Shown: piece after piece, positions 1 through 41,930 of the stretch
Numbering within the stretch: the first letter of the stretch is position 1
Layout of the letters: every line of letters begins with the position of its first letter
DNA from: a virus
Taxonomy: Duplodnaviria; Caudoviricetes
IMG/VR virus record: IMGVR_UViG_3300031965_000068
Location: 1-41,930 of that record
Reading direction: 5' to 3' (one strand)
Length of the DNA: 41,930 bases
Made by a program: the position numbers and the translations under genes
Notes under the pieces: model-generated
The model's database searches: none
Told to the model about the DNA's origin: nothing
The model's input: only the letters and a program-made list of their open reading frames with translations

Positions 1-47
1 ATGAGAACGACGGTCATTTCTGTATCCGTTCGTCGCGGGGTGTGGTG

Positions 48-188
48 ATGCTCGAAATCTGTGAGGAGGACCTACAGGTGATCGCCAGGAACGCGCTGAG
101 AGGACTGGTCGCGCGTGGGACGCAGGCGTTTCCAGCTCGCTGGTACACGGGACTTCCAGAGTGGGTAGAGGGTGAGGGGAAGCCATGA
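48..188 (+). CDS. hypothetical protein, 46 aa
   Basis: ATG 48 to TGA 188, read manually; ATGA overlap with next gene. Confidence 0.5.
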   Translation: MLEICEEDLQVIARNALRGLVARGTQAFPARWYTGLPEWVEGEGKP

Positions 189-409
189 GCCGCGACGATC
201 CGTGGGTGTCCGTCACCGACATCAAGGCCGGGGACTCGATCTTGTGGGCGGATCTGATTTGTGCTGTGGAGCGCGTGTCGATCGACCCCGCCCGCCGCAA
301 ACGGAGAGGGCGATGGTTTCACGTTCGGATCGAGGATGGAGCCGAGAAACGCCTCGCCTATTTCAACGACGAGCGAGTGGTCCGGCTAGACGGGGGGAGG
401 CTCCGATGA
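185..409 (+). CDS. hypothetical protein
   Basis: 74 aa ORF with ATGA coupling at both ends. Confidence 0.65.
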   Translation: MSRDDPWVSVTDIKAGDSILWADLICAVERVSIDPARRKRRGRWFHVRIEDGAEKRLAYFNDERVVRLDGGRLR

Positions 410-945
410 GTCTGCGTGAAGCCTGCAAGCACGGACGATGGGACGAGGAACATCTGATGGATGAACCCGATTCCGAAGGCTATCGACAGAACTGTCCTGG
501 CGGTCGCATCCTGTCCGACGCCGAAGCCCTCAGGGCGCTCCTGTTCGAGACATGCGGGGAGTGTGACGGGAGAGCCGAGACGTTCAAGCCGCTCGGAACA
601 ATGGCCCACAACGAGGCCAGTCCCCACTACCTGACCCCAGCGGAGGGGTTCTGGAAGGGGGAACGGCTACCGCCTGGTCGTTACCGGGTGGGTGACGACC
701 AGGACGTGTGGATCGAGTTCGATCTGCTCGGCGAGGGCGACGTGCTGACGAATGCCGTCTACCTGCCCGAAGTGGAGCATTGGCCGTTCGGTCAGACGCC
801 GCTGCGCATCATGTGGACCTGCCCCACCTGCGGTGGGAGCGGGCAGACACCGAAAGACGGGGTGCGAGTTGATCCAATGGCGAAGGACCCGAACGGCCCG
901 TTCGTCATCGTCCCCGCCTCGATGCTGGAAGGAGACAACACATGA
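406..945 (+). CDS. hypothetical protein with split DnaJ-like Zn motifs
   Basis: ATG 406 after GGAGG; CGECDG...CPTCGGSG. Confidence 0.65.
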   Translation: MSLREACKHGRWDEEHLMDEPDSEGYRQNCPGGRILSDAEALRALLFETCGECDGRAETFKPLGTMAHNEASPHYLTPAEGFWKGERLPPGRYRVGDDQDVWIEFDLLGEGDVLTNAVYLPEVEHWPFGQTPLRIMWTCPTCGGSGQTPKDGVRVDPMAKDPNGPFVIVPASMLEGDNT

Positions 946-1103
946 CCCTCCTGCTGCAACTCCGAGGGAGCGAGCGTCGAGCGGATGGTCGCCAGTTCGT
1001 GTCGTTCGAGGTGGTCGACGGCCATTGGCGCCCCGAGTATCGAGAGGACTTCAAGGTGATGTGGCGGGCCGAGAGGCTGGAAGGAGACAAGACCAATGAC
1101 TGA
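942..1103 (+). CDS. hypothetical protein, 53 aa
   Basis: SD GAAGGAG; ATGA overlap; MTLLLQLRG... Confidence 0.6.
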   Translation: MTLLLQLRGSERRADGRQFVSFEVVDGHWRPEYREDFKVMWRAERLEGDKTND

Positions 1104-1254
1104 CGACCTCTGCGCTCGATGCGGTCATGTGGACGCCTGGCACGCCTACGACGAAGGAGAGTGTTTTGTGAACTGGGAGGAACCGTTCGAGCTGTCCTGT
1201 GACTGCGAGGCGTTCGTTCCGGGCGGACGCGAAGGAGACGAGACCGATGAGTGA
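1096..1254 (+). CDS. small Cys/His-rich protein
   Basis: SD GAAGGAG; CARCGH...H...C...CDCEAF. Confidence 0.6.
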   Translation: MTDDLCARCGHVDAWHAYDEGECFVNWEEPFELSCDCEAFVPGGREGDETDE

Positions 1255-1354
1255 GATCCTCGTGGGCCTGTTCGTGGGTTGGGCCGTCTTCGAGGCGACC
1301 TACATGTTCGCCTGGTATGCGGGCTATCGAGTGGGGAGGTTCGGGGATGACTGA
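1247..1354 (+). CDS. small membrane protein, 35 aa
   Basis: SD GAAGGAG; hydrophobic ILVGLFVGWAVF. Confidence 0.55.
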   Translation: MSEILVGLFVGWAVFEATYMFAWYAGYRVGRFGDD

Positions 1355-1589
1355 GCCGACCCGAGACGATCTGCGGGTGATTGCGCCTGGCGGGTATACG
1401 AACGTCCTCGAAGACGCCGAGTTCGCCGCCATCGCCCGCAAGGACGGGTGGGTGAAGATCGACGTGGACGTAGAGGCAATGCGGGAATTGGCTGCGAGGC
1501 CGTATGTGCGAAACAACACCTCCATAGGAATCATGAAACTGGTCGATTCCCTCCTCGATGCTCTCGACCCCGAAGGAGACACCCCATGA
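1347..1589 (+). CDS. hypothetical protein
   Basis: ATG 1347 after GGGAGG; overlaps neighbours. Confidence 0.6.
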   Translation: MTEPTRDDLRVIAPGGYTNVLEDAEFAAIARKDGWVKIDVDVEAMRELAARPYVRNNTSIGIMKLVDSLLDALDPEGDTP

Positions 1590-1789
1590 ACCCCGTTGAC
1601 TCGTTGATCGATTCGTCGGTCCGCTGCGGGCGATGCGGTATGCCTGGCGTGGGAACGTGCTACTGCTGGACCCGCTGCTCGTGCGGGTGGTGGGCGGAAA
1701 AGGGCCGACCGTGCCGCAACCCGGGTACCACGCGATGCTCAACCAAGCTGCGGTACGCGGAGGTCGACCCCGAAGGAGACACACTGTGA
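1586..1789 (+). CDS. small Cys-rich protein
   Basis: SD GAAGGAG; CGRC...CYC...CSC...C...C. Confidence 0.6.
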   Translation: MNPVDSLIDSSVRCGRCGMPGVGTCYCWTRCSCGWWAEKGRPCRNPGTTRCSTKLRYAEVDPEGDTL

Positions 1790-2022
1790 TCCACGCTCTC
1801 GGCTGGGCGGCGGTCATCCTCCAGGCGGCTCACTCGTACCGGCACCGCCAGCACCTCGACCCCCACGGTGTGCTGGAGCATCGGGCGGGACTGCCGGCCG
1901 TCGCCTTCGCCGTGATCCTGCTGTTCATTCTGGCGGTGCTGATCGAAGTCACCGGGGTCGGTGGGGTCTCGGTCCCTGCCGCCCCTCCGGCTCAGAAGGT
2001 CATATGGGTGCCGGTCGCATGA
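1786..2022 (+). CDS. membrane protein
   Basis: SD GAAGGAG; GTGA overlap; hydrophobic segment AVAFAVILLFILAVLI. Confidence 0.55.
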   Translation: MIHALGWAAVILQAAHSYRHRQHLDPHGVLEHRAGLPAVAFAVILLFILAVLIEVTGVGGVSVPAAPPAQKVIWVPVA

Positions 2023-2264
2023 TCGAGCCACGACTGGAGGACCTGTTTTACGTCGCCGACAACGAGGACGGCCACCCGGAACGCTACGGGCTGGACGAAG
2101 CCGAGTTCGACCGGCTCGCCAGAGAGGCGGGCTACGTCAAGATTCCCGTCGATGCGGTGCGCCTGCCGGGCCACTACTGGATGAACGGGGAACGGATTGA
2201 GGACCCCTCGATCGAGCTGATCCTGATCCCGGCAACCGTCGTCCGAGTGCCCAAGACGAGATGA
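2019..2264 (+). CDS. hypothetical protein
   Basis: ATGA overlap; typical codon usage. Confidence 0.6.
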   Translation: MIEPRLEDLFYVADNEDGHPERYGLDEAEFDRLAREAGYVKIPVDAVRLPGHYWMNGERIEDPSIELILIPATVVRVPKTR

Positions 2265-2280
2265 CGGGCCACTACCGATC

Positions 2281-2289
2281 TGCTACCGT
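2281..2289 (+). promoter_or_regulatory. extended -10 promoter (TGnTACCGT)
   Basis: TGCTACCGTGCCGC, identical 14-mer also at 13916-13929. Confidence 0.5.
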
Positions 2290-2295
2290 GCCGCC

Positions 2296-2410
2296 TGTCC
2301 CGGCAGCCGTGGCCCTACACCATCGAAAGTCTCCGTCCTCGGGCGTGAGCCTCCTTTCGGCCGGGACCTTTCGAGGACCCCCGTCACAGCACCAGCCGAC
2401 GGGGGTTCTC
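2296..2410 (+). ncRNA. candidate structured small RNA complementary to early-promoter leaders
   Basis: Stems GTCCCGGC/GCCGGGAC and CGAAAG/CTTTCG, GNRA hairpin, 3' 13-bp hairpin; contains GCCCTACACCA and CTCCTTTCG. Confidence 0.5.
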
Positions 2411-2412
2411 GC

Positions 2413-2730
2413 GTGAAGTCCCGATCCGGCTGGCGAGCGGCGGTCCTGGACATGTACGGATTCGAGTGTCCTGTCCGCTCCGGTTGCTACGGGCGGCTCG
2501 AGACTCACCACCTGGTCTACCGATCCAGAGGCGGGCAGGATCTCCCGGAGAACGGGATCATGTTGTGCACTGTCCATCACGGCCGGGTCCACGCCAGCCA
2601 GCTCCTGATCGAACCGCGGTGGCTACACCCGTCGGCAGTCGCCTGGCTCGCAGAGCTCGGGGCGGTCGACTGGGATGACCTCGGCCAACCGTTCGGACGG
2701 CACTGGCAATCCTTCGCCCCACGCCGGTAG
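2413..2730 (+). CDS. HNH endonuclease
   Basis: C...C...HHLVYRSRGG...N..MLCTVHH..H. Confidence 0.8.
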   Translation: MKSRSGWRAAVLDMYGFECPVRSGCYGRLETHHLVYRSRGGQDLPENGIMLCTVHHGRVHASQLLIEPRWLHPSAVAWLAELGAVDWDDLGQPFGRHWQSFAPRR

Positions 2731-2752
2731 CGACGCGCTATCGTCACGCCGC

Positions 2753-2896
2753 ATGAGCGAGCAGCAGAAGCTGGTCTTTACGGTTCCGGCAGAGATGCAC
2801 GAAGCGATCAAGGATGCGGCGGCGGAAGAGGAACGGTCGATGGCCTCCTGGATTCGCCGAGCGATCGCCGCTGCTCTCCCCCCAGCCACTACTTGA
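2753..2896 (+). CDS. ribbon-helix-helix (Arc/CopG-like) DNA-binding protein
   Basis: KLVFTVPAEMHEAIKDAAAEEERSMASWIRRAI; TATCGT -10 box 8 nt upstream suggests a leaderless start. Confidence 0.7.
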   Translation: MSEQQKLVFTVPAEMHEAIKDAAAEEERSMASWIRRAIAAALPPATT

Positions 2897-2980
2897 CGCC
2901 ACTAACCTCGTGCCCTAGTGTTCCTTTCGTGTAGGGGGCGTCCATCCCGGACGTCCGCGGCTAACGAAAGGAGTGCACCA
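2888..2980 (+). promoter_or_regulatory. early-type promoter/leader cassette copy 1
   Basis: ACTAC-TTGACG-17nt-TAGTGT...GTAGGG...AAAGGAG. Confidence 0.75.
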
Positions 2981-3475
2981 GTGAGTGCATACATGGTCCC
3001 AAAGGGCCACATCGACGTCCTGGTCTCGGCAGCCCGCCAAGGTCGGGACCGTCTCCGGTGGTGGGATACCGACCCGGCTGTCCACGTCGCCAACGGGGAG
3101 ACGTTCAGCCTGGAATTCGTGCGGGAGCACATGCGGGAACTGACCGATGACAACCTCGGCCTGGTCGGAGCGATGCTGCTCAATGAGAACCGGCTGTCGG
3201 TCAACCACCGCTATCGCGAGGACGAGATCGAAGAGCCGTACCTGTTCCGGGAGACCGAGGGCTATCCACCCAAAGTGGTGCTGACGGCGATCTCCGGTTA
3301 CGAGTACCAGGCGTGCGAGCACCCCGGCTGGTTCACTTCGGAGGCTCGGCAGTTCTGCGAATCCCTGCGGGACAAGATGTGCGGGAAGCTTCGGGCAGAG
3401 GAAGGCTGGGAGATCGCCCGGCCCGCCTACCAGCGCGGGATCTCGATCCTGGATCTCGGAAAGGACAAGCGATGA
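2981..3475 (+). CDS. hypothetical phage protein
   Basis: GTG after AAAGGAG; YEYQACEHPGW motif. Confidence 0.75.
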   Translation: MSAYMVPKGHIDVLVSAARQGRDRLRWWDTDPAVHVANGETFSLEFVREHMRELTDDNLGLVGAMLLNENRLSVNHRYREDEIEEPYLFRETEGYPPKVVLTAISGYEYQACEHPGWFTSEARQFCESLRDKMCGKLRAEEGWEIARPAYQRGISILDLGKDKR

Positions 3476-3687
3476 GCATCCTGGTCATCCGCTGGTCATC
3501 CAGCAACAGCGAGCCGTGGGTCGTGGAGGACGTCAATGGCGATCAGCGGTCAGCCATAGAAGAACTCGCCGTCCAGTACGACCCGCACGCTCAGATCATC
3601 GACGACCACCCATTCTCTCCAGCCGACGCAATCGCGGCGCTGGAGGGACTCATGGAAGGAAGCACGCATGACACAGCTACCGATTGA
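3472..3687 (+). CDS. hypothetical protein
   Basis: ATGA overlap; SD AAGGA. Confidence 0.6.
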   Translation: MSILVIRWSSSNSEPWVVEDVNGDQRSAIEELAVQYDPHAQIIDDHPFSPADAIAALEGLMEGSTHDTATD

Positions 3688-4873
3688 GAAGGTCCAACCG
3701 GGGAACAACATTCGACATGCCCTGGGAGATCTCGGTCCCCTGGTCAAGTCGATCGAGGCGGTGGGCATCCTTGAGCCCTTGCTGGTGGTAGGGAACACCT
3801 CGGACGGCTGGACGGTGGTTGCCGGGCATCGGCGGCTGGCGGCGGCGAAGAAGGCCGGACTGACTGAGGTCCCGGCGTCGGTGGTGAACTTCACCGAGGC
3901 GGAGATCGCTGAGGCCATGCTGATCGAGAACCTCCAGCGGGAGGACCTCTCCCCGATCGAGGAAGCCGAGGGGCTGTTCCGGCTGGAGGAACTCGGGATC
4001 GCCCGGAAGGAGATCAGCCAGCGAACGGGGATCCCGCCCAAGCGGATCAAAGATCGAGTGCATCTGCTCGACCTCCCGAAGCCAGCGCAGAACCTCGTCC
4101 ACCAGGGCAAGCTGCCGATTGATGCCGGGCTACTCCTGGCCAACGAGCCGCCCGACGTCGTCCTCGCCATGATCGAGGAAGAGATCTCCGCTCGGGACAT
4201 CAAGTGGAGGCTGGAGCAGGTGCGACAGGAGCGCAAGAACGCCGACGCTATGGAGACCCTGGCCCCTCGGATCGAGAAGCTCCGTGAGGCCGGGGTGCCC
4301 GTGGTCGACAGACCCAAGTCATGGGAGCAGCCGGCCGGAACGGGAGGATGGGTTGAGATCGGCCAGGGCTGGTCGAAGCTCGACCTCCCGGTGCGGGAGC
4401 ACGCCAAAGAGCCATGCGCCGCCTACTGGCTGGACCCCGGCTCGGCTCATTCCCCGGCTCGGCTGATCCCCGCCTGTCAGAAGAAGAAGCGCCACTCCTT
4501 CACCGGAGACTCGGAGCTCAAGATCCCCGACGCCGAGAAGGACCACGCCGAGACCCAGGCGAAGAAGGCCCGCGCGGCAAAGGAACGAGCCAAGGCCCAG
4601 GAGCGAGAGGCCGTCTACTCGACGGTCGAGAACCTGCCTGCCGAGACGATCCAGTGGATGGTGCTCGGGTTCGCCGGGTACTCCGACCTGGCGGAAGCTG
4701 CGAAGCGGCTGGACCTGGAGACCGCCGATGCTCTGCTCGAGTACGCCGGGCAATCGAAGGCCAACCTGCGGCGGGCCGTGGTGGCGGTGGCCCTCGCTAC
4801 CGATCCTCTCGGATCAGATGGATGGGGCCACCGGGCCGCGGCAGTTAAGGCCCTTCGTGAGGCGATCCAGTGA
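3668..4873 (+). CDS. ParB/Spo0J-family protein with C-terminal extension
   Basis: GILEPLLV, VVAGHRRLAA, ENLQREDLSPIEEA, then HTH. Confidence 0.9.
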   Translation: MTQLPIEKVQPGNNIRHALGDLGPLVKSIEAVGILEPLLVVGNTSDGWTVVAGHRRLAAAKKAGLTEVPASVVNFTEAEIAEAMLIENLQREDLSPIEEAEGLFRLEELGIARKEISQRTGIPPKRIKDRVHLLDLPKPAQNLVHQGKLPIDAGLLLANEPPDVVLAMIEEEISARDIKWRLEQVRQERKNADAMETLAPRIEKLREAGVPVVDRPKSWEQPAGTGGWVEIGQGWSKLDLPVREHAKEPCAAYWLDPGSAHSPARLIPACQKKKRHSFTGDSELKIPDAEKDHAETQAKKARAAKERAKAQEREAVYSTVENLPAETIQWMVLGFAGYSDLAEAAKRLDLETADALLEYAGQSKANLRRAVVAVALATDPLGSDGWGHRAAAVKALREAIQ

Positions 4874-5247
4874 CCAGCCCGTCAGGGACGCCTTCCGCTC
4901 CGATCGAGGGCGTCCCTTCCTCTACCCCCACCCCGGGCGATTCCGGCCGTATCGGGCAAACTGGGGGCGGCTACGGCAAACGCTTGAAAGCCATCCTCCA
5001 GACTTCCTCTACTCAGACCACCAGGTGGTATGTCGACCCGGGCGACGTCCAGAGATGGGCGGTTCATCGGGGAATGACCCTGGACCCCGCCCCGGGCACC
5101 GAGCCGGCTCTGCCCTGGATGATCTCGACCGACCTCGACGTGGAAGAGATGGTCGAAGGCAAGCTGCGGCACCGGCCGGCCTCGATGGACGATGTCGAGG
5201 AATGGGCCTTGGCGAGGAACCTGCGACTACTACTTGACGCCGGATGA
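4870..5247 (+). CDS. hypothetical protein
   Basis: GTGA overlap; ends inside promoter cassette (LLLDAG*). Confidence 0.5.
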   Translation: MTSPSGTPSAPIEGVPSSTPTPGDSGRIGQTGGGYGKRLKAILQTSSTQTTRWYVDPGDVQRWAVHRGMTLDPAPGTEPALPWMISTDLDVEEMVEGKLRHRPASMDDVEEWALARNLRLLLDAG

Positions 5248-5299
5248 TCCGTGTGCCAGAGTGAGGCTTGTAGGGCAACGGCAATCGAAAGGAGTCCAC
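5229..5299 (+). promoter_or_regulatory. early-type promoter/leader cassette copy 2
   Basis: ACTAC-TTGACG-17nt-CAGAGT-7nt-GTAGGG...AAAGGAG. Confidence 0.8.
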
Positions 5300-5503
5300 A
5301 TGCACACATTCACAGCCAAGACCCGGTGCCCCTGGTGCCGGGAGCTCCAGCTCCAGGGTGGGGAGTGTGAGGCCTGCGGCTTCACCGGCTCCTGCCCGTA
5401 TTGCGAGTACGACGTGACCCCGGACAACCCGAACCCCCAAAATCACGACGGTCCCTGCGCGGCGGAAGCCGTGGCCGAGGCCCGAGCAGACGAGGTGACA
5501 TGA
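5300..5503 (+). CDS. small Zn-finger protein
   Basis: CPWC, CEAC, CPYC. Confidence 0.7.
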   Translation: MHTFTAKTRCPWCRELQLQGGECEACGFTGSCPYCEYDVTPDNPNPQNHDGPCAAEAVAEARADEVT

Positions 5504-5796
5504 TGGCCAAGATCATGAGGATCCGGTTCGAGCACAATCCATACGGGAGGGGCTGGTTTCTGAGGGTCCAACTGGGACCGGGCGCTGGCTACCGATGGGT
5601 TGACCTCCCCGGGTATTCGATGAGCGTCAACGCCCCCTGGTATCGGCACCTGTCGATCTCCGGGCGTACGGCGCGCGTTGGTTGGCGGTGCAAGGCCGCT
5701 CCTAAGAGGAATGCCTATACAAGACCCAAGCTGCTAGCTGGCCACCTGTTCACGCGAAACGCCAACCGCCACCGCGTCTACCCGGGGTGGTGGTGA
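5500..5796 (+). CDS. hypothetical basic protein
   Basis: ATGA overlap; SD GAGG. Confidence 0.6.
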   Translation: MMAKIMRIRFEHNPYGRGWFLRVQLGPGAGYRWVDLPGYSMSVNAPWYRHLSISGRTARVGWRCKAAPKRNAYTRPKLLAGHLFTRNANRHRVYPGWW

Positions 5797-6167
5797 TGGG
5801 ACTCATCGTTGACATCTATCGCACCGCCGCCCTGGGCGACTGCACCGGAGGCGGGATCTCCGCCAGCCATGACCAGTTGACGCTGGTCAACGTCTCGGGT
5901 CCGTTCGAGCCGACCCCCGACCGACCTGCGGCTCTCCTGGTGGACGGCAACCTGCGGGGGACCAAGCGGATCGTTCCGGCCGTCTGGGACGAGGACGCTT
6001 CCTGGTGGACGATGCTCCGACTCCCCGACCAGGTCGGCCCGATGATGGGCGGCAACTACGCCGCCACCTCGGACAGTCGGTTCCGGAACGCGGCCGACCT
6101 CTATGGAGCAGTCGCGATCCACGACCGCTATGAAACCCCTGAGCAGTACGCGAGGCTGAGCCAATGA
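5796..6167 (+). CDS. hypothetical phage protein
   Basis: TGATG coupling; MMGGNYAATSDSRF...IHDRYE. Confidence 0.75.
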   Translation: MGLIVDIYRTAALGDCTGGGISASHDQLTLVNVSGPFEPTPDRPAALLVDGNLRGTKRIVPAVWDEDASWWTMLRLPDQVGPMMGGNYAATSDSRFRNAADLYGAVAIHDRYETPEQYARLSQ

Positions 6168-6469
6168 ACCACGCCCAACGCCTCGCCTTGTGGCGGGACA
6201 CCCTGACCCCCGGCCGGCGGATCCGATGCGTGGAGAACACTCGGATCCCCACCAGGGCCGGGGTGATCGTCGAGATCCTGACGGTCGGCGTCTACTACGC
6301 CACGGCTTGCTGTGTCTCGGACCCGTCCGGGCAGCTCGTCGAGGGGGCTACCTTCCACCTCGACCTTCCGAAGCTTGCTCGCAACCTGCACCACGCCACC
6401 GCCGACCGCATTCGGTACACCCTGGAAGGCCCCCGCGGCGGCGAGTGCGAATGGGAGGTCATCGACTGA
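6164..6469 (+). CDS. hypothetical protein
   Basis: ATGA overlap. Confidence 0.65.
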   Translation: MNHAQRLALWRDTLTPGRRIRCVENTRIPTRAGVIVEILTVGVYYATACCVSDPSGQLVEGATFHLDLPKLARNLHHATADRIRYTLEGPRGGECEWEVID

Positions 6470-6503
6470 CTTGGGATCGCCTTTGCCGTCGGTCCCAGGC
6501 TGG

Positions 6504-6547
6504 ACCCCGCCCCTGAGATTGGGACCTCCCGGGGCGGGGTTCTCTTG
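6504..6547 (+). terminator. intrinsic terminator
   Basis: ACCCCGCCCC/GGGGCGGGGT followed by TCTCTT. Confidence 0.65.
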
Positions 6548-6554
6548 TGCGATA

Positions 6555-6620
6555 ACTACTTGACGCCTGGATACCCGTCTGCCAGAGTGAGGCTTGTAGG
6601 GCCAACACGAAAGGAGCCAG
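6555..6620 (+). promoter_or_regulatory. early-type promoter/leader cassette copy 3
   Basis: ACTAC-TTGACG-17nt-CAGAGT-7nt-GTAGGG...AAAGGAG. Confidence 0.8.
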
Positions 6621-7451
6621 ATGTTCCCTCTCGACCTGATCGACGCCAACCCGAACCAGCCCCGCAAGCACTTCGACACCGAGGGGTTGCGGGAGTTGGC
6701 CGCTTCCATCGCCAAGCTCGGGATCCTCCAACCGATCGTCGTCCGGCCGGTGGGCGATCGCTTCACGATCGTCGCTGGGGAGCGCCGGTGGCGTGCGGCT
6801 CAGATGGCCGGACTCACCGAGATCCCGGTGGTCGAGATCTCCCCCGACATGGCCGAGGGCGACCAGTTCGTCCGCTCGGTGGCCGAGAACGTCAATCGCC
6901 GGGACATGACGGTGACGGAGGAAGCCCAGGCGTTCCAACGTCTGGTCGACTCGGGCATGACGATCGAGGAAGTGGCCGAGGTGCTGGGGAAGCGGCCCCA
7001 GGACATTCGGTGGCGTCTCGATCTCCTGGCCCTGGACCCGAAGCTCGAGGAACTGGCGAACCGATCCCCCGACCTGGCCTGGTTCGTTGCGAAGTTGGGG
7101 ATCGAAGATCAATGGCGAGTGTGGAGGGAGATCAACAACGGCATGGGAACCCAAGACGCAGTTGCATTCTGCGAGGCGCTGGCTGCGCCCCAGGACGAGA
7201 TGTTCGCCGAGTTCACCCTGACGGCCGAGGAAGTCAAGATCCGGGACCAGGTGGCCTCGGTCTGCGACCGGCTGGACAAGGCGATCGGAGCGATCCACGA
7301 TCTGATGGACGGCGACGACGGCCGGGTCGCTCAGATCCTGGCTGACCGGGCCTCGATCCTCACCGACCGCCTGGAGCTCGCGGCTAAGTCGGTCCGCACC
7401 GAGGCCAAGGCGGCTCGGCGAATCCTCGGGATCGTGCGGGCACGATCATGA
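6621..7451 (+). CDS. ParB/Spo0J-family protein
   Basis: NPNQPRKHF, GILQPIVV, IVAGERRWRAA, ENVNRRDM. Confidence 0.92.
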   Translation: MFPLDLIDANPNQPRKHFDTEGLRELAASIAKLGILQPIVVRPVGDRFTIVAGERRWRAAQMAGLTEIPVVEISPDMAEGDQFVRSVAENVNRRDMTVTEEAQAFQRLVDSGMTIEEVAEVLGKRPQDIRWRLDLLALDPKLEELANRSPDLAWFVAKLGIEDQWRVWREINNGMGTQDAVAFCEALAAPQDEMFAEFTLTAEEVKIRDQVASVCDRLDKAIGAIHDLMDGDDGRVAQILADRASILTDRLELAAKSVRTEAKAARRILGIVRARS

Positions 7452-7597
7452 AGGAGTTCTACCGAGACTCCTGGCACACGCATATCACGCCTACACAGAT
7501 CCTGGTCTGCCCCGGATCGAAGTGTCATGCCTCTGAGTGCCCGGGAGTGGAGAGGCTGGTCAATACCGGGGACCCGACGCCTCGACTGCTACCATGA
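7448..7597 (+). CDS. possible small protein, 49 aa
   Basis: ATGA overlap; overlaps downstream promoter. Confidence 0.35.
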   Translation: MKEFYRDSWHTHITPTQILVCPGSKCHASECPGVERLVNTGDPTPRLLP

Positions 7598-7625
7598 CGA
7601 CAGTAGGGACCACGATCGAAGGAGC
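7587..7625 (+). promoter_or_regulatory. partial cassette copy: extended -10, GTAGGG and SD
   Basis: TGC-TACCAT-7nt-GTAGGG...GAAGGAG; no TTGACG. Confidence 0.55.
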
Positions 7626-7632
7626 CCCCGCT

Positions 7633-8283
7633 GTGCAATTGTTCACCGCCCGATACACCGCCAAACGCCTGATCGCCCAGGCCGACGCTGTGCCCGTCGC
7701 CACGACGGTTGGTCAATCGTCATCCACCTTCCACCGTCCAGCCTTCCACAGCCCGTCACTGGCCCCCTACGGCGTGTTCGGCATCACTCATTACTCCACT
7801 TTCCGGGAACGGTATCGCGAGCGTCTCGGGCGACTAGGGCTGGATCACATCGCCACCGAGCTCGAGACCATCGCCACCCTGACCGGCTGCCCTCGGCTCG
7901 CCCTGCTCTGCTTCGACGACTTGACCAAGCCCGACAACTGGTGTCATCGCCGCATGTTCGCCGAATGGTGGGAAGAACAGACCGGGATGGAGGTGCCGGA
8001 GCTGGGTCGCATGGCCGAAGCCCAGCCCGAGCTGTGGGATGCGATGGCCGACCTCCCGTCGGCGACGGTTGTCCGGAAGTCGCATCGACTGATCGAAGAG
8101 GGCCGGGTGAAGCTGCTCAAGAACGGTCGGCTGGTTCGGGTGGACGGTGACTCAGCCAGCTACGCGATCTCGATCACGAACGAGGTGGCCGGACCCTGCA
8201 TCTGTCGGTCGGTTCATCCCTGGTGCTCGCACCGCCTCGCTGCTCAGGCCGTGGTCAACCCGGACCACCTGCCCTCCACCTGA
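7633..8283 (+). CDS. DUF488-like protein fused to SWIM Zn finger
   Basis: GTG after GAAGGAG; LLCFD...WCHRR motif; C-terminal CIC...CSH. Confidence 0.7.
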   Translation: MQLFTARYTAKRLIAQADAVPVATTVGQSSSTFHRPAFHSPSLAPYGVFGITHYSTFRERYRERLGRLGLDHIATELETIATLTGCPRLALLCFDDLTKPDNWCHRRMFAEWWEEQTGMEVPELGRMAEAQPELWDAMADLPSATVVRKSHRLIEEGRVKLLKNGRLVRVDGDSASYAISITNEVAGPCICRSVHPWCSHRLAAQAVVNPDHLPST

Positions 8284-8289
8284 TACAGT
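8281..8289 (+). promoter_or_regulatory. extended -10 promoter for tRNA/modification operon
   Basis: TGA-TACAGT 11 nt upstream of the tRNA. Confidence 0.45.
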
Positions 8290-8300
8290 CCCGCGACAGC

Positions 8301-8371
8301 GCGTGGGTAGTTCAGTGGTAGAACGCCTCGATTCCGTCGGGGAGGCCTGGGTTCGATCCCCGGCCCGCGCT
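8301..8371 (+). tRNA. tRNA-Gly(TCC), atypical anticodon loop, no encoded CCA
   Basis: Cloverleaf: GCGTGGG/CCCGCGC, GTTC/GAAC, CCTCG-ATTCCGT-CGGGG, AGGC, CTGGG-TTCGATC-CCCGG, discriminator T. Confidence 0.88.
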
Positions 8372-8373
8372 CG

Positions 8374-9711
8374 ATGTTCCGTGGCTCGATACCGCCGGCG
8401 ATGCAATCGCTGGTCGTCAAGACAATCGACGGGTGGGACGTAGACGAGATCTACGTCGGCGCGTCCGGCAACTTCACGATCGAGCGACTACTCGCCCCTC
8501 GAGGGCGACGCCTGTGGTCGAACGATGTGCAGATCTACTCCTGTGCTATCGGATGGCGGTTGGCCGGCCAGGACTTCCGCCTCGAGGTCCGCCCGGACTT
8601 TCAAGACGAGTGGGGCTGGCTAGCCGACTCGATGACGACGCCCACCGGGAAGCTGGCGACGATCATGCTCGCCTCGACCATGATGCAGGGAGCCGGGAGC
8701 GGCAACGCCTACTACTCCCGCATCCGAAGGGCCTACCGGGCCCAGTGGCCCCGGCTGTTCGCCGAGACGTGTCAGACCATCGACTCGGTCGGGGTGGAGC
8801 TCGCCGGGTTCCATGCCGGGGATTGCGTCGACTGGCTGACAGAGATCCCGGCAGATCAGGGGTTCGCAGTCTTTCCTCCGTTCTTCGCCGGCGACTACGA
8901 GGCCATGTTCCGAGGATTGGGCAAGGTGTTCGACTGGGACGAGCCGGAGTATCCGGAGTTCGACCACGAGCGGGCCGAGCTGATGATCGAGCGGATGCGA
9001 GGGATAAAGCGGTGGCTGTACGGGTCCAACGTGCGCTGGCCCCAACTGGAGGACCACCTGACCGGGATCGTGCAGACCACGAACCGCGGGGTGCCGATCT
9101 ATTGCTACGCCGACGACGGGCGACCTCGGGGAGTCGTCAGGCCCGCTCAGCACATCGACGCACTCCTGATCCCACACCTCGGCCCGGACGACGAGTTGGG
9201 CGAGGAACTCAACATCATCCCGCTTACCGACGGCCAATTCTCGCTTCTGCGGTCCCGGTACATGAACCGGCACATTCGCCCGGGCCAGGCGTCGGCGGCG
9301 TACGGGGTCCACGTCGACGGGATCCTGGTCGGCGCCTACGCGATCACCACGGCTCCAACCCTCGCCCATTACGAGCGGCACATGCCGACGCCCACGGTGT
9401 ATCTGCTCTCCGACTTCCCGGTCTCGGGCACCAGATACGACCGGCTCGCCAAACTGGTGCTCTACGCTGCGTTGTCGGAAGAGTCCAAGGCGCTGATCGA
9501 GTTGGTGGGGCGCAAGCGATTCAGATCCATGGCCACGACGGCCTTCACCGACAACCCGGTCTCGATGAAGTACCGAGGGGTGTTTCGACTCCTGAGCCGC
9601 AAGGACAGCACCGACCCCCTCTACCAGTATCAGTTGCAGTACGGACGAGAGCTGGGCCAGTGGAACCTGACAGAAGGGATGGACGAGTGGCGATGGAAGC
9701 ACTCGAAGTAG
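8374..9711 (+). CDS. phage adenine-MTase-like + GNAT(Mom)-like fusion, putative DNA modification/anti-restriction enzyme
   Basis: MFxGS start; YVGASGNF (motif I-like); FPPF (variant motif IV); C-terminal YLLSDF...RLAKL...TTAF...SMKYRG; next to ParB and TerS. Confidence 0.7.
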   Translation: MFRGSIPPAMQSLVVKTIDGWDVDEIYVGASGNFTIERLLAPRGRRLWSNDVQIYSCAIGWRLAGQDFRLEVRPDFQDEWGWLADSMTTPTGKLATIMLASTMMQGAGSGNAYYSRIRRAYRAQWPRLFAETCQTIDSVGVELAGFHAGDCVDWLTEIPADQGFAVFPPFFAGDYEAMFRGLGKVFDWDEPEYPEFDHERAELMIERMRGIKRWLYGSNVRWPQLEDHLTGIVQTTNRGVPIYCYADDGRPRGVVRPAQHIDALLIPHLGPDDELGEELNIIPLTDGQFSLLRSRYMNRHIRPGQASAAYGVHVDGILVGAYAITTAPTLAHYERHMPTPTVYLLSDFPVSGTRYDRLAKLVLYAALSEESKALIELVGRKRFRSMATTAFTDNPVSMKYRGVFRLLSRKDSTDPLYQYQLQYGRELGQWNLTEGMDEWRWKHSK

Positions 9712-10571
9712 GCGTCGAGCTGTGTCGGCTCGAGGATCTTCTGCCTCTGGAGCAGAACGCCCGATTCATGCGGCATGAGACCTTCCAGCAGTTGGTCGCC
9801 AATCTCAAGCGAGACGGCCGACTCACCTCCACCCCGTTTGTATGGCTCAACGAGGAACGGGGCGGGCTCGAGATCCTGTCGGGCAACCACCGGGTGGCGG
9901 CGGCGATCGAGGCGGGGATCGAGGAAGCCTGGTGCCTGGTGTGCCGGGAATACCTGTCGGAGGATCGGCGGATCGCCATTCAGTTGTCGCACAACGCCAT
10001 CGAAGGCGAGGACGACGCCTCGGTGCTCAAGTCGCTCTACCAGGCGATCGGTGACGTCGACCTTCGGCTCTACGCCGGGCTGGACGACGAGACGCTGCAC
10101 TTGCTGGAATCGGTGCAGCCGGCCTCGCTGTCGGAGGCCCGCTTGGACTTCGCCACCGTCTCGCTGGTCTTTCTCCCCGACGAGCTGGAAGAGGCGCAGA
10201 GGGTGTGGGGGACGGTCCGTTCGCTGATCGGCAACGTGGACGACGCATGGCTGGCGAGGTGGTCCGAGTACGACGACTGGCTGGACACGATCGAGACGGC
10301 CGGCTCTAGCCACGGGATCTCCAACACGGCAACGGCGGTGGCGATCGTCTTGGAGCTGGTACGCCGGAACCTGCCTCAACTCTCCGAGGGGTTCATGTCC
10401 GACCAGGCCCAGCAGCGGAATCCGTATGTTCCGATCGCGGCGGTGCTGGGAACGGACAAGATCCCCGCCCAGGTCGCCAAGCGCCTTCATGCTGCGGTCG
10501 AGCGTGCGATCCAGCAGGGGTCGGTCCCTGCGGACGAACGCTGGAAGATCCTCGACGGGCTCGATGGCTGA
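9693..10571 (+). CDS. ParB/Srx-like protein associated with the modification locus
   Basis: EQNARFM...ILSGNHRVAAA...QLSHNAIEG. Confidence 0.8.
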   Translation: MEALEVGVELCRLEDLLPLEQNARFMRHETFQQLVANLKRDGRLTSTPFVWLNEERGGLEILSGNHRVAAAIEAGIEEAWCLVCREYLSEDRRIAIQLSHNAIEGEDDASVLKSLYQAIGDVDLRLYAGLDDETLHLLESVQPASLSEARLDFATVSLVFLPDELEEAQRVWGTVRSLIGNVDDAWLARWSEYDDWLDTIETAGSSHGISNTATAVAIVLELVRRNLPQLSEGFMSDQAQQRNPYVPIAAVLGTDKIPAQVAKRLHAAVERAIQQGSVPADERWKILDGLDG

Positions 10572-11076
10572 CGCATGGGAGCAACGAGCTTCCGAATCGG
10601 GAGAGGCCTACGCCGCCTTCCTGGCCTACCGAGACCAGGGGCTCGGCAAGCGGTCCATCCGCGACCTCTCCCGACAACTCGGGAAGAGCCCGTCGCTGGT
10701 CGCACGCTGGTCATCGGACAACGGCTGGATGGAACGGGCGGCGTCATGGGACGCCCACCTGCAACGGGTCGTCCAAGCCGAGTTCGAGGAAGAGCTACGA
10801 GCGGCCGTCAAACGCCAGGCGCAGATGGCCGGCGTATTTCTGAACAAAGTGGTGCAGCGGCTGCAACAACTCGACCCGGCCGATCTCACGCCCTCTCAAA
10901 TGATCCAGTGGTTCGACGTCGCAGCCCGGGTGGAGAGGACCGCCTTCGGTCAGCCAGACATGGTGATAGAGGGGCGAATGGGCAACACCGAGCATTCCCC
11001 GATGGTGGATCCGGGCAGAGTCATCGAGATCCGGAAGTGGCTGGAGTTGACCGATGGAGACGCTGAGGAAGAGTGA
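10564..11076 (+). CDS. terS: terminase small subunit
   Basis: WEQ...ES..AY.AF..YRD.G..RS..HTH..RWS...W..RA..WD; directly upstream of TerL. Confidence 0.75.
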   Translation: MADAWEQRASESGEAYAAFLAYRDQGLGKRSIRDLSRQLGKSPSLVARWSSDNGWMERAASWDAHLQRVVQAEFEEELRAAVKRQAQMAGVFLNKVVQRLQQLDPADLTPSQMIQWFDVAARVERTAFGQPDMVIEGRMGNTEHSPMVDPGRVIEIRKWLELTDGDAEEE

Positions 11077-11824
11077 CCGGGCGGCGGTTCGCGCCCTTCT
11101 GATCTCCGAGCACCCGGCGGTGTACGCCGAAGAGAAGTTCGGATACATCAACGAGCCGTTCCACGAAGAGTGGTACGAGGCCGAGCTGGTCCATCCCCGA
11201 CTGTGCATCGTCGCCCCCCGGGAGTACGCCAAGAGCGAGGTGTTCTCGGTCAACTCGACATGCTGGTTCGGCGAGAGGTGGCCGGGCTCGCATCAGTGGA
11301 TCTTCGAGGACTCCCTGGAGCAGGGGAAGCTCATGCTTGAGCGGATCATCTCCGCCATGACCCAGGCCAACCCCGCCATGACCGATCGAATGTGGAAGGA
11401 AGAGAACACCGATGCCATCTTCTCCAACTTCTCCCGGGTCACTGTGGCGGGTAGGGGGCAACGGAAGCGAGGTGCTCGAGGCGACCGGATCGTGGGAGAC
11501 GACATTCTGGACGAGGAATCGACTCACACCCGGTATCAGCGAGCCAAGGTAGAGCGATGGTGGGACGGGACGGTGGCGAACATGGCCCACCCTGGCATGT
11601 ACCGGAGACTCGGCTGGGGCCACCTCAAGGGCGCCGGCGTGCCGATGCTGTGGTATCCGCCCACGACGATCCGTCTGGTCGGGACTCCCTTCCACCAGGC
11701 CGACGCTCTGATGCGGATGCGGAAGAACCGGCTCTACCACTTCCGGCGGTACGAGGCCGAGTTCGATGTAGCCGACCTCGTCCCCGGCACGATGGCCGTC
11801 GAGGTGCTCCCGCTGGTGGCGTGA
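11054..11824 (+). CDS. terL: terminase large subunit, ATPase domain (N-terminal half)
   Basis: Walker A-like APREYAKS; RG; Walker B IVGDD; motif III GTP. Confidence 0.85.
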   Translation: METLRKSDRAAVRALLISEHPAVYAEEKFGYINEPFHEEWYEAELVHPRLCIVAPREYAKSEVFSVNSTCWFGERWPGSHQWIFEDSLEQGKLMLERIISAMTQANPAMTDRMWKEENTDAIFSNFSRVTVAGRGQRKRGARGDRIVGDDILDEESTHTRYQRAKVERWWDGTVANMAHPGMYRRLGWGHLKGAGVPMLWYPPTTIRLVGTPFHQADALMRMRKNRLYHFRRYEAEFDVADLVPGTMAVEVLPLVA

Positions 11825-11825
11825 A

Positions 11826-11893
11826 ACTACTTGACGCCGGCTCGCCCGTGTGACAGAGTCCTTGGTGTAGGGCAAACGGAAGGAGAGAGAGAA
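11826..11893 (+). promoter_or_regulatory. early-type promoter/leader cassette copy 4
   Basis: ACTAC-TTGACG-17nt-CAGAGT-7nt-GTAGGG...GAAGGAG. Confidence 0.8.
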
Positions 11894-11974
11894 ATGGAAG
11901 CAATCTCGACGATCGTCACAGCCGCACTGATTCTGTACCTGGTGTGGGTGATCGCGACACTCGCCTCCCGATGA
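11894..11974 (+). CDS. 26 aa single-TM peptide
   Basis: Strong SD; MEAISTIVTAALILYLVWVIATLASR; ATGA overlap. Confidence 0.6.
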   Translation: MEAISTIVTAALILYLVWVIATLASR

Positions 11975-12210
11975 CTGGGTTCCCGTTTCGGGCGGTCGAC
12001 GGTCGGGAGGTGACAATCGAGTTCCCGATCTCGACGCCGACCGCCTACCGGGTGGTAGCCGATGGGCTCGAGCTGGGGGAGGTCGAGAAGCTTCCCTCCC
12101 GGGACGGCCAATGGCGGCTGGTCGGCGACGAACTCCAGACCTTCGATCGGCGGTGGGAAGCGACGGCCGAACTTCTGAATCGGACCCTCGGATCTCGCTG
12201 GTCGTGGTAG
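11971..12210 (+). CDS. hypothetical protein
   Basis: ATGA overlap. Confidence 0.6.
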   Translation: MTGFPFRAVDGREVTIEFPISTPTAYRVVADGLELGEVEKLPSRDGQWRLVGDELQTFDRRWEATAELLNRTLGSRWSW

Positions 12211-12219
12211 CGTGACGGT

Positions 12220-12651
12220 ATGACTCAGCAGGCACTCCAGCTCAAGCGGGAAGAGGGAGAGCCGATCGAGTTCGTCCTGCCGTTCGCCCCGGTGTCGAAG
12301 AATCGCTGGGGGTCGTGGCCTCAGTTGCACCAGCGGTCCTACCGGCAGAAGTGGCGGCGTCACCTCGACCGGATCCTGCCGACTCTCGGCCTCGACCCTC
12401 AAGCGTGTCTGCGGGTCGAGATCGACCTGTGGTTCCCGACTCGTGCGCGCCGGGACTGGCAGAACTATGCCTTCCCGCTGCACTGGGATCTCGCCGACGC
12501 CCTGGTCGAGGCCGGCCTGCTCCCGGATGACACCCCCACCCACTACCTGACGGCGTGGAACGGCGGGATCACCTTCCGAACGGACACGAACCGGCTGCTC
12601 ACCCGGGACGAGCGGACCCGGACGGTCATCCGCCTGGTGCCGGTGACATGA
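12220..12651 (+). CDS. RusA-like Holliday junction resolvase
   Basis: P.SKN...RRDWQN...LADALVEAGLLPDD; TGG-TAGCGT 6 nt upstream (leaderless). Confidence 0.7.
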   Translation: MTQQALQLKREEGEPIEFVLPFAPVSKNRWGSWPQLHQRSYRQKWRRHLDRILPTLGLDPQACLRVEIDLWFPTRARRDWQNYAFPLHWDLADALVEAGLLPDDTPTHYLTAWNGGITFRTDTNRLLTRDERTRTVIRLVPVT

Positions 12652-12920
12652 GGGCGGTCTACAAATATTCGATCCCGGTCGACGACAGGGAGCACGCGGT
12701 GCTCATGCCGCCGGGAGCCGAGATCGTCCATGTCGCCTGCCAGGACGGCCCATATTCGGTCGAGTTGTGGGCGACAGTCGATCCGGATGTCACCCGGGCC
12801 GAGAGGACGTTCATCGTGGCGGGGACCGGCCATCAGTACGACGACGTGCAGTGGAAACATGTCGGATCTGCGTTGACGGCCGAGGGTGCGCTGGTCTGGC
12901 ACCTGCTGGAGCGGGCATGA
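12648..12920 (+). CDS. hypothetical phage protein
   Basis: MRAVYKY...LWA.V...GTGH...VWHL; ATGA overlaps. Confidence 0.75.
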   Translation: MRAVYKYSIPVDDREHAVLMPPGAEIVHVACQDGPYSVELWATVDPDVTRAERTFIVAGTGHQYDDVQWKHVGSALTAEGALVWHLLERA

Positions 12921-13132
12921 GCCCCCAGCACGGCGTGATCGTGAAGATGGAGATGAAGTGGACGCTGCTATCAAAGGCCAAGATCCGGGTGGCGACGTTC
13001 CTATTCGGGGCTGGGATCGAGGACCTGGCGGTTCGGGTCGTGCGACGACTTCCCGCTCGCATCAGACTGGACGGGGGTCGCTGGCGGCGCGAGACGATCT
13101 ACCACGATGGAGGTGCGGAGTGGAATGGCTAA
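12917..13132 (+). CDS. hypothetical protein
   Basis: ATGA overlap. Confidence 0.5.
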   Translation: MSPQHGVIVKMEMKWTLLSKAKIRVATFLFGAGIEDLAVRVVRRLPARIRLDGGRWRRETIYHDGGAEWNG

Positions 13133-13434
13133 TCGTTGGAGCCGTATCGGCGGGCGCCTCGGTGATCTTGCTGGTGCTATGGGCATGGCGGATCGCGCAG
13201 CGGTGGACGCCGGAGGACCACTACCAGGGCTCCCCATTCGCAGACGTGACCGTTGACGAGGACGCTGATGGCCTACGGGTATCGGGAAAGATCCGGGTGA
13301 GTCATCCCGCCCAGGACATGCGGGCGTTTCTCGCTCAGCACCAGTTCACCCCCGACAGCGATACCGACGGGCGACGCTGGGAGGGGCAAGACCCGAACGA
13401 GGTGCCGATCCCATATCGGCTCCCACCCGGATAG
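13120..13434 (+). CDS. membrane-anchored hypothetical protein
   Basis: GTG after GGAGG; N-terminal hydrophobic helix. Confidence 0.55.
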   Translation: MEWLIVGAVSAGASVILLVLWAWRIAQRWTPEDHYQGSPFADVTVDEDADGLRVSGKIRVSHPAQDMRAFLAQHQFTPDSDTDGRRWEGQDPNEVPIPYRLPPG

Positions 13435-13472
13435 CCACAGCTTCACCACAGCCCGCCACAGCCTCGCCACGC
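13435..13472. repeat. phased CCACAGC repeats
   Basis: CCACAGC at 13435, 13446, 13456; CCACGC at 13467. Confidence 0.55.
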
Positions 13473-13565
13473 TCCGTTTCCCAGGGTTCTCTACCTCTCA
13501 CCCCTTGGCCGGGTATCGTTGCGCTCCAGACCTCTCGGACGCTCCGGGAGGGAAAGGAGCAGGAG

Positions 13566-13904
13566 ATGTACGTCAAGCTGATCGACCAGCGCGGGCCGAG
13601 TCGCATCTACCAGGCAGGCGGGGAGACTGTCGAGTCAGGATCGATCACCTGGCGGGGACCGGACCCATCGGAGGCGTCGCTGCAGGATCTTCTCGATCGG
13701 ATCGGATCTCACGCCGACGTCTATGACCGGACCCTGATCTCGCCTGATCCGGCCGGCTACGAGGACGGGGACCGGGATCGCCCGTTCTGGCTTCTGCGCT
13801 GGGCACGCTTCCAGCAGGTCGACGCGGACGCGATCCGGCTCGTCATCTGCTCCGGTCCGATCTTCGTGCTCGGCGACAACGGCAAGACGATCGACCGCGT
13901 CTGA
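13566..13904 (+). CDS. hypothetical phage protein
   Basis: SD AGGAG; C-terminal IFVLGDNGKTIDRV. Confidence 0.75.
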   Translation: MYVKLIDQRGPSRIYQAGGETVESGSITWRGPDPSEASLQDLLDRIGSHADVYDRTLISPDPAGYEDGDRDRPFWLLRWARFQQVDADAIRLVICSGPIFVLGDNGKTIDRV

Positions 13905-13958
13905 CCACCGAGGGGTGCTACCGTGCCGCTACCGCTCCGAACGTGGAAGGAGGCTGCG

Positions 13959-14198
13959 GTGGTAGAGGACGAAGGCGCACAAGAGGGCTTGCCCGGAGTG
14001 CCGCCGCCGAAGGATCTCGTCGAGGTCTCGTTCCTCGGTGCCAAGCAACTGGTCCAGTTCGCCGGCTACCGACTGGGTGACACCGTGAAGGTGGAGCTCG
14101 TCGGGCAGTTGGTGGAGGATGGGACCAGGCGCACCACCGAGAAGGGCAAGACGAAGTTCGCCAAGATTCAGGTGGACGCCGTTGAGATCATCGGCTGA
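13959..14198 (+). CDS. hypothetical protein
   Basis: SD AAGGAGG before GTG 13959; extended -10 TGCTACCGT at 13916. Confidence 0.65.
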   Translation: MVEDEGAQEGLPGVPPPKDLVEVSFLGAKQLVQFAGYRLGDTVKVELVGQLVEDGTRRTTEKGKTKFAKIQVDAVEIIG

Positions 14199-14208
14199 GA
14201 CGGTCGAG

Positions 14209-15183
14209 GTGGGGGAGGCCGGGGAACTGGCCCCTCCCACCCTGGCCGAGATCATCGCCTCGACTCGGGCTACATCGTGGGGGCCACGGAGCGGCCTATG
14301 GCCCACCCGCCGGCCACCGATCGCCCGCCAGATCTGCACTGACTGGATCGGCCAGTTGGGACGGGACGGCATGTGGTCGCTCCCCTGTGAGGAATGCTCG
14401 GAGCAGTCGGGATGCCTGGTGGCGAAGCGGAAGGAGGTCGGCCCGCTGATGTTCGACCAGGAGTTCCTGACCACCCCCCGGTCCTCGGCTTCCTCGATCT
14501 TCCCCCGGGAGCGCACCAAGAAGATGCTGCGCGCCGATCTCTCGTTCCTCACCTCGTTCACCCCCGACCAGCCCGGGCGCTTCGCCATCGTCAACGGCTG
14601 GGACATCGCCTGGTCGGAGCGGACGGGCGGCGACTACCTGGCGAAGATCTCGACGTACTACGACCGGGCGACCCGGAAGCGGCGATTCCTCGACATCTCC
14701 CGCTGGCAGGCGCTCACATTCCGCCAGCAGGTCGAGCTGATCCGCCAGGAACACCGGCTTTACTCGGCCAACCTGTCCGTGATCGAGGAAGCCGGCGCTC
14801 AGTCGGTGTGGACCCAGGAGGTGAAGGCCACCGGTGCCGAGGTCCACGACGAGCGAACTGCGGAGCTGATGGCTGCGCTCTCCGAGGTGAAGGTGCTGGG
14901 CCATGAGGCCTCCGACAAGCGATCGCTGGCCAAGGGCGTCCCCTCGCTGCTACTCGATCTCGAGCGGGAGGCGTGGGAGCTTCCATTCCAGGAGGGCACC
15001 TATCACCACGAAGAGGCCGAGAACTTCCTGGTGGAGCTGGAGGCGTTCGGCTGGAACGATGACAAGCTGGAAGGGGTCGGGGAACACGACGACACGGTGA
15101 TGGCCTGGTGGCACAACTCATGGGGCCTCGAGCAGCACGTCGGCCAGCGGACCACGATGTCGGTTCCGGGAGGACAGATCTGA
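14209..15183 (+). CDS. terL: terminase large subunit, nuclease domain (C-terminal half); start uncertain
   Basis: LWP...F.QEF linker; GWDIA...D; IEE; HDDTVMA RNase H-like motifs. Confidence 0.82.
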   Translation: MGEAGELAPPTLAEIIASTRATSWGPRSGLWPTRRPPIARQICTDWIGQLGRDGMWSLPCEECSEQSGCLVAKRKEVGPLMFDQEFLTTPRSSASSIFPRERTKKMLRADLSFLTSFTPDQPGRFAIVNGWDIAWSERTGGDYLAKISTYYDRATRKRRFLDISRWQALTFRQQVELIRQEHRLYSANLSVIEEAGAQSVWTQEVKATGAEVHDERTAELMAALSEVKVLGHEASDKRSLAKGVPSLLLDLEREAWELPFQEGTYHHEEAENFLVELEAFGWNDDKLEGVGEHDDTVMAWWHNSWGLEQHVGQRTTMSVPGGQI

Positions 15184-15323
15184 TGGGCTGAGGCGGGAAG
15201 AAGCAAGGCCGGTCGGTCGAGCAGAAGCAAGCAGAAGCGGAACGGGTGCGCCTGGCGGCGGAGAGACGTCGGGCTCGACTGGAGCGGAGCCGTCAGATGG
15301 CGGCGGAGAGGAAGAAGAGATGA
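15183..15323 (+). CDS. 46 aa basic protein with in-frame TGA at codon 3 (candidate selenoprotein or pseudogene)
   Basis: SD GGAGG; TGATG and ATGA coupling; ATG GGC TGA GGC GGG AAG AAG; bSECIS-like hairpin 15203-15222. Confidence 0.5.
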
Positions 15324-15523
15324 ACGAGGTGAGTTTCCTACTGATGGAGGCGAGCGCCCGAACTAACGCGACGGTCGCCCAGTTGTCGGAGGCTCTGAAC
15401 CAGGCGACCCCCGCCGTCATAGAGATGCTGGAGGTCGCCGCCGATCAGGGGATCAAGGGACGGCGTGCGGGTGAAGCGATCGCCCACCTGATTCGCTCCA
15501 TCGACCGGGGTGAGATCCGATGA
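15320..15523 (+). CDS. small protein homologous to tape-measure core
   Basis: ADQGIKGRRAGEAI vs TMP ADQGIKGQRAGEAI. Confidence 0.7.
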   Translation: MNEVSFLLMEASARTNATVAQLSEALNQATPAVIEMLEVAADQGIKGRRAGEAIAHLIRSIDRGEIR

Positions 15524-15669
15524 CCCGACCCGACTATGTGGTGGTTCTCTGGATCGGGTTCCTGTCAATCGTCCTGGTGCTGGATCTCGGCGGCTCCCCG
15601 GTCGGTGCCTTGGCTCTGGCGATCCTGGTCGTCTCGGCGGTGTGGCTGGCGGCGCGGGTGCGGCCATGA
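15520..15669 (+). CDS. 49 aa two-TM membrane protein
   Basis: ATGA overlaps at both ends; two hydrophobic helices. Confidence 0.6.
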   Translation: MTRPDYVVVLWIGFLSIVLVLDLGGSPVGALALAILVVSAVWLAARVRP

Positions 15670-16067
15670 CTCCGCTCGAGTGGATCTTGGCAACGCTGGT
15701 CTCATTCCGCCTGACCCGCCTCGTCTCGGAGGACTTCCCCCCAATCAAGGCCGGACGTGACTGGCTGCTCCGGCGCTGGCCCGGCCCCGACACGACGTTC
15801 CCGACGAACGAGGTGGACGTGGTGCGGGGCGAGGTCGGGGACGAGTACCGGCATGTCGAGACCGGCGTTCCGTTGATGGAGGTCGAGATGGTGTTCTTCG
15901 CCGAGCGGCCTCACTGGTTGGGCCAGTTGATCGAGTGCTACTGGTGCCACGGGTTCTGGATCTCGGTGGCGGTGCTCCCGGTGTTCGGTCCGACCTGGTT
16001 CGAGTGGGCGGTGGGAGCACTGGCGGTGAATGGGCTGATCGGGCTACTCCGATCCTGGGAGGGATGA
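15666..16067 (+). CDS. DUF1360-like membrane protein
   Basis: FRLTRLV.ED...R...LIECYWCHGFW. Confidence 0.7.
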   Translation: MTPLEWILATLVSFRLTRLVSEDFPPIKAGRDWLLRRWPGPDTTFPTNEVDVVRGEVGDEYRHVETGVPLMEVEMVFFAERPHWLGQLIECYWCHGFWISVAVLPVFGPTWFEWAVGALAVNGLIGLLRSWEG

Positions 16068-16207
16068 TGTGTCCGCATGGGGATCTGACGTGTCCCTGCC
16101 AGGACGGCGATCCCTGCCACTACGTCACCGTGGGTGACTCGCCGGCGATGCGTTGCCCCCGCTCGGGGGCGATCGACTGTCATTCCTGCCCTCCTGAGTC
16201 TCGGTAG
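16064..16207 (+). CDS. small Cys-rich protein
   Basis: CPH...CPCQDGDPCHY. Confidence 0.55.
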   Translation: MMCPHGDLTCPCQDGDPCHYVTVGDSPAMRCPRSGAIDCHSCPPESR

Positions 16208-16210
16208 CAT
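16195..16210 (+). promoter_or_regulatory. late-type promoter (portal)
   Basis: TGAG-TCTC-GGTAGCAT. Confidence 0.65.
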
Positions 16211-16284
16211 CCGCCGGAGCTCGCATAGCGACCCGGAAGGCATAGCCCGTGCAGGTGGGACGTCACCTCGCAGCCCGGAGCGGA

Positions 16285-18528
16285 ATGACCGCATCCGCCA
16301 CCCGACTGCGTATCCAGCAAGGCCAGATCGAGACCCCTCCGACGAGGGAATGGCAGAAGCAGAACTGGGCGGTCGCCCGTCGTGTCGGCGAGATCCGATA
16401 CACGATGGCGTTCCTCCGCTATGCGATCACCAAGGCCAGGTTCGGGGTCGCCCTCCGGGCCCGGTCCGGCGACGAGCCGGAGATGCTCGACGACGGACCC
16501 GCAGTCGAGCTCCTGGACCGGATCGACTCACGCTCGATCGGTCTGCCCTACCTGTTCGGGTCGTGGGGGATCCACTGGCAGACGGTCGGCGAGACCCACC
16601 TGCTCTGCCAGCACCCGGACTCCGAGGACGAGGTGTGGTCCCTTCGGTCCACCGAGGAAGTGCGCCGGCTAAACGCCCAGCAGCAGGTGTGGAACGGGGA
16701 TGCCTTCGAGTCTCTCGGCGAGGACGATCTGATCTGGCGGTCCTGGCGACCGGACGAGGAACGGGCCGACCTGCCCGACGCTCCCCTGACGTCGGTGCGG
16801 GAGGAAGCCGAGGATCTCCTGTTGCTGACCTCGCAGATCCGGGCGGCGAACCAGTCTCGGTTGAGCGCCGGAATGCTGCTCGTCCCCCAGGAGCTCACCA
16901 TCCTCCCCTTGCGGACCGACGACGACGACCAGGACCCGGAGCTGTTCGACAAGTGGGACGAGGACGCATTCTCGAAGAACCTCGCCACGGCCATGACTAC
17001 CCCGATCAAGGACGCCAAGTCGGCCCTGCGGGTGGTGCCGATCGTGATTCGCGGTCCGGGCGACCGCCTCGATCAACTGAGGTGGATCACCTTCGACCGT
17101 CCGATCGACGCCCAGGCGGCGGGGGAACGATCCGAGCTGATCTCCCGCATCGCCTCCGGGCTGGACATGCCTCAGTCGATCATCGAGGGCCGGGGCGACA
17201 TGAACCACTGGACCGCCTGGCTGGAGGACGAATCGACGTACAAGCAGCACATCGACCCAGTGCTGTTGGAGATGATGAACTCGTTCACCCGAGGGGTGTT
17301 CCAGCCACTACTCCGGGAGATGGGAGAGGCTCGCTGGCGGGACCTGATCGTGTGGCGGGATCTCTCGTCCCTGGTCCACCATCCCGACCGGCTACAGGAT
17401 GCGATCCTGCTGTACGACCGGAAGGAGCTGTCCGGGGAGGCGCTGCGCCGTATCGGTGGTTTCAACGACACCGACGTCCCCACCGAAGAAGAGATCGCCA
17501 AGCGGCGGGAAGCTCAGCCGGAGTCGCCGGACGACGGAGGCGCTGAGGACGGGGCAGAGGTGGACGAGGGCACTCCCGACTCCCCGAACCCCGCCCAGGC
17601 GGCTGCCACCATTCTCGGGCGACGTCGAAGGTTGACGACGGCCCGTGTCGCTTCGGCGGGGGAGACGATCCGCAGGCGGCAGACGATCGGCAGGCGGCTG
17701 GCGACGATCGACCTGTCCACCGTCACCCGGCTCACTCAGTTGTGGGACGACGCCGTGGATCGTGCGCTGGAGCGGGCGGGGGCTCGGGTACGGACCAAGT
17801 CCCGGAAGTTCACGACGATGCAGTCCCTGATCGACGGGGTGCCGAATCAGATGGTGGTACGGACGCTGGGCGACCAGTTCTCCCGGCTGGGCCTGGAAGA
17901 GGGCGACCTGATCGACGAGGACTCCTTCTCGGAGACGGTCGCCGCCACCGTGGTCATGCTCACCGCAGCCCGGAGGGCGGCCGCTGAGGAAGTGCTGGAG
18001 CTGGAGGACGTCGACGACCTGGACGACTGGGATGCCTGGAACGAGCAGGAGGGCCAGCGGGAAGCGGAGGCCGGCTCGGCTCTACTCGAGACGGCCATCA
18101 TCGCCTACGCCCTGTCCCGGCTATTCGGTCGGGACGGGGGCCGAGAGAACGTTCTGCGAGGCGAGGGCTCCCGGAGGAAGTTCCCCACCTCGGCGGTGTG
18201 GGCGGCCATGACCAGGGCCGGCGGCGGGACCGTCTCCACTCCCGACGTCGACCACGTCCGGGGGATCGGCAACGGGCCGTGGGTGCAGGAGCGGCTGCGC
18301 GAGGCCGGCTTTGTGACTGCCCGGAACCGCTGGATCTACGGCGACCCCGGCCTGCGGGAAACGAACTTCGATCCCCACCGGCGGATAGACGGAGTGCTGT
18401 TCCAGGGATGGGACGACCCCAGCCTCGCCACCCCGTCGGCTGGATCGTGGATCGGCGAGTCGTTCATGTATCCGGGCGACCACGCCGGGTGCCTCTGCAC
18501 CTGGGAGAGGGAGCTGATCGCCGAGTGA
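16285..18528 (+). CDS. portal protein with C-terminal MuF-like domain
   Basis: Position after terminase; GxLLVP, R.A.GLD.P, NHW.AW motifs; C-terminal YPGDH.GC.C. Confidence 0.8.
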   Translation: MTASATRLRIQQGQIETPPTREWQKQNWAVARRVGEIRYTMAFLRYAITKARFGVALRARSGDEPEMLDDGPAVELLDRIDSRSIGLPYLFGSWGIHWQTVGETHLLCQHPDSEDEVWSLRSTEEVRRLNAQQQVWNGDAFESLGEDDLIWRSWRPDEERADLPDAPLTSVREEAEDLLLLTSQIRAANQSRLSAGMLLVPQELTILPLRTDDDDQDPELFDKWDEDAFSKNLATAMTTPIKDAKSALRVVPIVIRGPGDRLDQLRWITFDRPIDAQAAGERSELISRIASGLDMPQSIIEGRGDMNHWTAWLEDESTYKQHIDPVLLEMMNSFTRGVFQPLLREMGEARWRDLIVWRDLSSLVHHPDRLQDAILLYDRKELSGEALRRIGGFNDTDVPTEEEIAKRREAQPESPDDGGAEDGAEVDEGTPDSPNPAQAAATILGRRRRLTTARVASAGETIRRRQTIGRRLATIDLSTVTRLTQLWDDAVDRALERAGARVRTKSRKFTTMQSLIDGVPNQMVVRTLGDQFSRLGLEEGDLIDEDSFSETVAATVVMLTAARRAAAEEVLELEDVDDLDDWDAWNEQEGQREAEAGSALLETAIIAYALSRLFGRDGGRENVLRGEGSRRKFPTSAVWAAMTRAGGGTVSTPDVDHVRGIGNGPWVQERLREAGFVTARNRWIYGDPGLRETNFDPHRRIDGVLFQGWDDPSLATPSAGSWIGESFMYPGDHAGCLCTWERELIAE

Positions 18529-18531
18529 TTG

Positions 18532-18547
18532 TGAGTGGCGGTACGCT
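18532..18547 (+). promoter_or_regulatory. late-type promoter (protease; leaderless)
   Basis: TGAG-TGGC-GGTACGCT, ATG 7 nt later. Confidence 0.7.
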
Positions 18548-18554
18548 TTCCGCC

Positions 18555-19769
18555 ATGGAGCCGTTCACGATTCAGGCGCTGGCGGCGCGCATCGTCGCTC
18601 AGTTCGCAGATGACGACGAGACCGAGACCCTGTATGTGGTCCGACTGGTCCCCGAGGGTGTGGAGACGGCCGACGGCCGGATCATGTTGGACGACTCCCT
18701 CGAGTTCCGATCCGACCGGATGCCAATGATGGGATTGGACCGGACTGACGAGCAGCACAAGGGGGCGGTGTTCGTCGGGAACCTGATCAACCCGCGGATG
18801 GAACAGATCGACGGGCATCGGTGGGCGGTCGCCGACCTGGAGTGGGACGTCGACGACGACGCCTCCGAGTTCCAGCGGATGGTCGACGAGGACCGGCTTC
18901 GCACCGTGTCGGTGGATGGAATCGACTACGACGTCGACGTGGTCGTGACCGAGCGGGACGAGGAAGGGTTCCCCATCGCGGCCCGATACGAGTTCTCCCG
19001 CTTCGTCATCGGCGGGGCGACCATCGTCCCGTTCCAGGCGATGGACGGCTCCGAGGTGGAGCGGGTCGCCTCCGGCACCACGATCGACTTGGCGCACCCT
19101 CCCGCCGCATGGTTCGAGCCTCCGACGGATGGGCCTCACCGGCTCCGGGTCACGGACGAGGGCCGGGTCTACGGATACGTCGGGACGTGGGACTCGTGTC
19201 ACATCGGCGGGCCCGCCAACGTGTGCCTGACCCCGCCCCGCTCGCTCACCGACTACGCCTACTTCCTGACCGGCACCCTGCAGACGGCAGAGGGCGACGA
19301 GATCCCGGTGGGACAGTTGACGATGGACGCTGATCACGCCTCGCTGCGCATATCCGCCGCCTCGGCCACGGCGCACTACTCCAACACGGCGATGGCCGCT
19401 GCCGACGTCACGATCGGTGAGAACGAGCATGGCATATGGGTGGCGGGCGCCCTTCGCCCTGGGCTGTCTGACGCTCAGATCCGGGCCTTCCGGGCCTCGA
19501 CCCCGTCGGGCGACTGGCGGAAGCTCCGGGGCAACCTGGAGATGGTGGCCTGCCTGATGGTGAACACCCCGGGTCATGCACCCCCGACCGAGGCTCGGGT
19601 GGCCGACGGCGAGATGCTGGCCCTGGTGGCCTCGGCGGTCATGGTGGAAGATGATGTCCCTGAGCTTCCCCAACTGGCGGACCTGTTCGCCGAGATCCGG
19701 GAGCTGGTCGCAGAGCTGCGAATGCCCCGCCTGCAGGAGAAGGCCGACACCCTGGCCGACGTGGAGTAA
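18555..19769 (+). CDS. capsid maturation protease
   Basis: Between portal and capsid; GRVYG...CHIG...HA...HY.NT...GIWVAG...SGDWR. Confidence 0.75.
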   Translation: MEPFTIQALAARIVAQFADDDETETLYVVRLVPEGVETADGRIMLDDSLEFRSDRMPMMGLDRTDEQHKGAVFVGNLINPRMEQIDGHRWAVADLEWDVDDDASEFQRMVDEDRLRTVSVDGIDYDVDVVVTERDEEGFPIAARYEFSRFVIGGATIVPFQAMDGSEVERVASGTTIDLAHPPAAWFEPPTDGPHRLRVTDEGRVYGYVGTWDSCHIGGPANVCLTPPRSLTDYAYFLTGTLQTAEGDEIPVGQLTMDADHASLRISAASATAHYSNTAMAAADVTIGENEHGIWVAGALRPGLSDAQIRAFRASTPSGDWRKLRGNLEMVACLMVNTPGHAPPTEARVADGEMLALVASAVMVEDDVPELPQLADLFAEIRELVAELRMPRLQEKADTLADVE

Positions 19770-19800
19770 TCTGGCCTCTGACCGGATCCATCTACCAGTC

Positions 19801-19842
19801 CGCAGAAAGCCCCCTACCCCCGTTCGGGGCTTTCTGCGTTTC
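19801..19842 (+). terminator. intrinsic terminator
   Basis: CGCAGAAAGCCCC/GGGGCTTTCTGCG followed by TTTC. Confidence 0.75.
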
Positions 19843-19858
19843 TGAGTAGCGGTACGGT
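19843..19858 (+). promoter_or_regulatory. late-type promoter (major capsid)
   Basis: TGAG-TAGC-GGTACGGT. Confidence 0.7.
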
Positions 19859-19931
19859 TCCGACAGACCAAGGGTGAGCGCATAGCGCCGGCAGGGTCGC
19901 ATCCATTCCGTTCTGACCAGGAGACCATGAG

Positions 19932-21581
19932 ATGAACCCCGAAGAGATCCTCGAAGCCCTCGCAGCCGAGAGTATCGACATTGCCGACCTCACCGTCGAA
20001 CAGCTCCAGGAGCTACGGACCCACCTCCGGGCCGGCCTCCAGGAGATGCGGGGCGAACTCGACGAAGCCGAGGATCGTGCCGCCCACCTCGAGCAGATGC
20101 AGGCGCATCGGACCCTGTACGACGCGGTTGCGGCCCAGCTCGCCACCGCCACCGAGCAGGCCGAGACGCTGGAGCAGACCGCCGATGCCCTGGCTTCCTT
20201 CGACGACACCCCCGAGGAAGAATCGACCGAAGAGACGGAGGAAGAAGAGCCCGCCGACGAGTCGATGGAAGAGGAAGAAGAGCCGGCCCGAACGGCTTCC
20301 CTCTCCGAGCTCGCCCGCCGGCGCTCCCGCCGGTCCGGTACCTCGACCGAGGTCCGGGACGAGGTGGAGCCGCTCAACCCAATCGAGGCGCTCCCCGGCC
20401 TCAACTCGTTCTCGGTGGGACACCGATTCGAGTCGGCGCTGGCCGTCGCCTCCGCCATGGCAGATCGCTACGGGCAGATCGCTCCCAAGCCCGGGCAGAA
20501 GGTGGACTACGCCCGCTTCGCGGTGGGCCGGTCCCGGCAGGAGCATCGATTCAACCTGACGGACTCGGCGGAAGAGAACCACCGCACCCTGCGAGAGCTC
20601 AACGAGATCCTGCGGGAGACGGACAACGCCCGAGTGGCATCGGGTGGTCCCTGCGCCCCGGCCGAGGTCATGTACGACTTCTACCGGATCGACACCCGGT
20701 CGGGTGTCCTGACCCTGCCGACGGTGGGTCTCCCCCGTGGTCGGGTCCAGTTGCCGACCTCCCCCTCGATTCAGGACGTGCTGGGTCAGACGGGGATCGC
20801 CACCGAGTGGACGATCGAGAACGACACCGACCCGTCGGATCCGGCAACCAAGCCGTGTATCACCGTCACCTGTCCCGAGTTCGGGACGTTCCAGGTGTCG
20901 GCGTGGGTGACGTGCCGTCAGTACGGCAACTTCGGCGCCCGGTTCTACCCGGAGAACGTGGCGAACTTCGACTCGCTCACCCTGGTCGCCCACGATCACG
21001 ACGTGTCTGCCGCCCTGATTGCAGACGTGGTGGCCCTCGCCACCGCCCATGTGGTCGGCGGGAACGGCGGAGGCGCATGGACCGAGTTCACCGACGCCCT
21101 GTCCTTCGAGTCGACGTGGTATCGGTCGAAGTACCGGATGGACCCCTCGGCCCGTCTGGAAGTCCTCGCTCCCCTGTGGGTGCGAGCGGCCGTCGCCCAG
21201 GACATCATCAACCGCAACTCGACGGTGTCGTTCGCCAACGCCCTCCAGCAGGTCGATGCCTGGCTGGCGGCGGCGAACCTGTCGGTGCAGTGGCTGTACA
21301 ACTGGCAGAACATCGAGGACTCGGGCATCTGGCCCGCCGATGCGGACTTCGTGCTGTTCGCCCCTGGAACCTTCCTGCGGGCAGACGCCGGCACTCTCGA
21401 CCTCGGTGTGGTGCGCGACTCGACCCTCAACTCCACGAACGACTACCAGAACTTCGTGGAGACGTTCGAGGGGATCGTCATGCCGGGCCATGAGGCTCTG
21501 TCCATCACCGGAGTCCCGACGTGCCCGACGGGTAACGCCGCCGGCTACCGGGTCGACGAGCTGGTCTGCGCCGCCTCGTAA
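19932..21581 (+). CDS. major capsid protein (hexamer-type) with acidic N-terminal scaffold region
   Basis: Acidic coiled coil; ASGG.CAP.E..YD; LDLGVVRDSTLN.TNDY..F.E.FE. Confidence 0.85.
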   Translation: MNPEEILEALAAESIDIADLTVEQLQELRTHLRAGLQEMRGELDEAEDRAAHLEQMQAHRTLYDAVAAQLATATEQAETLEQTADALASFDDTPEEESTEETEEEEPADESMEEEEEPARTASLSELARRRSRRSGTSTEVRDEVEPLNPIEALPGLNSFSVGHRFESALAVASAMADRYGQIAPKPGQKVDYARFAVGRSRQEHRFNLTDSAEENHRTLRELNEILRETDNARVASGGPCAPAEVMYDFYRIDTRSGVLTLPTVGLPRGRVQLPTSPSIQDVLGQTGIATEWTIENDTDPSDPATKPCITVTCPEFGTFQVSAWVTCRQYGNFGARFYPENVANFDSLTLVAHDHDVSAALIADVVALATAHVVGGNGGGAWTEFTDALSFESTWYRSKYRMDPSARLEVLAPLWVRAAVAQDIINRNSTVSFANALQQVDAWLAAANLSVQWLYNWQNIEDSGIWPADADFVLFAPGTFLRADAGTLDLGVVRDSTLNSTNDYQNFVETFEGIVMPGHEALSITGVPTCPTGNAAGYRVDELVCAAS

Positions 21582-21607
21582 CTCGAGCCACAAGCGGAGC
21601 GGAGCGG

Positions 21608-22225
21608 ATGAAGGGGGCTGCCTACGGGTGGCCCCCTTCCCGCGTGGTGGTGGGCGGCACAGGCAGGTCGGGGACCGGGTTCCTGGCGGGGGTGCTCTCG
21701 GCCAACGGGATCCCCACCGGCCACGAGCGGGTGATCACCCCGGCGGTTGCCTGCGGGTTCGCCCAACCGGTATGGGACGTGCGGGTGGACGTGTCATGGA
21801 TGGCGGTCTACCGACACCGACCTCGAGCACTGATCCTGAGAGATCCATGGGAGGTAGCGGCGTCCTTCGTGGGGATCGGGTTCTTCGACTGGTCCCGAAT
21901 CGATCAGGGGAAGCATCGGGCGGTAGTGGCGATGCACACGCCGGAGGTTCTGGACGGGAAGACGCCGGCAGAGCGGGCGGTGCTGCATGTGGTGGCCTCG
22001 ACTCGGCGGGGCCTCGATAGCGCAGAGCGGGTGATCCGGGTGGAGCGTCTGTCGGTCGATGACGTTCGTATCATCGGGGAGTGGGCCGGGGTTCCGGTTT
22101 CGGCCCCTCACCTGAGAGGCGGGGATCGGAACCGTAGAGGATCGAAGCCGAGTGCCGAGGTGGTTCGATCGGCCGTCTCCGACCGGCTGGTCGCCATGGT
22201 GGATGCCCTCTACCCAACTACTTGA
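21608..22225 (+). CDS. sulfotransferase-like protein
   Basis: GTGRSGT (5'-PSB loop); ILRDP...S (3'-PB). Confidence 0.65.
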   Translation: MKGAAYGWPPSRVVVGGTGRSGTGFLAGVLSANGIPTGHERVITPAVACGFAQPVWDVRVDVSWMAVYRHRPRALILRDPWEVAASFVGIGFFDWSRIDQGKHRAVVAMHTPEVLDGKTPAERAVLHVVASTRRGLDSAERVIRVERLSVDDVRIIGEWAGVPVSAPHLRGGDRNRRGSKPSAEVVRSAVSDRLVAMVDALYPTT

Positions 22226-22285
22226 CGCCAGGCGAGCAACGTGCCATGATTGTGGTGTAGGGCAACAGCAACGAAAGGAGCCCTG
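22217..22285 (+). promoter_or_regulatory. early-type promoter/leader cassette copy 5
   Basis: ACTAC-TTGACG-17nt-CATGAT-6nt-GTAGGG...AAAGGAG. Confidence 0.8.
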
Positions 22286-22501
22286 ATGGCAGTCCTGATC
22301 GAATGCTCCGAGTGCGGCGATCTGCATTTCGACCCGATGGCCAGGGAGTATGAGCCGTGCCCGATCCGAGATTGCCCTTGCCCTTACCCGGAGCCTGAGC
22401 CGGATTACGAGCGGATCATCGAGGAACGCCGGGAAGCGGGGAAGCCTTGGTACGCCGATGATCCGTACTACGACGGCACGCCACACCGAGGGAGGCCTTG
22501 A
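22286..22501 (+). CDS. small Zn-binding protein
   Basis: CSEC...CPIRDCPC. Confidence 0.65.
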   Translation: MAVLIECSECGDLHFDPMAREYEPCPIRDCPCPYPEPEPDYERIIEERREAGKPWYADDPYYDGTPHRGRP

Positions 22502-22502
22502 G

Positions 22503-22712
22503 ATGGTCGAGTGGGAGAAGGTCAAGAAGATCGAGCCGGCCCACCTCGGGCTACCCCTCTGCCAGTCGGAACGGCCCATGTCCGAGCCAGCGGGCTGGGT
22601 CTGGCGCTGCACCCGGGCAATCCGACACGGGGGCACGCACATCGCCCACGACCTGCAGCGCCGGGTACAGGCGGCATGGGAACCCGACGACGAGAAAGCG
22701 ACGGAACTCTGA
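22503..22712 (+). CDS. hypothetical protein
   Basis: SD GGAGG; C...CTR...H.G.H. Confidence 0.6.
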   Translation: MVEWEKVKKIEPAHLGLPLCQSERPMSEPAGWVWRCTRAIRHGGTHIAHDLQRRVQAAWEPDDEKATEL

Positions 22713-22900
22713 TGGCGATTGTGGAACTGACCGGGGTGGTCCCGGTGTACGTTGAGGTGAACACCAAGACGGGCGAGGTGGTTCGGGTCGTTGTCGATGA
22801 CGCGACGGTCCGGCTGAACGACCCGGAGAATGAGAAAGAGAAGGCAGCTCGGGCGATCGCCGACCTCGCTCTGTGGCCCTCCTGGGAGTTCGGATGGTGA
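22712..22900 (+). CDS. hypothetical protein
   Basis: TGATG coupling. Confidence 0.6.
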   Translation: MAIVELTGVVPVYVEVNTKTGEVVRVVVDDATVRLNDPENEKEKAARAIADLALWPSWEFGW

Positions 22901-23793
22901 AGTGGGTCAACCTCGACTGCACTCACCCCGAGGTCCGGCATGAACACGGGACGTATGTCTGCTACGTCCAGGACGGATGCCGGTGCGATCCATGCCGGGA
23001 GGCCCGGCGTGCCCGGCGTCGACAGTGGGAACTCGAGCGAGTCGGCCTGCGCCCTTCGTCTTTCGTGGACGCATCGGAGGCTCGAGCCATTGCCGAGCGC
23101 CTGGCCGAAGCGGGGATCTCCCTCAAGCACCTGGCTCGAGCGACCGACCTGAGTCACGGCTCCCTGTCGAGGCTGATCTACGGATGGAGGGATGTCGGTC
23201 CATCCCGGAAGGTGGCCCGTCGGACCCTCGACCGGTTGCGTCGGGCAGAAGCCGACTTCCACGACGAGTTCCTGGTCCTCCCCGACGGCGTGCCGATTCC
23301 GGCAGACGAGGCCAAGCTGATCGTGACAGAGCTGGTGGCTCGAGGGTGGTCCAAGAGAGCGATCGCCTCGCACGTCGCCGGAGAACCTCGGGGGGCGCTG
23401 CAGTTGTTCAAGGGCTCGGCGGAGGGGACCTTGGCAGGCACTCTCCGCCGGCTTCGGGAGGCGATGTGTATGGAGGTGCCGATGCGAGTCCACAGTCCCA
23501 CCGGCAGGCTGTACCAACCGAAGGGCCGGCTACCTCGGGAGGTCCCTCGACTCACCCCGCACGTCGGCGGTCCCGAGTTCCGCAAGGTGACGGCCGCTGA
23601 CCGGGTCCTGGACCTGCTGGACGCCGAGGGGGGCTGGGTCTCAGAGCTGGAGCTATTGGACCGGCTCAACGCTTCCGAGTCGGCCGTCTCGCAGGCGCTG
23701 CGCCGCCTGGTATCCGCAGGCCTGCTGGAGTCACGGACGGGACCAATGTCCTTCCGTCTGAGAAATCCTGCACTACTACTTGACGCGGGTTGA
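22894..23793 (+). CDS. multi-domain DNA-binding protein (HGT-CRC-C Zn motif, HTH, winged HTH)
   Basis: HGT...Y...GCRCDPCR; ISLKHLARATDLSHGSLSRL; ELLDRLNASESAVSQALRRL. Confidence 0.75.
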   Translation: MVKWVNLDCTHPEVRHEHGTYVCYVQDGCRCDPCREARRARRRQWELERVGLRPSSFVDASEARAIAERLAEAGISLKHLARATDLSHGSLSRLIYGWRDVGPSRKVARRTLDRLRRAEADFHDEFLVLPDGVPIPADEAKLIVTELVARGWSKRAIASHVAGEPRGALQLFKGSAEGTLAGTLRRLREAMCMEVPMRVHSPTGRLYQPKGRLPREVPRLTPHVGGPEFRKVTAADRVLDLLDAEGGWVSELELLDRLNASESAVSQALRRLVSAGLLESRTGPMSFRLRNPALLLDAG

Positions 23794-23847
23794 TCCGTCT
23801 GCCAAGATGATGTTGTAGGGCAACGGCAACACGGAAGGAGCCCCGCA
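23775..23847 (+). promoter_or_regulatory. early-type promoter/leader cassette copy 6
   Basis: ACTAC-TTGACG-17nt-CAAGAT-6nt-GTAGGG...GAAGGAG. Confidence 0.8.
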
Positions 23848-24051
23848 ATGTTCCAGGTAGTCAGCACAGAGACCGGCGAGATCTTCGCCACGACCGAGAC
23901 CTTGGACGAGGCAGTCGCCGAGATGCATCGCCAGTTCCCGGTCGTCACCCCGTGGGACGGGATCGAGGTCCCGGTCGCAGTTCGCAAGGTCGGCTACACG
24001 CCCTCCCGCAAAGTCCAGCAGTTCCGGCGCACGATTCGGAAGGAGTCCTGA
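23848..24051 (+). CDS. hypothetical protein
   Basis: Strong SD from cassette. Confidence 0.7.
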   Translation: MFQVVSTETGEIFATTETLDEAVAEMHRQFPVVTPWDGIEVPVAVRKVGYTPSRKVQQFRRTIRKES

Positions 24052-24052
24052 C

Positions 24053-24376
24053 ATGGCCTCCAACCGCTTCGCCAAGTTCTCCGAGATCTACGACGGCAAC
24101 CCCTCCGACCCCCGGGCCAGCGTCCTGTGGGACGCCGACCACCAGGTCGACGAACTGGCCGGCCAACTCGAGCGTGAGTTGGTTCGCCTCCAGGACAAGG
24201 CCGCTCGGGTCCTGGACATTCTCGGCACCAACGAAGCCGAGGAAGCCGAGCCCTCGTACATGCTCAACGAACTGGGCGAGTTCCAGGGGATCGATCCCGA
24301 CAAGACCATCTCCGCTCTGCATACTGCGGTCCAGTACCGTCAGACGATCGCACGGCTGATCGAGAAGGGTGCCTGA
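24053..24376 (+). CDS. hypothetical protein
   Basis: SD GAAGGAG. Confidence 0.7.
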   Translation: MASNRFAKFSEIYDGNPSDPRASVLWDADHQVDELAGQLERELVRLQDKAARVLDILGTNEAEEAEPSYMLNELGEFQGIDPDKTISALHTAVQYRQTIARLIEKGA

Positions 24377-24400
24377 GCCCGTCACAGCCCCCACAAGCTC

Positions 24401-24445
24401 CGAACCCCCGCCAGGCCCTCCCAGCCCCCACTCGGCGGGGGTTCG
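24401..24445 (+). terminator. 12-bp hairpin, probable terminator
   Basis: CGAACCCCCGCC/GGCGGGGGTTCG. Confidence 0.6.
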
Positions 24446-24536
24446 GTCGTTCCTGGGACGAATGGTGGGGTCTCCTGCCACGCTGGCCGCTATCACCCTG
24501 GTAGGGTTTCGCTACCACGACAGAAGGAATAGGGCT

Positions 24537-24899
24537 GTGGTCGATATCCCGTCCCCCACCACCGAGCAGGCGCGCACCGAGGCGATCGTGTCCTCGCTGG
24601 TCAATCATCCCCCGGTGGACGATCGGATCGTGCAGCGGTTCGAGGTCATCCGAGGGGCTGCGATCGAGCTCGCCCATGAGATCCTGCTGCAGGCGCCTAA
24701 CTGCCGGGAGCGCTCGACGGCCCTATCCCGTCTCGAGGAAACCGTCATGTGGTCGATCAAGGCGATCGCTCTGCACCAGGCGGCGATCCTGAATGCCGAA
24801 GGGCTCCACGCCGGCTGTCATGAGATCCCGTCGACGGACTTCTCCGATCGGGCCTGGGAGGTCAACTCCGACTGCAGTCTGCCGCACCCGGTCGGCTGA
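24537..24899 (+). CDS. Acb2/Tad1-like helical hairpin protein (putative nucleotide-signal sponge)
   Basis: H.P...IR...[23 protein letters not shown]. Confidence 0.6.
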
Positions 24900-24927
24900 T
24901 GCGCACCGACGTGATGGGTGCGGCCTG

Positions 24928-25734
24928 ATGGGCGACAAGTCCGGCATCGAGTGGACCGATGCCACCTGGAACCCGACGACCGGATGCGACCAGGTGAGCC
25001 CCGGCTGTGACAACTGTTACGCCTTGTCGTTGGCTGGACGGTTGAAAGCGATGGGCTCTTCCGCATACCAGAACGACGGCGACCCCCGCACTTCGGGGCC
25101 GGGTTTCAAACTGACGTTGCATCCTGACCGGCTCGACCAACCGCTGCGATGGCAGAAGCCCCGACGGATCTTCGTCAACTCAATGTCAGACCTGTTCCAC
25201 CCCGAGGTACCCGGAGACTTCATCGCCGAGGTGTTCGCAGTCATGGCGCTCGCCGACCAACACCAGTTCCAAGTGCTGACGAAGCGGCCGCAGTTTATGG
25301 CCCGCCGACTCAGCAACGACGCCTTCATCGACGATGTCGACTCAGCGCGCCTTCGACGCAACCCGTGGCGAATCATGCCCGACTGGCCGCGCCCCAATGT
25401 GTGGTTGGGCACATCAATCGAGAGCGACCGTTACACGTTCCGCGCCAACCATCTCCGCGAGACTCCCGCCGCTGTCCGATTCCTCTCACTCGAACCGCTT
25501 CTCGGCCCGCTCCCCTCACTCAACCTCGACGGGATCGGCTGGGTGATCGTCGGCGGCGAGTCGGGACCCAACCACCGGCCGATCGATCCCGAGTGGGTGC
25601 GTGACATACGCGACCGCTGCCTCGACGCTGGCGTGCCATTCTTCTTCAAACAGTGGGGTGGGCGGACACCGAAGGCCGGCGGGAGAGAGCTGGACGGGCG
25701 AACGTGGGACGAGATGCCCGGGACTCTCCGTTGA
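24928..25734 (+). CDS. phage Gp37/Gp68 (DUF5131) family protein
   Basis: [13 protein letters not shown]...SPGC.NCYA; [10 protein letters not shown]; LTKRP; SLEPLL; WVIVGGESG; FFFKQWGG. Confidence 0.92.
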
Positions 25735-26633
25735 TCGACGTCGCCGGTCGGGAGAGCCAGTTCCGCGAGCACCTGTGGCCGGTGTATCGGGCGCTTCCCG
25801 ACGAAATCCGGGGCCGTTGGCATGGCGGACAGTTGGACCGCTCTCCCCTCCGCGCCGAGGTGACGCTGGTGGCGTCGTGGGGCGACTACAAACGGGTTCA
25901 GGGACGGGTGCTGTTCCTCGAGCACGGGGTCGGCACGAACTACGGGGATCACCCGTCATTCCCTGGAGGGTCGGGCAAGGATCGAGTGGAGCTCTTCTTG
26001 AACGCCAACCACCTATCCTCGGCTCACAACGAGCGCACTTACCCGAAGGCGAAGCACGCGGTGATCGGCGCTCCCAAGATGGACGAGTGGGCCGGTTACC
26101 GACATGTGCCGAACGATCCACCGGTGGTCGCTCTGGCTTTCGCCGAGCGGAACAACGGGGTCCCGGAGGGCAAGTCGGCGCACCCGCACTACACCAAGGC
26201 ATTGCGCGAGCTGGTGCGGAACGCCCCGGTCCGATTCATCGGCCACGGCCATCCCCGGTCCTGGGCGAAGTGGTCCCGGTTCTGGAAGATGATCCGGGTG
26301 GAGCCGGTGCAGGACTTCCGGGAGGTGCTGCAGCGGGCAGATGTCTACTGCGTGGACGCATCCTCGACCGCCTACGAGTTCGCATCGACTGGTCGGCCGG
26401 TGGTGTCTCTCAACGCCCCCTGGTATCGGCGGGACGTCCACCACGGGGTCCGGTTCTGGCAGTACGTTCCGGGGATCCAGGTCGACGACCCGGCCCACCT
26501 GCCGGGTGCGATCATGCGGGCTCTCGCCGGCGAGGGAGAGGACCTGCGACGGGAGGCGGTCGATGCCGTCCACCCGATACGGGACGGGACCGCCACCAAG
26601 CGGGCGGTTAAAGCGATATTGGAGGTGCTGTGA
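25731..26633 (+). CDS. GT-B glycosyltransferase / CDP-glycerol glycerophosphotransferase-like
   Basis: EHG, G.PKMD, HGHP, DVY.VD.SST.YEF...GRPVV. Confidence 0.7.
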
Positions 26634-27202
26634 CTGCCGACGAACTGTGCGCTCTGGTGTGGACCGACGAGCCGCCGCCAAAGGACGAGGGGCGCAAGAC
26701 GGTGGGTGGCGAGGGCTGGCTGTCCTGGAACGGGAAAGCTCCCGAGTACGAGTTCTGCGAGTTCGCCGGGGCTCTCGTCCTCCTGCTACGTCCCGTGTCG
26801 ATTGTCGAGACCGGGATGGGAGCCGGGTTCGCCACTCGGCGGCTGATCGCCAACATGAGGCCCCCGTCCTCGCTGGCCTGCTTCGAGTCCGATCCCGAGT
26901 TCCGGGCGGCGGGTAAGGCCCACGCCTGGGACGGGGCCGATATCCAGGACGAGCCCACTCCATCGGCTGTGGATCTGGCTACCGCTGATCTCCTGGTCCT
27001 GGACTCGGCGCAGCCGTGGCGACGTCTCGAGTTCGAGGGATGGGTGGAGCATGGCAAGGCCGGTTCGTACTGTCTGATGCATGATGTCGACCCGACCAGG
27101 GCGAGTGGCTCGGTGCAGCAGGCGATGGCGCACCTGGTCGCCCCATATCCGGGGATCCTGCTTGGCAACCCTCGCGGCGGATGGCTGGGACGACACCCGT
27201 GA
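26630..27202 (+). CDS. class I SAM-dependent methyltransferase
   Basis: IVETGMGAG; LVLDS; MHD. Confidence 0.65.
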   Translation: MTADELCALVWTDEPPPKDEGRKTVGGEGWLSWNGKAPEYEFCEFAGALVLLLRPVSIVETGMGAGFATRRLIANMRPPSSLACFESDPEFRAAGKAHAWDGADIQDEPTPSAVDLATADLLVLDSAQPWRRLEFEGWVEHGKAGSYCLMHDVDPTRASGSVQQAMAHLVAPYPGILLGNPRGGWLGRHP

Positions 27203-27936
27203 ACCTCCGTGATCTGATCCGAGGATTCGACGGGGTGACGGTGGAGGGCGACCCGACCGGGGTGACTGAGGCGGTCCCGATCGAGCGGTGCTACCGGGAG
27301 ACGCTCTCATGGACTCGGCATGACGTGGGAGTCAAGGGCGGCGTAGTGGTTGCCGGGCCCGACCAGTTGATCGACGGAGCCGAGACGATCGTCCGACACG
27401 AGCACCCTCGCTGGCTATTCGGTCGGATGGTGGAGCGGCTACACCCGCGCCGCACGCTGCGACTCGAGATCGTGGATGACGTCGAGATCGCAACCGGAGC
27501 GGTGATCGGGGGAGACGGCTTCGCCTTCGACATGTGGGACGGCCGGTGGTATCGCTTCCCGCACATCGGCGGCGTGCGGATCGGGAGCGGCACGACCATC
27601 GGGGCGAACACCTGTATCGACCGAGGCTCGCTCGGCGACACGGTGATCGGTGCGGATTGCCAGATCGACAACCTCGTTCACGTCGCTCACAACGTCCTCA
27701 TGGGCCGGGGGGTGATGGTGGTGGCCGGGACGGTGATCGGAGGATCGGCAGCGATTGGGGACTACGCCTGGCTGGGAATGGGATGCCGGATCGCGGAAGG
27801 GGTTACGGTGGGCGCCTTCGCCTTCATCGGGGCAGGGGCGGTCGTCACCAAGGACGTCGAGCCGATGGCGGCGATCGTCGGGGTGAACCGGCGGATCGAG
27901 CTGGACCCGACCGTCCGGCCAAGGCTCGGCTACTGA
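27199..27936 (+). CDS. LpxD-like hexapeptide-repeat acyltransferase
   Basis: IGGDGF.F; IGANTCIDRG; IDNLVHVAHNV; GAGAVVTKDV. Confidence 0.88.
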   Translation: MNLRDLIRGFDGVTVEGDPTGVTEAVPIERCYRETLSWTRHDVGVKGGVVVAGPDQLIDGAETIVRHEHPRWLFGRMVERLHPRRTLRLEIVDDVEIATGAVIGGDGFAFDMWDGRWYRFPHIGGVRIGSGTTIGANTCIDRGSLGDTVIGADCQIDNLVHVAHNVLMGRGVMVVAGTVIGGSAAIGDYAWLGMGCRIAEGVTVGAFAFIGAGAVVTKDVEPMAAIVGVNRRIELDPTVRPRLGY

Positions 27937-28577
27937 TGAACCCGGCGCTGTGCGTAATCGCCCACCCGGACGACCTCGAGCCGCAGGCGGGCGGAACGGT
28001 GGCCCGCCTCTCGCAGACGAGGGAGGTGACCGTGGTCTACCTGTGCGCCCCCACGATCAACGGCGACGGCCTAGACAAGGACCGGGAGGTGGAGGCGATA
28101 CGAGCGGCCACCTATCTCGGGATCGTCCACGTCGAGTTCCTGCGGTGGCCCGCCGAGGAAGTCACCGACGACTACGACCACATCGCCGTCGTTGATCGGC
28201 TGCGGAAGGAACTCGGCGCCAACCTGATCATCGGGCATGGGCTGGACGATTCCCAGCAGCACCACCGGGCGGCGGCTCAGATCGTCCGCACCCTGGCACG
28301 GCGCAACCGGATCGACCTGTGGGAGATGGACCACTCGATGCCGGCGGGGCTGGTCTCAACTCGACCCCGCCCGAACCTGTTCGTCGACGTCACCGAGACC
28401 TATGGTGCGAAGATGACGGCGGTCGATTGCTACCCGTCGATGGAGGCCAGGCATCCCGGATGGCGGGAGGGGATCATCGCCCGCGATCGGTACTATGGAT
28501 TCATGCTCAACCAGGACGGCGACACCGGGACCACGTTCGCCGAGGGGTTCGTGGCAAGGCACTCGGCGTGGTTCTGA
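27936..28577 (+). CDS. PIG-L/LmbE family deacetylase
   Basis: AHPDD...GGT; R..EA..AA..LG; H...AEGF. Confidence 0.85.
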   Translation: MNPALCVIAHPDDLEPQAGGTVARLSQTREVTVVYLCAPTINGDGLDKDREVEAIRAATYLGIVHVEFLRWPAEEVTDDYDHIAVVDRLRKELGANLIIGHGLDDSQQHHRAAAQIVRTLARRNRIDLWEMDHSMPAGLVSTRPRPNLFVDVTETYGAKMTAVDCYPSMEARHPGWREGIIARDRYYGFMLNQDGDTGTTFAEGFVARHSAWF

Positions 28578-28600
28578 GACAGCCCGTCGTCGGATCTCGT

Positions 28601-28708
28601 ATGTCCCGCCAGCAGGCGATCGACGTGGCCCGGGGGCTCACCCGCAAGACGGGCCGCTATCACAAGGTGTACCGCTGTAAGGACTGCGGCTTCTGGCACG
28701 TCAAGTGA
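28601..28708 (+). CDS. small Zn-ribbon protein
   Basis: YRCKDCGFWHV. Confidence 0.55.
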   Translation: MSRQQAIDVARGLTRKTGRYHKVYRCKDCGFWHVK

Positions 28709-29658
28709 TCGACGCCTACGCCAGCCTTCCCCACTTCCTGACCCACCTCGCCCCGCTCCGTCGGGTGATCGACCGGCTGTGGGTCCCGCCCTCGTTATCG
28801 ACGTCTCCTGCCATTTTGGGTCTTGACTCTTCCCCTATCAAGGGGACGATGCGTCGCGAGGCTCTCGGGGGGTCTCGGACACCTCTCGTGGTCGCCTCGT
28901 ACCAGGACTACACCCGGGTTCGTGGGTTTGGACGGCCGATCGTCTACCTGGAGCACGGGTACGGGCAGACCTGGCTGGGATCGGATCACCCCAGCTATCC
29001 CGGTGGGAAGGGCAAGGGTGACGTGTCGCTGTTCCTGTGCCCCAACGAGCGGGTGGCGGAGGCGAACCGGCGGGCCTATCCCAACGCCGAGGTGGCGGTG
29101 GTCGGCTCTCCCCGAGTCGAGCACCTCGCAAGGCTCAGAGGCGACGGGGGGGAGACGGTGGCATTCGGCTGGCACTGGAACTGCACCCAGTGGGAAGAGG
29201 CCAAGTCGACGTTTCTCGAGTACCGGGATGCGGTGGCGAGGGCGGCGGCACGGTGGCCCTCGGTCGGTCACGGCCACCCGAAGGACTGGAACCGGCTGGC
29301 GGAGTGGTACGCCCGGAAGGGGATCCGTTCGGAGTGGCTGTGGGACAACGTCGTCCGGGAGGCGGGGGTGTATGTGTGCGACGGGTCGTCCACCATCTAC
29401 GAGGCATGTGCCATCGGTCTGCCGGTGGTCCTCTTGAACGGGAGAACTTGGCGGCGGGACGTCCACCATGGAATGCGCTACTGGGAGTGGGCCGACGTCG
29501 GGCCGACCGTCAATCATCCGGCGGAGCTGGAGCCGGCCATCTTCGAGGTGATCTGCGCCGACCGTTGGGGGGAGCGGCGGTCCGAGGTGGCACTGGAGGC
29601 CTTCGGTCCACTGGAGGGGGCGACCGAGCGAGCGGTGGAGGCAATACGCCGTTTGTGA
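28705..29658 (+). CDS. second GT-B glycosyltransferase-like paralog
   Basis: Shares VAS..DY.RV, LEHG.G, DHPS.PGG.GK, HGHP and RRDVHHG with 25731-26633. Confidence 0.72.
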   Translation: MIDAYASLPHFLTHLAPLRRVIDRLWVPPSLSTSPAILGLDSSPIKGTMRREALGGSRTPLVVASYQDYTRVRGFGRPIVYLEHGYGQTWLGSDHPSYPGGKGKGDVSLFLCPNERVAEANRRAYPNAEVAVVGSPRVEHLARLRGDGGETVAFGWHWNCTQWEEAKSTFLEYRDAVARAAARWPSVGHGHPKDWNRLAEWYARKGIRSEWLWDNVVREAGVYVCDGSSTIYEACAIGLPVVLLNGRTWRRDVHHGMRYWEWADVGPTVNHPAELEPAIFEVICADRWGERRSEVALEAFGPLEGATERAVEAIRRL

Positions 29659-29671
29659 GTAGCGGTACGCT
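29656..29671 (+). promoter_or_regulatory. late-type promoter (second capsid gene; leaderless)
   Basis: TGAG-TAGC-GGTACGCT, ATG 8 nt later. Confidence 0.7.
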
Positions 29672-29679
29672 CGCGGACG

Positions 29680-30537
29680 ATGCGAAACCCAGCACCCGCT
29701 CCAGTCGTCTCGCAGTTGCGTCGGTCCCTGATCACGGCAGCCCGAACCCCGGAGGATTCGGTTCGCTGGCTCCCCGGAATCACCTATCAGCCGATGGCGG
29801 CGGTGGGGGGCGGCGGCTTCGATCCCTGCGAGTCGGTGGCCCTCGATGGTCTCGACTCCCCGGACGCCGTCGAATGGGACGCCTTCGGGATCTTCATCGG
29901 CGAGACCTGTTCCACCATCGGCACCGATCTCGACGCTCTCGCCTCCCGAGTCGAGTCCCGGCTGCGGATCCAGACTCCGCACCTGGTGGAGCAGGTGTTC
30001 TCGACGCTGATCCTGCAGGACGCCTCCGACTTCACCGATGACCACCCGAACGTTCCTCTGTACGACATCTCGGCCACAGACGTCACCGGGACAGGCACGC
30101 CGGTCGGTCTTGTCACCGGGTTCTCTTTGCTTGCGGAGGGCCTGGCTGACACGATCGGCTCGGCGCAGGGCTTCATCCACGCCCCGATCGAACTGGGGCC
30201 GTTCCTCGAGTTCTATGGGCTCGTCTTTGTTGACGGGAACCAGTTGCGGACCAGGCTGACCGACCACATCGTGGTTCTCGGCACCGGATACTCGGGAGCC
30301 GGCCCCGACCAGGAAGAGGACGAAGGCGTGACGTGGGTGTACGCCACCTCCCCGGTCGAGGTGCGGCTGGGAGAGATCGACGTCTCCGGCACCGACCGCT
30401 CGTCGATGGTCCGCTCGGTGAACGACTTCGAGATCCGAGCCACCCGTCCGGTCCTGGCACACTGGGACCTGTCGGCGCATCTCGCCGTTCCGATCTGTAC
30501 CCCCGACCCAGGCCCCGACTGTCCGTCCGGTTCGTAA
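29680..30537 (+). CDS. second capsid protein (pentamer-type, as in cluster-B-like actinophages)
   Basis: RW..G...C...F...CS..G...VE motifs; immediately before tail tube gene. Confidence 0.55.
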   Translation: MRNPAPAPVVSQLRRSLITAARTPEDSVRWLPGITYQPMAAVGGGGFDPCESVALDGLDSPDAVEWDAFGIFIGETCSTIGTDLDALASRVESRLRIQTPHLVEQVFSTLILQDASDFTDDHPNVPLYDISATDVTGTGTPVGLVTGFSLLAEGLADTIGSAQGFIHAPIELGPFLEFYGLVFVDGNQLRTRLTDHIVVLGTGYSGAGPDQEEDEGVTWVYATSPVEVRLGEIDVSGTDRSSMVRSVNDFEIRATRPVLAHWDLSAHLAVPICTPDPGPDCPSGS

Positions 30538-30549
30538 AGGAGAACCCTC

Positions 30550-31221
30550 ATGGCAAACCAGCCCGGCTGTTACTCGGTCCTCGACTTCTGCGCGATCCGT
30601 GCATCGCGCCTGACTGCCGACGGGACCCCCGACTACGACGAAGAGTTCGGCTCCGCCGAGGACAACTCGCCCATCAGTCTCGGCCGCACCGCCCAGGTGA
30701 CGACCGGGGACCGCTTCGAGCGGAAGAACGGCTGTGGCGTGGTCTGCTCCGTCAAGGAGAACCCGGACACCACCACCGGCGAGACGCTGTCGCTCTCGCT
30801 GTGCAACCTGAACATCGAACTGATCGAGCTGCTGACCGGGGCGACGGTGATCCTCGATCCCGCCGATCCCAACGTCATCATCGGCTTCATCGTCCCGGAC
30901 CCGACGGCGGTGCAGCCCTCGATCGAGCTCAACGGTTGGTCCAAGACGTGGGACGCGGACTCGCAGGTGGCGGACCCGTACAGCTACACCCGGTTCGTGT
31001 GGCCGCTCACGACGTGGCGGATCGCCGACTGGACGCTGCAGAACGGCTTCCTCGATGTGACGCTGGAGGGCAAGGCCAGCGGCAACAGCAACATCTCCGA
31101 CGGCTCGTTCTCCGATCATCCGGCGGCGATCACCGAGTACTTCGGGCTGTTCTTCGACGAAGCGGCCAACGTCCCGGACGGCTGCGGCTATCTGGCCACC
31201 CCGGTCAACGCCGCATCCTGA
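30550..31221 (+). CDS. major tail (tube) protein
   Basis: SD AAGGAG; KN.CG..C, L.LC..N.EL..LLTG; followed by terminator. Confidence 0.7.
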   Translation: MANQPGCYSVLDFCAIRASRLTADGTPDYDEEFGSAEDNSPISLGRTAQVTTGDRFERKNGCGVVCSVKENPDTTTGETLSLSLCNLNIELIELLTGATVILDPADPNVIIGFIVPDPTAVQPSIELNGWSKTWDADSQVADPYSYTRFVWPLTTWRIADWTLQNGFLDVTLEGKASGNSNISDGSFSDHPAAITEYFGLFFDEAANVPDGCGYLATPVNAAS

Positions 31222-31242
31222 CCAGACAATCAAAGCCCCGTG

Positions 31243-31294
31243 AGGCCCGCCCAACCCTGAGTACCGACAGGGGACGGGCGGGCCTTCGGGTTTG
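31243..31294 (+). terminator. intrinsic terminator
   Basis: AGGCCCGCCC/GGGCGGGCCT followed by TCGGGTTTG. Confidence 0.6.
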
Positions 31295-31310
31295 TGAGAG
31301 TGGGTAGCCT
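31295..31310 (+). promoter_or_regulatory. late-type promoter (adaptor operon; leaderless)
   Basis: TGAG-AGTG-GGTAGCCT, ATG 6 nt later. Confidence 0.65.
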
Positions 31311-31316
31311 CCGCTC

Positions 31317-32078
31317 ATGCTCTGCGCCCCCTGGATCGACGCCATCCCGGAGTCCTGCACCGCAGAGGCCGTCTCGGCGGATCTGCTGGAGGAAGCCCTG
31401 GCGGTCGCCTCGTCCACCTTGTACCTGGCGACGGGCCGGGTCTACTCCGGGGAATGCTCGGCCGTCCTCCGCCCCTGCTCGCCTCCGATCCTGTTCGACC
31501 GTCTCGAGCCGATGCCCTGGTATCCGATCCGAACCTCGGACGGCTCCTGGCTGAACCTGTCGACGGCGTGCGATTGTCACATCGACTACGCCTGCGGATG
31601 CAACGGCATCCCCCAGGTGGATCTCGGACGCAACGATGTTCGGTCTGTCACCGAAGTCCTGATCGACGGTGACGTGCTCGACACCGCGGCCTACCGGCTG
31701 GACGAGCGCCGGCTGTTGGTCCGCATCGATGGCGGATGGTGGCCGTGTTGTCAGGACCTCGCCAAGCCCTCGACGGAGGTGGGGACGTGGGAGATCTCGC
31801 TCACCTATGGGACGATGCCGCCTCGGCTTCTCCAGCGGGCGGCGGAGATCCTGGCGTGCGAGTACGTCAAGGCCGAGGTGGATCCCGAGGAATGCCAGTT
31901 GCCACTGAACACGGTGACGGTCATCCGGCAGGGACTCACCATGGAGCTCCTGCCGCTCGACGGGCAGGCCACCGGGGTGCCGGCGGTGGACTCGATCGTG
32001 CGTCAGGTGAATCCGGACGGACTCACTCGGTCGGGCGAGGTGTGGTCCCCCGACTTCGCTCGGCACAGGCAGACCTGA
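31317..32078 (+). CDS. head-to-tail adaptor
   Basis: C.PW; L..ATGR; WP.CQDL; LACE; RQG; TG...VD; VNP; VWSPD. Confidence 0.75.
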   Translation: MLCAPWIDAIPESCTAEAVSADLLEEALAVASSTLYLATGRVYSGECSAVLRPCSPPILFDRLEPMPWYPIRTSDGSWLNLSTACDCHIDYACGCNGIPQVDLGRNDVRSVTEVLIDGDVLDTAAYRLDERRLLVRIDGGWWPCCQDLAKPSTEVGTWEISLTYGTMPPRLLQRAAEILACEYVKAEVDPEECQLPLNTVTVIRQGLTMELLPLDGQATGVPAVDSIVRQVNPDGLTRSGEVWSPDFARHRQT

Positions 32079-32473
32079 TGGCGCTCGGAGACCTCCAGCC
32101 CCTGCTCGACAACTACCGGCAGACCATCGCCGGCCCGCTGCGCGGTCGGATCGAACAACGGCTCCAGCAAGCGGCTCCCGTGGGAGAGACCGGGAACACC
32201 AAGCGCAACACCCGGGTTCGGCTGGTGGCGAACAACCGCAACGAGATCCGGCTGGCGGCCGAGGTGAACGTGGACTACGCCCAATTCCCGGAAGAGGGCA
32301 CTCGTGCTCACACCATCGTTCCCCGACGGGCGCAGGCGCTGTCGTTCTACTGGCCGAAGCTGGGTCGGCGGGTATTCCTTGCCAGGGTCAACCACCCCGG
32401 CAACCCGGCCCGGCCCTGGTTCCATCCGACTCTGGCCCGCTTCGCCGAGTTCATTCGGGAGGTGGCGGCATGA
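32078..32473 (+). CDS. HK97 gp10-like neck/tail component
   Basis: AP...G...YA...EEGTRAH.I...VNHPG....PW. Confidence 0.7.
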   Translation: MALGDLQPLLDNYRQTIAGPLRGRIEQRLQQAAPVGETGNTKRNTRVRLVANNRNEIRLAAEVNVDYAQFPEEGTRAHTIVPRRAQALSFYWPKLGRRVFLARVNHPGNPARPWFHPTLARFAEFIREVAA

Positions 32474-32907
32474 GCTGGTTCGAGACGATGCAGGCAATCC
32501 AGACGGTGGTGGAGACGGCCCTGGCGGCTGCGATCGCGGCCGAGACGATCGACGACGGGCCGGTGGTGGTCATCATGCCCGGCGACTCGGCCTGGGATCA
32601 GTGCGAGCGGGTGACGATCTTCCTCGGCAATGTCGAGTTCACGCAGCGCGCCTGCTCGGTGAAGCCCTTGGTCGAGTATCGAGTGCGAATGAACGTCTGC
32701 ATCCCGGGAGACCCCAAGACAAAGGCGGCAACATGGGAAACGGAAGCGAAGAACCTCTACGACCTGGCGGAGATAGTGCTGGGGGCGGTGACGTCGAACC
32801 TGGCGGCTCTGTTCGGGGACTGCGAGACGGCGACAGTCCTGCCCCTGCTCAGCCTCCAGCCAAGCGGCGGGCAAGCAGGAGTCGAGTTCGGCGTCCGAAC
32901 TTCGTGA
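32470..32907 (+). CDS. tail terminator-like protein
   Basis: Position; WD.C...P.GG.AG. Confidence 0.55.
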   Translation: MSWFETMQAIQTVVETALAAAIAAETIDDGPVVVIMPGDSAWDQCERVTIFLGNVEFTQRACSVKPLVEYRVRMNVCIPGDPKTKAATWETEAKNLYDLAEIVLGAVTSNLAALFGDCETATVLPLLSLQPSGGQAGVEFGVRTS

Positions 32908-33068
32908 CGGTCATCCCGGCCATCGCTCACGACGGCATGGCCCGCAAGCAGGAATACGTCCTGCGACTCACCGACGACGTGCAGGCCCGCATCGATGGTG
33001 GCGTGCTGGTAGTGTCGCCCAACCAAGACGCTGCCAAAGAGAGGGACCGTGTCGAAAGAGGTAAGTGA
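32904..33068 (+). CDS. small hypothetical protein
   Basis: GTGA overlap. Confidence 0.5.
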   Translation: MTVIPAIAHDGMARKQEYVLRLTDDVQARIDGGVLVVSPNQDAAKERDRVERGK

Positions 33069-33510
33069 GTGGGAACTGAACCCGATGGGGTATGTGATCG
33101 TCCGTCTGGTCGATGACGACGGCAATGTCAGGTCGACCCACAAGTGCCGCCGGCCCAAGCTGCGGGAATACCGGGAACTGCGCAACAGCCTCGAAGAGAT
33201 CACCCGGGAGGCGACCAACAAGCAGCAGGAGCTCAACGACCTGCAGAAGCAGATGAACGAGAAGGACGCCGACCTCGACGCCCTGAACGAAAAGCTCTCG
33301 GAGGCGCTCGACTGGCTGGCGGAACGCTCGGTCCCCTGGATCAGGGACGCCTTCCAGAGGCTGGCCGACAACCCGCTCCCCGAGGACGAGGGCGAGTGGC
33401 CCCCCTTCCTGGTAGCCCAGGAGATCCCGCTGCAGATGGTCCGTCACTGGCGGTCGGTCCCTTTAGGCTCTGGCAGGGCCGGAACGAACTCCCCCTCCGC
33501 GAACGGCTGA
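33049..33510 (+). CDS. tail assembly chaperone (G)
   Basis: Upstream of TMP; slippery site near 3' end. Confidence 0.7.
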   Translation: MSKEVSEWELNPMGYVIVRLVDDDGNVRSTHKCRRPKLREYRELRNSLEEITREATNKQQELNDLQKQMNEKDADLDALNEKLSEALDWLAERSVPWIRDAFQRLADNPLPEDEGEWPPFLVAQEIPLQMVRHWRSVPLGSGRAGTNSPSANG

Positions 33511-33803
33511 AACGCCGCAAGGAGAAGGTGTCGGATCTTCTCGCCGGGGATCTCGAGTCGGCGGTCCTGTACCGGGCCCTACCTCTCGGTCCTGCCGTCC
33601 TCGACGAGCTCGAGCTGTGGCAGATCGGCGTCCTACTCGGCATGGACATGCGCGACCCGTTGCCCGGCGAGAACCCCGATCCCGAGGTGGACGCGTATCT
33701 GGCCCAGCAGCAGGCCCGGGCGATGAAGGCGGCCGAGGTGGCGGCGGCCCGCAAGGCCAAACTGCAGGCAGCCCGGGAGAAGGGCCGATCTGAGAAGCGG
33801 TAG
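33459..33803 (+). other. -1 programmed frameshift (C CCT TTA) and GT extension
   Basis: X XXY YYZ heptamer at 33459-33465 in correct phase; -1 frame open to TAG 33803. Confidence 0.75.
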
Positions 33804-33806
33804 CGT
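33791..33806 (+). promoter_or_regulatory. late-type promoter (tape measure; leaderless)
   Basis: TGAG-AAGC-GGTAGCGT, GTG 6 nt later. Confidence 0.65.
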
Positions 33807-33812
33807 TTCGGC

Positions 33813-36791
33813 GTGGCCCTACGCGAAGAACTGATCGTCGACTTCCAGAAGGCCAACGCAGCCCTTCGAGACTTTGAGCGGTCGGCGCAGAGCGCGGTTG
33901 GTGACATCGAGCTCGACGTCGATACTCGGCAGGTCGAGCAGGCCACTCGCGAGCTGCGGACCATGGACCAGCGGCTCGACGACGTCGACGCCGGTGTCAA
34001 CGAGGTCAACGCCGAACTCTCCGAGATGGAGCTGGCCGCTCGCCGGTCGACCACCGACTTCAAGCAGTTGGCCGATGCGATGGGCGTCTCCGAGGACGAG
34101 GCCCGGCGAATGTCCCAGGAGATCCTGGAGTCATCGAACAGCGCCCGCCGGTTGGAGCAGGCAGCTCGCGAGGTGGCCGAGCAGATGGGTCTGTCCGAGG
34201 ATCAGGCGAGGGACTTCGCCCGACAGGTGCGGAGCGCCGGCGACGAGGCCGAGACCGGCCAGGACCGCTTCCGGGGGCTGAACGATCAACTGGCCAGGCT
34301 CGCCACCTTCGCCACCGTCGCCCTGGTATTCCGTGAGATCGCCCAGGGCATCCGTGAGGCGATCACCGAGGCGGCCGCCTTCGATGACGCCCTGACCGGA
34401 TCTCTGGCCATCCAGGGGGACGTGGCGGCCCTGCGGGACGACTTCCAGAGCCTCGCCTTCGAGATCTCCGAGTCGGTGCGGTTCTCGGCCACCGAGGCGG
34501 CGGAGGCGTTCTTCTTCCTGGCCTCGGCAGGACTCGACGCCGAGCAGCAGTTGGCGGCGTTGCCGGCGGTGGCCCAGTTCGCCCAGGCGGGCATGTTCGA
34601 CCTTGCCACGGCCACCGATCTCCTGACCGACGCCCAGTCGGCCCTCGGCCTGACGGTCTCGGACGCCGAGCAGAACTTCGAGAACCTAACCCGGGTGGCC
34701 GACGTCCTGGTGCGGGCCAACGTCCTCGCCAACGCCTCGGTCCAGCAGTTCTCCGAAGCCTTGACTAATCGAGCGGCCACCGCGGCCCGCCAGGTGGGGG
34801 TGGAGATCGAGGAAGTGGTGGCGGTGCTCGCCGCCTTCGCCGACCAGGGCATCAAGGGCCAGCGCGCCGGCGAGGCCATCAGCATCGTCCTGCGGGACCT
34901 ACAGAAGGCAGCCGTTGACAACGCCGAGGCGTTTTCCCAGCTCGGAGTCACGGTGTTCGACCAGGAGGGCGAGTTCGTCTCGTTCGCCGGCATCATCGGG
35001 GATCTCGAGCAGGCGCTGGCCGGGCTGTCCGACGAGCAACGGCGGGTCACGCTCACGTCGCTCGGGTTCCAGGAACAGTCGCTGGCGAACCTGAACACCC
35101 TGATCGGCACCTCGGATCAGATCCGTCGGTACGAAGCGGGCTTGCGGGCCGCGGGCGGAACCACCGAGGAAGTCGCCAACAATCAATTGCGGAGCCTGGG
35201 TGCGGCCCTCGACATCGCCGGCAACAAGGTCGACAACCTGCAGGTGCAGTTTGGGACGGCCCTCGCCCCGGCGGTGCAATTCTTCGCCGAGGACGTCCTA
35301 CCCGCCCTCCTGGACGGGCTCGCCATCGCCATCCCAAGGATCGAAGAGTTCGCAGACGCCATCGCCGGGACCGCCGCCGCCACCGACGAGGCCGGTGTGG
35401 GGTTGCAGGGGTGGACGTCGGCCGTCATCCTCACCGGCGGGATCGTGGCGGACGCCATCGGCGCCATCGGCGACGCCACCAAGGGGTTGGTCGAGCTGGT
35501 CAACGCCGACCTGGAAGGCTTCACCGACCAGTTGGCCGATCTGAACCGGCGGGCACAGAACACTCGTATCGCCTTCGGTCTGCAGGGTATCTCGACCGAT
35601 CTGGAGGCGGGCCGGGCACCGGCCGACGCCTTCGGCGAATCCCTAGCCTTCGTCTTTAGTGCCCTCGAGGATGTGAAGAATGGATCCGAGTTGACCGAGC
35701 GGTCCATCTTCCAATTCGCCTCGGCTACGGGCCTGTCGCGAGCGCAGTTGGCGGAGATTCTCCCACTGATCCTCGGCCAGGCGGAGGCGCTGGGGGCGAA
35801 CAGGGAAGAGCTCGACGCCATCCTGAGGATCACTCGGAACCTGCGGGGCTCACCACTCAACTTCGACCGGGGAGGACTGGGCCAACTGCGCCGGGACGCC
35901 GCCGCCCTGGACGACACCTTCCGGGACTTCACCGAGCCGGAGGTCATCGACCGGCTGCGTCGTGACGCCGACGATGCGGCAATCTCGGTGGCGGAGCTGG
36001 TCATCTCGTCGGAGGACCTGGCGATCGCCTTCTCCGAGGGAGTGCCGGCCATCGAGCAGGCGGTGGTCATCATCGACGGCCTGCGGACCGGAGCCATCGA
36101 GGCGGCAGACGTCATCTCCGAGACGCTGGGAGCTGCGATCACCGACGTCTCCGATGCGTTCATAGACGCCAACAAGGACAACCAGGTCTCCGGCCAGGAG
36201 TTCCTGACCGGGCTGATCCAGACCCAGTCGGATCTGATCAGGTTCCGGGCGAACATCCTGGCGCTGTCCGCAGACTTCCCAGCCCTGGCGGTGGCCCTGC
36301 TCTCCGCTGGGGCGGACACGGCGGCAACGGCGGCGGCAGACCTGGTGGCCAACATCGAACTGGCCGACGACGCCGAGAGCGTGCTGCAAGGCCAGAACGC
36401 CGAGCTGGCCCAATTGTTCGAGGACACGTTCTTTAGCGCGGTCGATCTAACCGACCTCGACGGGCCCGCCCTGCAGATGATCGAGGCGCTCGGCCGCTCG
36501 TTCGCCGATCCGACCCTCACCCCGATCCTGCAGGCGTGGGTGGATCAGCAGTTGGCCCGGCTGCGGTTCGGGTTCGGGTTCGACCTCCTGGGCGGTCCCA
36601 ATGTCGGCCTGCCCACGACGTCGACGACCTCGGGGGGCGATACGATCCCGGTCGGGCCGAACGAGGGGCTTCCGATCCAGCAGAACATCACCATCGTCAA
36701 CCCGACCACGCAGGATCTCACGTCTGACGCTCAGACCGCCGCCCAGCTTCTCGGCCAGGTCGGCTCGTCACTGGTGGGGCAGGCAGGATGA
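33813..36791 (+). CDS. tape measure protein (TP901-type core)
   Basis: 992 aa, Ala-rich; FSATEAAEA..LASAG...GIKG..AG. Confidence 0.92.
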   Translation: MALREELIVDFQKANAALRDFERSAQSAVGDIELDVDTRQVEQATRELRTMDQRLDDVDAGVNEVNAELSEMELAARRSTTDFKQLADAMGVSEDEARRMSQEILESSNSARRLEQAAREVAEQMGLSEDQARDFARQVRSAGDEAETGQDRFRGLNDQLARLATFATVALVFREIAQGIREAITEAAAFDDALTGSLAIQGDVAALRDDFQSLAFEISESVRFSATEAAEAFFFLASAGLDAEQQLAALPAVAQFAQAGMFDLATATDLLTDAQSALGLTVSDAEQNFENLTRVADVLVRANVLANASVQQFSEALTNRAATAARQVGVEIEEVVAVLAAFADQGIKGQRAGEAISIVLRDLQKAAVDNAEAFSQLGVTVFDQEGEFVSFAGIIGDLEQALAGLSDEQRRVTLTSLGFQEQSLANLNTLIGTSDQIRRYEAGLRAAGGTTEEVANNQLRSLGAALDIAGNKVDNLQVQFGTALAPAVQFFAEDVLPALLDGLAIAIPRIEEFADAIAGTAAATDEAGVGLQGWTSAVILTGGIVADAIGAIGDATKGLVELVNADLEGFTDQLADLNRRAQNTRIAFGLQGISTDLEAGRAPADAFGESLAFVFSALEDVKNGSELTERSIFQFASATGLSRAQLAEILPLILGQAEALGANREELDAILRITRNLRGSPLNFDRGGLGQLRRDAAALDDTFRDFTEPEVIDRLRRDADDAAISVAELVISSEDLAIAFSEGVPAIEQAVVIIDGLRTGAIEAADVISETLGAAITDVSDAFIDANKDNQVSGQEFLTGLIQTQSDLIRFRANILALSADFPALAVALLSAGADTAATAAADLVANIELADDAESVLQGQNAELAQLFEDTFFSAVDLTDLDGPALQMIEALGRSFADPTLTPILQAWVDQQLARLRFGFGFDLLGGPNVGLPTTSTTSGGDTIPVGPNEGLPIQQNITIVNPTTQDLTSDAQTAAQLLGQVGSSLVGQAG

Positions 36792-37642
36792 CGTGCGAGG
36801 CGCGCCTGCGTGTCGGTGGGACCGTGTCAGGTGACACGATCACGGGTGGGGTCTCGATTGAGTCCGAGGCCATCAACCTGCTGACGTGGGACCAGGTGCG
36901 GGGACTGCCGAATCGGCAGCTCGGGAACGTGGTCAACCCGAACCGCGACGGGGAGATCCCCCGGGTCGGATCACCGTCGCGGCCGGGGAAGCTGTGGCGG
37001 TCGAAGCCGGTCACACTCCAGGTTCTCGCCTGGGACCGGGACGTGAACGGGCTGATCACCTCGGGTGACGGGCGGTGCGACCACCTGGAGGGGAACCTGG
37101 ACGACGTCGGTGAGCTGCTGTTGTCGGCTGAGGATCTGATCGTCCTCGAGATGGACATGCCGGACGGCACCACCCGATGGATGGAGCTCGAGTTCTCCGG
37201 CGTGGGTATACCCGTCCTGCAGGGGCCGGTGTTCGGGTCCACCCACGCGGCATGGTCGCTGCTGGTCCCGATGATCGCCCCCTACCCGTTCTGGCAGGAC
37301 TCGGAGGAAACCGACCTGGTGGTGACGCAGGCGGGTGGATCCGAGACCCTCTCCAATACCGGGACGGCTCCGATCGGCAACGCCCAGGTGCTCTTTGCCG
37401 GCGACTCGATCCTGGAGCACACCGAGTACGGGGCGGAGCTGGAAGCGTCGGGAGTGACGACCCCGCCTCTGACGGTGGACCTGCGCGGGTCGCGAGTCCA
37501 GGTCACGGAGGGGGGAAGCATCGTCAAAGGGAAGATGCGTCGGAACAGAGCGGCATGGATGCGCTTCCCCCGCGGTAACTCCACCCTGACCGCCACCGGT
37601 GCCAACGTGACGGTCCGCTACCGGCTCCAGTGGCTGATATGA
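36788..37642 (+). CDS. minor tail protein (distal tail-like)
   Basis: Directly after TMP; A.YPFW, N.GTAP. Confidence 0.7.
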   Translation: MTCEARLRVGGTVSGDTITGGVSIESEAINLLTWDQVRGLPNRQLGNVVNPNRDGEIPRVGSPSRPGKLWRSKPVTLQVLAWDRDVNGLITSGDGRCDHLEGNLDDVGELLLSAEDLIVLEMDMPDGTTRWMELEFSGVGIPVLQGPVFGSTHAAWSLLVPMIAPYPFWQDSEETDLVVTQAGGSETLSNTGTAPIGNAQVLFAGDSILEHTEYGAELEASGVTTPPLTVDLRGSRVQVTEGGSIVKGKMRRNRAAWMRFPRGNSTLTATGANVTVRYRLQWLI

Positions 37643-40600
37643 ACGATCTGTATCTGGAGATCTGGTCCCGTCCGGGCCATGCCAGTTTCGACCGGGTGGT
37701 GGAGGATCCCGACGCCGTCACCTTTGGGGCATCGGTGCGGATCGGCCTGGGCGAGGGTCACATGACCGTCCCGGCGATGTGGGAATACCTGAACGACGCC
37801 CTGTTCGACGATCCCGCTGATCCGGCCAACAACGTGCGGACCATCGCCCGGATCTACAACGAGGTCCGCCCGGAGATCCCGATCGCCGAGTGGTTCCTGG
37901 ACGATCTGAAACCGACCGACGAGGACCCGACGTGGGAGATCGTCGGGCTCGGCATCGCCAAGATGTTCGGCTACCTGGTGGTCGAGCCCCCCGACTGGGA
38001 CGGGTCTACGGATTATGTGGCTGCGATCCCCGACTGGGTGTACGGCGGGCGGAACATCGCCGGGGACCTGACGGGCCGATACACGCCGGAGCGGGTGTCG
38101 CTCGATCTGCTCCGGACCGATGACGGGACCTACACGATCACCGTGTTCACCGATGACGGTGCCGTCATCGACACGACCGCCGCCATCGACCACGACGCCG
38201 ACAAGTTCGCCATCGACGCGGCCTTGACCGCCCTGTCGAATGTGACGTTTGTGTCGGTGGACGGGGTGGATGGCAGCTTCCGGCTCACCTTCAATGACGA
38301 GTCGACGAACACGATCATCTCGGCCAACTCGTCGAATCTGATCGGCCAGTGGCAGGTGGCGGTGGATGCGACCGGCGGGACGTTCACGATCACCGTCAAC
38401 GGTGCGACGACCGGCAACATCGCTCACAACGCCTCGGCGGATGACGTCAAGACGGCGGTGGAGGCCCTGGCCGGCGTGACCGACGTCGACGTGACCAGAA
38501 CGCAGACAGCAACGTTCAATTGGACGTTCCAGTTCATCGCCCCCGACTCGCCCACCACGTTCACGGTCGATGGGTCGCTGCTGACCGGCGGGGCCGGGAC
38601 GGCCGTCGCAACTCAGTTGGATCCGCTGGCGCAGATCACCTTGATCGAGCAGGGGAAGATCGTCCCGGCCGGCTGGGAGATCTCACGGTCCTACCTGTCG
38701 ACCATCGAGCATGGGACGGTCATCGAGTTCCGCATGTGGGAGACCGGCGACCCGGCCCTGCCTGCCGGCTGTGGCGCCGGGCAGGCGATGATGTTCAATG
38801 GGCTCGAGCCCGCATTCCCAGGCATCCAGAAGGTTCTCAACGTCACGCCGGGAGCCCTCTATCAGGTGCATGCATGGGTGACGGGCCTCAACGCCGGCGA
38901 CACCGTCCGCATGGTGATCCGCACTCTGGCCGAGCAGGAGCTCAATGGGGATGCCAGAGATGAGCAGACCATCGCTGTCTCCGGGGCGTGGCAGGAATTC
39001 TCCATCCCCGACCTGCGGATTCCCGAAGGGGTTACCCAGGTGATCTTCCGCTTCGGTCATGTCGACTCACCCGGAGTGGACCCCGGGCGGATCTTCGTGG
39101 CCTGCCCCACATTCCGGTTGGGCTTCGCCCCCGAGACATGGGGTGGGATCCTCGTCGACCAGTACGTCGCCGCCACCACCGGGGTTCCGACTCGGACTGC
39201 CGCCGGGTTCGGCCTGTGGTGGGACGAGCGGGACGTGACCGGCGTCGACCGCTACCTCGAGCTGGACTTCGACGCCACCGACGACTCGGCGGGGGTGCCG
39301 TGGATCCGCACCGAAGAGATGACGATCAAGCGGGGCCTCAACGGCATCCAACTGCTGGACGTGGGAGCGAAGATCGGATACGAGCATCGGGTCATTCCCA
39401 AGCAGCTCAAGACGGCAGATCCGGCCGACGACGGCGTGTGGCTGCTGCAGGCGTTCAATCCCGACGGCATGGACGACGGCCACCCCGGCGACGACGAGTT
39501 CCTGCTGACCGAGGCGGTGCGCCTGGGCCTCCAGTTCTACGCTCCGAGAGGCTCCAGGGTCATAGCCGAGGGCCGGGAGCAGCAGTCCTCTCGGGCGATC
39601 TCGGCGGCGGCCGAGGCCAGCATGGGGGCGATAGAGGTCTACCTGAACCAGCGGGACCTGGAGGGGGGTGGCACCCTGGCGGCGGCGGCGGCGACGGGTC
39701 TGGCCGATTCGATCCGCCGCACCAAGTCCGTCGCTCCGGTCATTCGCCCGCTTCCCGACGAGCATCAGCCGCTGATCGACTGGCTGTTACCGGGTAACAC
39801 CGAGGATCTCGAGTTCCCGCCGCTGATCCCGCGGGAGTCCCATCGGGTGCGAGAGGTGACGATCGCGGTGGACGACTTCGCTACCGAGTACCAGTTGGCG
39901 CTTGGTGCGGACTCGGCTCCGTCGAACTTCTCGACGGTGTCCAAGGCGGTCGCCTACCTGCTGAACAAACCGGACCTGATCCGGGAGGAAGGCCGGGGGC
40001 CCGGCCAACTGGGCGACGTTGCCATAGCCGCCCCGGCGACGTGCGACGAATGTCTCGCCGAGTTCCTCGGTGGTGGGCCGGGCAGGGTGGTCGATGCCGT
40101 CACGACAGTCGAATCGCCCCTTGTGGGGGACTTCGAGGCGAATCTTCCGTCATATGCGGCTGGCGATGTCGTCGTCATCATCGTCAAAGCCGACGGGGGT
40201 GAACCGACCGCGATAGCCGGGTGGTTCAGCACGCATGAGCCCACCCCGTCAGCGACCGCCGTCTACTGGAAGGAGACGACCGGCAGCGAAGGCGCGCAAC
40301 TGGTGATCCCCGGCGTCTCCATCTCGGTAGTGTCGGTCGCCGCCACCTTCCGAGGTGTCGACATCGGCACGTTCCCTCCCGACTTCTCTGCGTGGAAGTT
40401 CCATTCGACTTCTGTCACGCTCGACCCGGCGCAGGTGACGATGAGCCACGGGGATGATCTGTACGCGGTGCTCGTCCTGGTCGGCGGTATCCATGGGTCT
40501 GGTTCGGTCAATGTCATAGATCCGGGGGACTATGTGGAGCTGGGCCAAATCCAGGCTGGTCCGGGCGACTCGTCGGCCTTCATGGGGATGCGACTAGTCG

Positions 40601-41214
40601 AAGGAGTGTCCGATGATCCGCCTCCGTTCACTCACTCTCCAACCACGTCGGGCGGGTCCCTGTCGTATATCACGATGGCCCTCCGGTTCTCCATCGACGC
40701 CAGCGTTGCCCTCGCCGCGCACACCCACACTGAGGACGAAGTCGATGACATCGACAAGCTCGCTCAGAAGGCGGTTCCGGTTAACGCTGACCGTGTCAAG
40801 ATCTATGACTCGGAGGACGACGACACCTTCAAATATTCCGAGCTGGGGGACTTGCCCGGTGGCGCCGTGTCTCAACAACTGTCGTTCTTCCGGACCGGCA
40901 CACTGGAAGTCACCACGGGCGCATCAAAGTTCCCGGCCCTGTTCGACATGACCCTGATTGGGGTGCGGGCGGCGGTCGGTACCGCCCCGACAGGTGCGGA
41001 CCTGATTGTGGATGTGAACAAGAACGGCACCACTGTCTACACCACCCAGGGGAACCGTCCGACGATCAGTGACGGGAACACATCGTCAACTGAGACGGTG
41101 CCCGATGTGACGGCGGTCGCAGCCGGGGATCTACTATCGGTGGACATCGACCAGGTGGGCTCTTCGACCGAGGGTTCTGATCTGGTGGTCGCCATCGAAT
41201 TCCAGGAGGCGTAG
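37639..41214 (+). CDS. large minor tail/baseplate protein with inserted repeats and CBM-like domain
   Basis: Position; two GT(Y/F)TITV...TT..I...A..AL repeats; VTPG..Y...AW; beta-rich C-terminus. Confidence 0.8.
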   Translation: MNDLYLEIWSRPGHASFDRVVEDPDAVTFGASVRIGLGEGHMTVPAMWEYLNDALFDDPADPANNVRTIARIYNEVRPEIPIAEWFLDDLKPTDEDPTWEIVGLGIAKMFGYLVVEPPDWDGSTDYVAAIPDWVYGGRNIAGDLTGRYTPERVSLDLLRTDDGTYTITVFTDDGAVIDTTAAIDHDADKFAIDAALTALSNVTFVSVDGVDGSFRLTFNDESTNTIISANSSNLIGQWQVAVDATGGTFTITVNGATTGNIAHNASADDVKTAVEALAGVTDVDVTRTQTATFNWTFQFIAPDSPTTFTVDGSLLTGGAGTAVATQLDPLAQITLIEQGKIVPAGWEISRSYLSTIEHGTVIEFRMWETGDPALPAGCGAGQAMMFNGLEPAFPGIQKVLNVTPGALYQVHAWVTGLNAGDTVRMVIRTLAEQELNGDARDEQTIAVSGAWQEFSIPDLRIPEGVTQVIFRFGHVDSPGVDPGRIFVACPTFRLGFAPETWGGILVDQYVAATTGVPTRTAAGFGLWWDERDVTGVDRYLELDFDATDDSAGVPWIRTEEMTIKRGLNGIQLLDVGAKIGYEHRVIPKQLKTADPADDGVWLLQAFNPDGMDDGHPGDDEFLLTEAVRLGLQFYAPRGSRVIAEGREQQSSRAISAAAEASMGAIEVYLNQRDLEGGGTLAAAAATGLADSIRRTKSVAPVIRPLPDEHQPLIDWLLPGNTEDLEFPPLIPRESHRVREVTIAVDDFATEYQLALGADSAPSNFSTVSKAVAYLLNKPDLIREEGRGPGQLGDVAIAAPATCDECLAEFLGGGPGRVVDAVTTVESPLVGDFEANLPSYAAGDVVVIIVKADGGEPTAIAGWFSTHEPTPSATAVYWKETTGSEGAQLVIPGVSISVVSVAATFRGVDIGTFPPDFSAWKFHSTSVTLDPAQVTMSHGDDLYAVLVLVGGIHGSGSVNVIDPGDYVELGQIQAGPGDSSAFMGMRLVEGVSDDPPPFTHSPTTSGGSLSYITMALRFSIDASVALAAHTHTEDEVDDIDKLAQKAVPVNADRVKIYDSEDDDTFKYSELGDLPGGAVSQQLSFFRTGTLEVTTGASKFPALFDMTLIGVRAAVGTAPTGADLIVDVNKNGTTVYTTQGNRPTISDGNTSSTETVPDVTAVAAGDLLSVDIDQVGSSTEGSDLVVAIEFQEA

Positions 41215-41930
41215 ATGAGTCTGATCATGATGGAATCCTGCGACCTGCCGAGTGTGGCAGGCGCCAAATGGGATCTGATCACGACGACCAACTTCGCGCA
41301 GACCGTCGACTCCCGGACCTGTTGGACGATCGCGGACAGCCGGGATGAGGGGCTCCGCAAGAACTTCGCCGCCCAAGAGGATGACACGATCATCCTCGGG
41401 TTCCGTCACTACAAGACGGGGCTCTCCGCCACCAACAATGCCGGGTCGATCATGTCGTTCTGGGGTGACGGCGGGACAGTGCTGCATCTCACCGTCGAAA
41501 CACCCAACTCGGACGGGTCGATCGACGTGCGACGGGCCGGCACCACCATCCTCGGCACGTCGGCGGCGGGTGTCCTGTCGCTGATCGGAGCCTGGCAGTA
41601 CATCGAAGTGAAGGTGCTGATATCCGACACGGTCGGCACCGTCGACGTGGTGGTGGATGGTGTGAACGTGCTGTCTCTGACCAACCAGGACACCCGCAAC
41701 GGGGGGACAGACGCTCTCATCGATCAAGTACGGATCGGATCTCAGAACACCGCCAACAACGCGGCCACCGCCGTCCGCGACATTGTGATCATGAACGAGC
41801 AAGGGTCGTCACTCAACGACTTTCTCGGACCGGTCATTGTTGAGGCTCGTCTGGCGGACGGGGCGGGTGACAACACTGATTGGACTCCGAACACCGGGGC
41901 GAACTTCCAGGCGGTGGACGATCCGGGGGC
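41215..41930 (+). CDS. minor tail/virion protein, lectin-like beta sandwich (partial, runs off the window)
   Basis: ATG after GGAGG; open frame; W.YIEVK...G.V.V.VDG; DFLG. Confidence 0.65.
   Translation, partial: MSLIMMESCDLPSVAGAKWDLITTTNFAQTVDSRTCWTIADSRDEGLRKNFAAQEDDTIILGFRHYKTGLSATNNAGSIMSFWGDGGTVLHLTVETPNSDGSIDVRRAGTTILGTSAAGVLSLIGAWQYIEVKVLISDTVGTVDVVVDGVNVLSLTNQDTRNGGTDALIDQVRIGSQNTANNAATAVRDIVIMNEQGSSLNDFLGPVIVEARLADGAGDNTDWTPNTGANFQAVDDPG

Follow-up and report, generated by a model that had tools for sequence, protein, structure and literature searches.

Short motifs that mark a subset of phage ribosome sites are known from cluster K mycobacteriophages and cluster EF Microbacterium phages, for which the accessible sections of the papers describe SAS and ESAS as asymmetric, phage-private motifs standing before non-structural genes in one orientation (PMC3203893, PMC7302621, PMC11373665, PMC12699233). 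Pope et al. reported a single reverse SAS copy in four K1 phages and, in the part of the paper available to us, left open whether its partner is an RNA or a protein (PMC3203893). In the accessible text of all four papers the reverse copy is not interpreted as an RNA (PMC3203893, PMC7302621, PMC11373665, PMC12699233), and the role of SAS was called ill-defined or unverified in passages dating from 2024 and 2025 (PMC11373665, PMC12699233). In 4/4 Anayavirus we find the single reverse SAS of cluster K1 within an open hairpin loop whose stem varies; in Adephagia it lies between genes 92 and 93, a region where, as far as the available text goes, RNA-seq apparently places a late transcription start (PMC11373665). 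This should not be generalised too readily: the cluster K6 phages Tierra and Ekdilam keep SAS, with a loop that has drifted from this motif, two K3 stretches are without it, and six of the ten cluster K stretches examined are without the 9-mer. As a separate observation, an intergenic multi-hairpin element before the last three genes of Anaya (29780-29990) is conserved in cluster K, in 182 records, and its C-rich loop is the anti-SAS in K1 and drifted in K6.

The window analysed here, that is, the whole stretch of DNA under study, is a 41,930-nt virus record (66% G+C, estimated 55% complete). As with SAS, its motif marks the ribosome sites of some of the non-structural genes and keeps to a single orientation. 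Unlike in SAS, however, there are two tags, one at the 5' end of the leader and one at the Shine-Dalgarno sequence (SD), whose reverse copies form a bipartite guide within one element; the sequences and the lineage differ as well, and the cluster K 13-bp consensus is not matched by window-type motifs. With the c4 RNA of phages P1 and P7, as the accessible part of the source presents it, the element would share its character as a small, structured, trans-acting RNA of a phage that uses short, phage-specific complements around a ribosome-binding site, but c4 controls an antirepressor message for prophage immunity (PMC12197685), whereas the window element would address at least seven scattered leaders. 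The Rfam C4/CI covariance model has no match in the element. The P4 CI RNA is of the same kind as c4, a small structured trans-acting phage RNA. The likeness to the 6C/B11 sRNA of the same host phylum lies in C-rich single strands set against the G-rich ribosome sites of many messages, and for 6C pairing through the C-rich loops was shown without a chaperone; unlike the phage-specific guides of the window, 6C is, according to the sections at hand, chromosomal, with two C-loop hairpins and generic targets (PMC6486639). Against the 6C model (RF01066) the element scores 22.4 bits vs a threshold of 47 (E = 1.7), and it matches no Rfam family. RNA-guided binders (TldR/TnpB, dCas12f, bridge RNA, TIGR-Tas) use a short stem-held guide matching promoter-proximal sequence, with two guide segments on opposite loop strands. 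The window element likewise holds its guides in a stem-closed loop, but no such effector family was found among the window and G018 ORFs scanned, and in G018, the relative with the closest HNH and terminase, the pairing stays inside the transcript.

Judged by its sequence, the element would work like a multi-target antisense sRNA, but it is not a c4, 6C or 6S member. What the window contributes is a guide in two parts, each of which is exchanged in a relative with the element at the corresponding position, and the recurrence of the arrangement in cultured phages of Arthrobacter. In the open-access literature searched, no publication came up that gives SAS-type tags an antisense partner; the cluster AT description (PMC5513430) is without the word 'promoter', and its accessible part does not mention the hairpin.

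Fold and predicted promoter of the element

The element at 2297-2410 is real, non-random and covarying (Table 1). An earlier note on this DNA had outlined two helices and a 13-bp 3' hairpin, and all three are upheld: P1 (2297-2304/2360-2367) and P2 (2324-2329/2354-2359) have pair probabilities of 0.99 and 1.00, and the 3' hairpin (2373-2410) has 13-14 bp, its 3' arm including the G-rich SD-like run of the HNH gene. Its GGGGTTCTC ending recurs at 6536. Comparison with shuffled controls, which the note had proposed, gave z = -3.74 for the fold of 2281-2412, with 0/200 shuffles equally stable; minus the 3' hairpin, the core reaches a z of only -2.1 to -2.6. The minus strand of the window element folds as well as the plus strand (-61.7 vs -60.2). 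Two further features of the proposed fold did not survive: the GGC-GTGA-GCC GNRA hairpin has a probability of ~0 and costs 8.6 kcal/mol, and the pairing of CGAAAG with a second CTTTCG, put forward as a switch, costs 9.8 kcal/mol and is disfavoured. The 19-nt strand that had been taken as unpaired is indeed partly open, but a 3-bp helix forms within it; opening this strand costs 4.7 kcal/mol and opening both guides 10.3 kcal/mol. A contig from a second sequencing run spans window positions 2152-2353 with zero differences.

The extended -10 that had been pointed out, TGCTACCGT, is present at 2281, and the spacing rule for such promoters sets the predicted +1 of the RNA at 2297, the first base of P1. 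The 14-mer TGCTACCGTGCCGC of this predicted promoter occurs again before the ORF at 13923, which a profile identifies (E = 6e-8) as homologous to the post-HNH gene of the relatives. Since both halves of this split gene pair share the upstream 14-mer, a real promoter is argued for, one not of the repeated TTGACG class. The homologue itself (window 13916-14198) is a small post-HNH gene relocated beside the terminase nuclease gene. A strict sigma-70 consensus scan of window 1-8500 called zero promoters and missed the repeated ones too, and a terminator scan did not call the hairpin at 2373-2412. The ~115 nt described earlier as gene-free are not strictly so, as a 51-codon ORF, a possible coding gene, spans the gap.

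Table 1. Parts of the element, neighbouring genes and predicted target leaders in the window
Feature	Position	Strand	Remark
Predicted promoter of the RNA	2261..2289	+	ATGACG, 17 nt, extended -10 TG-C-TACCGT
51-codon ORF across the element	2261..2416	+	overlaps upstream stop (ATGA) and HNH start (GTGA), 4 nt each
P1, 5' strand	2297..2304	+	pairs with 2360-2367, p = 0.99
Guide 1, complement of +1 region in seven leaders	2305..2323	+	sequence matches
P2 5' strand CGAAAG and inner hairpin	2324..2350	+	masks 6/9 anti-SD bases
Guide 2, anti-SD CTCCTTTCG, complement of CGAAAGGAG	2351..2359	+	exact match
P1, 3' strand	2360..2367	+	fold prediction
3' hairpin, likely terminator, weak U tract	2373..2412	+	z = -6.75
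Small HNH endonuclease, conserved in phage family	2413..2730	+	
Arc-like ribbon-helix-helix protein	2753..2896	+	no tblastn match in relatives
Promoter and leader copy 1 (target)	2889..2983	+	cis anti-SD at 2921-2929
Promoter and leader copy 2 (target)	5230..5302	+	
Promoter and leader copy 3 (target), before ParB-like gene	6556..6623	+	
Seventh leader (target): extended -10 TGCTACCAT, AGTAGGGACCACG, CGAAGGAG	7587..7635	+	
Promoter and leader copy 4 (target), between two terminase halves	11827..11896	+	
Promoter and leader copy 5 (target)	22218..22288	+	
Promoter and leader copy 6 (target)	23776..23850	+	

Complementarity to the tagged leaders

Six promoters in the window have the form CTACTTGACG, 17 nt, YANNRT, 6-9 nt, GTAGGG (2889, 5230, 6556, 11827, 22218, 23776), and a seventh leader, overlooked in the earlier note, has a different promoter with AGTAGGG at 7602, so that GTAGGG at the predicted +1 is common to seven leaders. 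The tagged genes are presumably early, a label suggested by promoter form and gene content. The match counts of the 19-mer guide 1 that had been given for copy 6 (16/19), copy 5 (15/19) and copy 2 (13/19) are correct; copy 4 also has 13/19, copy 3 has 11/19, copy 1 has 10/19 and the seventh leader (7603) has 9/19. Six positions of the guide 1 core GCCCTAC are matched in 7/7 leaders. The SD tag CGAAAGGAG stands before start codons in 4/4 copies in the window, and guide 2, as had been noticed, is perfectly complementary to the SD in copies 1, 2, 3 and 5; copies 4 and 6 read CGGAAGGAG.

In the window, TGTAGGG has six sense copies and one reverse copy, and CGAAAGGAG has four and one; the sole reverse copies of both words lie within the element. 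Such a co-occurrence within 70 nt would be expected ~1e-4 times per genome, for words chosen after the fact. Every 80-nt stretch of the plus strand was scored for exact complementarity, in two segments, to the six leaders defined by a promoter; the element ranked 1 of 8,220, with a score of 16.5 vs 13.0 at the next locus. Predicted binding, compared between leaders and controls, points the same way: in our own single-site approximation (not IntaRNA), corrected for opening costs on both partners, the seven leaders bind at -8.2 to -14.4 kcal/mol, and the control, 35 other SD-bearing starts, has a mean of -3.9 and a best value of -9.3. Six of the seven leaders outbind all 35 other starts, all six via guide 1. 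Upstream of +1, the complement extends over 4/5 bases in copies 4, 5 and 6, over 3/5 in copy 1 and over 0-1/5 in copies 2, 3 and 7; the copies with the extension appear to sit where read-through transcripts would contain those bases, a pattern noticed after the fact among n = 7.

Several other features of the leaders deserve mention. Copy 1 has its own anti-SD just 5' of the predicted +1 (2921-2973 region), which in a read-through transcript folds onto the SD (-40.2 kcal/mol), and a start at 2928 leaves most of the SD free; a cis switch set by transcript origin is thus possible in this fold model. The six repeated promoters carry GTG-TAG or TTG-TAG, a start followed by a stop, at the +1 region (2929-2933, 5268, 6594, 11865, 22255, 23813); promoters of the Arthrobacter phage KellEzio read ATG/GTG/TTG-TAG at +1, and the predicted +1 of G018 is itself ATG. 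The KellEzio leaders (10450, 32345, 33701, 35146, 36306, 39213) have 5'-terminal hairpins that pair the GTAGGG-like start in cis, a type that most window leaders are without. A second start-associated motif, GAAGGAGAC, occurs in six copies in all and precedes five small left-operon genes at 920-1790; its reverse copy is absent from the window. It is 8/9 complementary to 2329-2337, but as its predicted binding is weak, it was left out of the target set. Structural genes are preceded by a third promoter-like repeat (18530-18547, 19841-19858, 29654-29671), which reads TGAGTRGCGGTACG(C/G)T and is a candidate late promoter.

Covariation in related phages

From its sequence, the window phage is a relative of Arthrobacter cluster AT phages: among 50,697 cultured-phage records, its ATPase (11054-11824) and HNH (2413) have six matching records each, all of this cluster, and the phages matched by the two proteins are KellEzio, Kitkat, BeatusComedenti and DanielleIgnace. 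These relatives, together with prophages in three Actinomycetota genomes, suggest an actinobacterial host. The terminase large subunit is encoded in two genes (ATPase 11054-11824, nuclease 14119-15183) separated by several genes and a promoter cassette, and cluster AT is arranged likewise. Window capsid and portal have no match in the cluster AT-type relatives, and hence the phage is a mosaic with capsid and portal from another lineage. Elsewhere in the window there are a tRNA-Gly(TCC) at 8301-8372 with an extended -10 motif before it at 8281, a tRNA-Tyr at 41371-41445 on the minus strand (called by ARAGORN and not by Rfam), and an Acb2/Tad1-like hairpin-domain protein at 24369-24899 (Pfam E = 6e-10), a candidate anti-defence nucleotide sponge. 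The genes for a DAM-like/GNAT fusion, DUF5131, a glycosyltransferase-like protein, a hexapeptide acyltransferase and PIG-L at 8374-9711 and 24793-28577 are likely to form a DNA or virion modification cluster.

A terminase alignment led to 20 viral loci, of which 14 records were taken whole, four as loci and two short ones left out; further material came from the full genomes of KellEzio and DanielleIgnace, from 11 of the 49 metagenome loci and from three prophage regions. The terminases of the phages compared are only 41-52% identical to that of the window, and the relatives have repeated promoters with leader tags unlike those of the window. Other searches were less productive. DNA pattern scans of viral contigs returned 13 RNA-pattern and 87 promoter-pattern matches, none judged related on inspection; single-protein locus searches (HNH; capsid) found nothing, and a search with the HNH alignment gave 57 loci at E >= 5e-11, mostly with the generic HNH core only.

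A repeated motif can be recognised in eight relatives. In four of them the complement clearly changes with the leader tag, a point that the earlier note had proposed to check, in one it probably does, and in three, all incomplete, no element was found; Kitkat and BeatusComedenti are not counted as separate cases, and other records are too short or showed no motif. The most informative relative is G018, a complete genome with the closest HNH (44%) and terminase (52%) to the window. Directly upstream of the same HNH gene it has a P1-closed element containing first GATGTGTTCC and then CCGTTCTCC, the sole reverse copies of, respectively, the +1 tag GGAACACATC and the SD tag GGAGAACGG; the tags themselves have three and 11 sense copies, respectively, each of the latter before a start codon. 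Its putative promoter is TGn-TAGATT followed by 7 nt and then P1. In other words, position, promoter spacing and guide order are those of the window, and both guides are swapped to fit the G018 leaders. There is little primary sequence similarity between the two RNAs, so their homology rests on position and architecture. The strong 3' hairpin is absent from the G018 element, and no coupled ORF runs across it.

The remaining clear cases are single-arm versions. In G010 the tag GTACCTGGC has one reverse copy, in a P1-closed element beside CTTCTCG, with a strong hairpin after it. KellEzio has 16 sense copies of GGCGAAAG and one reverse copy, which lies in a long intergenic hairpin with TAGACT before and a second strong hairpin after; Kitkat and BeatusComedenti share this stretch at 97-99% identity. 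Of the two reverse copies in DanielleIgnace, one lies in a long hairpin, across which the annotated hypothetical gene 33 runs, and the other is shown in a loop. The last base tracks the tag, with GGCGAAAGGA/TCCTTTCGCC in KellEzio and GGCGAAAGGT/ACCTTTCGCC in DanielleIgnace. In G016 a P1-closed hairpin, with a second hairpin after it, has a 7-nt anti-tag in its loop; since the 7-mer has seven reverse copies, this case was counted as no more than probable. The tags are tied to gene starts here as well: GGCGAAAGG precedes starts in 9/9 cases in KellEzio and 12/14 in DanielleIgnace, and AAGGAGAAC does so in 12/12 in G018. No element was found in G012 (88% complete), G017 (50%) and G006 (65%).

By the two-segment score, the element ranks 1 in G018 (of 10,662 stretches) and in G010 (of 12,761); that of DanielleIgnace comes second, behind its other reverse copy, and that of KellEzio is not at the top, as 50 stretches score as well. 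In a cross table of exact complementarity (five RNAs by eight leader sets), each RNA is highest on the leaders of its own phage, with a tie of KellEzio with DanielleIgnace, which shares its tag; raw duplex energies show no cognate specificity. In four of the five RNAs the guide strand matches more bases in the distant tags than in its cis partner (9 vs 6, 9 vs 3, 11 vs 10 and 12 vs 6), DanielleIgnace being the exception (10 vs 10). Such longer matches to distant tags suggest that the antisense strand is under selection and speak against a duplicated inverted repeat. The plus strand folds better than the minus strand by 5-14 kcal/mol in 4/4 relatives. The guides are largely masked in KellEzio, DanielleIgnace and G010, as is guide 2 of the window, and an unmasking step must therefore be assumed.

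Outside this group, 15 phages related by the capsid protein alone gave a repeated pre-start 9-mer in two and its reverse copy in neither, and three prophage regions in bacterial genomes showed neither promoter repeats nor a reverse copy. Three candidates were rejected: a reverse TGTAGGG at 58,761 of KellEzio, considered as a homologue, has no structure and is missing from Kitkat; a candidate at 20.7 kb of G012 forms no fold; and the single reverse copy in G006 was read as the SD of a leftward gene. As a side observation, G012 has non-coding degenerate repeats (GCACGTAG, GGTAGGGGC) at ~46,690-47,270, between the terminase ATPase and RusA genes.

Competing readings and possible action

We favour, with moderate confidence, the reading in which the element at 2297-2410 would be a small trans-acting antisense RNA regulating the tagged leaders; it is a separate locus with short complementarity to the translation-start regions of distant messages. 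Its place directly upstream of HNH, in both the window and G018, could also mean that it is a cis leader of the HNH transcript, refolded in the style of a T-box by early messages or by translation of the 51-codon ORF so as to set read-through into HNH and the Arc-like gene. The SD-like run of HNH within the 3' hairpin and the 4-nt overlaps of the ORF with both neighbours fit this reading, but in equilibrium folding the 3' hairpin stays intact with both guides opened, and a candidate antiterminator costs 10-35 kcal/mol. Moreover, the elements of KellEzio, DanielleIgnace and G010 lie far from HNH, before other genes, and the coupled ORF is missing from G018, so we regard a cis leader as unlikely. 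Slightly less credible to us is an RNA that does pair with the leaders but does not repress, and instead shields 5' ends, directs processing or hands messages to ribosomes. Guide 1 does cover the extreme 5' end, the strongest predicted pairing in 6/7 leaders, and the KellEzio leaders shield the same 5' motif with their own hairpin; against this, the SD itself is covered by guide 2 in all five RNAs. An sRNA that covers the SD is known to block 30S binding. The tags might also be protein sites, either DNA operators, for instance for the Arc-like protein, or sites of an RNA-binding protein, with the element as an extra site or decoy. This would suit the Arc-like gene two genes downstream, the sense tag copy in the 5' arm of several elements and, in the accessible text on cluster K SAS, the choice between protein and RNA partner left open (PMC3203893). 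It is nonetheless a decidedly improbable reading, since within a conserved fold that includes G-U pairs the two tags are reversed separately, with their order swapped, since the tag is followed more closely by the antisense strand than by the sense copy, and since the Arc-like gene is without a match in relatives.

The remaining possibilities appear still more remote. The earlier note had assigned one RNA to all leaders, acting by antisense pairing, by an R-loop at open promoters or as a 6S-like decoy; covariation and binding energies support the pairing, and the two other modes are unsupported. The RNA could guide a protein, possibly the adjacent HNH, to promoters through an R-loop at the open complex or to messages for cutting, given that the complement reaches 3-4/5 bases upstream of the predicted +1 in copies 1, 4, 5 and 6, that the RNA adjoins a short HNH in two phages and that the HNH catalytic and zinc residues are intact. 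In G018, however, the pairing sets in at +2 and leaves out the conserved base just before it in 4/4 leaders, and the targets of the SD guide are 11 internal genes, most of them without promoters. No TnpB/Cas12f, IscB, IS110 or Nop family was found in a Pfam scan of ORFs of the window, itself 55% complete, and of 97 ORFs of the complete G018, long structural genes left out. HNH is modelled, with confidence, as a 105-aa domain and nothing more (pLDDT 95.8), with generic HNH matches only and no PDB match at E <= 0.001, and in eight other relatives inspected HNH lies within operons without an adjacent RNA, which leaves this reading with a very small share of our belief. Just as little is given to the absence of any RNA function, with the locus being a small coding gene, an inverted promoter-cassette leftover or chance. 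The codon score of the 51-codon ORF (-0.15) is above all 54 off-frame runs, and the core z is low once the 3' hairpin is removed, but the score is below all 93 in-frame blocks, and the ORF has neither an atlas match nor an exact match in the protein collection. An inverted cassette remnant, which the earlier note had named as a possible refutation, is contradicted by the promoter matrix, which scores -9 on the minus strand vs 35-49 for true copies, and against the reading as a whole stands the covariation in four other lineages. Least probable of all, to the point of being negligible, is a 6S-like decoy, an RNA that would mimic an open promoter and so bind RNA polymerase. The stem is closed and has a large unpaired strand inside, which recalls 6S RNA. 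That RNA is a long rod with a central bubble, but the core here is 71 nt with a one-sided loop and no such rod, there is no Rfam 6S match even at E <= 10, and an anti-SD covarying with internal genes would be left unexplained.

For the probable antisense RNA, we propose the following course of action. The RNA would be made from its extended -10 promoter, unlike the repeated class, probably later in infection, and would end at the 3' hairpin; late timing is suggested by the difference in promoter class and by the parallel with cluster K1 mycobacteriophages. The partly open guide 1 is predicted to seed on the GUAGGGC 5' end of the leaders, after which the SD would displace the 6-bp P2 and pair with guide 2, giving a three-way junction on P1. 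Such a two-site clamp is suggested by the geometry of the modelled fold. Translation of the non-structural cassettes would then fall together, with or without RNase attack, and the RNA is likely to turn the whole set of presumed early genes down at once; we infer repression because the SD is covered, as for c4 RNA and 6C RNA. A bolder and rather unlikely extension is an RNA-coded regulon in many actinophages, with a private tag in the early-gene leaders and the fitting guide on a single late RNA. The guide, bipartite in the window and G018, would there clamp the 5' end and the SD around a three-way junction and, loaded or unmasked by a nuclease, would silence or destroy all the tagged messages; the nuclease would come from the phage or the host and would possibly be the adjacent short HNH.

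SAS motifs have been unexplained since 2011, and the element offers a testable partner for such tags. Since cultured Arthrobacter phages (KellEzio, Kitkat, BeatusComedenti and DanielleIgnace) are included, the question is directly testable. If the regulon reading were true, it would amount to a compact, re-addressable RNA silencing device. If the antisense reading is true, the element would provide a small orthogonal translation switch for Actinobacteria, and the phage would time its gene expression not by a repressor protein but by one RNA addressing many scattered messages.

Follow-up and report, generated by a model that had tools for sequence, protein, structure and literature searches.

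The Mom enzyme of phage Mu moves glycine from Gly-tRNAGly to adenine N6 in double-stranded DNA (Silva et al. 2026, PMC13219725). It accepts all host tRNA-Gly isoacceptors (PMC13219725), and Mu encodes no tRNA at that locus. In staphylococci, extra chromosomal tRNA-Gly genes (NP1 to NP3) supply FmhB, FemA, and FemB, aminoacyl transferases of GNAT fold, for peptidoglycan, and are reported only from staphylococci (PMC7826273, PMC3239215); the calculated EF-Tu affinity of such a donor is −9.5 kcal/mol (PMC3239215, Table 4). PMC5512222 deals with other GNAT families. Here we describe a phage locus that resembles both systems and differs from each.

The window, that is, the whole stretch of DNA analyzed (41,930 nt; IMG/VR record IMGVR_UViG_3300031965_000068), contains a tRNA gene directly ahead of a fusion gene (Table 1). 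Its carrier is a soil phage; four DNA sequencing runs yielded just the probable source contig plus short scattered fragments. A first-pass annotation had described a complete tRNA-Gly(TCC) cloverleaf 2 nt from the ATG of a 445-amino-acid protein, and this description held: ARAGORN called tRNA-Gly(TCC), Rfam RF00005 matched with 54.8 bits (cutoff, 29), and U73 is followed by CG and then the ATG at 8374. A score of 76.8 bits was obtained with a model whose build included that same tRNA. The GlyRS identity set consists of G1-C72, C2-G71, G3-C70, U73, C35, and C36, and our parse recovered each of these elements as annotated, together with the odd anticodon loop (A32, U33, G37, and U38). The A32-U38 combination is present in working tRNA-Ala/Pro (PMC5041475). 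No CCA is encoded at the 3′ end, and the T-stem pairs are C49-G65, U50-G64, and G51-C63, with EF-Tu binding predicted to be weak. Normal U8, A14, D-loop GG, U33, TTC T-loop, and G51-C63 are retained; by GG, TTC, U33, and G51-C63, this tRNA ranks with the less aberrant of the linked tRNAs described below. Neither the weak T-stem nor the retained GG, TTC, U33, and G51-C63 had been pointed out in the first-pass annotation. The folding z-score of this tRNA alone was not significant, and positions 7300 to 8500 gave no match to a sigma-70 promoter or a terminator. ARAGORN also called a tRNA-Tyr at 41371-41445 (minus strand); it has no Rfam match, and a plus-strand reading frame runs opposite it. We regard it as a probable false call, which leaves tRNA-Gly as the only tRNA in the window.

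Table 1. Features of the tRNA-Gly/fusion gene locus (window coordinates)
Feature	Coordinates	Strand	Basis or remark
DUF488-like gene, start uncertain	7537..8283	+	Pfam E 0.04 (weak), phrog_2450 E 3e-14
tRNA-Gly(UCC)-type RNA, a putative glycyl donor predicted not to decode	8301..8371	+	ARAGORN, Rfam RF00005
445-aa Dam-like/GNAT fusion enzyme	8374..9711	+	PF22555 + PF22559, PHROG 7858
Dam-like Rossmann domain PF22555	8377..9177	+	motif IV = FPPF; G32, D51, D150 invariant
GNAT domain PF22559	9202..9702	+	without R/QxxGxG/A CoA motif
ParB/Srx-like partner, 292 aa	9693..10571	+	Pfam E 0.03, phrog_7405 E 1e-65; invariant SGNHR motif
Terminase small subunit	10564..11076	+	phrog_6299 E 8e-17

The PHROG matches in Table 1 likewise bear out the annotated DUF488-ParB-TerS neighborhood. 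The DUF488-like gene, a frequent but not constant neighbor among homologue loci, ends 17 nt before the tRNA, and the ParB-like gene begins just inside the 3′ end of the fusion gene. With the terminase small subunit gene next at 10564, the module lies where the packaging genes begin.

The fusion protein qualifies for full membership in both PF22555 (DAM-like-phage1; residues 2 to 268, E = 9e-78, 261.8 bits) and PF22559 (GNAT-phage-like; residues 277 to 443, E = 1e-49, 168.6 bits), each with a curated cutoff of 27, and its start at M1 is backed by the homologues' MFxGSxP consensus. As far as checked, the linked tRNA is absent from the descriptions of these two families. A 2013 comparative genomics study by Iyer and colleagues reportedly describes what is probably this protein module. 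The N-domain has the class I Rossmann/Dam fold (T4Dam, Z 12.2, rmsd 4.6, 188 aligned; DpnM, Z 12.2), gives its longest aligned lengths with DNA adenine methylases, and contains the Dam-fold DNA-recognition insertion (188 to 210 residues aligned with T4Dam, DpnM, EcoDam, and Mcbe1). Like Dam-type methyltransferases (T4Dam, DpnM, EcoDam), it has one Gly and two Asp residues where SAM contacts are expected; these residues, G32, D51, and D150, are invariant in 72/72 homologue clusters, which suggests selection on the cofactor pocket. In contrast to those enzymes, which carry [DNS]PP[YFW] as motif IV, the fusion family has [FY]PP[FT], and by-eye mapping places Phe or Leu at the second Gly of motif I. 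The canonical motif IV occurred in 0 of 120 homologues and 0 of 72 clusters. The annotated adenine-methyltransferase-like domain with an altered motif was thus confirmed, with FPPF at residues 167 to 170, and judged from sequence, the Dam catalytic motif is lost.

The C-domain proved to be GNAT-like, as the first reading had held, with Mu Mom as the top-ranked solved structure (8bv8_B; Z 11.9, rmsd 3.1, 144 aligned; rank 1 of 48,161 chains), although Mom led generic acetyl-CoA GNATs by less than 1 Z, with three other GNATs within 1 Z, and ranked 25th and 35th in Foldseek. Like Mom, it is the product of a phage late gene and lacks the CoA pyrophosphate-loop motif (R/QxxGxG/A in 0/120 homologues). 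The Mom family profile PF25680 found no match in the fusion protein, profile-profile comparison with Mom (hhalign) gave a probability of 6.2%, and a PDB sequence search with the fusion returned no real match. The family's invariant GNAT residues are R293, D347, T388, S397, K399, Y400, and R401; mapping by eye, Mom's essential R111, S124, D149, and R151 are apparently not kept, and position 359 is S in 40 and A in 32 of the 72 clusters. Also unlike Mom, the window system has a fused Dam-like domain and a ParB partner. By sequence, then, the enzyme does not belong to the Mom family; we predict that it works like Mom.

Homologous loci were found by an alignment-based search, a single-sequence search having given nothing. 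At 98 of 220 loci, default ARAGORN detected a same-strand tRNA no more than 400 nt upstream; these calls comprised 100 Gly, 4 unassigned, and no other isotype. Neither these counts nor those that follow are phylogenetically independent. At -ps80 ARAGORN returned mostly noise, and a covariance model was used in its place; it placed a Gly-type tRNA at 131/208 loci and with 51 of the 72 clusters (70% identity), nearby in 43 and further away in 8. The enrichment for adjacent tRNA-Gly that had been set as a check is therefore strong, with no other isotype. In the window's own clade on a quick tree, the protein phylogeny quoted here, 22 of 23 rows have the tRNA. The linked tRNAs occur with Actinomycetota, Bacillota, Chloroflexota, and others. 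Cultured carriers include the mycobacteriophages Argie and Taptic (laboratory host, M. smegmatis mc2 155) and the Gordonia phage Clawz (G. rubripertincta), and in two Gordonia phages the tRNA is unannotated. Across phyla, the tRNA stands next to the fusion gene and is inherited with it (Mantel rho, 0.45). The tRNA is missing in 21/72 clusters, with 9 of 9 such loci still empty when filters were turned off, and hence is not obligatory. With correction for 843 tests, no residue position was associated with the presence of the tRNA, and in five Streptomycetaceae genomes of the tRNA-less clade, pattern matches occurred at about the control rate. In the reciprocal test, the family lay within 4 kb of 4/59 viral tRNA-Gly(ACC), 0/79 GCC, and 1/78 TCC genes; with only 4 of 59, the ACC anticodon alone is not a marker.

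Unique sequences of the linked tRNAs (n = 92) were compared with those of host (n = 32) and other viral (n = 251) tRNA-Gly. All 92 parsed linked copies keep the acceptor identity G1-C72/C2-G71/G3-C70/U73, and two further copies, L046 and L061, have A3-U70. Several other features are rarer in the linked set: A37 occurs in 35/92 (host, 32/32; other viral, 248/251), A38 in 11/92 (32/32; 239/251), U33 in 64/92 (32/32; 247/251), the D-loop GG in 53/92 (32/32; 247/251), and G51-C63 in 6/92 (31/32; 174/251). Positions 32 and 38 form C-G, G-C, or A-U in 78/92 linked copies versus 0/32 host and 4/251 other viral tRNAs, and they covary (paired in 58/58, with 15 compensatory changes), while N34 and N37 switch within close clusters, the ACC anticodon included. 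EF-Tu affinities calculated with an additive model (values from PMC3239215, Table 2) were −9.7 kcal/mol for the window tRNA and −9.68 on average for the linked set (86/92 scorable), versus −11.11 for host (32/32) and −10.71 and −10.49 for other viral tRNAs. Measured against canonical decoding features (Y32, U33, A37, A38, and an EF-Tu affinity of about −11 kcal/mol), the window tRNA departs at A32, G37, U38, and −9.7, whereas all 32 host controls have a canonical loop and none is as weak for EF-Tu.

These traits recall the staphylococcal donors. Both groups have a T-stem of low calculated EF-Tu affinity (about −9.5 to −9.7 kcal/mol), an anticodon stem of six pairs closing a loop of five bases, altered T- or D-loops, and often A51-U63 (36/92 linked phage tRNAs). 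Unlike the staphylococcal donors, the linked tRNAs are phage borne and free at the first anticodon position, and the window tRNA (C49-G65/U50-G64/G51-C63, TTC) does not have the A49-U65/U50-A64/A51-U63 stem and TGC/TGT T-loop that mark the staphylococcal set. A protein-blind scan for C32-G38 tRNA-Gly (54 unique tRNAs; 160 control loci) found 12/54 beside Pfam-confirmed Mom genes (control, 0/160) and 11/54 beside the Dam-GNAT fusion family (control, 1/160); for 25/54, none of the tested neighbors adjoined. Some true Mom genes thus adjoin the same odd type of tRNA, but such an RNA occurs at only 8 or 9 of 81 close-Mom loci.

The reading that we consider probable is that Mom-like hypermodification of the phage's DNA draws on a non-decoding Gly-tRNA that the phage itself supplies. 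The tRNA would be cut from the late transcript, and the host would add CCA and charge it with its GlyRS; because calculated EF-Tu binding is weak and the loop appears unfit for decoding, the charged tRNA is predicted to stay free. Its fold, the missing CoA motif, and the Mom precedent suggest that the GNAT domain transfers the glycyl group. The Dam-like domain, presumably without adenine methylation activity, would bind DNA and flip the target base, and it probably still binds SAM/SAH. The targets would be bases of newly made phage DNA, probably at adenine N6, shielding it from host restriction, and the ParB-like partner might, more speculatively, load or move the enzyme on DNA before packaging. 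For an enzyme at a locus without the tRNA, the donor would be Gly-tRNA of the host, as it is for Mu Mom. Weighing against this reading are the tRNA-less clusters, Mu Mom's acceptance of every host isoacceptor, the few close-Mom loci with such an RNA, the C32-G38 tRNAs that adjoin none of the tested neighbors, the lack of sequence homology to Mom, its narrow structural lead over other GNATs, its essential residues that are apparently not kept, and the comparatively normal window copy with an A32-U38 combination known from working tRNAs. The glycyl-donor interpretation of the first-pass annotation is supported, and the Mom/Gly-tRNA chemistry that it cited is in print (PMC13219725); its DNA acceptor, its product, and a role against restriction are putative.

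A glycyl donor could instead serve an acceptor other than DNA adenine, such as another or already modified base or a protein (a host defense factor or a virion protein), and in one variant the Dam-like domain would use SAM to methylate or extend the glycyl group. The invariant GNAT residues differ from Mom's, most structural neighbors acylate proteins or small amines, some relatives have the module fused to an amidoligase, and the SAM-contact positions are invariant, all of which favor this alternative; we nevertheless think it unlikely, given a Dam fold with a DNA-recognition insertion, the location among ParB and terminase genes, and the occurrence of the same tRNA type next to genuine Mom DNA modifiers. 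In phage tRNAs, a changed anticodon loop can serve to evade nucleases, and the window copy retains its normal U8, A14, D-loop GG, U33, TTC, and G51-C63, as might an ordinary translation tRNA in a strong late operon, there to supplement the host pool or to escape anticodon nucleases. Such a tRNA, however, would not be expected to show Gly-only selection or N34/N37 drift within close clusters; other viral tRNA-Gly hold A37, A38, U33, and GG almost throughout, U33 is lost in 28/92 linked copies, and GGA makes up just 73/532 Gly codons in 14 window genes, which together make this account improbable.

At the window locus and six others, U73 lies 1 to 3 nt before the start codon, leaving no room for a Shine-Dalgarno sequence, and in 40/51 clusters the tRNA is upstream on the same strand, as would suit a cis-acting tRNA mimic controlling a toxic enzyme by autorepression or by processing to a leaderless mRNA. 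As a general explanation this is less probable still, since the tRNA is on the opposite strand in 3 clusters, downstream in 4, and more than 500 nt upstream in 4, occurs in tandem copies at some loci, and encodes CCA in 31/51 clusters; a cis role may exist as an extra in abutting cases only. Least credible is a divergent m6A methyltransferase accompanied by an integration-site remnant or hitchhiking tRNA. Relatives are indeed named "putative antirestriction adenine methyltransferase" or "methyltransferase" in UniRef and one GenBank annotation, but we rejected both parts because the catalytic motif is gone and the tRNA, complete and located within the operon, shares no more than 70% identity with the host tRNA-Gly sampled, is held in structure by covariation, and is co-inherited with the protein.

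The literature searched contained no published description of a tRNA-Gly paired with a Dam-like/GNAT protein. Dedicated non-ribosomal tRNAs have so far been established only for staphylococcal cell wall synthesis (PMC7826273), and tRNA-dependent DNA modification only for Mom with host tRNA (PMC13219725); the phage system would join the two. A broader proposal, which we hold tentatively, is that a widespread class of non-decoding phage tRNA-Gly (locked 32-38, free 34/37, weak EF-Tu stem) serves GNAT DNA modifiers as private aminoacyl cofactors. At least two modifiers that are unrelated in sequence, Mom and the Dam-GNAT fusion, would use them, and DruA-like and phrog_11996 proteins (the latter with no family in Atlas) might as well. 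Dam-GNAT-ParB would then install an undescribed glycine-derived base, possibly extended via a Dam domain that would still bind SAM, and the tRNA signature could find new hypermodification enzymes. The preferred reading gives two uncharacterized Pfam families with hundreds of members a putative donor substrate, and it offers a testable purpose for phage tRNA-Gly genes that stand alone, for instance the one tRNA gene of cluster W mycobacteriophages (PMC5356062). It also suggests a DNA modification, probably a new one, that could be sought without delay in cultured phages whose laboratory hosts are harmless.

At 66% G+C, the 41,930-base window encodes portal, head, tape-measure, and terminase genes; run X1, possibly where the window DNA comes from, has a single contig that covers window 7500-10600 with 0 differences. 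The first-pass annotation had placed an odd tRNA-Gly(TCC), the only tRNA it saw in the window, 2 nt before the ATG of a 445-amino-acid (aa) protein. ARAGORN, Rfam, and our parse agree on this tRNA, which keeps the acceptor identity set, carries A32, U33, G37, and U38, has the T-stem C49-G65/U50-G64/G51-C63, and does not encode CCA. An extra ARAGORN call, tRNA-Tyr at 41371-41445 (-), is probably false, lacking an Rfam match and lying opposite a coding frame. The fusion ORF begins two bases past U73 and scores far over the cut-off for PF22555 (Dam-like N-domain) and PF22559 (GNAT C-domain). In the window, CGCG and CTAG are depleted (observed/expected, 0.41 and 0.30) and GATC is not (1.08). The terminase large subunit is seemingly split into two genes, 11054-11824 and 14119-15183, which match different parts of phrog_38 and are separated by 2.3 kb holding other ORFs. 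Two more ParB genes lie upstream (3668-4873 and 6621-7451); they are more canonical (ParB_N plus HTH), and no ParA was seen among the window proteins scanned.

Searches recovered 563 fusion-enzyme homologues among 7,996 scored candidates, and AlphaFold models were confident (mean pLDDT, 88 for the whole protein and 95 for the C-domain). The domain assignments proposed earlier, an adenine methyltransferase-like N-domain with an altered catalytic motif and a GNAT-like C-domain, were borne out. The N-domain has a Rossmann methyltransferase fold, with its longest alignments to DNA adenine methylases (T4Dam: Z, 12.2; rmsd, 4.6; 188 aligned). Its motif IV is [FY]PP[FT], and [DNS]PP[YFW] occurred in 0/120 phmmer homologues and 0/72 cluster representatives. 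Since this methylation motif is lost and G32, D51, and D150 are invariant in 72/72 representatives, the domain has probably lost adenine methylation and kept its cofactor pocket. The C-domain is a GNAT fold for which Mu Mom ranked first of 48,161 representative chains (Z, 11.9; rmsd, 3.1; 144 aligned), although three acetyltransferases score within 1 Z of it, in effect a tie; Foldseek ranked Mom 25th. The CoA loop was found in 0/120 homologues. Because loci were searched for with SGNFT, YLLSDF, and PVSMKYRG as seeds, the conservation of these motifs across the loci is in part built in; the phmmer set, which was not seeded with them, conserves them too.

Three scans for homologous loci confirmed 565, 363, and 500 stretches and contributed their 80 best apiece, 240 in all, to which three annotated phages were added. 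After 24 truncated loci were dropped, 220 with ≥200 nt upstream remained, counting the window and without dereplication. Among these loci from the best 80 per scan, default ARAGORN found a same-strand tRNA in the 400 nt upstream in 98/220, comprising 100 Gly calls (TCC 46, CCC 38, ACC 15, GCC 1), 4 unassigned, and 0 of any other isotype; elsewhere in the same loci it made 15 Gly and 6 other calls. A covariance model built from 58 linked tRNAs found one within 500 nt at 131 of 208 full-length loci (best 80 per scan), confirming the expected co-occurrence; 16 had a match further off, a few being ordinary tRNAs, and 61 had none. Tree rows with a tRNA were spread across a quick tree and included 22/23 in the window's clade. 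In mycobacteriophage Argie, an annotated tRNA-Gly, the homologue, and ParB are consecutive, and Gordonia phages Jollymon and Clawz carry an unannotated tRNA-Gly ~110 nt upstream of the homologue. One tRNA-Gly(TCC) was reported in Taptic, with no function given (PMC5356062). ParB_N hits, most of them below cut-off (E up to 0.05), were obtained for 45 of the 62 downstream ORFs examined, 47 downstream ORFs align and share an invariant SGNHR, and DUF488 lies upstream of the homologue in 27/65.

The 92 unique tRNAs of the linked set were set against 32 host tRNA-Gly (from 30-locus samples, mostly Actinomycetota, after removal of two prophage copies and two unpublished genomes) and 251 other viral tRNA-Gly; these controls are small and taxonomically uneven, and the patterns used to find them dictate the acceptor ends, the T-loop, and C35/C36, so that only other positions are comparable. 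Linked, host, and other viral counts were 35/92, 32/32, and 248/251 for A37; 11/92, 32/32, and 239/251 for A38; 64/92, 32/32, and 247/251 for U33; 53/92, 32/32, and 247/251 for the D-loop GG; and 6/92, 31/32, and 174/251 for G51-C63. Positions 32 and 38 pair in 58/58 diverse linked copies (C-G 42, U-A 7, G-C 5, A-U 3, U-G 1), and even inside one protein cluster N34 varies among U, C, and A while N37 can be any of the four bases. All 92/92 linked copies have the acceptor identity set, although the way they were selected did not impose it. The class thus appears to preserve what charging requires while the demands of decoding are relaxed, and the window copy shows this only mildly. U33 and a purine at 37 are near-universal for decoding and A32-U38 occurs in working tRNA-Ala/Pro, according to PMC5041475. 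By the additive model of PMC3239215, calculated EF-Tu affinity is -9.7 kcal/mol for the window tRNA and averages -9.68 for 86 scorable linked tRNAs, against -11.11 for host and -10.71 and -10.49 for other viral tRNAs; for the donor tRNA of staphylococci the value calculated in that source is -9.5. A weak T-stem and a loop of five bases are also described for the staphylococcal donors (PMC7826273).

From the anticodon alone, the reverse link from tRNA-Gly to the fusion-enzyme family is weak; some ACC tRNAs with odd loops that have no tie to the family were found beside true Mom and DruA-like genes. A protein-blind scan of viral contigs for C32-G38 tRNA-Gly gave 80/120 loci with flanks, 65 tRNA-like and 54 unique. 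Within 3.5 kb of these 54 lay Mom (12), the fusion-enzyme family (11), phrog_11996 (6), or none of these (25); 160 control loci had 0, 1, and 1, plus one DruA-like gene. The Mom enrichment has a Fisher p of 2e-8, uncorrected for relatedness; 4 of the 12 Mom contigs served to widen the Mom profile, and 12/12 genes pass Pfam PF25680. U33 is missing in 10/12 of the adjoining tRNAs, and some of these Mom genes carry an additional fused domain, such as DNA polymerase A in the case of L815. In the reverse direction, the tRNA model matched only 9/81 close-Mu-Mom loci, several very degenerate, and not the Mu Mom locus itself. Genes for DruA-like proteins following tRNA-Gly(ACC), which has A32-U38 as in the window, are candidates for further tRNA-dependent enzymes. 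In a lambdoid phage (L755:3501-5183), a C32-G38 tRNA-Gly(TCC) has the Q gene on one side and type II heat-labile enterotoxin genes on the other; this tRNA is unrelated to the Dam-like/GNAT system.

Features of the window and of loci (L numbers) from the searches
Feature	Position or loci	Strand	Remarks
tRNA-Gly(TCC)	window 8301-8371	+	ARAGORN and Rfam
ParB-like gene	window, start 9693		overlaps fusion-gene end; then terminase small subunit
tRNA-Gly-like genes, encoded CCA	L002:3821-3891, L003:3823-3893		Gordonia phages Jollymon and Clawz; both missed by ARAGORN
True Mom (PF25680) beside C32-G38 tRNA-Gly	L746, L770, L772, L789, L797, L814, L815, L819, L328, L336, L338, L310		
Phage DruA-like (PF14236)	L321:2760-3950	-	directly after tRNA-Gly(ACC)
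Phage DruA-like (PF14236)	L340:4038-5255	+	directly after tRNA-Gly(ACC)
phrog_11996, 237-aa family after odd tRNA-Gly	L281:4164-4874, L298, L348, L564, L295, L758, L765		no Pfam or Atlas family found
Tandem tRNA-Gly(ACC) before 695-aa amidoligase fusion	L300, L302, L344 (3923-4074 and 5149-7233)		fusion includes distant form of Dam-like/GNAT module
Reduced 66-67 nt tRNA-Gly-like RNAs	L715:4625-4691, L733, L737, L738, L743, L741; L134:4909-4974, L209, L217		shrunken D-arms; directly after Mom genes or before distant fusion-enzyme relatives

Several observations count against a Mom-like enzyme fed by a glycyl donor. No sequence homology to Mom was found by Pfam profile, PDB sequence search, or profile-profile comparison, and the catalytic residues apparently differ from Mom's. 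Many C32-G38 tRNAs have no known partner. Among the best 80 loci per scan, 43 of 72 protein clusters (70% identity) have a tRNA nearby, 8 further off, and 21 none, with 9 such loci still empty with filters off; the clusters without a tRNA include the 18-locus, mostly Streptomyces cluster of L079 (e.g., L126, L132, L144), which keeps enzyme and ParB with no detectable tRNA within 5 kb and offers a natural control for host-tRNA use. The use of Gly-tRNA by Mu Mom, named in the first-pass annotation, was confirmed: according to PMC13219725, Mom moves glycine from Gly-tRNA-Gly onto adenine N6, and any of the host isoacceptors will serve. The main text and two of three supplementary files of that paper contain no phage tRNA-Gly link for the terms tried, and the literature searched, without most subscription papers, ties no phage-encoded tRNA-Gly to the fusion-enzyme family or Mom.

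Dam/GNAT/ParB phage modules were reportedly described by Iyer et al. in 2013. Opposite-strand, downstream, and tandem tRNA copies argue that the main role of the tRNA is in trans. U73 also lies 1-3 nt from the start codon in homologue loci L054, L215, L196, L197, L199, and L200; in the window, 2 nt before the ATG leaves no room for a Shine-Dalgarno sequence, so cleavage at the tRNA 3′ end would produce an mRNA with almost no leader and, speculatively, might tie production of the enzyme to supply of its donor. Transfer RNA-dependent glycine chemistry and the donor-tRNA idea are known separately; their union in phages is, as far as searched, not in print. The adjacency of tRNA and gene, their joint inheritance, the folds, and the lost motifs are established. 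The most likely mechanism is a tRNA-fed GNAT acylation of DNA bases: a late transcript would yield the tRNA, host enzymes would mature and charge it, and weak calculated EF-Tu binding would leave it free for the GNAT domain to acylate a base that the Dam-like domain would present. The DNA would thus be hypermodified just ahead of packaging, with a presumed anti-restriction effect.

Follow-up and report, generated by a model that had tools for sequence, protein, structure and literature searches.

An in-frame UGA at codon 3 marks a candidate selenoprotein gene in the head module of a tailed phage

The window (the whole stretch of 41,930 nucleotides that was analyzed, from IMG/VR record IMGVR_UViG_3300031965_000068) is a partial tailed-phage genome with a GC content of 66%; its main features are collected in Table 1. 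Between the gene for the nuclease half of the terminase large subunit (TerL-C) and the next small gene lies a short frame whose ATG (15183-15185) overlaps the TerL-C stop TGA (15181-15183) and whose own stop TGA (15321-15323) overlaps the next start codon. The neighboring genes overlap by 1 to 4 nt, so that this frame occupies the sole large gap. An earlier note had described a gap-filling frame with a Shine-Dalgarno (SD) site, overlaps at both ends, and a single TGA interruption; all of these were found in the sequence, and the peptide was identical to the one that the note had read. The TGA at codon 3 is the sole stop before 43 sense codons. One criterion for a bacterial selenoprotein gene is a UGA lying within a frame that is intact and translatable in all other respects, and the candidate shows this.

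Table 1. Coordinates of the candidate gene, its signals, and other features of the window
Feature	Position	Strand	Remarks
tRNA-Gly(TCC)	8301-8372	+	ARAGORN, Rfam-confirmed
TerL-C, phrog_31692	14119-15183	+	real start probably later
Shine-Dalgarno GGGAGG	15168-15173	+	9-nt spacer to ATG; within TerL-C 3' end
Candidate selenoprotein gene	15183-15323	+	46 codons; M-G-U-G-G-K-K and a basic helix
In-frame TGA	15189-15191	+	codon 3; candidate Sec codon
SECIS-like hairpin	15203-15222	+	C-GGUC-G loop at 15211-15214
Next small gene	15320-15523	+	ATGA-coupled to candidate
DUF1360 / phrog_781 gene	15666-16067	+	usual companion of this portal type
Portal gene, phrog_776	16249-18528	+	
Gap between head protease and major capsid genes	19770-19931		no M-x-C gene
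Major capsid protein gene, phrog_777	19932-21581	+	Rosebush-type actinophage lineage
tRNA-Tyr	41371-41445	-	ARAGORN only

The portal and capsid proteins matched 877 isolate records each, and the organism groups listed were all actinophages. One contig in the portal's 90% cluster (P0122) is 54,339 bases long; the window therefore probably holds part of a genome, and there is a longer near relative. The terminase is split into an ATPase gene (11054-11824) and the nuclease gene (14119-15183), with RusA and small genes in between, an annotation already present in Arthrobacter phages KellEzio and DanielleIgnace. Directly 5' of the portal gene lies a Cys/His-rich 46-codon ORF (16067-16207; 8 Cys) with a good SD site; its codon score is low, and it may be a partner for a Cys/Sec tag. 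The block from the capsid gene to the head-tail adaptor genes includes an Acb2/Tad1 hairpin-domain gene (24369-24899; PF24729, above cut-off), which likely encodes an anti-defense nucleotide sponge, as well as DUF5131, methyltransferase-like, and hexapeptide transferase genes. A DAM-like-phage1 and phage GNAT fusion (8374-9711) overlaps a long ORF that carries a ParB/methyltransferase-like part in another frame, and there are two more ParB-like genes (coordinates given for the group: 3668-4873, 6621-7451, and 8433-10571).

Read through, the candidate frame gives a product of 46 residues (16 K/R and 6 D/E; pI, about 11.6), predicted from the single sequence to fold as a loose 11-residue N-terminal arm and one helix spanning residues 12 to 45 (mean pLDDT, 89). 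The read-through frame had the best codon score of the six frames (-2.4 bits versus -8.7 to -28.5), and its per-codon score of -0.13 bits was under those of four of the five neighboring small genes (0.35 to 0.44). The reality of the TGA, which the earlier note had wanted secured against sequence error, was judged by comparing contigs. Run X1, which may be the source, showed 0 differences over 13500-15349, and a 232-nt contig of run X2, from another study, showed 0 differences from 14988-15219 at a depth of 3.65 and reached 28 letters past the TGA, where the bridging rule is 31 letters. The contigs of both studies carry the TGA, and as far as they show it is not an assembly slip. A reading of TGAGG as the SD site of a later start was rejected for the window, in which no ATG, GTG, or TTG closely follows the TGA; that reading does account for two other loci, L127 and L128.

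The hairpin starts 11 nt past the UGA and folds as the earlier note had described, with a 2-bp lower stem, a 2-by-2 internal loop, and a 4-bp upper stem that includes one G-U pair. The resemblance to Escherichia coli fdhF that had been pointed out there was borne out on the fdhF record: the stem starts at +12 in both, and the GGUC loop follows after 18 nt in fdhF and 19 nt in the window. The stem proved as weak as had been suspected, its upper part being 4 bp long versus 6 to 10 bp in 36 of 40 genuine SECIS elements, which argues against Sec. The folding energy was -6.4 kcal/mol alone and -10.2 kcal/mol with flanks, a stability that was not unusual against dinucleotide shuffles (z, -1.07 and -0.13). 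The closing-pair probability was about 0.001 in folds of longer mRNA and reached 0.96 only in local folds that lacked the upstream region; the competing long-mRNA folds partly pair the hairpin with the AUG/UGA region.

The rules for bacterial SECIS elements set out in Fig 2 of PMC13188914 are a loop of 3 to 9 nt, an upper stem of 4 to 16 bp, a G in the first two loop positions, a spacing of 16 to 37 nt, and a minimum free energy of at most -7.5. The test applied here was our own coding of the rules in that figure, not bSECISearch. The window hairpin, whose stem is the shortest that the rules allow, passed the strict form whichever of the three fold lengths was used, which speaks for Sec. Among the positive controls, E. 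coli fdhF passed, as did 40 of 40 FdhA/SelD Sec genes in the loose form and 39 of 40 in the strict form; these genes came from the phylum of G001, taken as Actinomycetota, and the count leaves out a spurious motif row (L584) as well as four loci from unpublished genomes. The loose and strict forms were also passed by 7 and 3 of 23 Cys-type phage genes and by 6 and 2 of 15 Cys forms of FdhA/SelD. Synonymous recodings of the window peptide passed the loose form in 20 to 24% of cases (72/300 and 101/500) and the strict form in 11 to 13% (38/300 and 56/500), and both rates count against Sec. A hairpin of at least 4 bp with a GGU[CU] loop at 16 to 37 nt followed only 4 of the 501 plus-strand TGAs in the window, the candidate included, in favor of Sec; such a hairpin arose in 1744 of 20000 synonymous recodings. 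By our own estimate the hairpin lends modest support, with a likelihood ratio of roughly 8- to 18-fold for this gene.

The decoding background was mixed. SelB was detected in 137 of the 201 genomes sampled from the likely host phylum (129 of 193 once 8 genomes flagged as unpublished, which enter no other claim, are set aside), which favors Sec; sampling was even across the group, and the figure is no host prediction. A tRNA-Sec gene was not found in the window, G004, or G005, and this weighs against Sec. UGA terminates 23 of 36 long ORFs and is the phage's main stop, so there has been no whole-genome code change; UGA-stop avoidance, many interrupted genes, and a suppressor tRNA, the marks of genome-wide UGA reassignment, were not found.

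Viral contigs, metagenomes (47 of 64 parts), and genomes were scanned at the DNA level for M-G-stop-G-G-K, and three of the scans themselves demanded the M-G-x-G-G-K start. The distinct matches, mostly chance, numbered 53 for TGA, 35 for TAA, and 29 for TAG, and 22, 7, and 8 of them, respectively, had an SD-like site and at least 40 open codons. By inspection, three TGA matches were gap-filling genes in virion modules, and none of the 15 TAA and TAG matches with an SD site and an open frame resembled such a gene, neighbors having been inspected for some of them. Counting TGA against TAA and TAG was rejected as a test, for chance matches dominate. Gracilibacteria read UGA as Gly. A mechanical gene filter passed 2 TGA, 1 TAA, and 0 TAG matches and did not set the three stops apart; it kept a Gracilibacteria match, dropped two of the three inspected genes, L002 and L005, and is blind to the difference between one-step nonsense and Sec. 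In genome contigs there were 54 motif matches, none of them gene-like, so no lysogen host was identified. The window's own contig (L234) was excluded. A further gene, starting M-G-TGA-G-G-K-C and carrying two zinc-ribbon motifs of the CxxC type, fills the gap behind a sigma-factor gene on a phage-like contig (L244; reverse strand, 3012-3218); it failed the SECIS test, has an internal Met, and was dropped from the counts.

The three genes, each with an SD site and an M-G-TGA-G-G-K start in a phage head or virion module, speak for Sec. In L002, an SD site and M-G-TGA-G-G-K-K-K begin an open 63-codon frame that lies exactly between the protease (phrog_859) and capsid (phrog_777) genes of the lineage to which the window belongs. 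Its product matched phrog_2069 at an E value of 8e-4 and DUF7196 at 0.0046, below cut-off; the TGA lines up with the invariant first Cys that isolates have in their DUF7196-like pre-capsid proteins, and the capsid protein of L002 had the top score against that of the window among the loci compared (35%). The gene in L005 has 96 codons, with a capsid-like gene upstream and a DUF1360-like gene downstream. The gene in L243 has 89 codons and lies in a head-tail region before head-tail-like genes, neighbors for which profile searches gave no firm family match. A pairing by eye of L243 with the Cys gene L513 was unsupported (BLASTP E value, 0.43; not among the best matches). The bodies of the four TGA genes, including that of the window, showed no detectable mutual relation; what they share is the N-terminal start, and a second Cys is absent from all four.

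In the SECIS test the window and L243 passed the strict form, L005 passed the loose form only, and L002 failed, which counts against the Sec reading. The loop lies 19 nt from the UGA in the window, 20 nt in L005, and 21 nt in L243. A loop at 17 to 22 nt, a range picked post hoc, was found in 3 of 4 UGA genes versus 1 of 23 Cys genes (Fisher P = 0.005), or 2 of 3 without the window gene (P = 0.027); 31 of 40 genuine Sec genes fall inside this range, as do 21 of 500 recodings in the null of the window peptide. Over the published range of 16 to 37 nt, the contrast was not significant in either the loose form (3/4 versus 7/23; P = 0.13) or the strict form (2/4 versus 3/23; P = 0.14). At 3072-3091, about 70 nt past the UGA of L002 (3007-3009) and behind a long intervening hairpin, lies an 8-bp hairpin whose loop is C-GGUC-G; spotted post hoc, it is the only plus-strand hairpin so strong in the 53-kb record. 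It may be a distant SECIS element that the hairpin in between brings close; for bacteria, such a SECIS layout would be new.

The 46-residue body had no homologue in a word search of 5.8 billion proteins or in a phmmer search of 1.84 billion representatives, which counts against Sec, and no match was obtained by tblastn or blastn of isolate phages, in Pfam, PHROGs, or NCBIfam, or among solved structures. A homologue with TGC, TGT, or TGA at codon 3, the check that the earlier note had proposed, was thus not found for this protein by tblastn or the other searches, and the link to a Cys class therefore rests on 6 to 7 N-terminal residues and position. That note's suggestion that Cys is plausible at codon 3, drawn from small basic proteins of actinophage head modules, gained support from isolates of the head lineage and from the TGA in three other contigs; a direct Cys homologue was not found. 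In favor of Sec, 6 of 7 actinophage isolates of the lineage (Rosebush, Tank, Barb, Rudy, Hendrix, and NoodlelyBoi, with Sixama the exception) have, between the head protease and capsid genes, a small gene whose product starts M-(x)-C-x-C. Rosebush gp14 belongs to DUF7196 (PF23826) / phrog_2069, and its positional equivalents are Tank gp19, Barb gp20, Rudy gp22, Hendrix gp56, and NoodlelyBoi gp25. The window has no M-x-C gene at that place.

A scan for an SD site followed by M[GA]CGG in 33 of 64 parts gave 120 stretches, including 17 distinct long C-G-G-C genes and many Lys-rich peptides of 9 to 20 residues. Among 18 hand-picked M[AG]CGG loci, the neighbors were head or packaging genes in 8, tail genes in 2, RusA in 2, thymidylate synthase in 1, and none in 5; two of the genes (L445 and L499) lie between TerL and portal genes, as does the window candidate. 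The corresponding scan for M[GA]-TGA-G-G through the whole collection, with Lys at position 6 optional, gave 38 stretches, one of them gene-like, namely, L002. Short M[AG]CGG peptides of 9 to 20 residues with Lys/Gly tails and strong SD sites were seen in many phage contigs (among them L016, L031, L048, L060, L069, L443, L461, L480, L481, L502, and L507), several adjoining terminase or portal genes, and are missed by gene callers because they are too short. Relatives of TerL-C in viral contigs occupied 54 loci with other head modules, none of which had an M-G-[C/UGA]-G-G-K gene; the closest relatives (P0003 to P0009) were 48 to 74% identical. Capsid-family searches of 401 and 301 genomes yielded three satellite-like elements and one contig that lacked the small gene, and their SelA (3 of 4) was no more informative than the base rate. 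The three elements (L577, L578, and L579, in G145, G057, and G387) are small and chromosomal, with a lone phrog_777-type capsid gene and no portal or protease gene.

We infer, with a probability of roughly 0.65, that the codon-3 UGA is read as Sec by host SelB and tRNA-Sec, guided by the weak GGUC hairpin. It is rather unlikely that the frame is instead a gene broken by a change of TGC or TGT to TGA, or a Met-Gly minigene that relays ribosomes, with a chance hairpin. The TGA is one substitution away from both Cys codons, the hairpin is weak and often passes under the null, the per-codon score is low relative to four neighbors, and there is no body homologue in which purifying selection could be revealed. 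Set against this, the stop recurs at the identical codon in three virion-module genes with SD sites and frames intact, and the scan without the demand for Lys-6 returned as its single gene-like match again an M-G-TGA-G-G-K start. A long M-A-TGA-G-G-C gene, the form expected if the commonest long Cys genes broke, was not seen in that scan; the rough frequency of about 1 TGA gene per 30 to 80 distinct Cys genes appears to exceed what one-codon nonsense would give; a dead 130-nt spacer would be odd in an operon with overlaps of 1 to 4 nt; and the TGA is present in contigs of two studies.

Read-through of the UGA as another amino acid, either by leaky Trp or Cys insertion or by a SECIS-dependent Cys tRNA, to set a small amount of protein, strikes us as improbable. 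It would suit L002, which has no standard SECIS element, and L005, which passes the loose form only. Sec-like minor Cys tRNAs read UGA. Such species exist, and they are mentioned in the available part of PMC5389517. Against such read-through, the window loop is a canonical GGUC near the fdhF distance, the sole confirmed tRNA of the window, tRNA-Gly(TCC), is no UGA reader, and in the scans, judged by eye, no gene-like M-G-W-G-G-K small head protein was noticed. The remaining proposals, that the hairpin serves the TerL-C stop, that UGA is recoded generally, or that the TGA is a sequence error, are very improbable and largely refuted: the TerL-C UGA does lie 27 nt before the loop, inside the 16- to 37-nt range, but the read-through frame of TerL-C scores poorly on codons and homologues of TerL-C stop at a similar point, most long ORFs end in UGA, and contigs of two studies have the TGA.

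Under Sec insertion, ribosomes arriving from TerL-C, or initiating at the SD site, would cover the SD/AUG/UGA region and so free the hairpin; SelB would then insert Sec in some rounds, and in the others a Met-Gly dipeptide would be set free. The full-length protein would be a selenium version of a widespread set of small proteins from phage head modules, in which variable basic bodies follow an M-[GA]-C-G-G or an M-[GA]-C-x-C start. Met removal is expected with Gly at position 2 and would leave the Cys or Sec at the extreme N terminus. From position and charge only, we would guess, doubtfully, that the Sec replaces a CxC/CxxC pair as a metal ligand or an S/Se cross-link anchor in head assembly and that the helix binds DNA. 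Tentatively, and at less than even odds, several phage lineages may have swapped an N-terminal Cys tag for Sec, creating a virus-specific class of selenoproteins that are built into or required for the virion and tie assembly to selenium. The feature is real and the gene a good but unproven candidate for a selenoprotein, which would be a variant of bacterial Sec recoding that involves no new mechanism.

If the Sec reading is true, phages tap host Sec decoding and use Sec nonenzymatically at a protein N terminus. Such genes would be wholly missed by gene callers because no start codon follows the UGA. The candidate also offers a way into the M-[GA]-C-G-G class of small phage proteins, which is widespread and unstudied. 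To our knowledge, the bacterial selenoproteins described so far are encoded by cells, and most of them are redox enzymes. Among the 119 selenoprotein families in Table 1 of PMC13188914, none is said to be a phage head protein, and none shows an M-G-U-G-G-K start; the word "phage" occurs 0 times in the main text of that paper, and the accessible text of PMC13326102 does not mention phage or virus. No phage-encoded selenoprotein was found in the open-licence PMC and bioRxiv literature, supplements aside, in which the only viral selenoproteins in print were poxvirus peroxidases. According to the available part of PMC10747093, three huge phages have tRNA-Sec genes; no selenoprotein is named there. 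In PMC7150772, as far as its accessible text goes, just the four darkest bands of the Rosebush virion gel were examined, and it is therefore silent on gp14 in the virion.

Several known systems resemble the candidate in part. It shares with the bacterial SECIS/SelB system, as in E. coli fdhF, an in-frame UGA, a stem 11 nt on, a GGUC loop, and an energy below -7.5 kcal/mol with flanks; it differs in having an upper stem of just 4 bp, a Sec at codon 3 right after initiation, and a product that is phage-borne and nonenzymatic. Proteins of DUF7196/phrog_2069 come from the same portal and capsid lineage and are likewise small and basic with a Cys at residue 2 to 4 after M-G or M-A, and the relative in L002 connects this family to TGA. 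In contrast, the window protein has no Pfam, PHROG, or NCBIfam profile match and one predicted helix, its gene follows TerL-C rather than preceding the capsid gene, and it has a single U with no second Cys or CxC; by profile, the candidate is not a DUF7196 member. Genome-wide stop recoding in phages also places a stop codon within a late gene, whereas here UGA is the main stop, there is no suppressor tRNA, and one site only is affected. Poxvirus selenoproteins, which are glutathione peroxidases, provide a precedent for a virus gene that uses host Sec decoding; according to the available part of PMC8310308, they are enzymes captured from eukaryotes, and their SECIS elements are eukaryotic as well, whereas the candidate would be a virus-specific head-module protein in a bacterial host.
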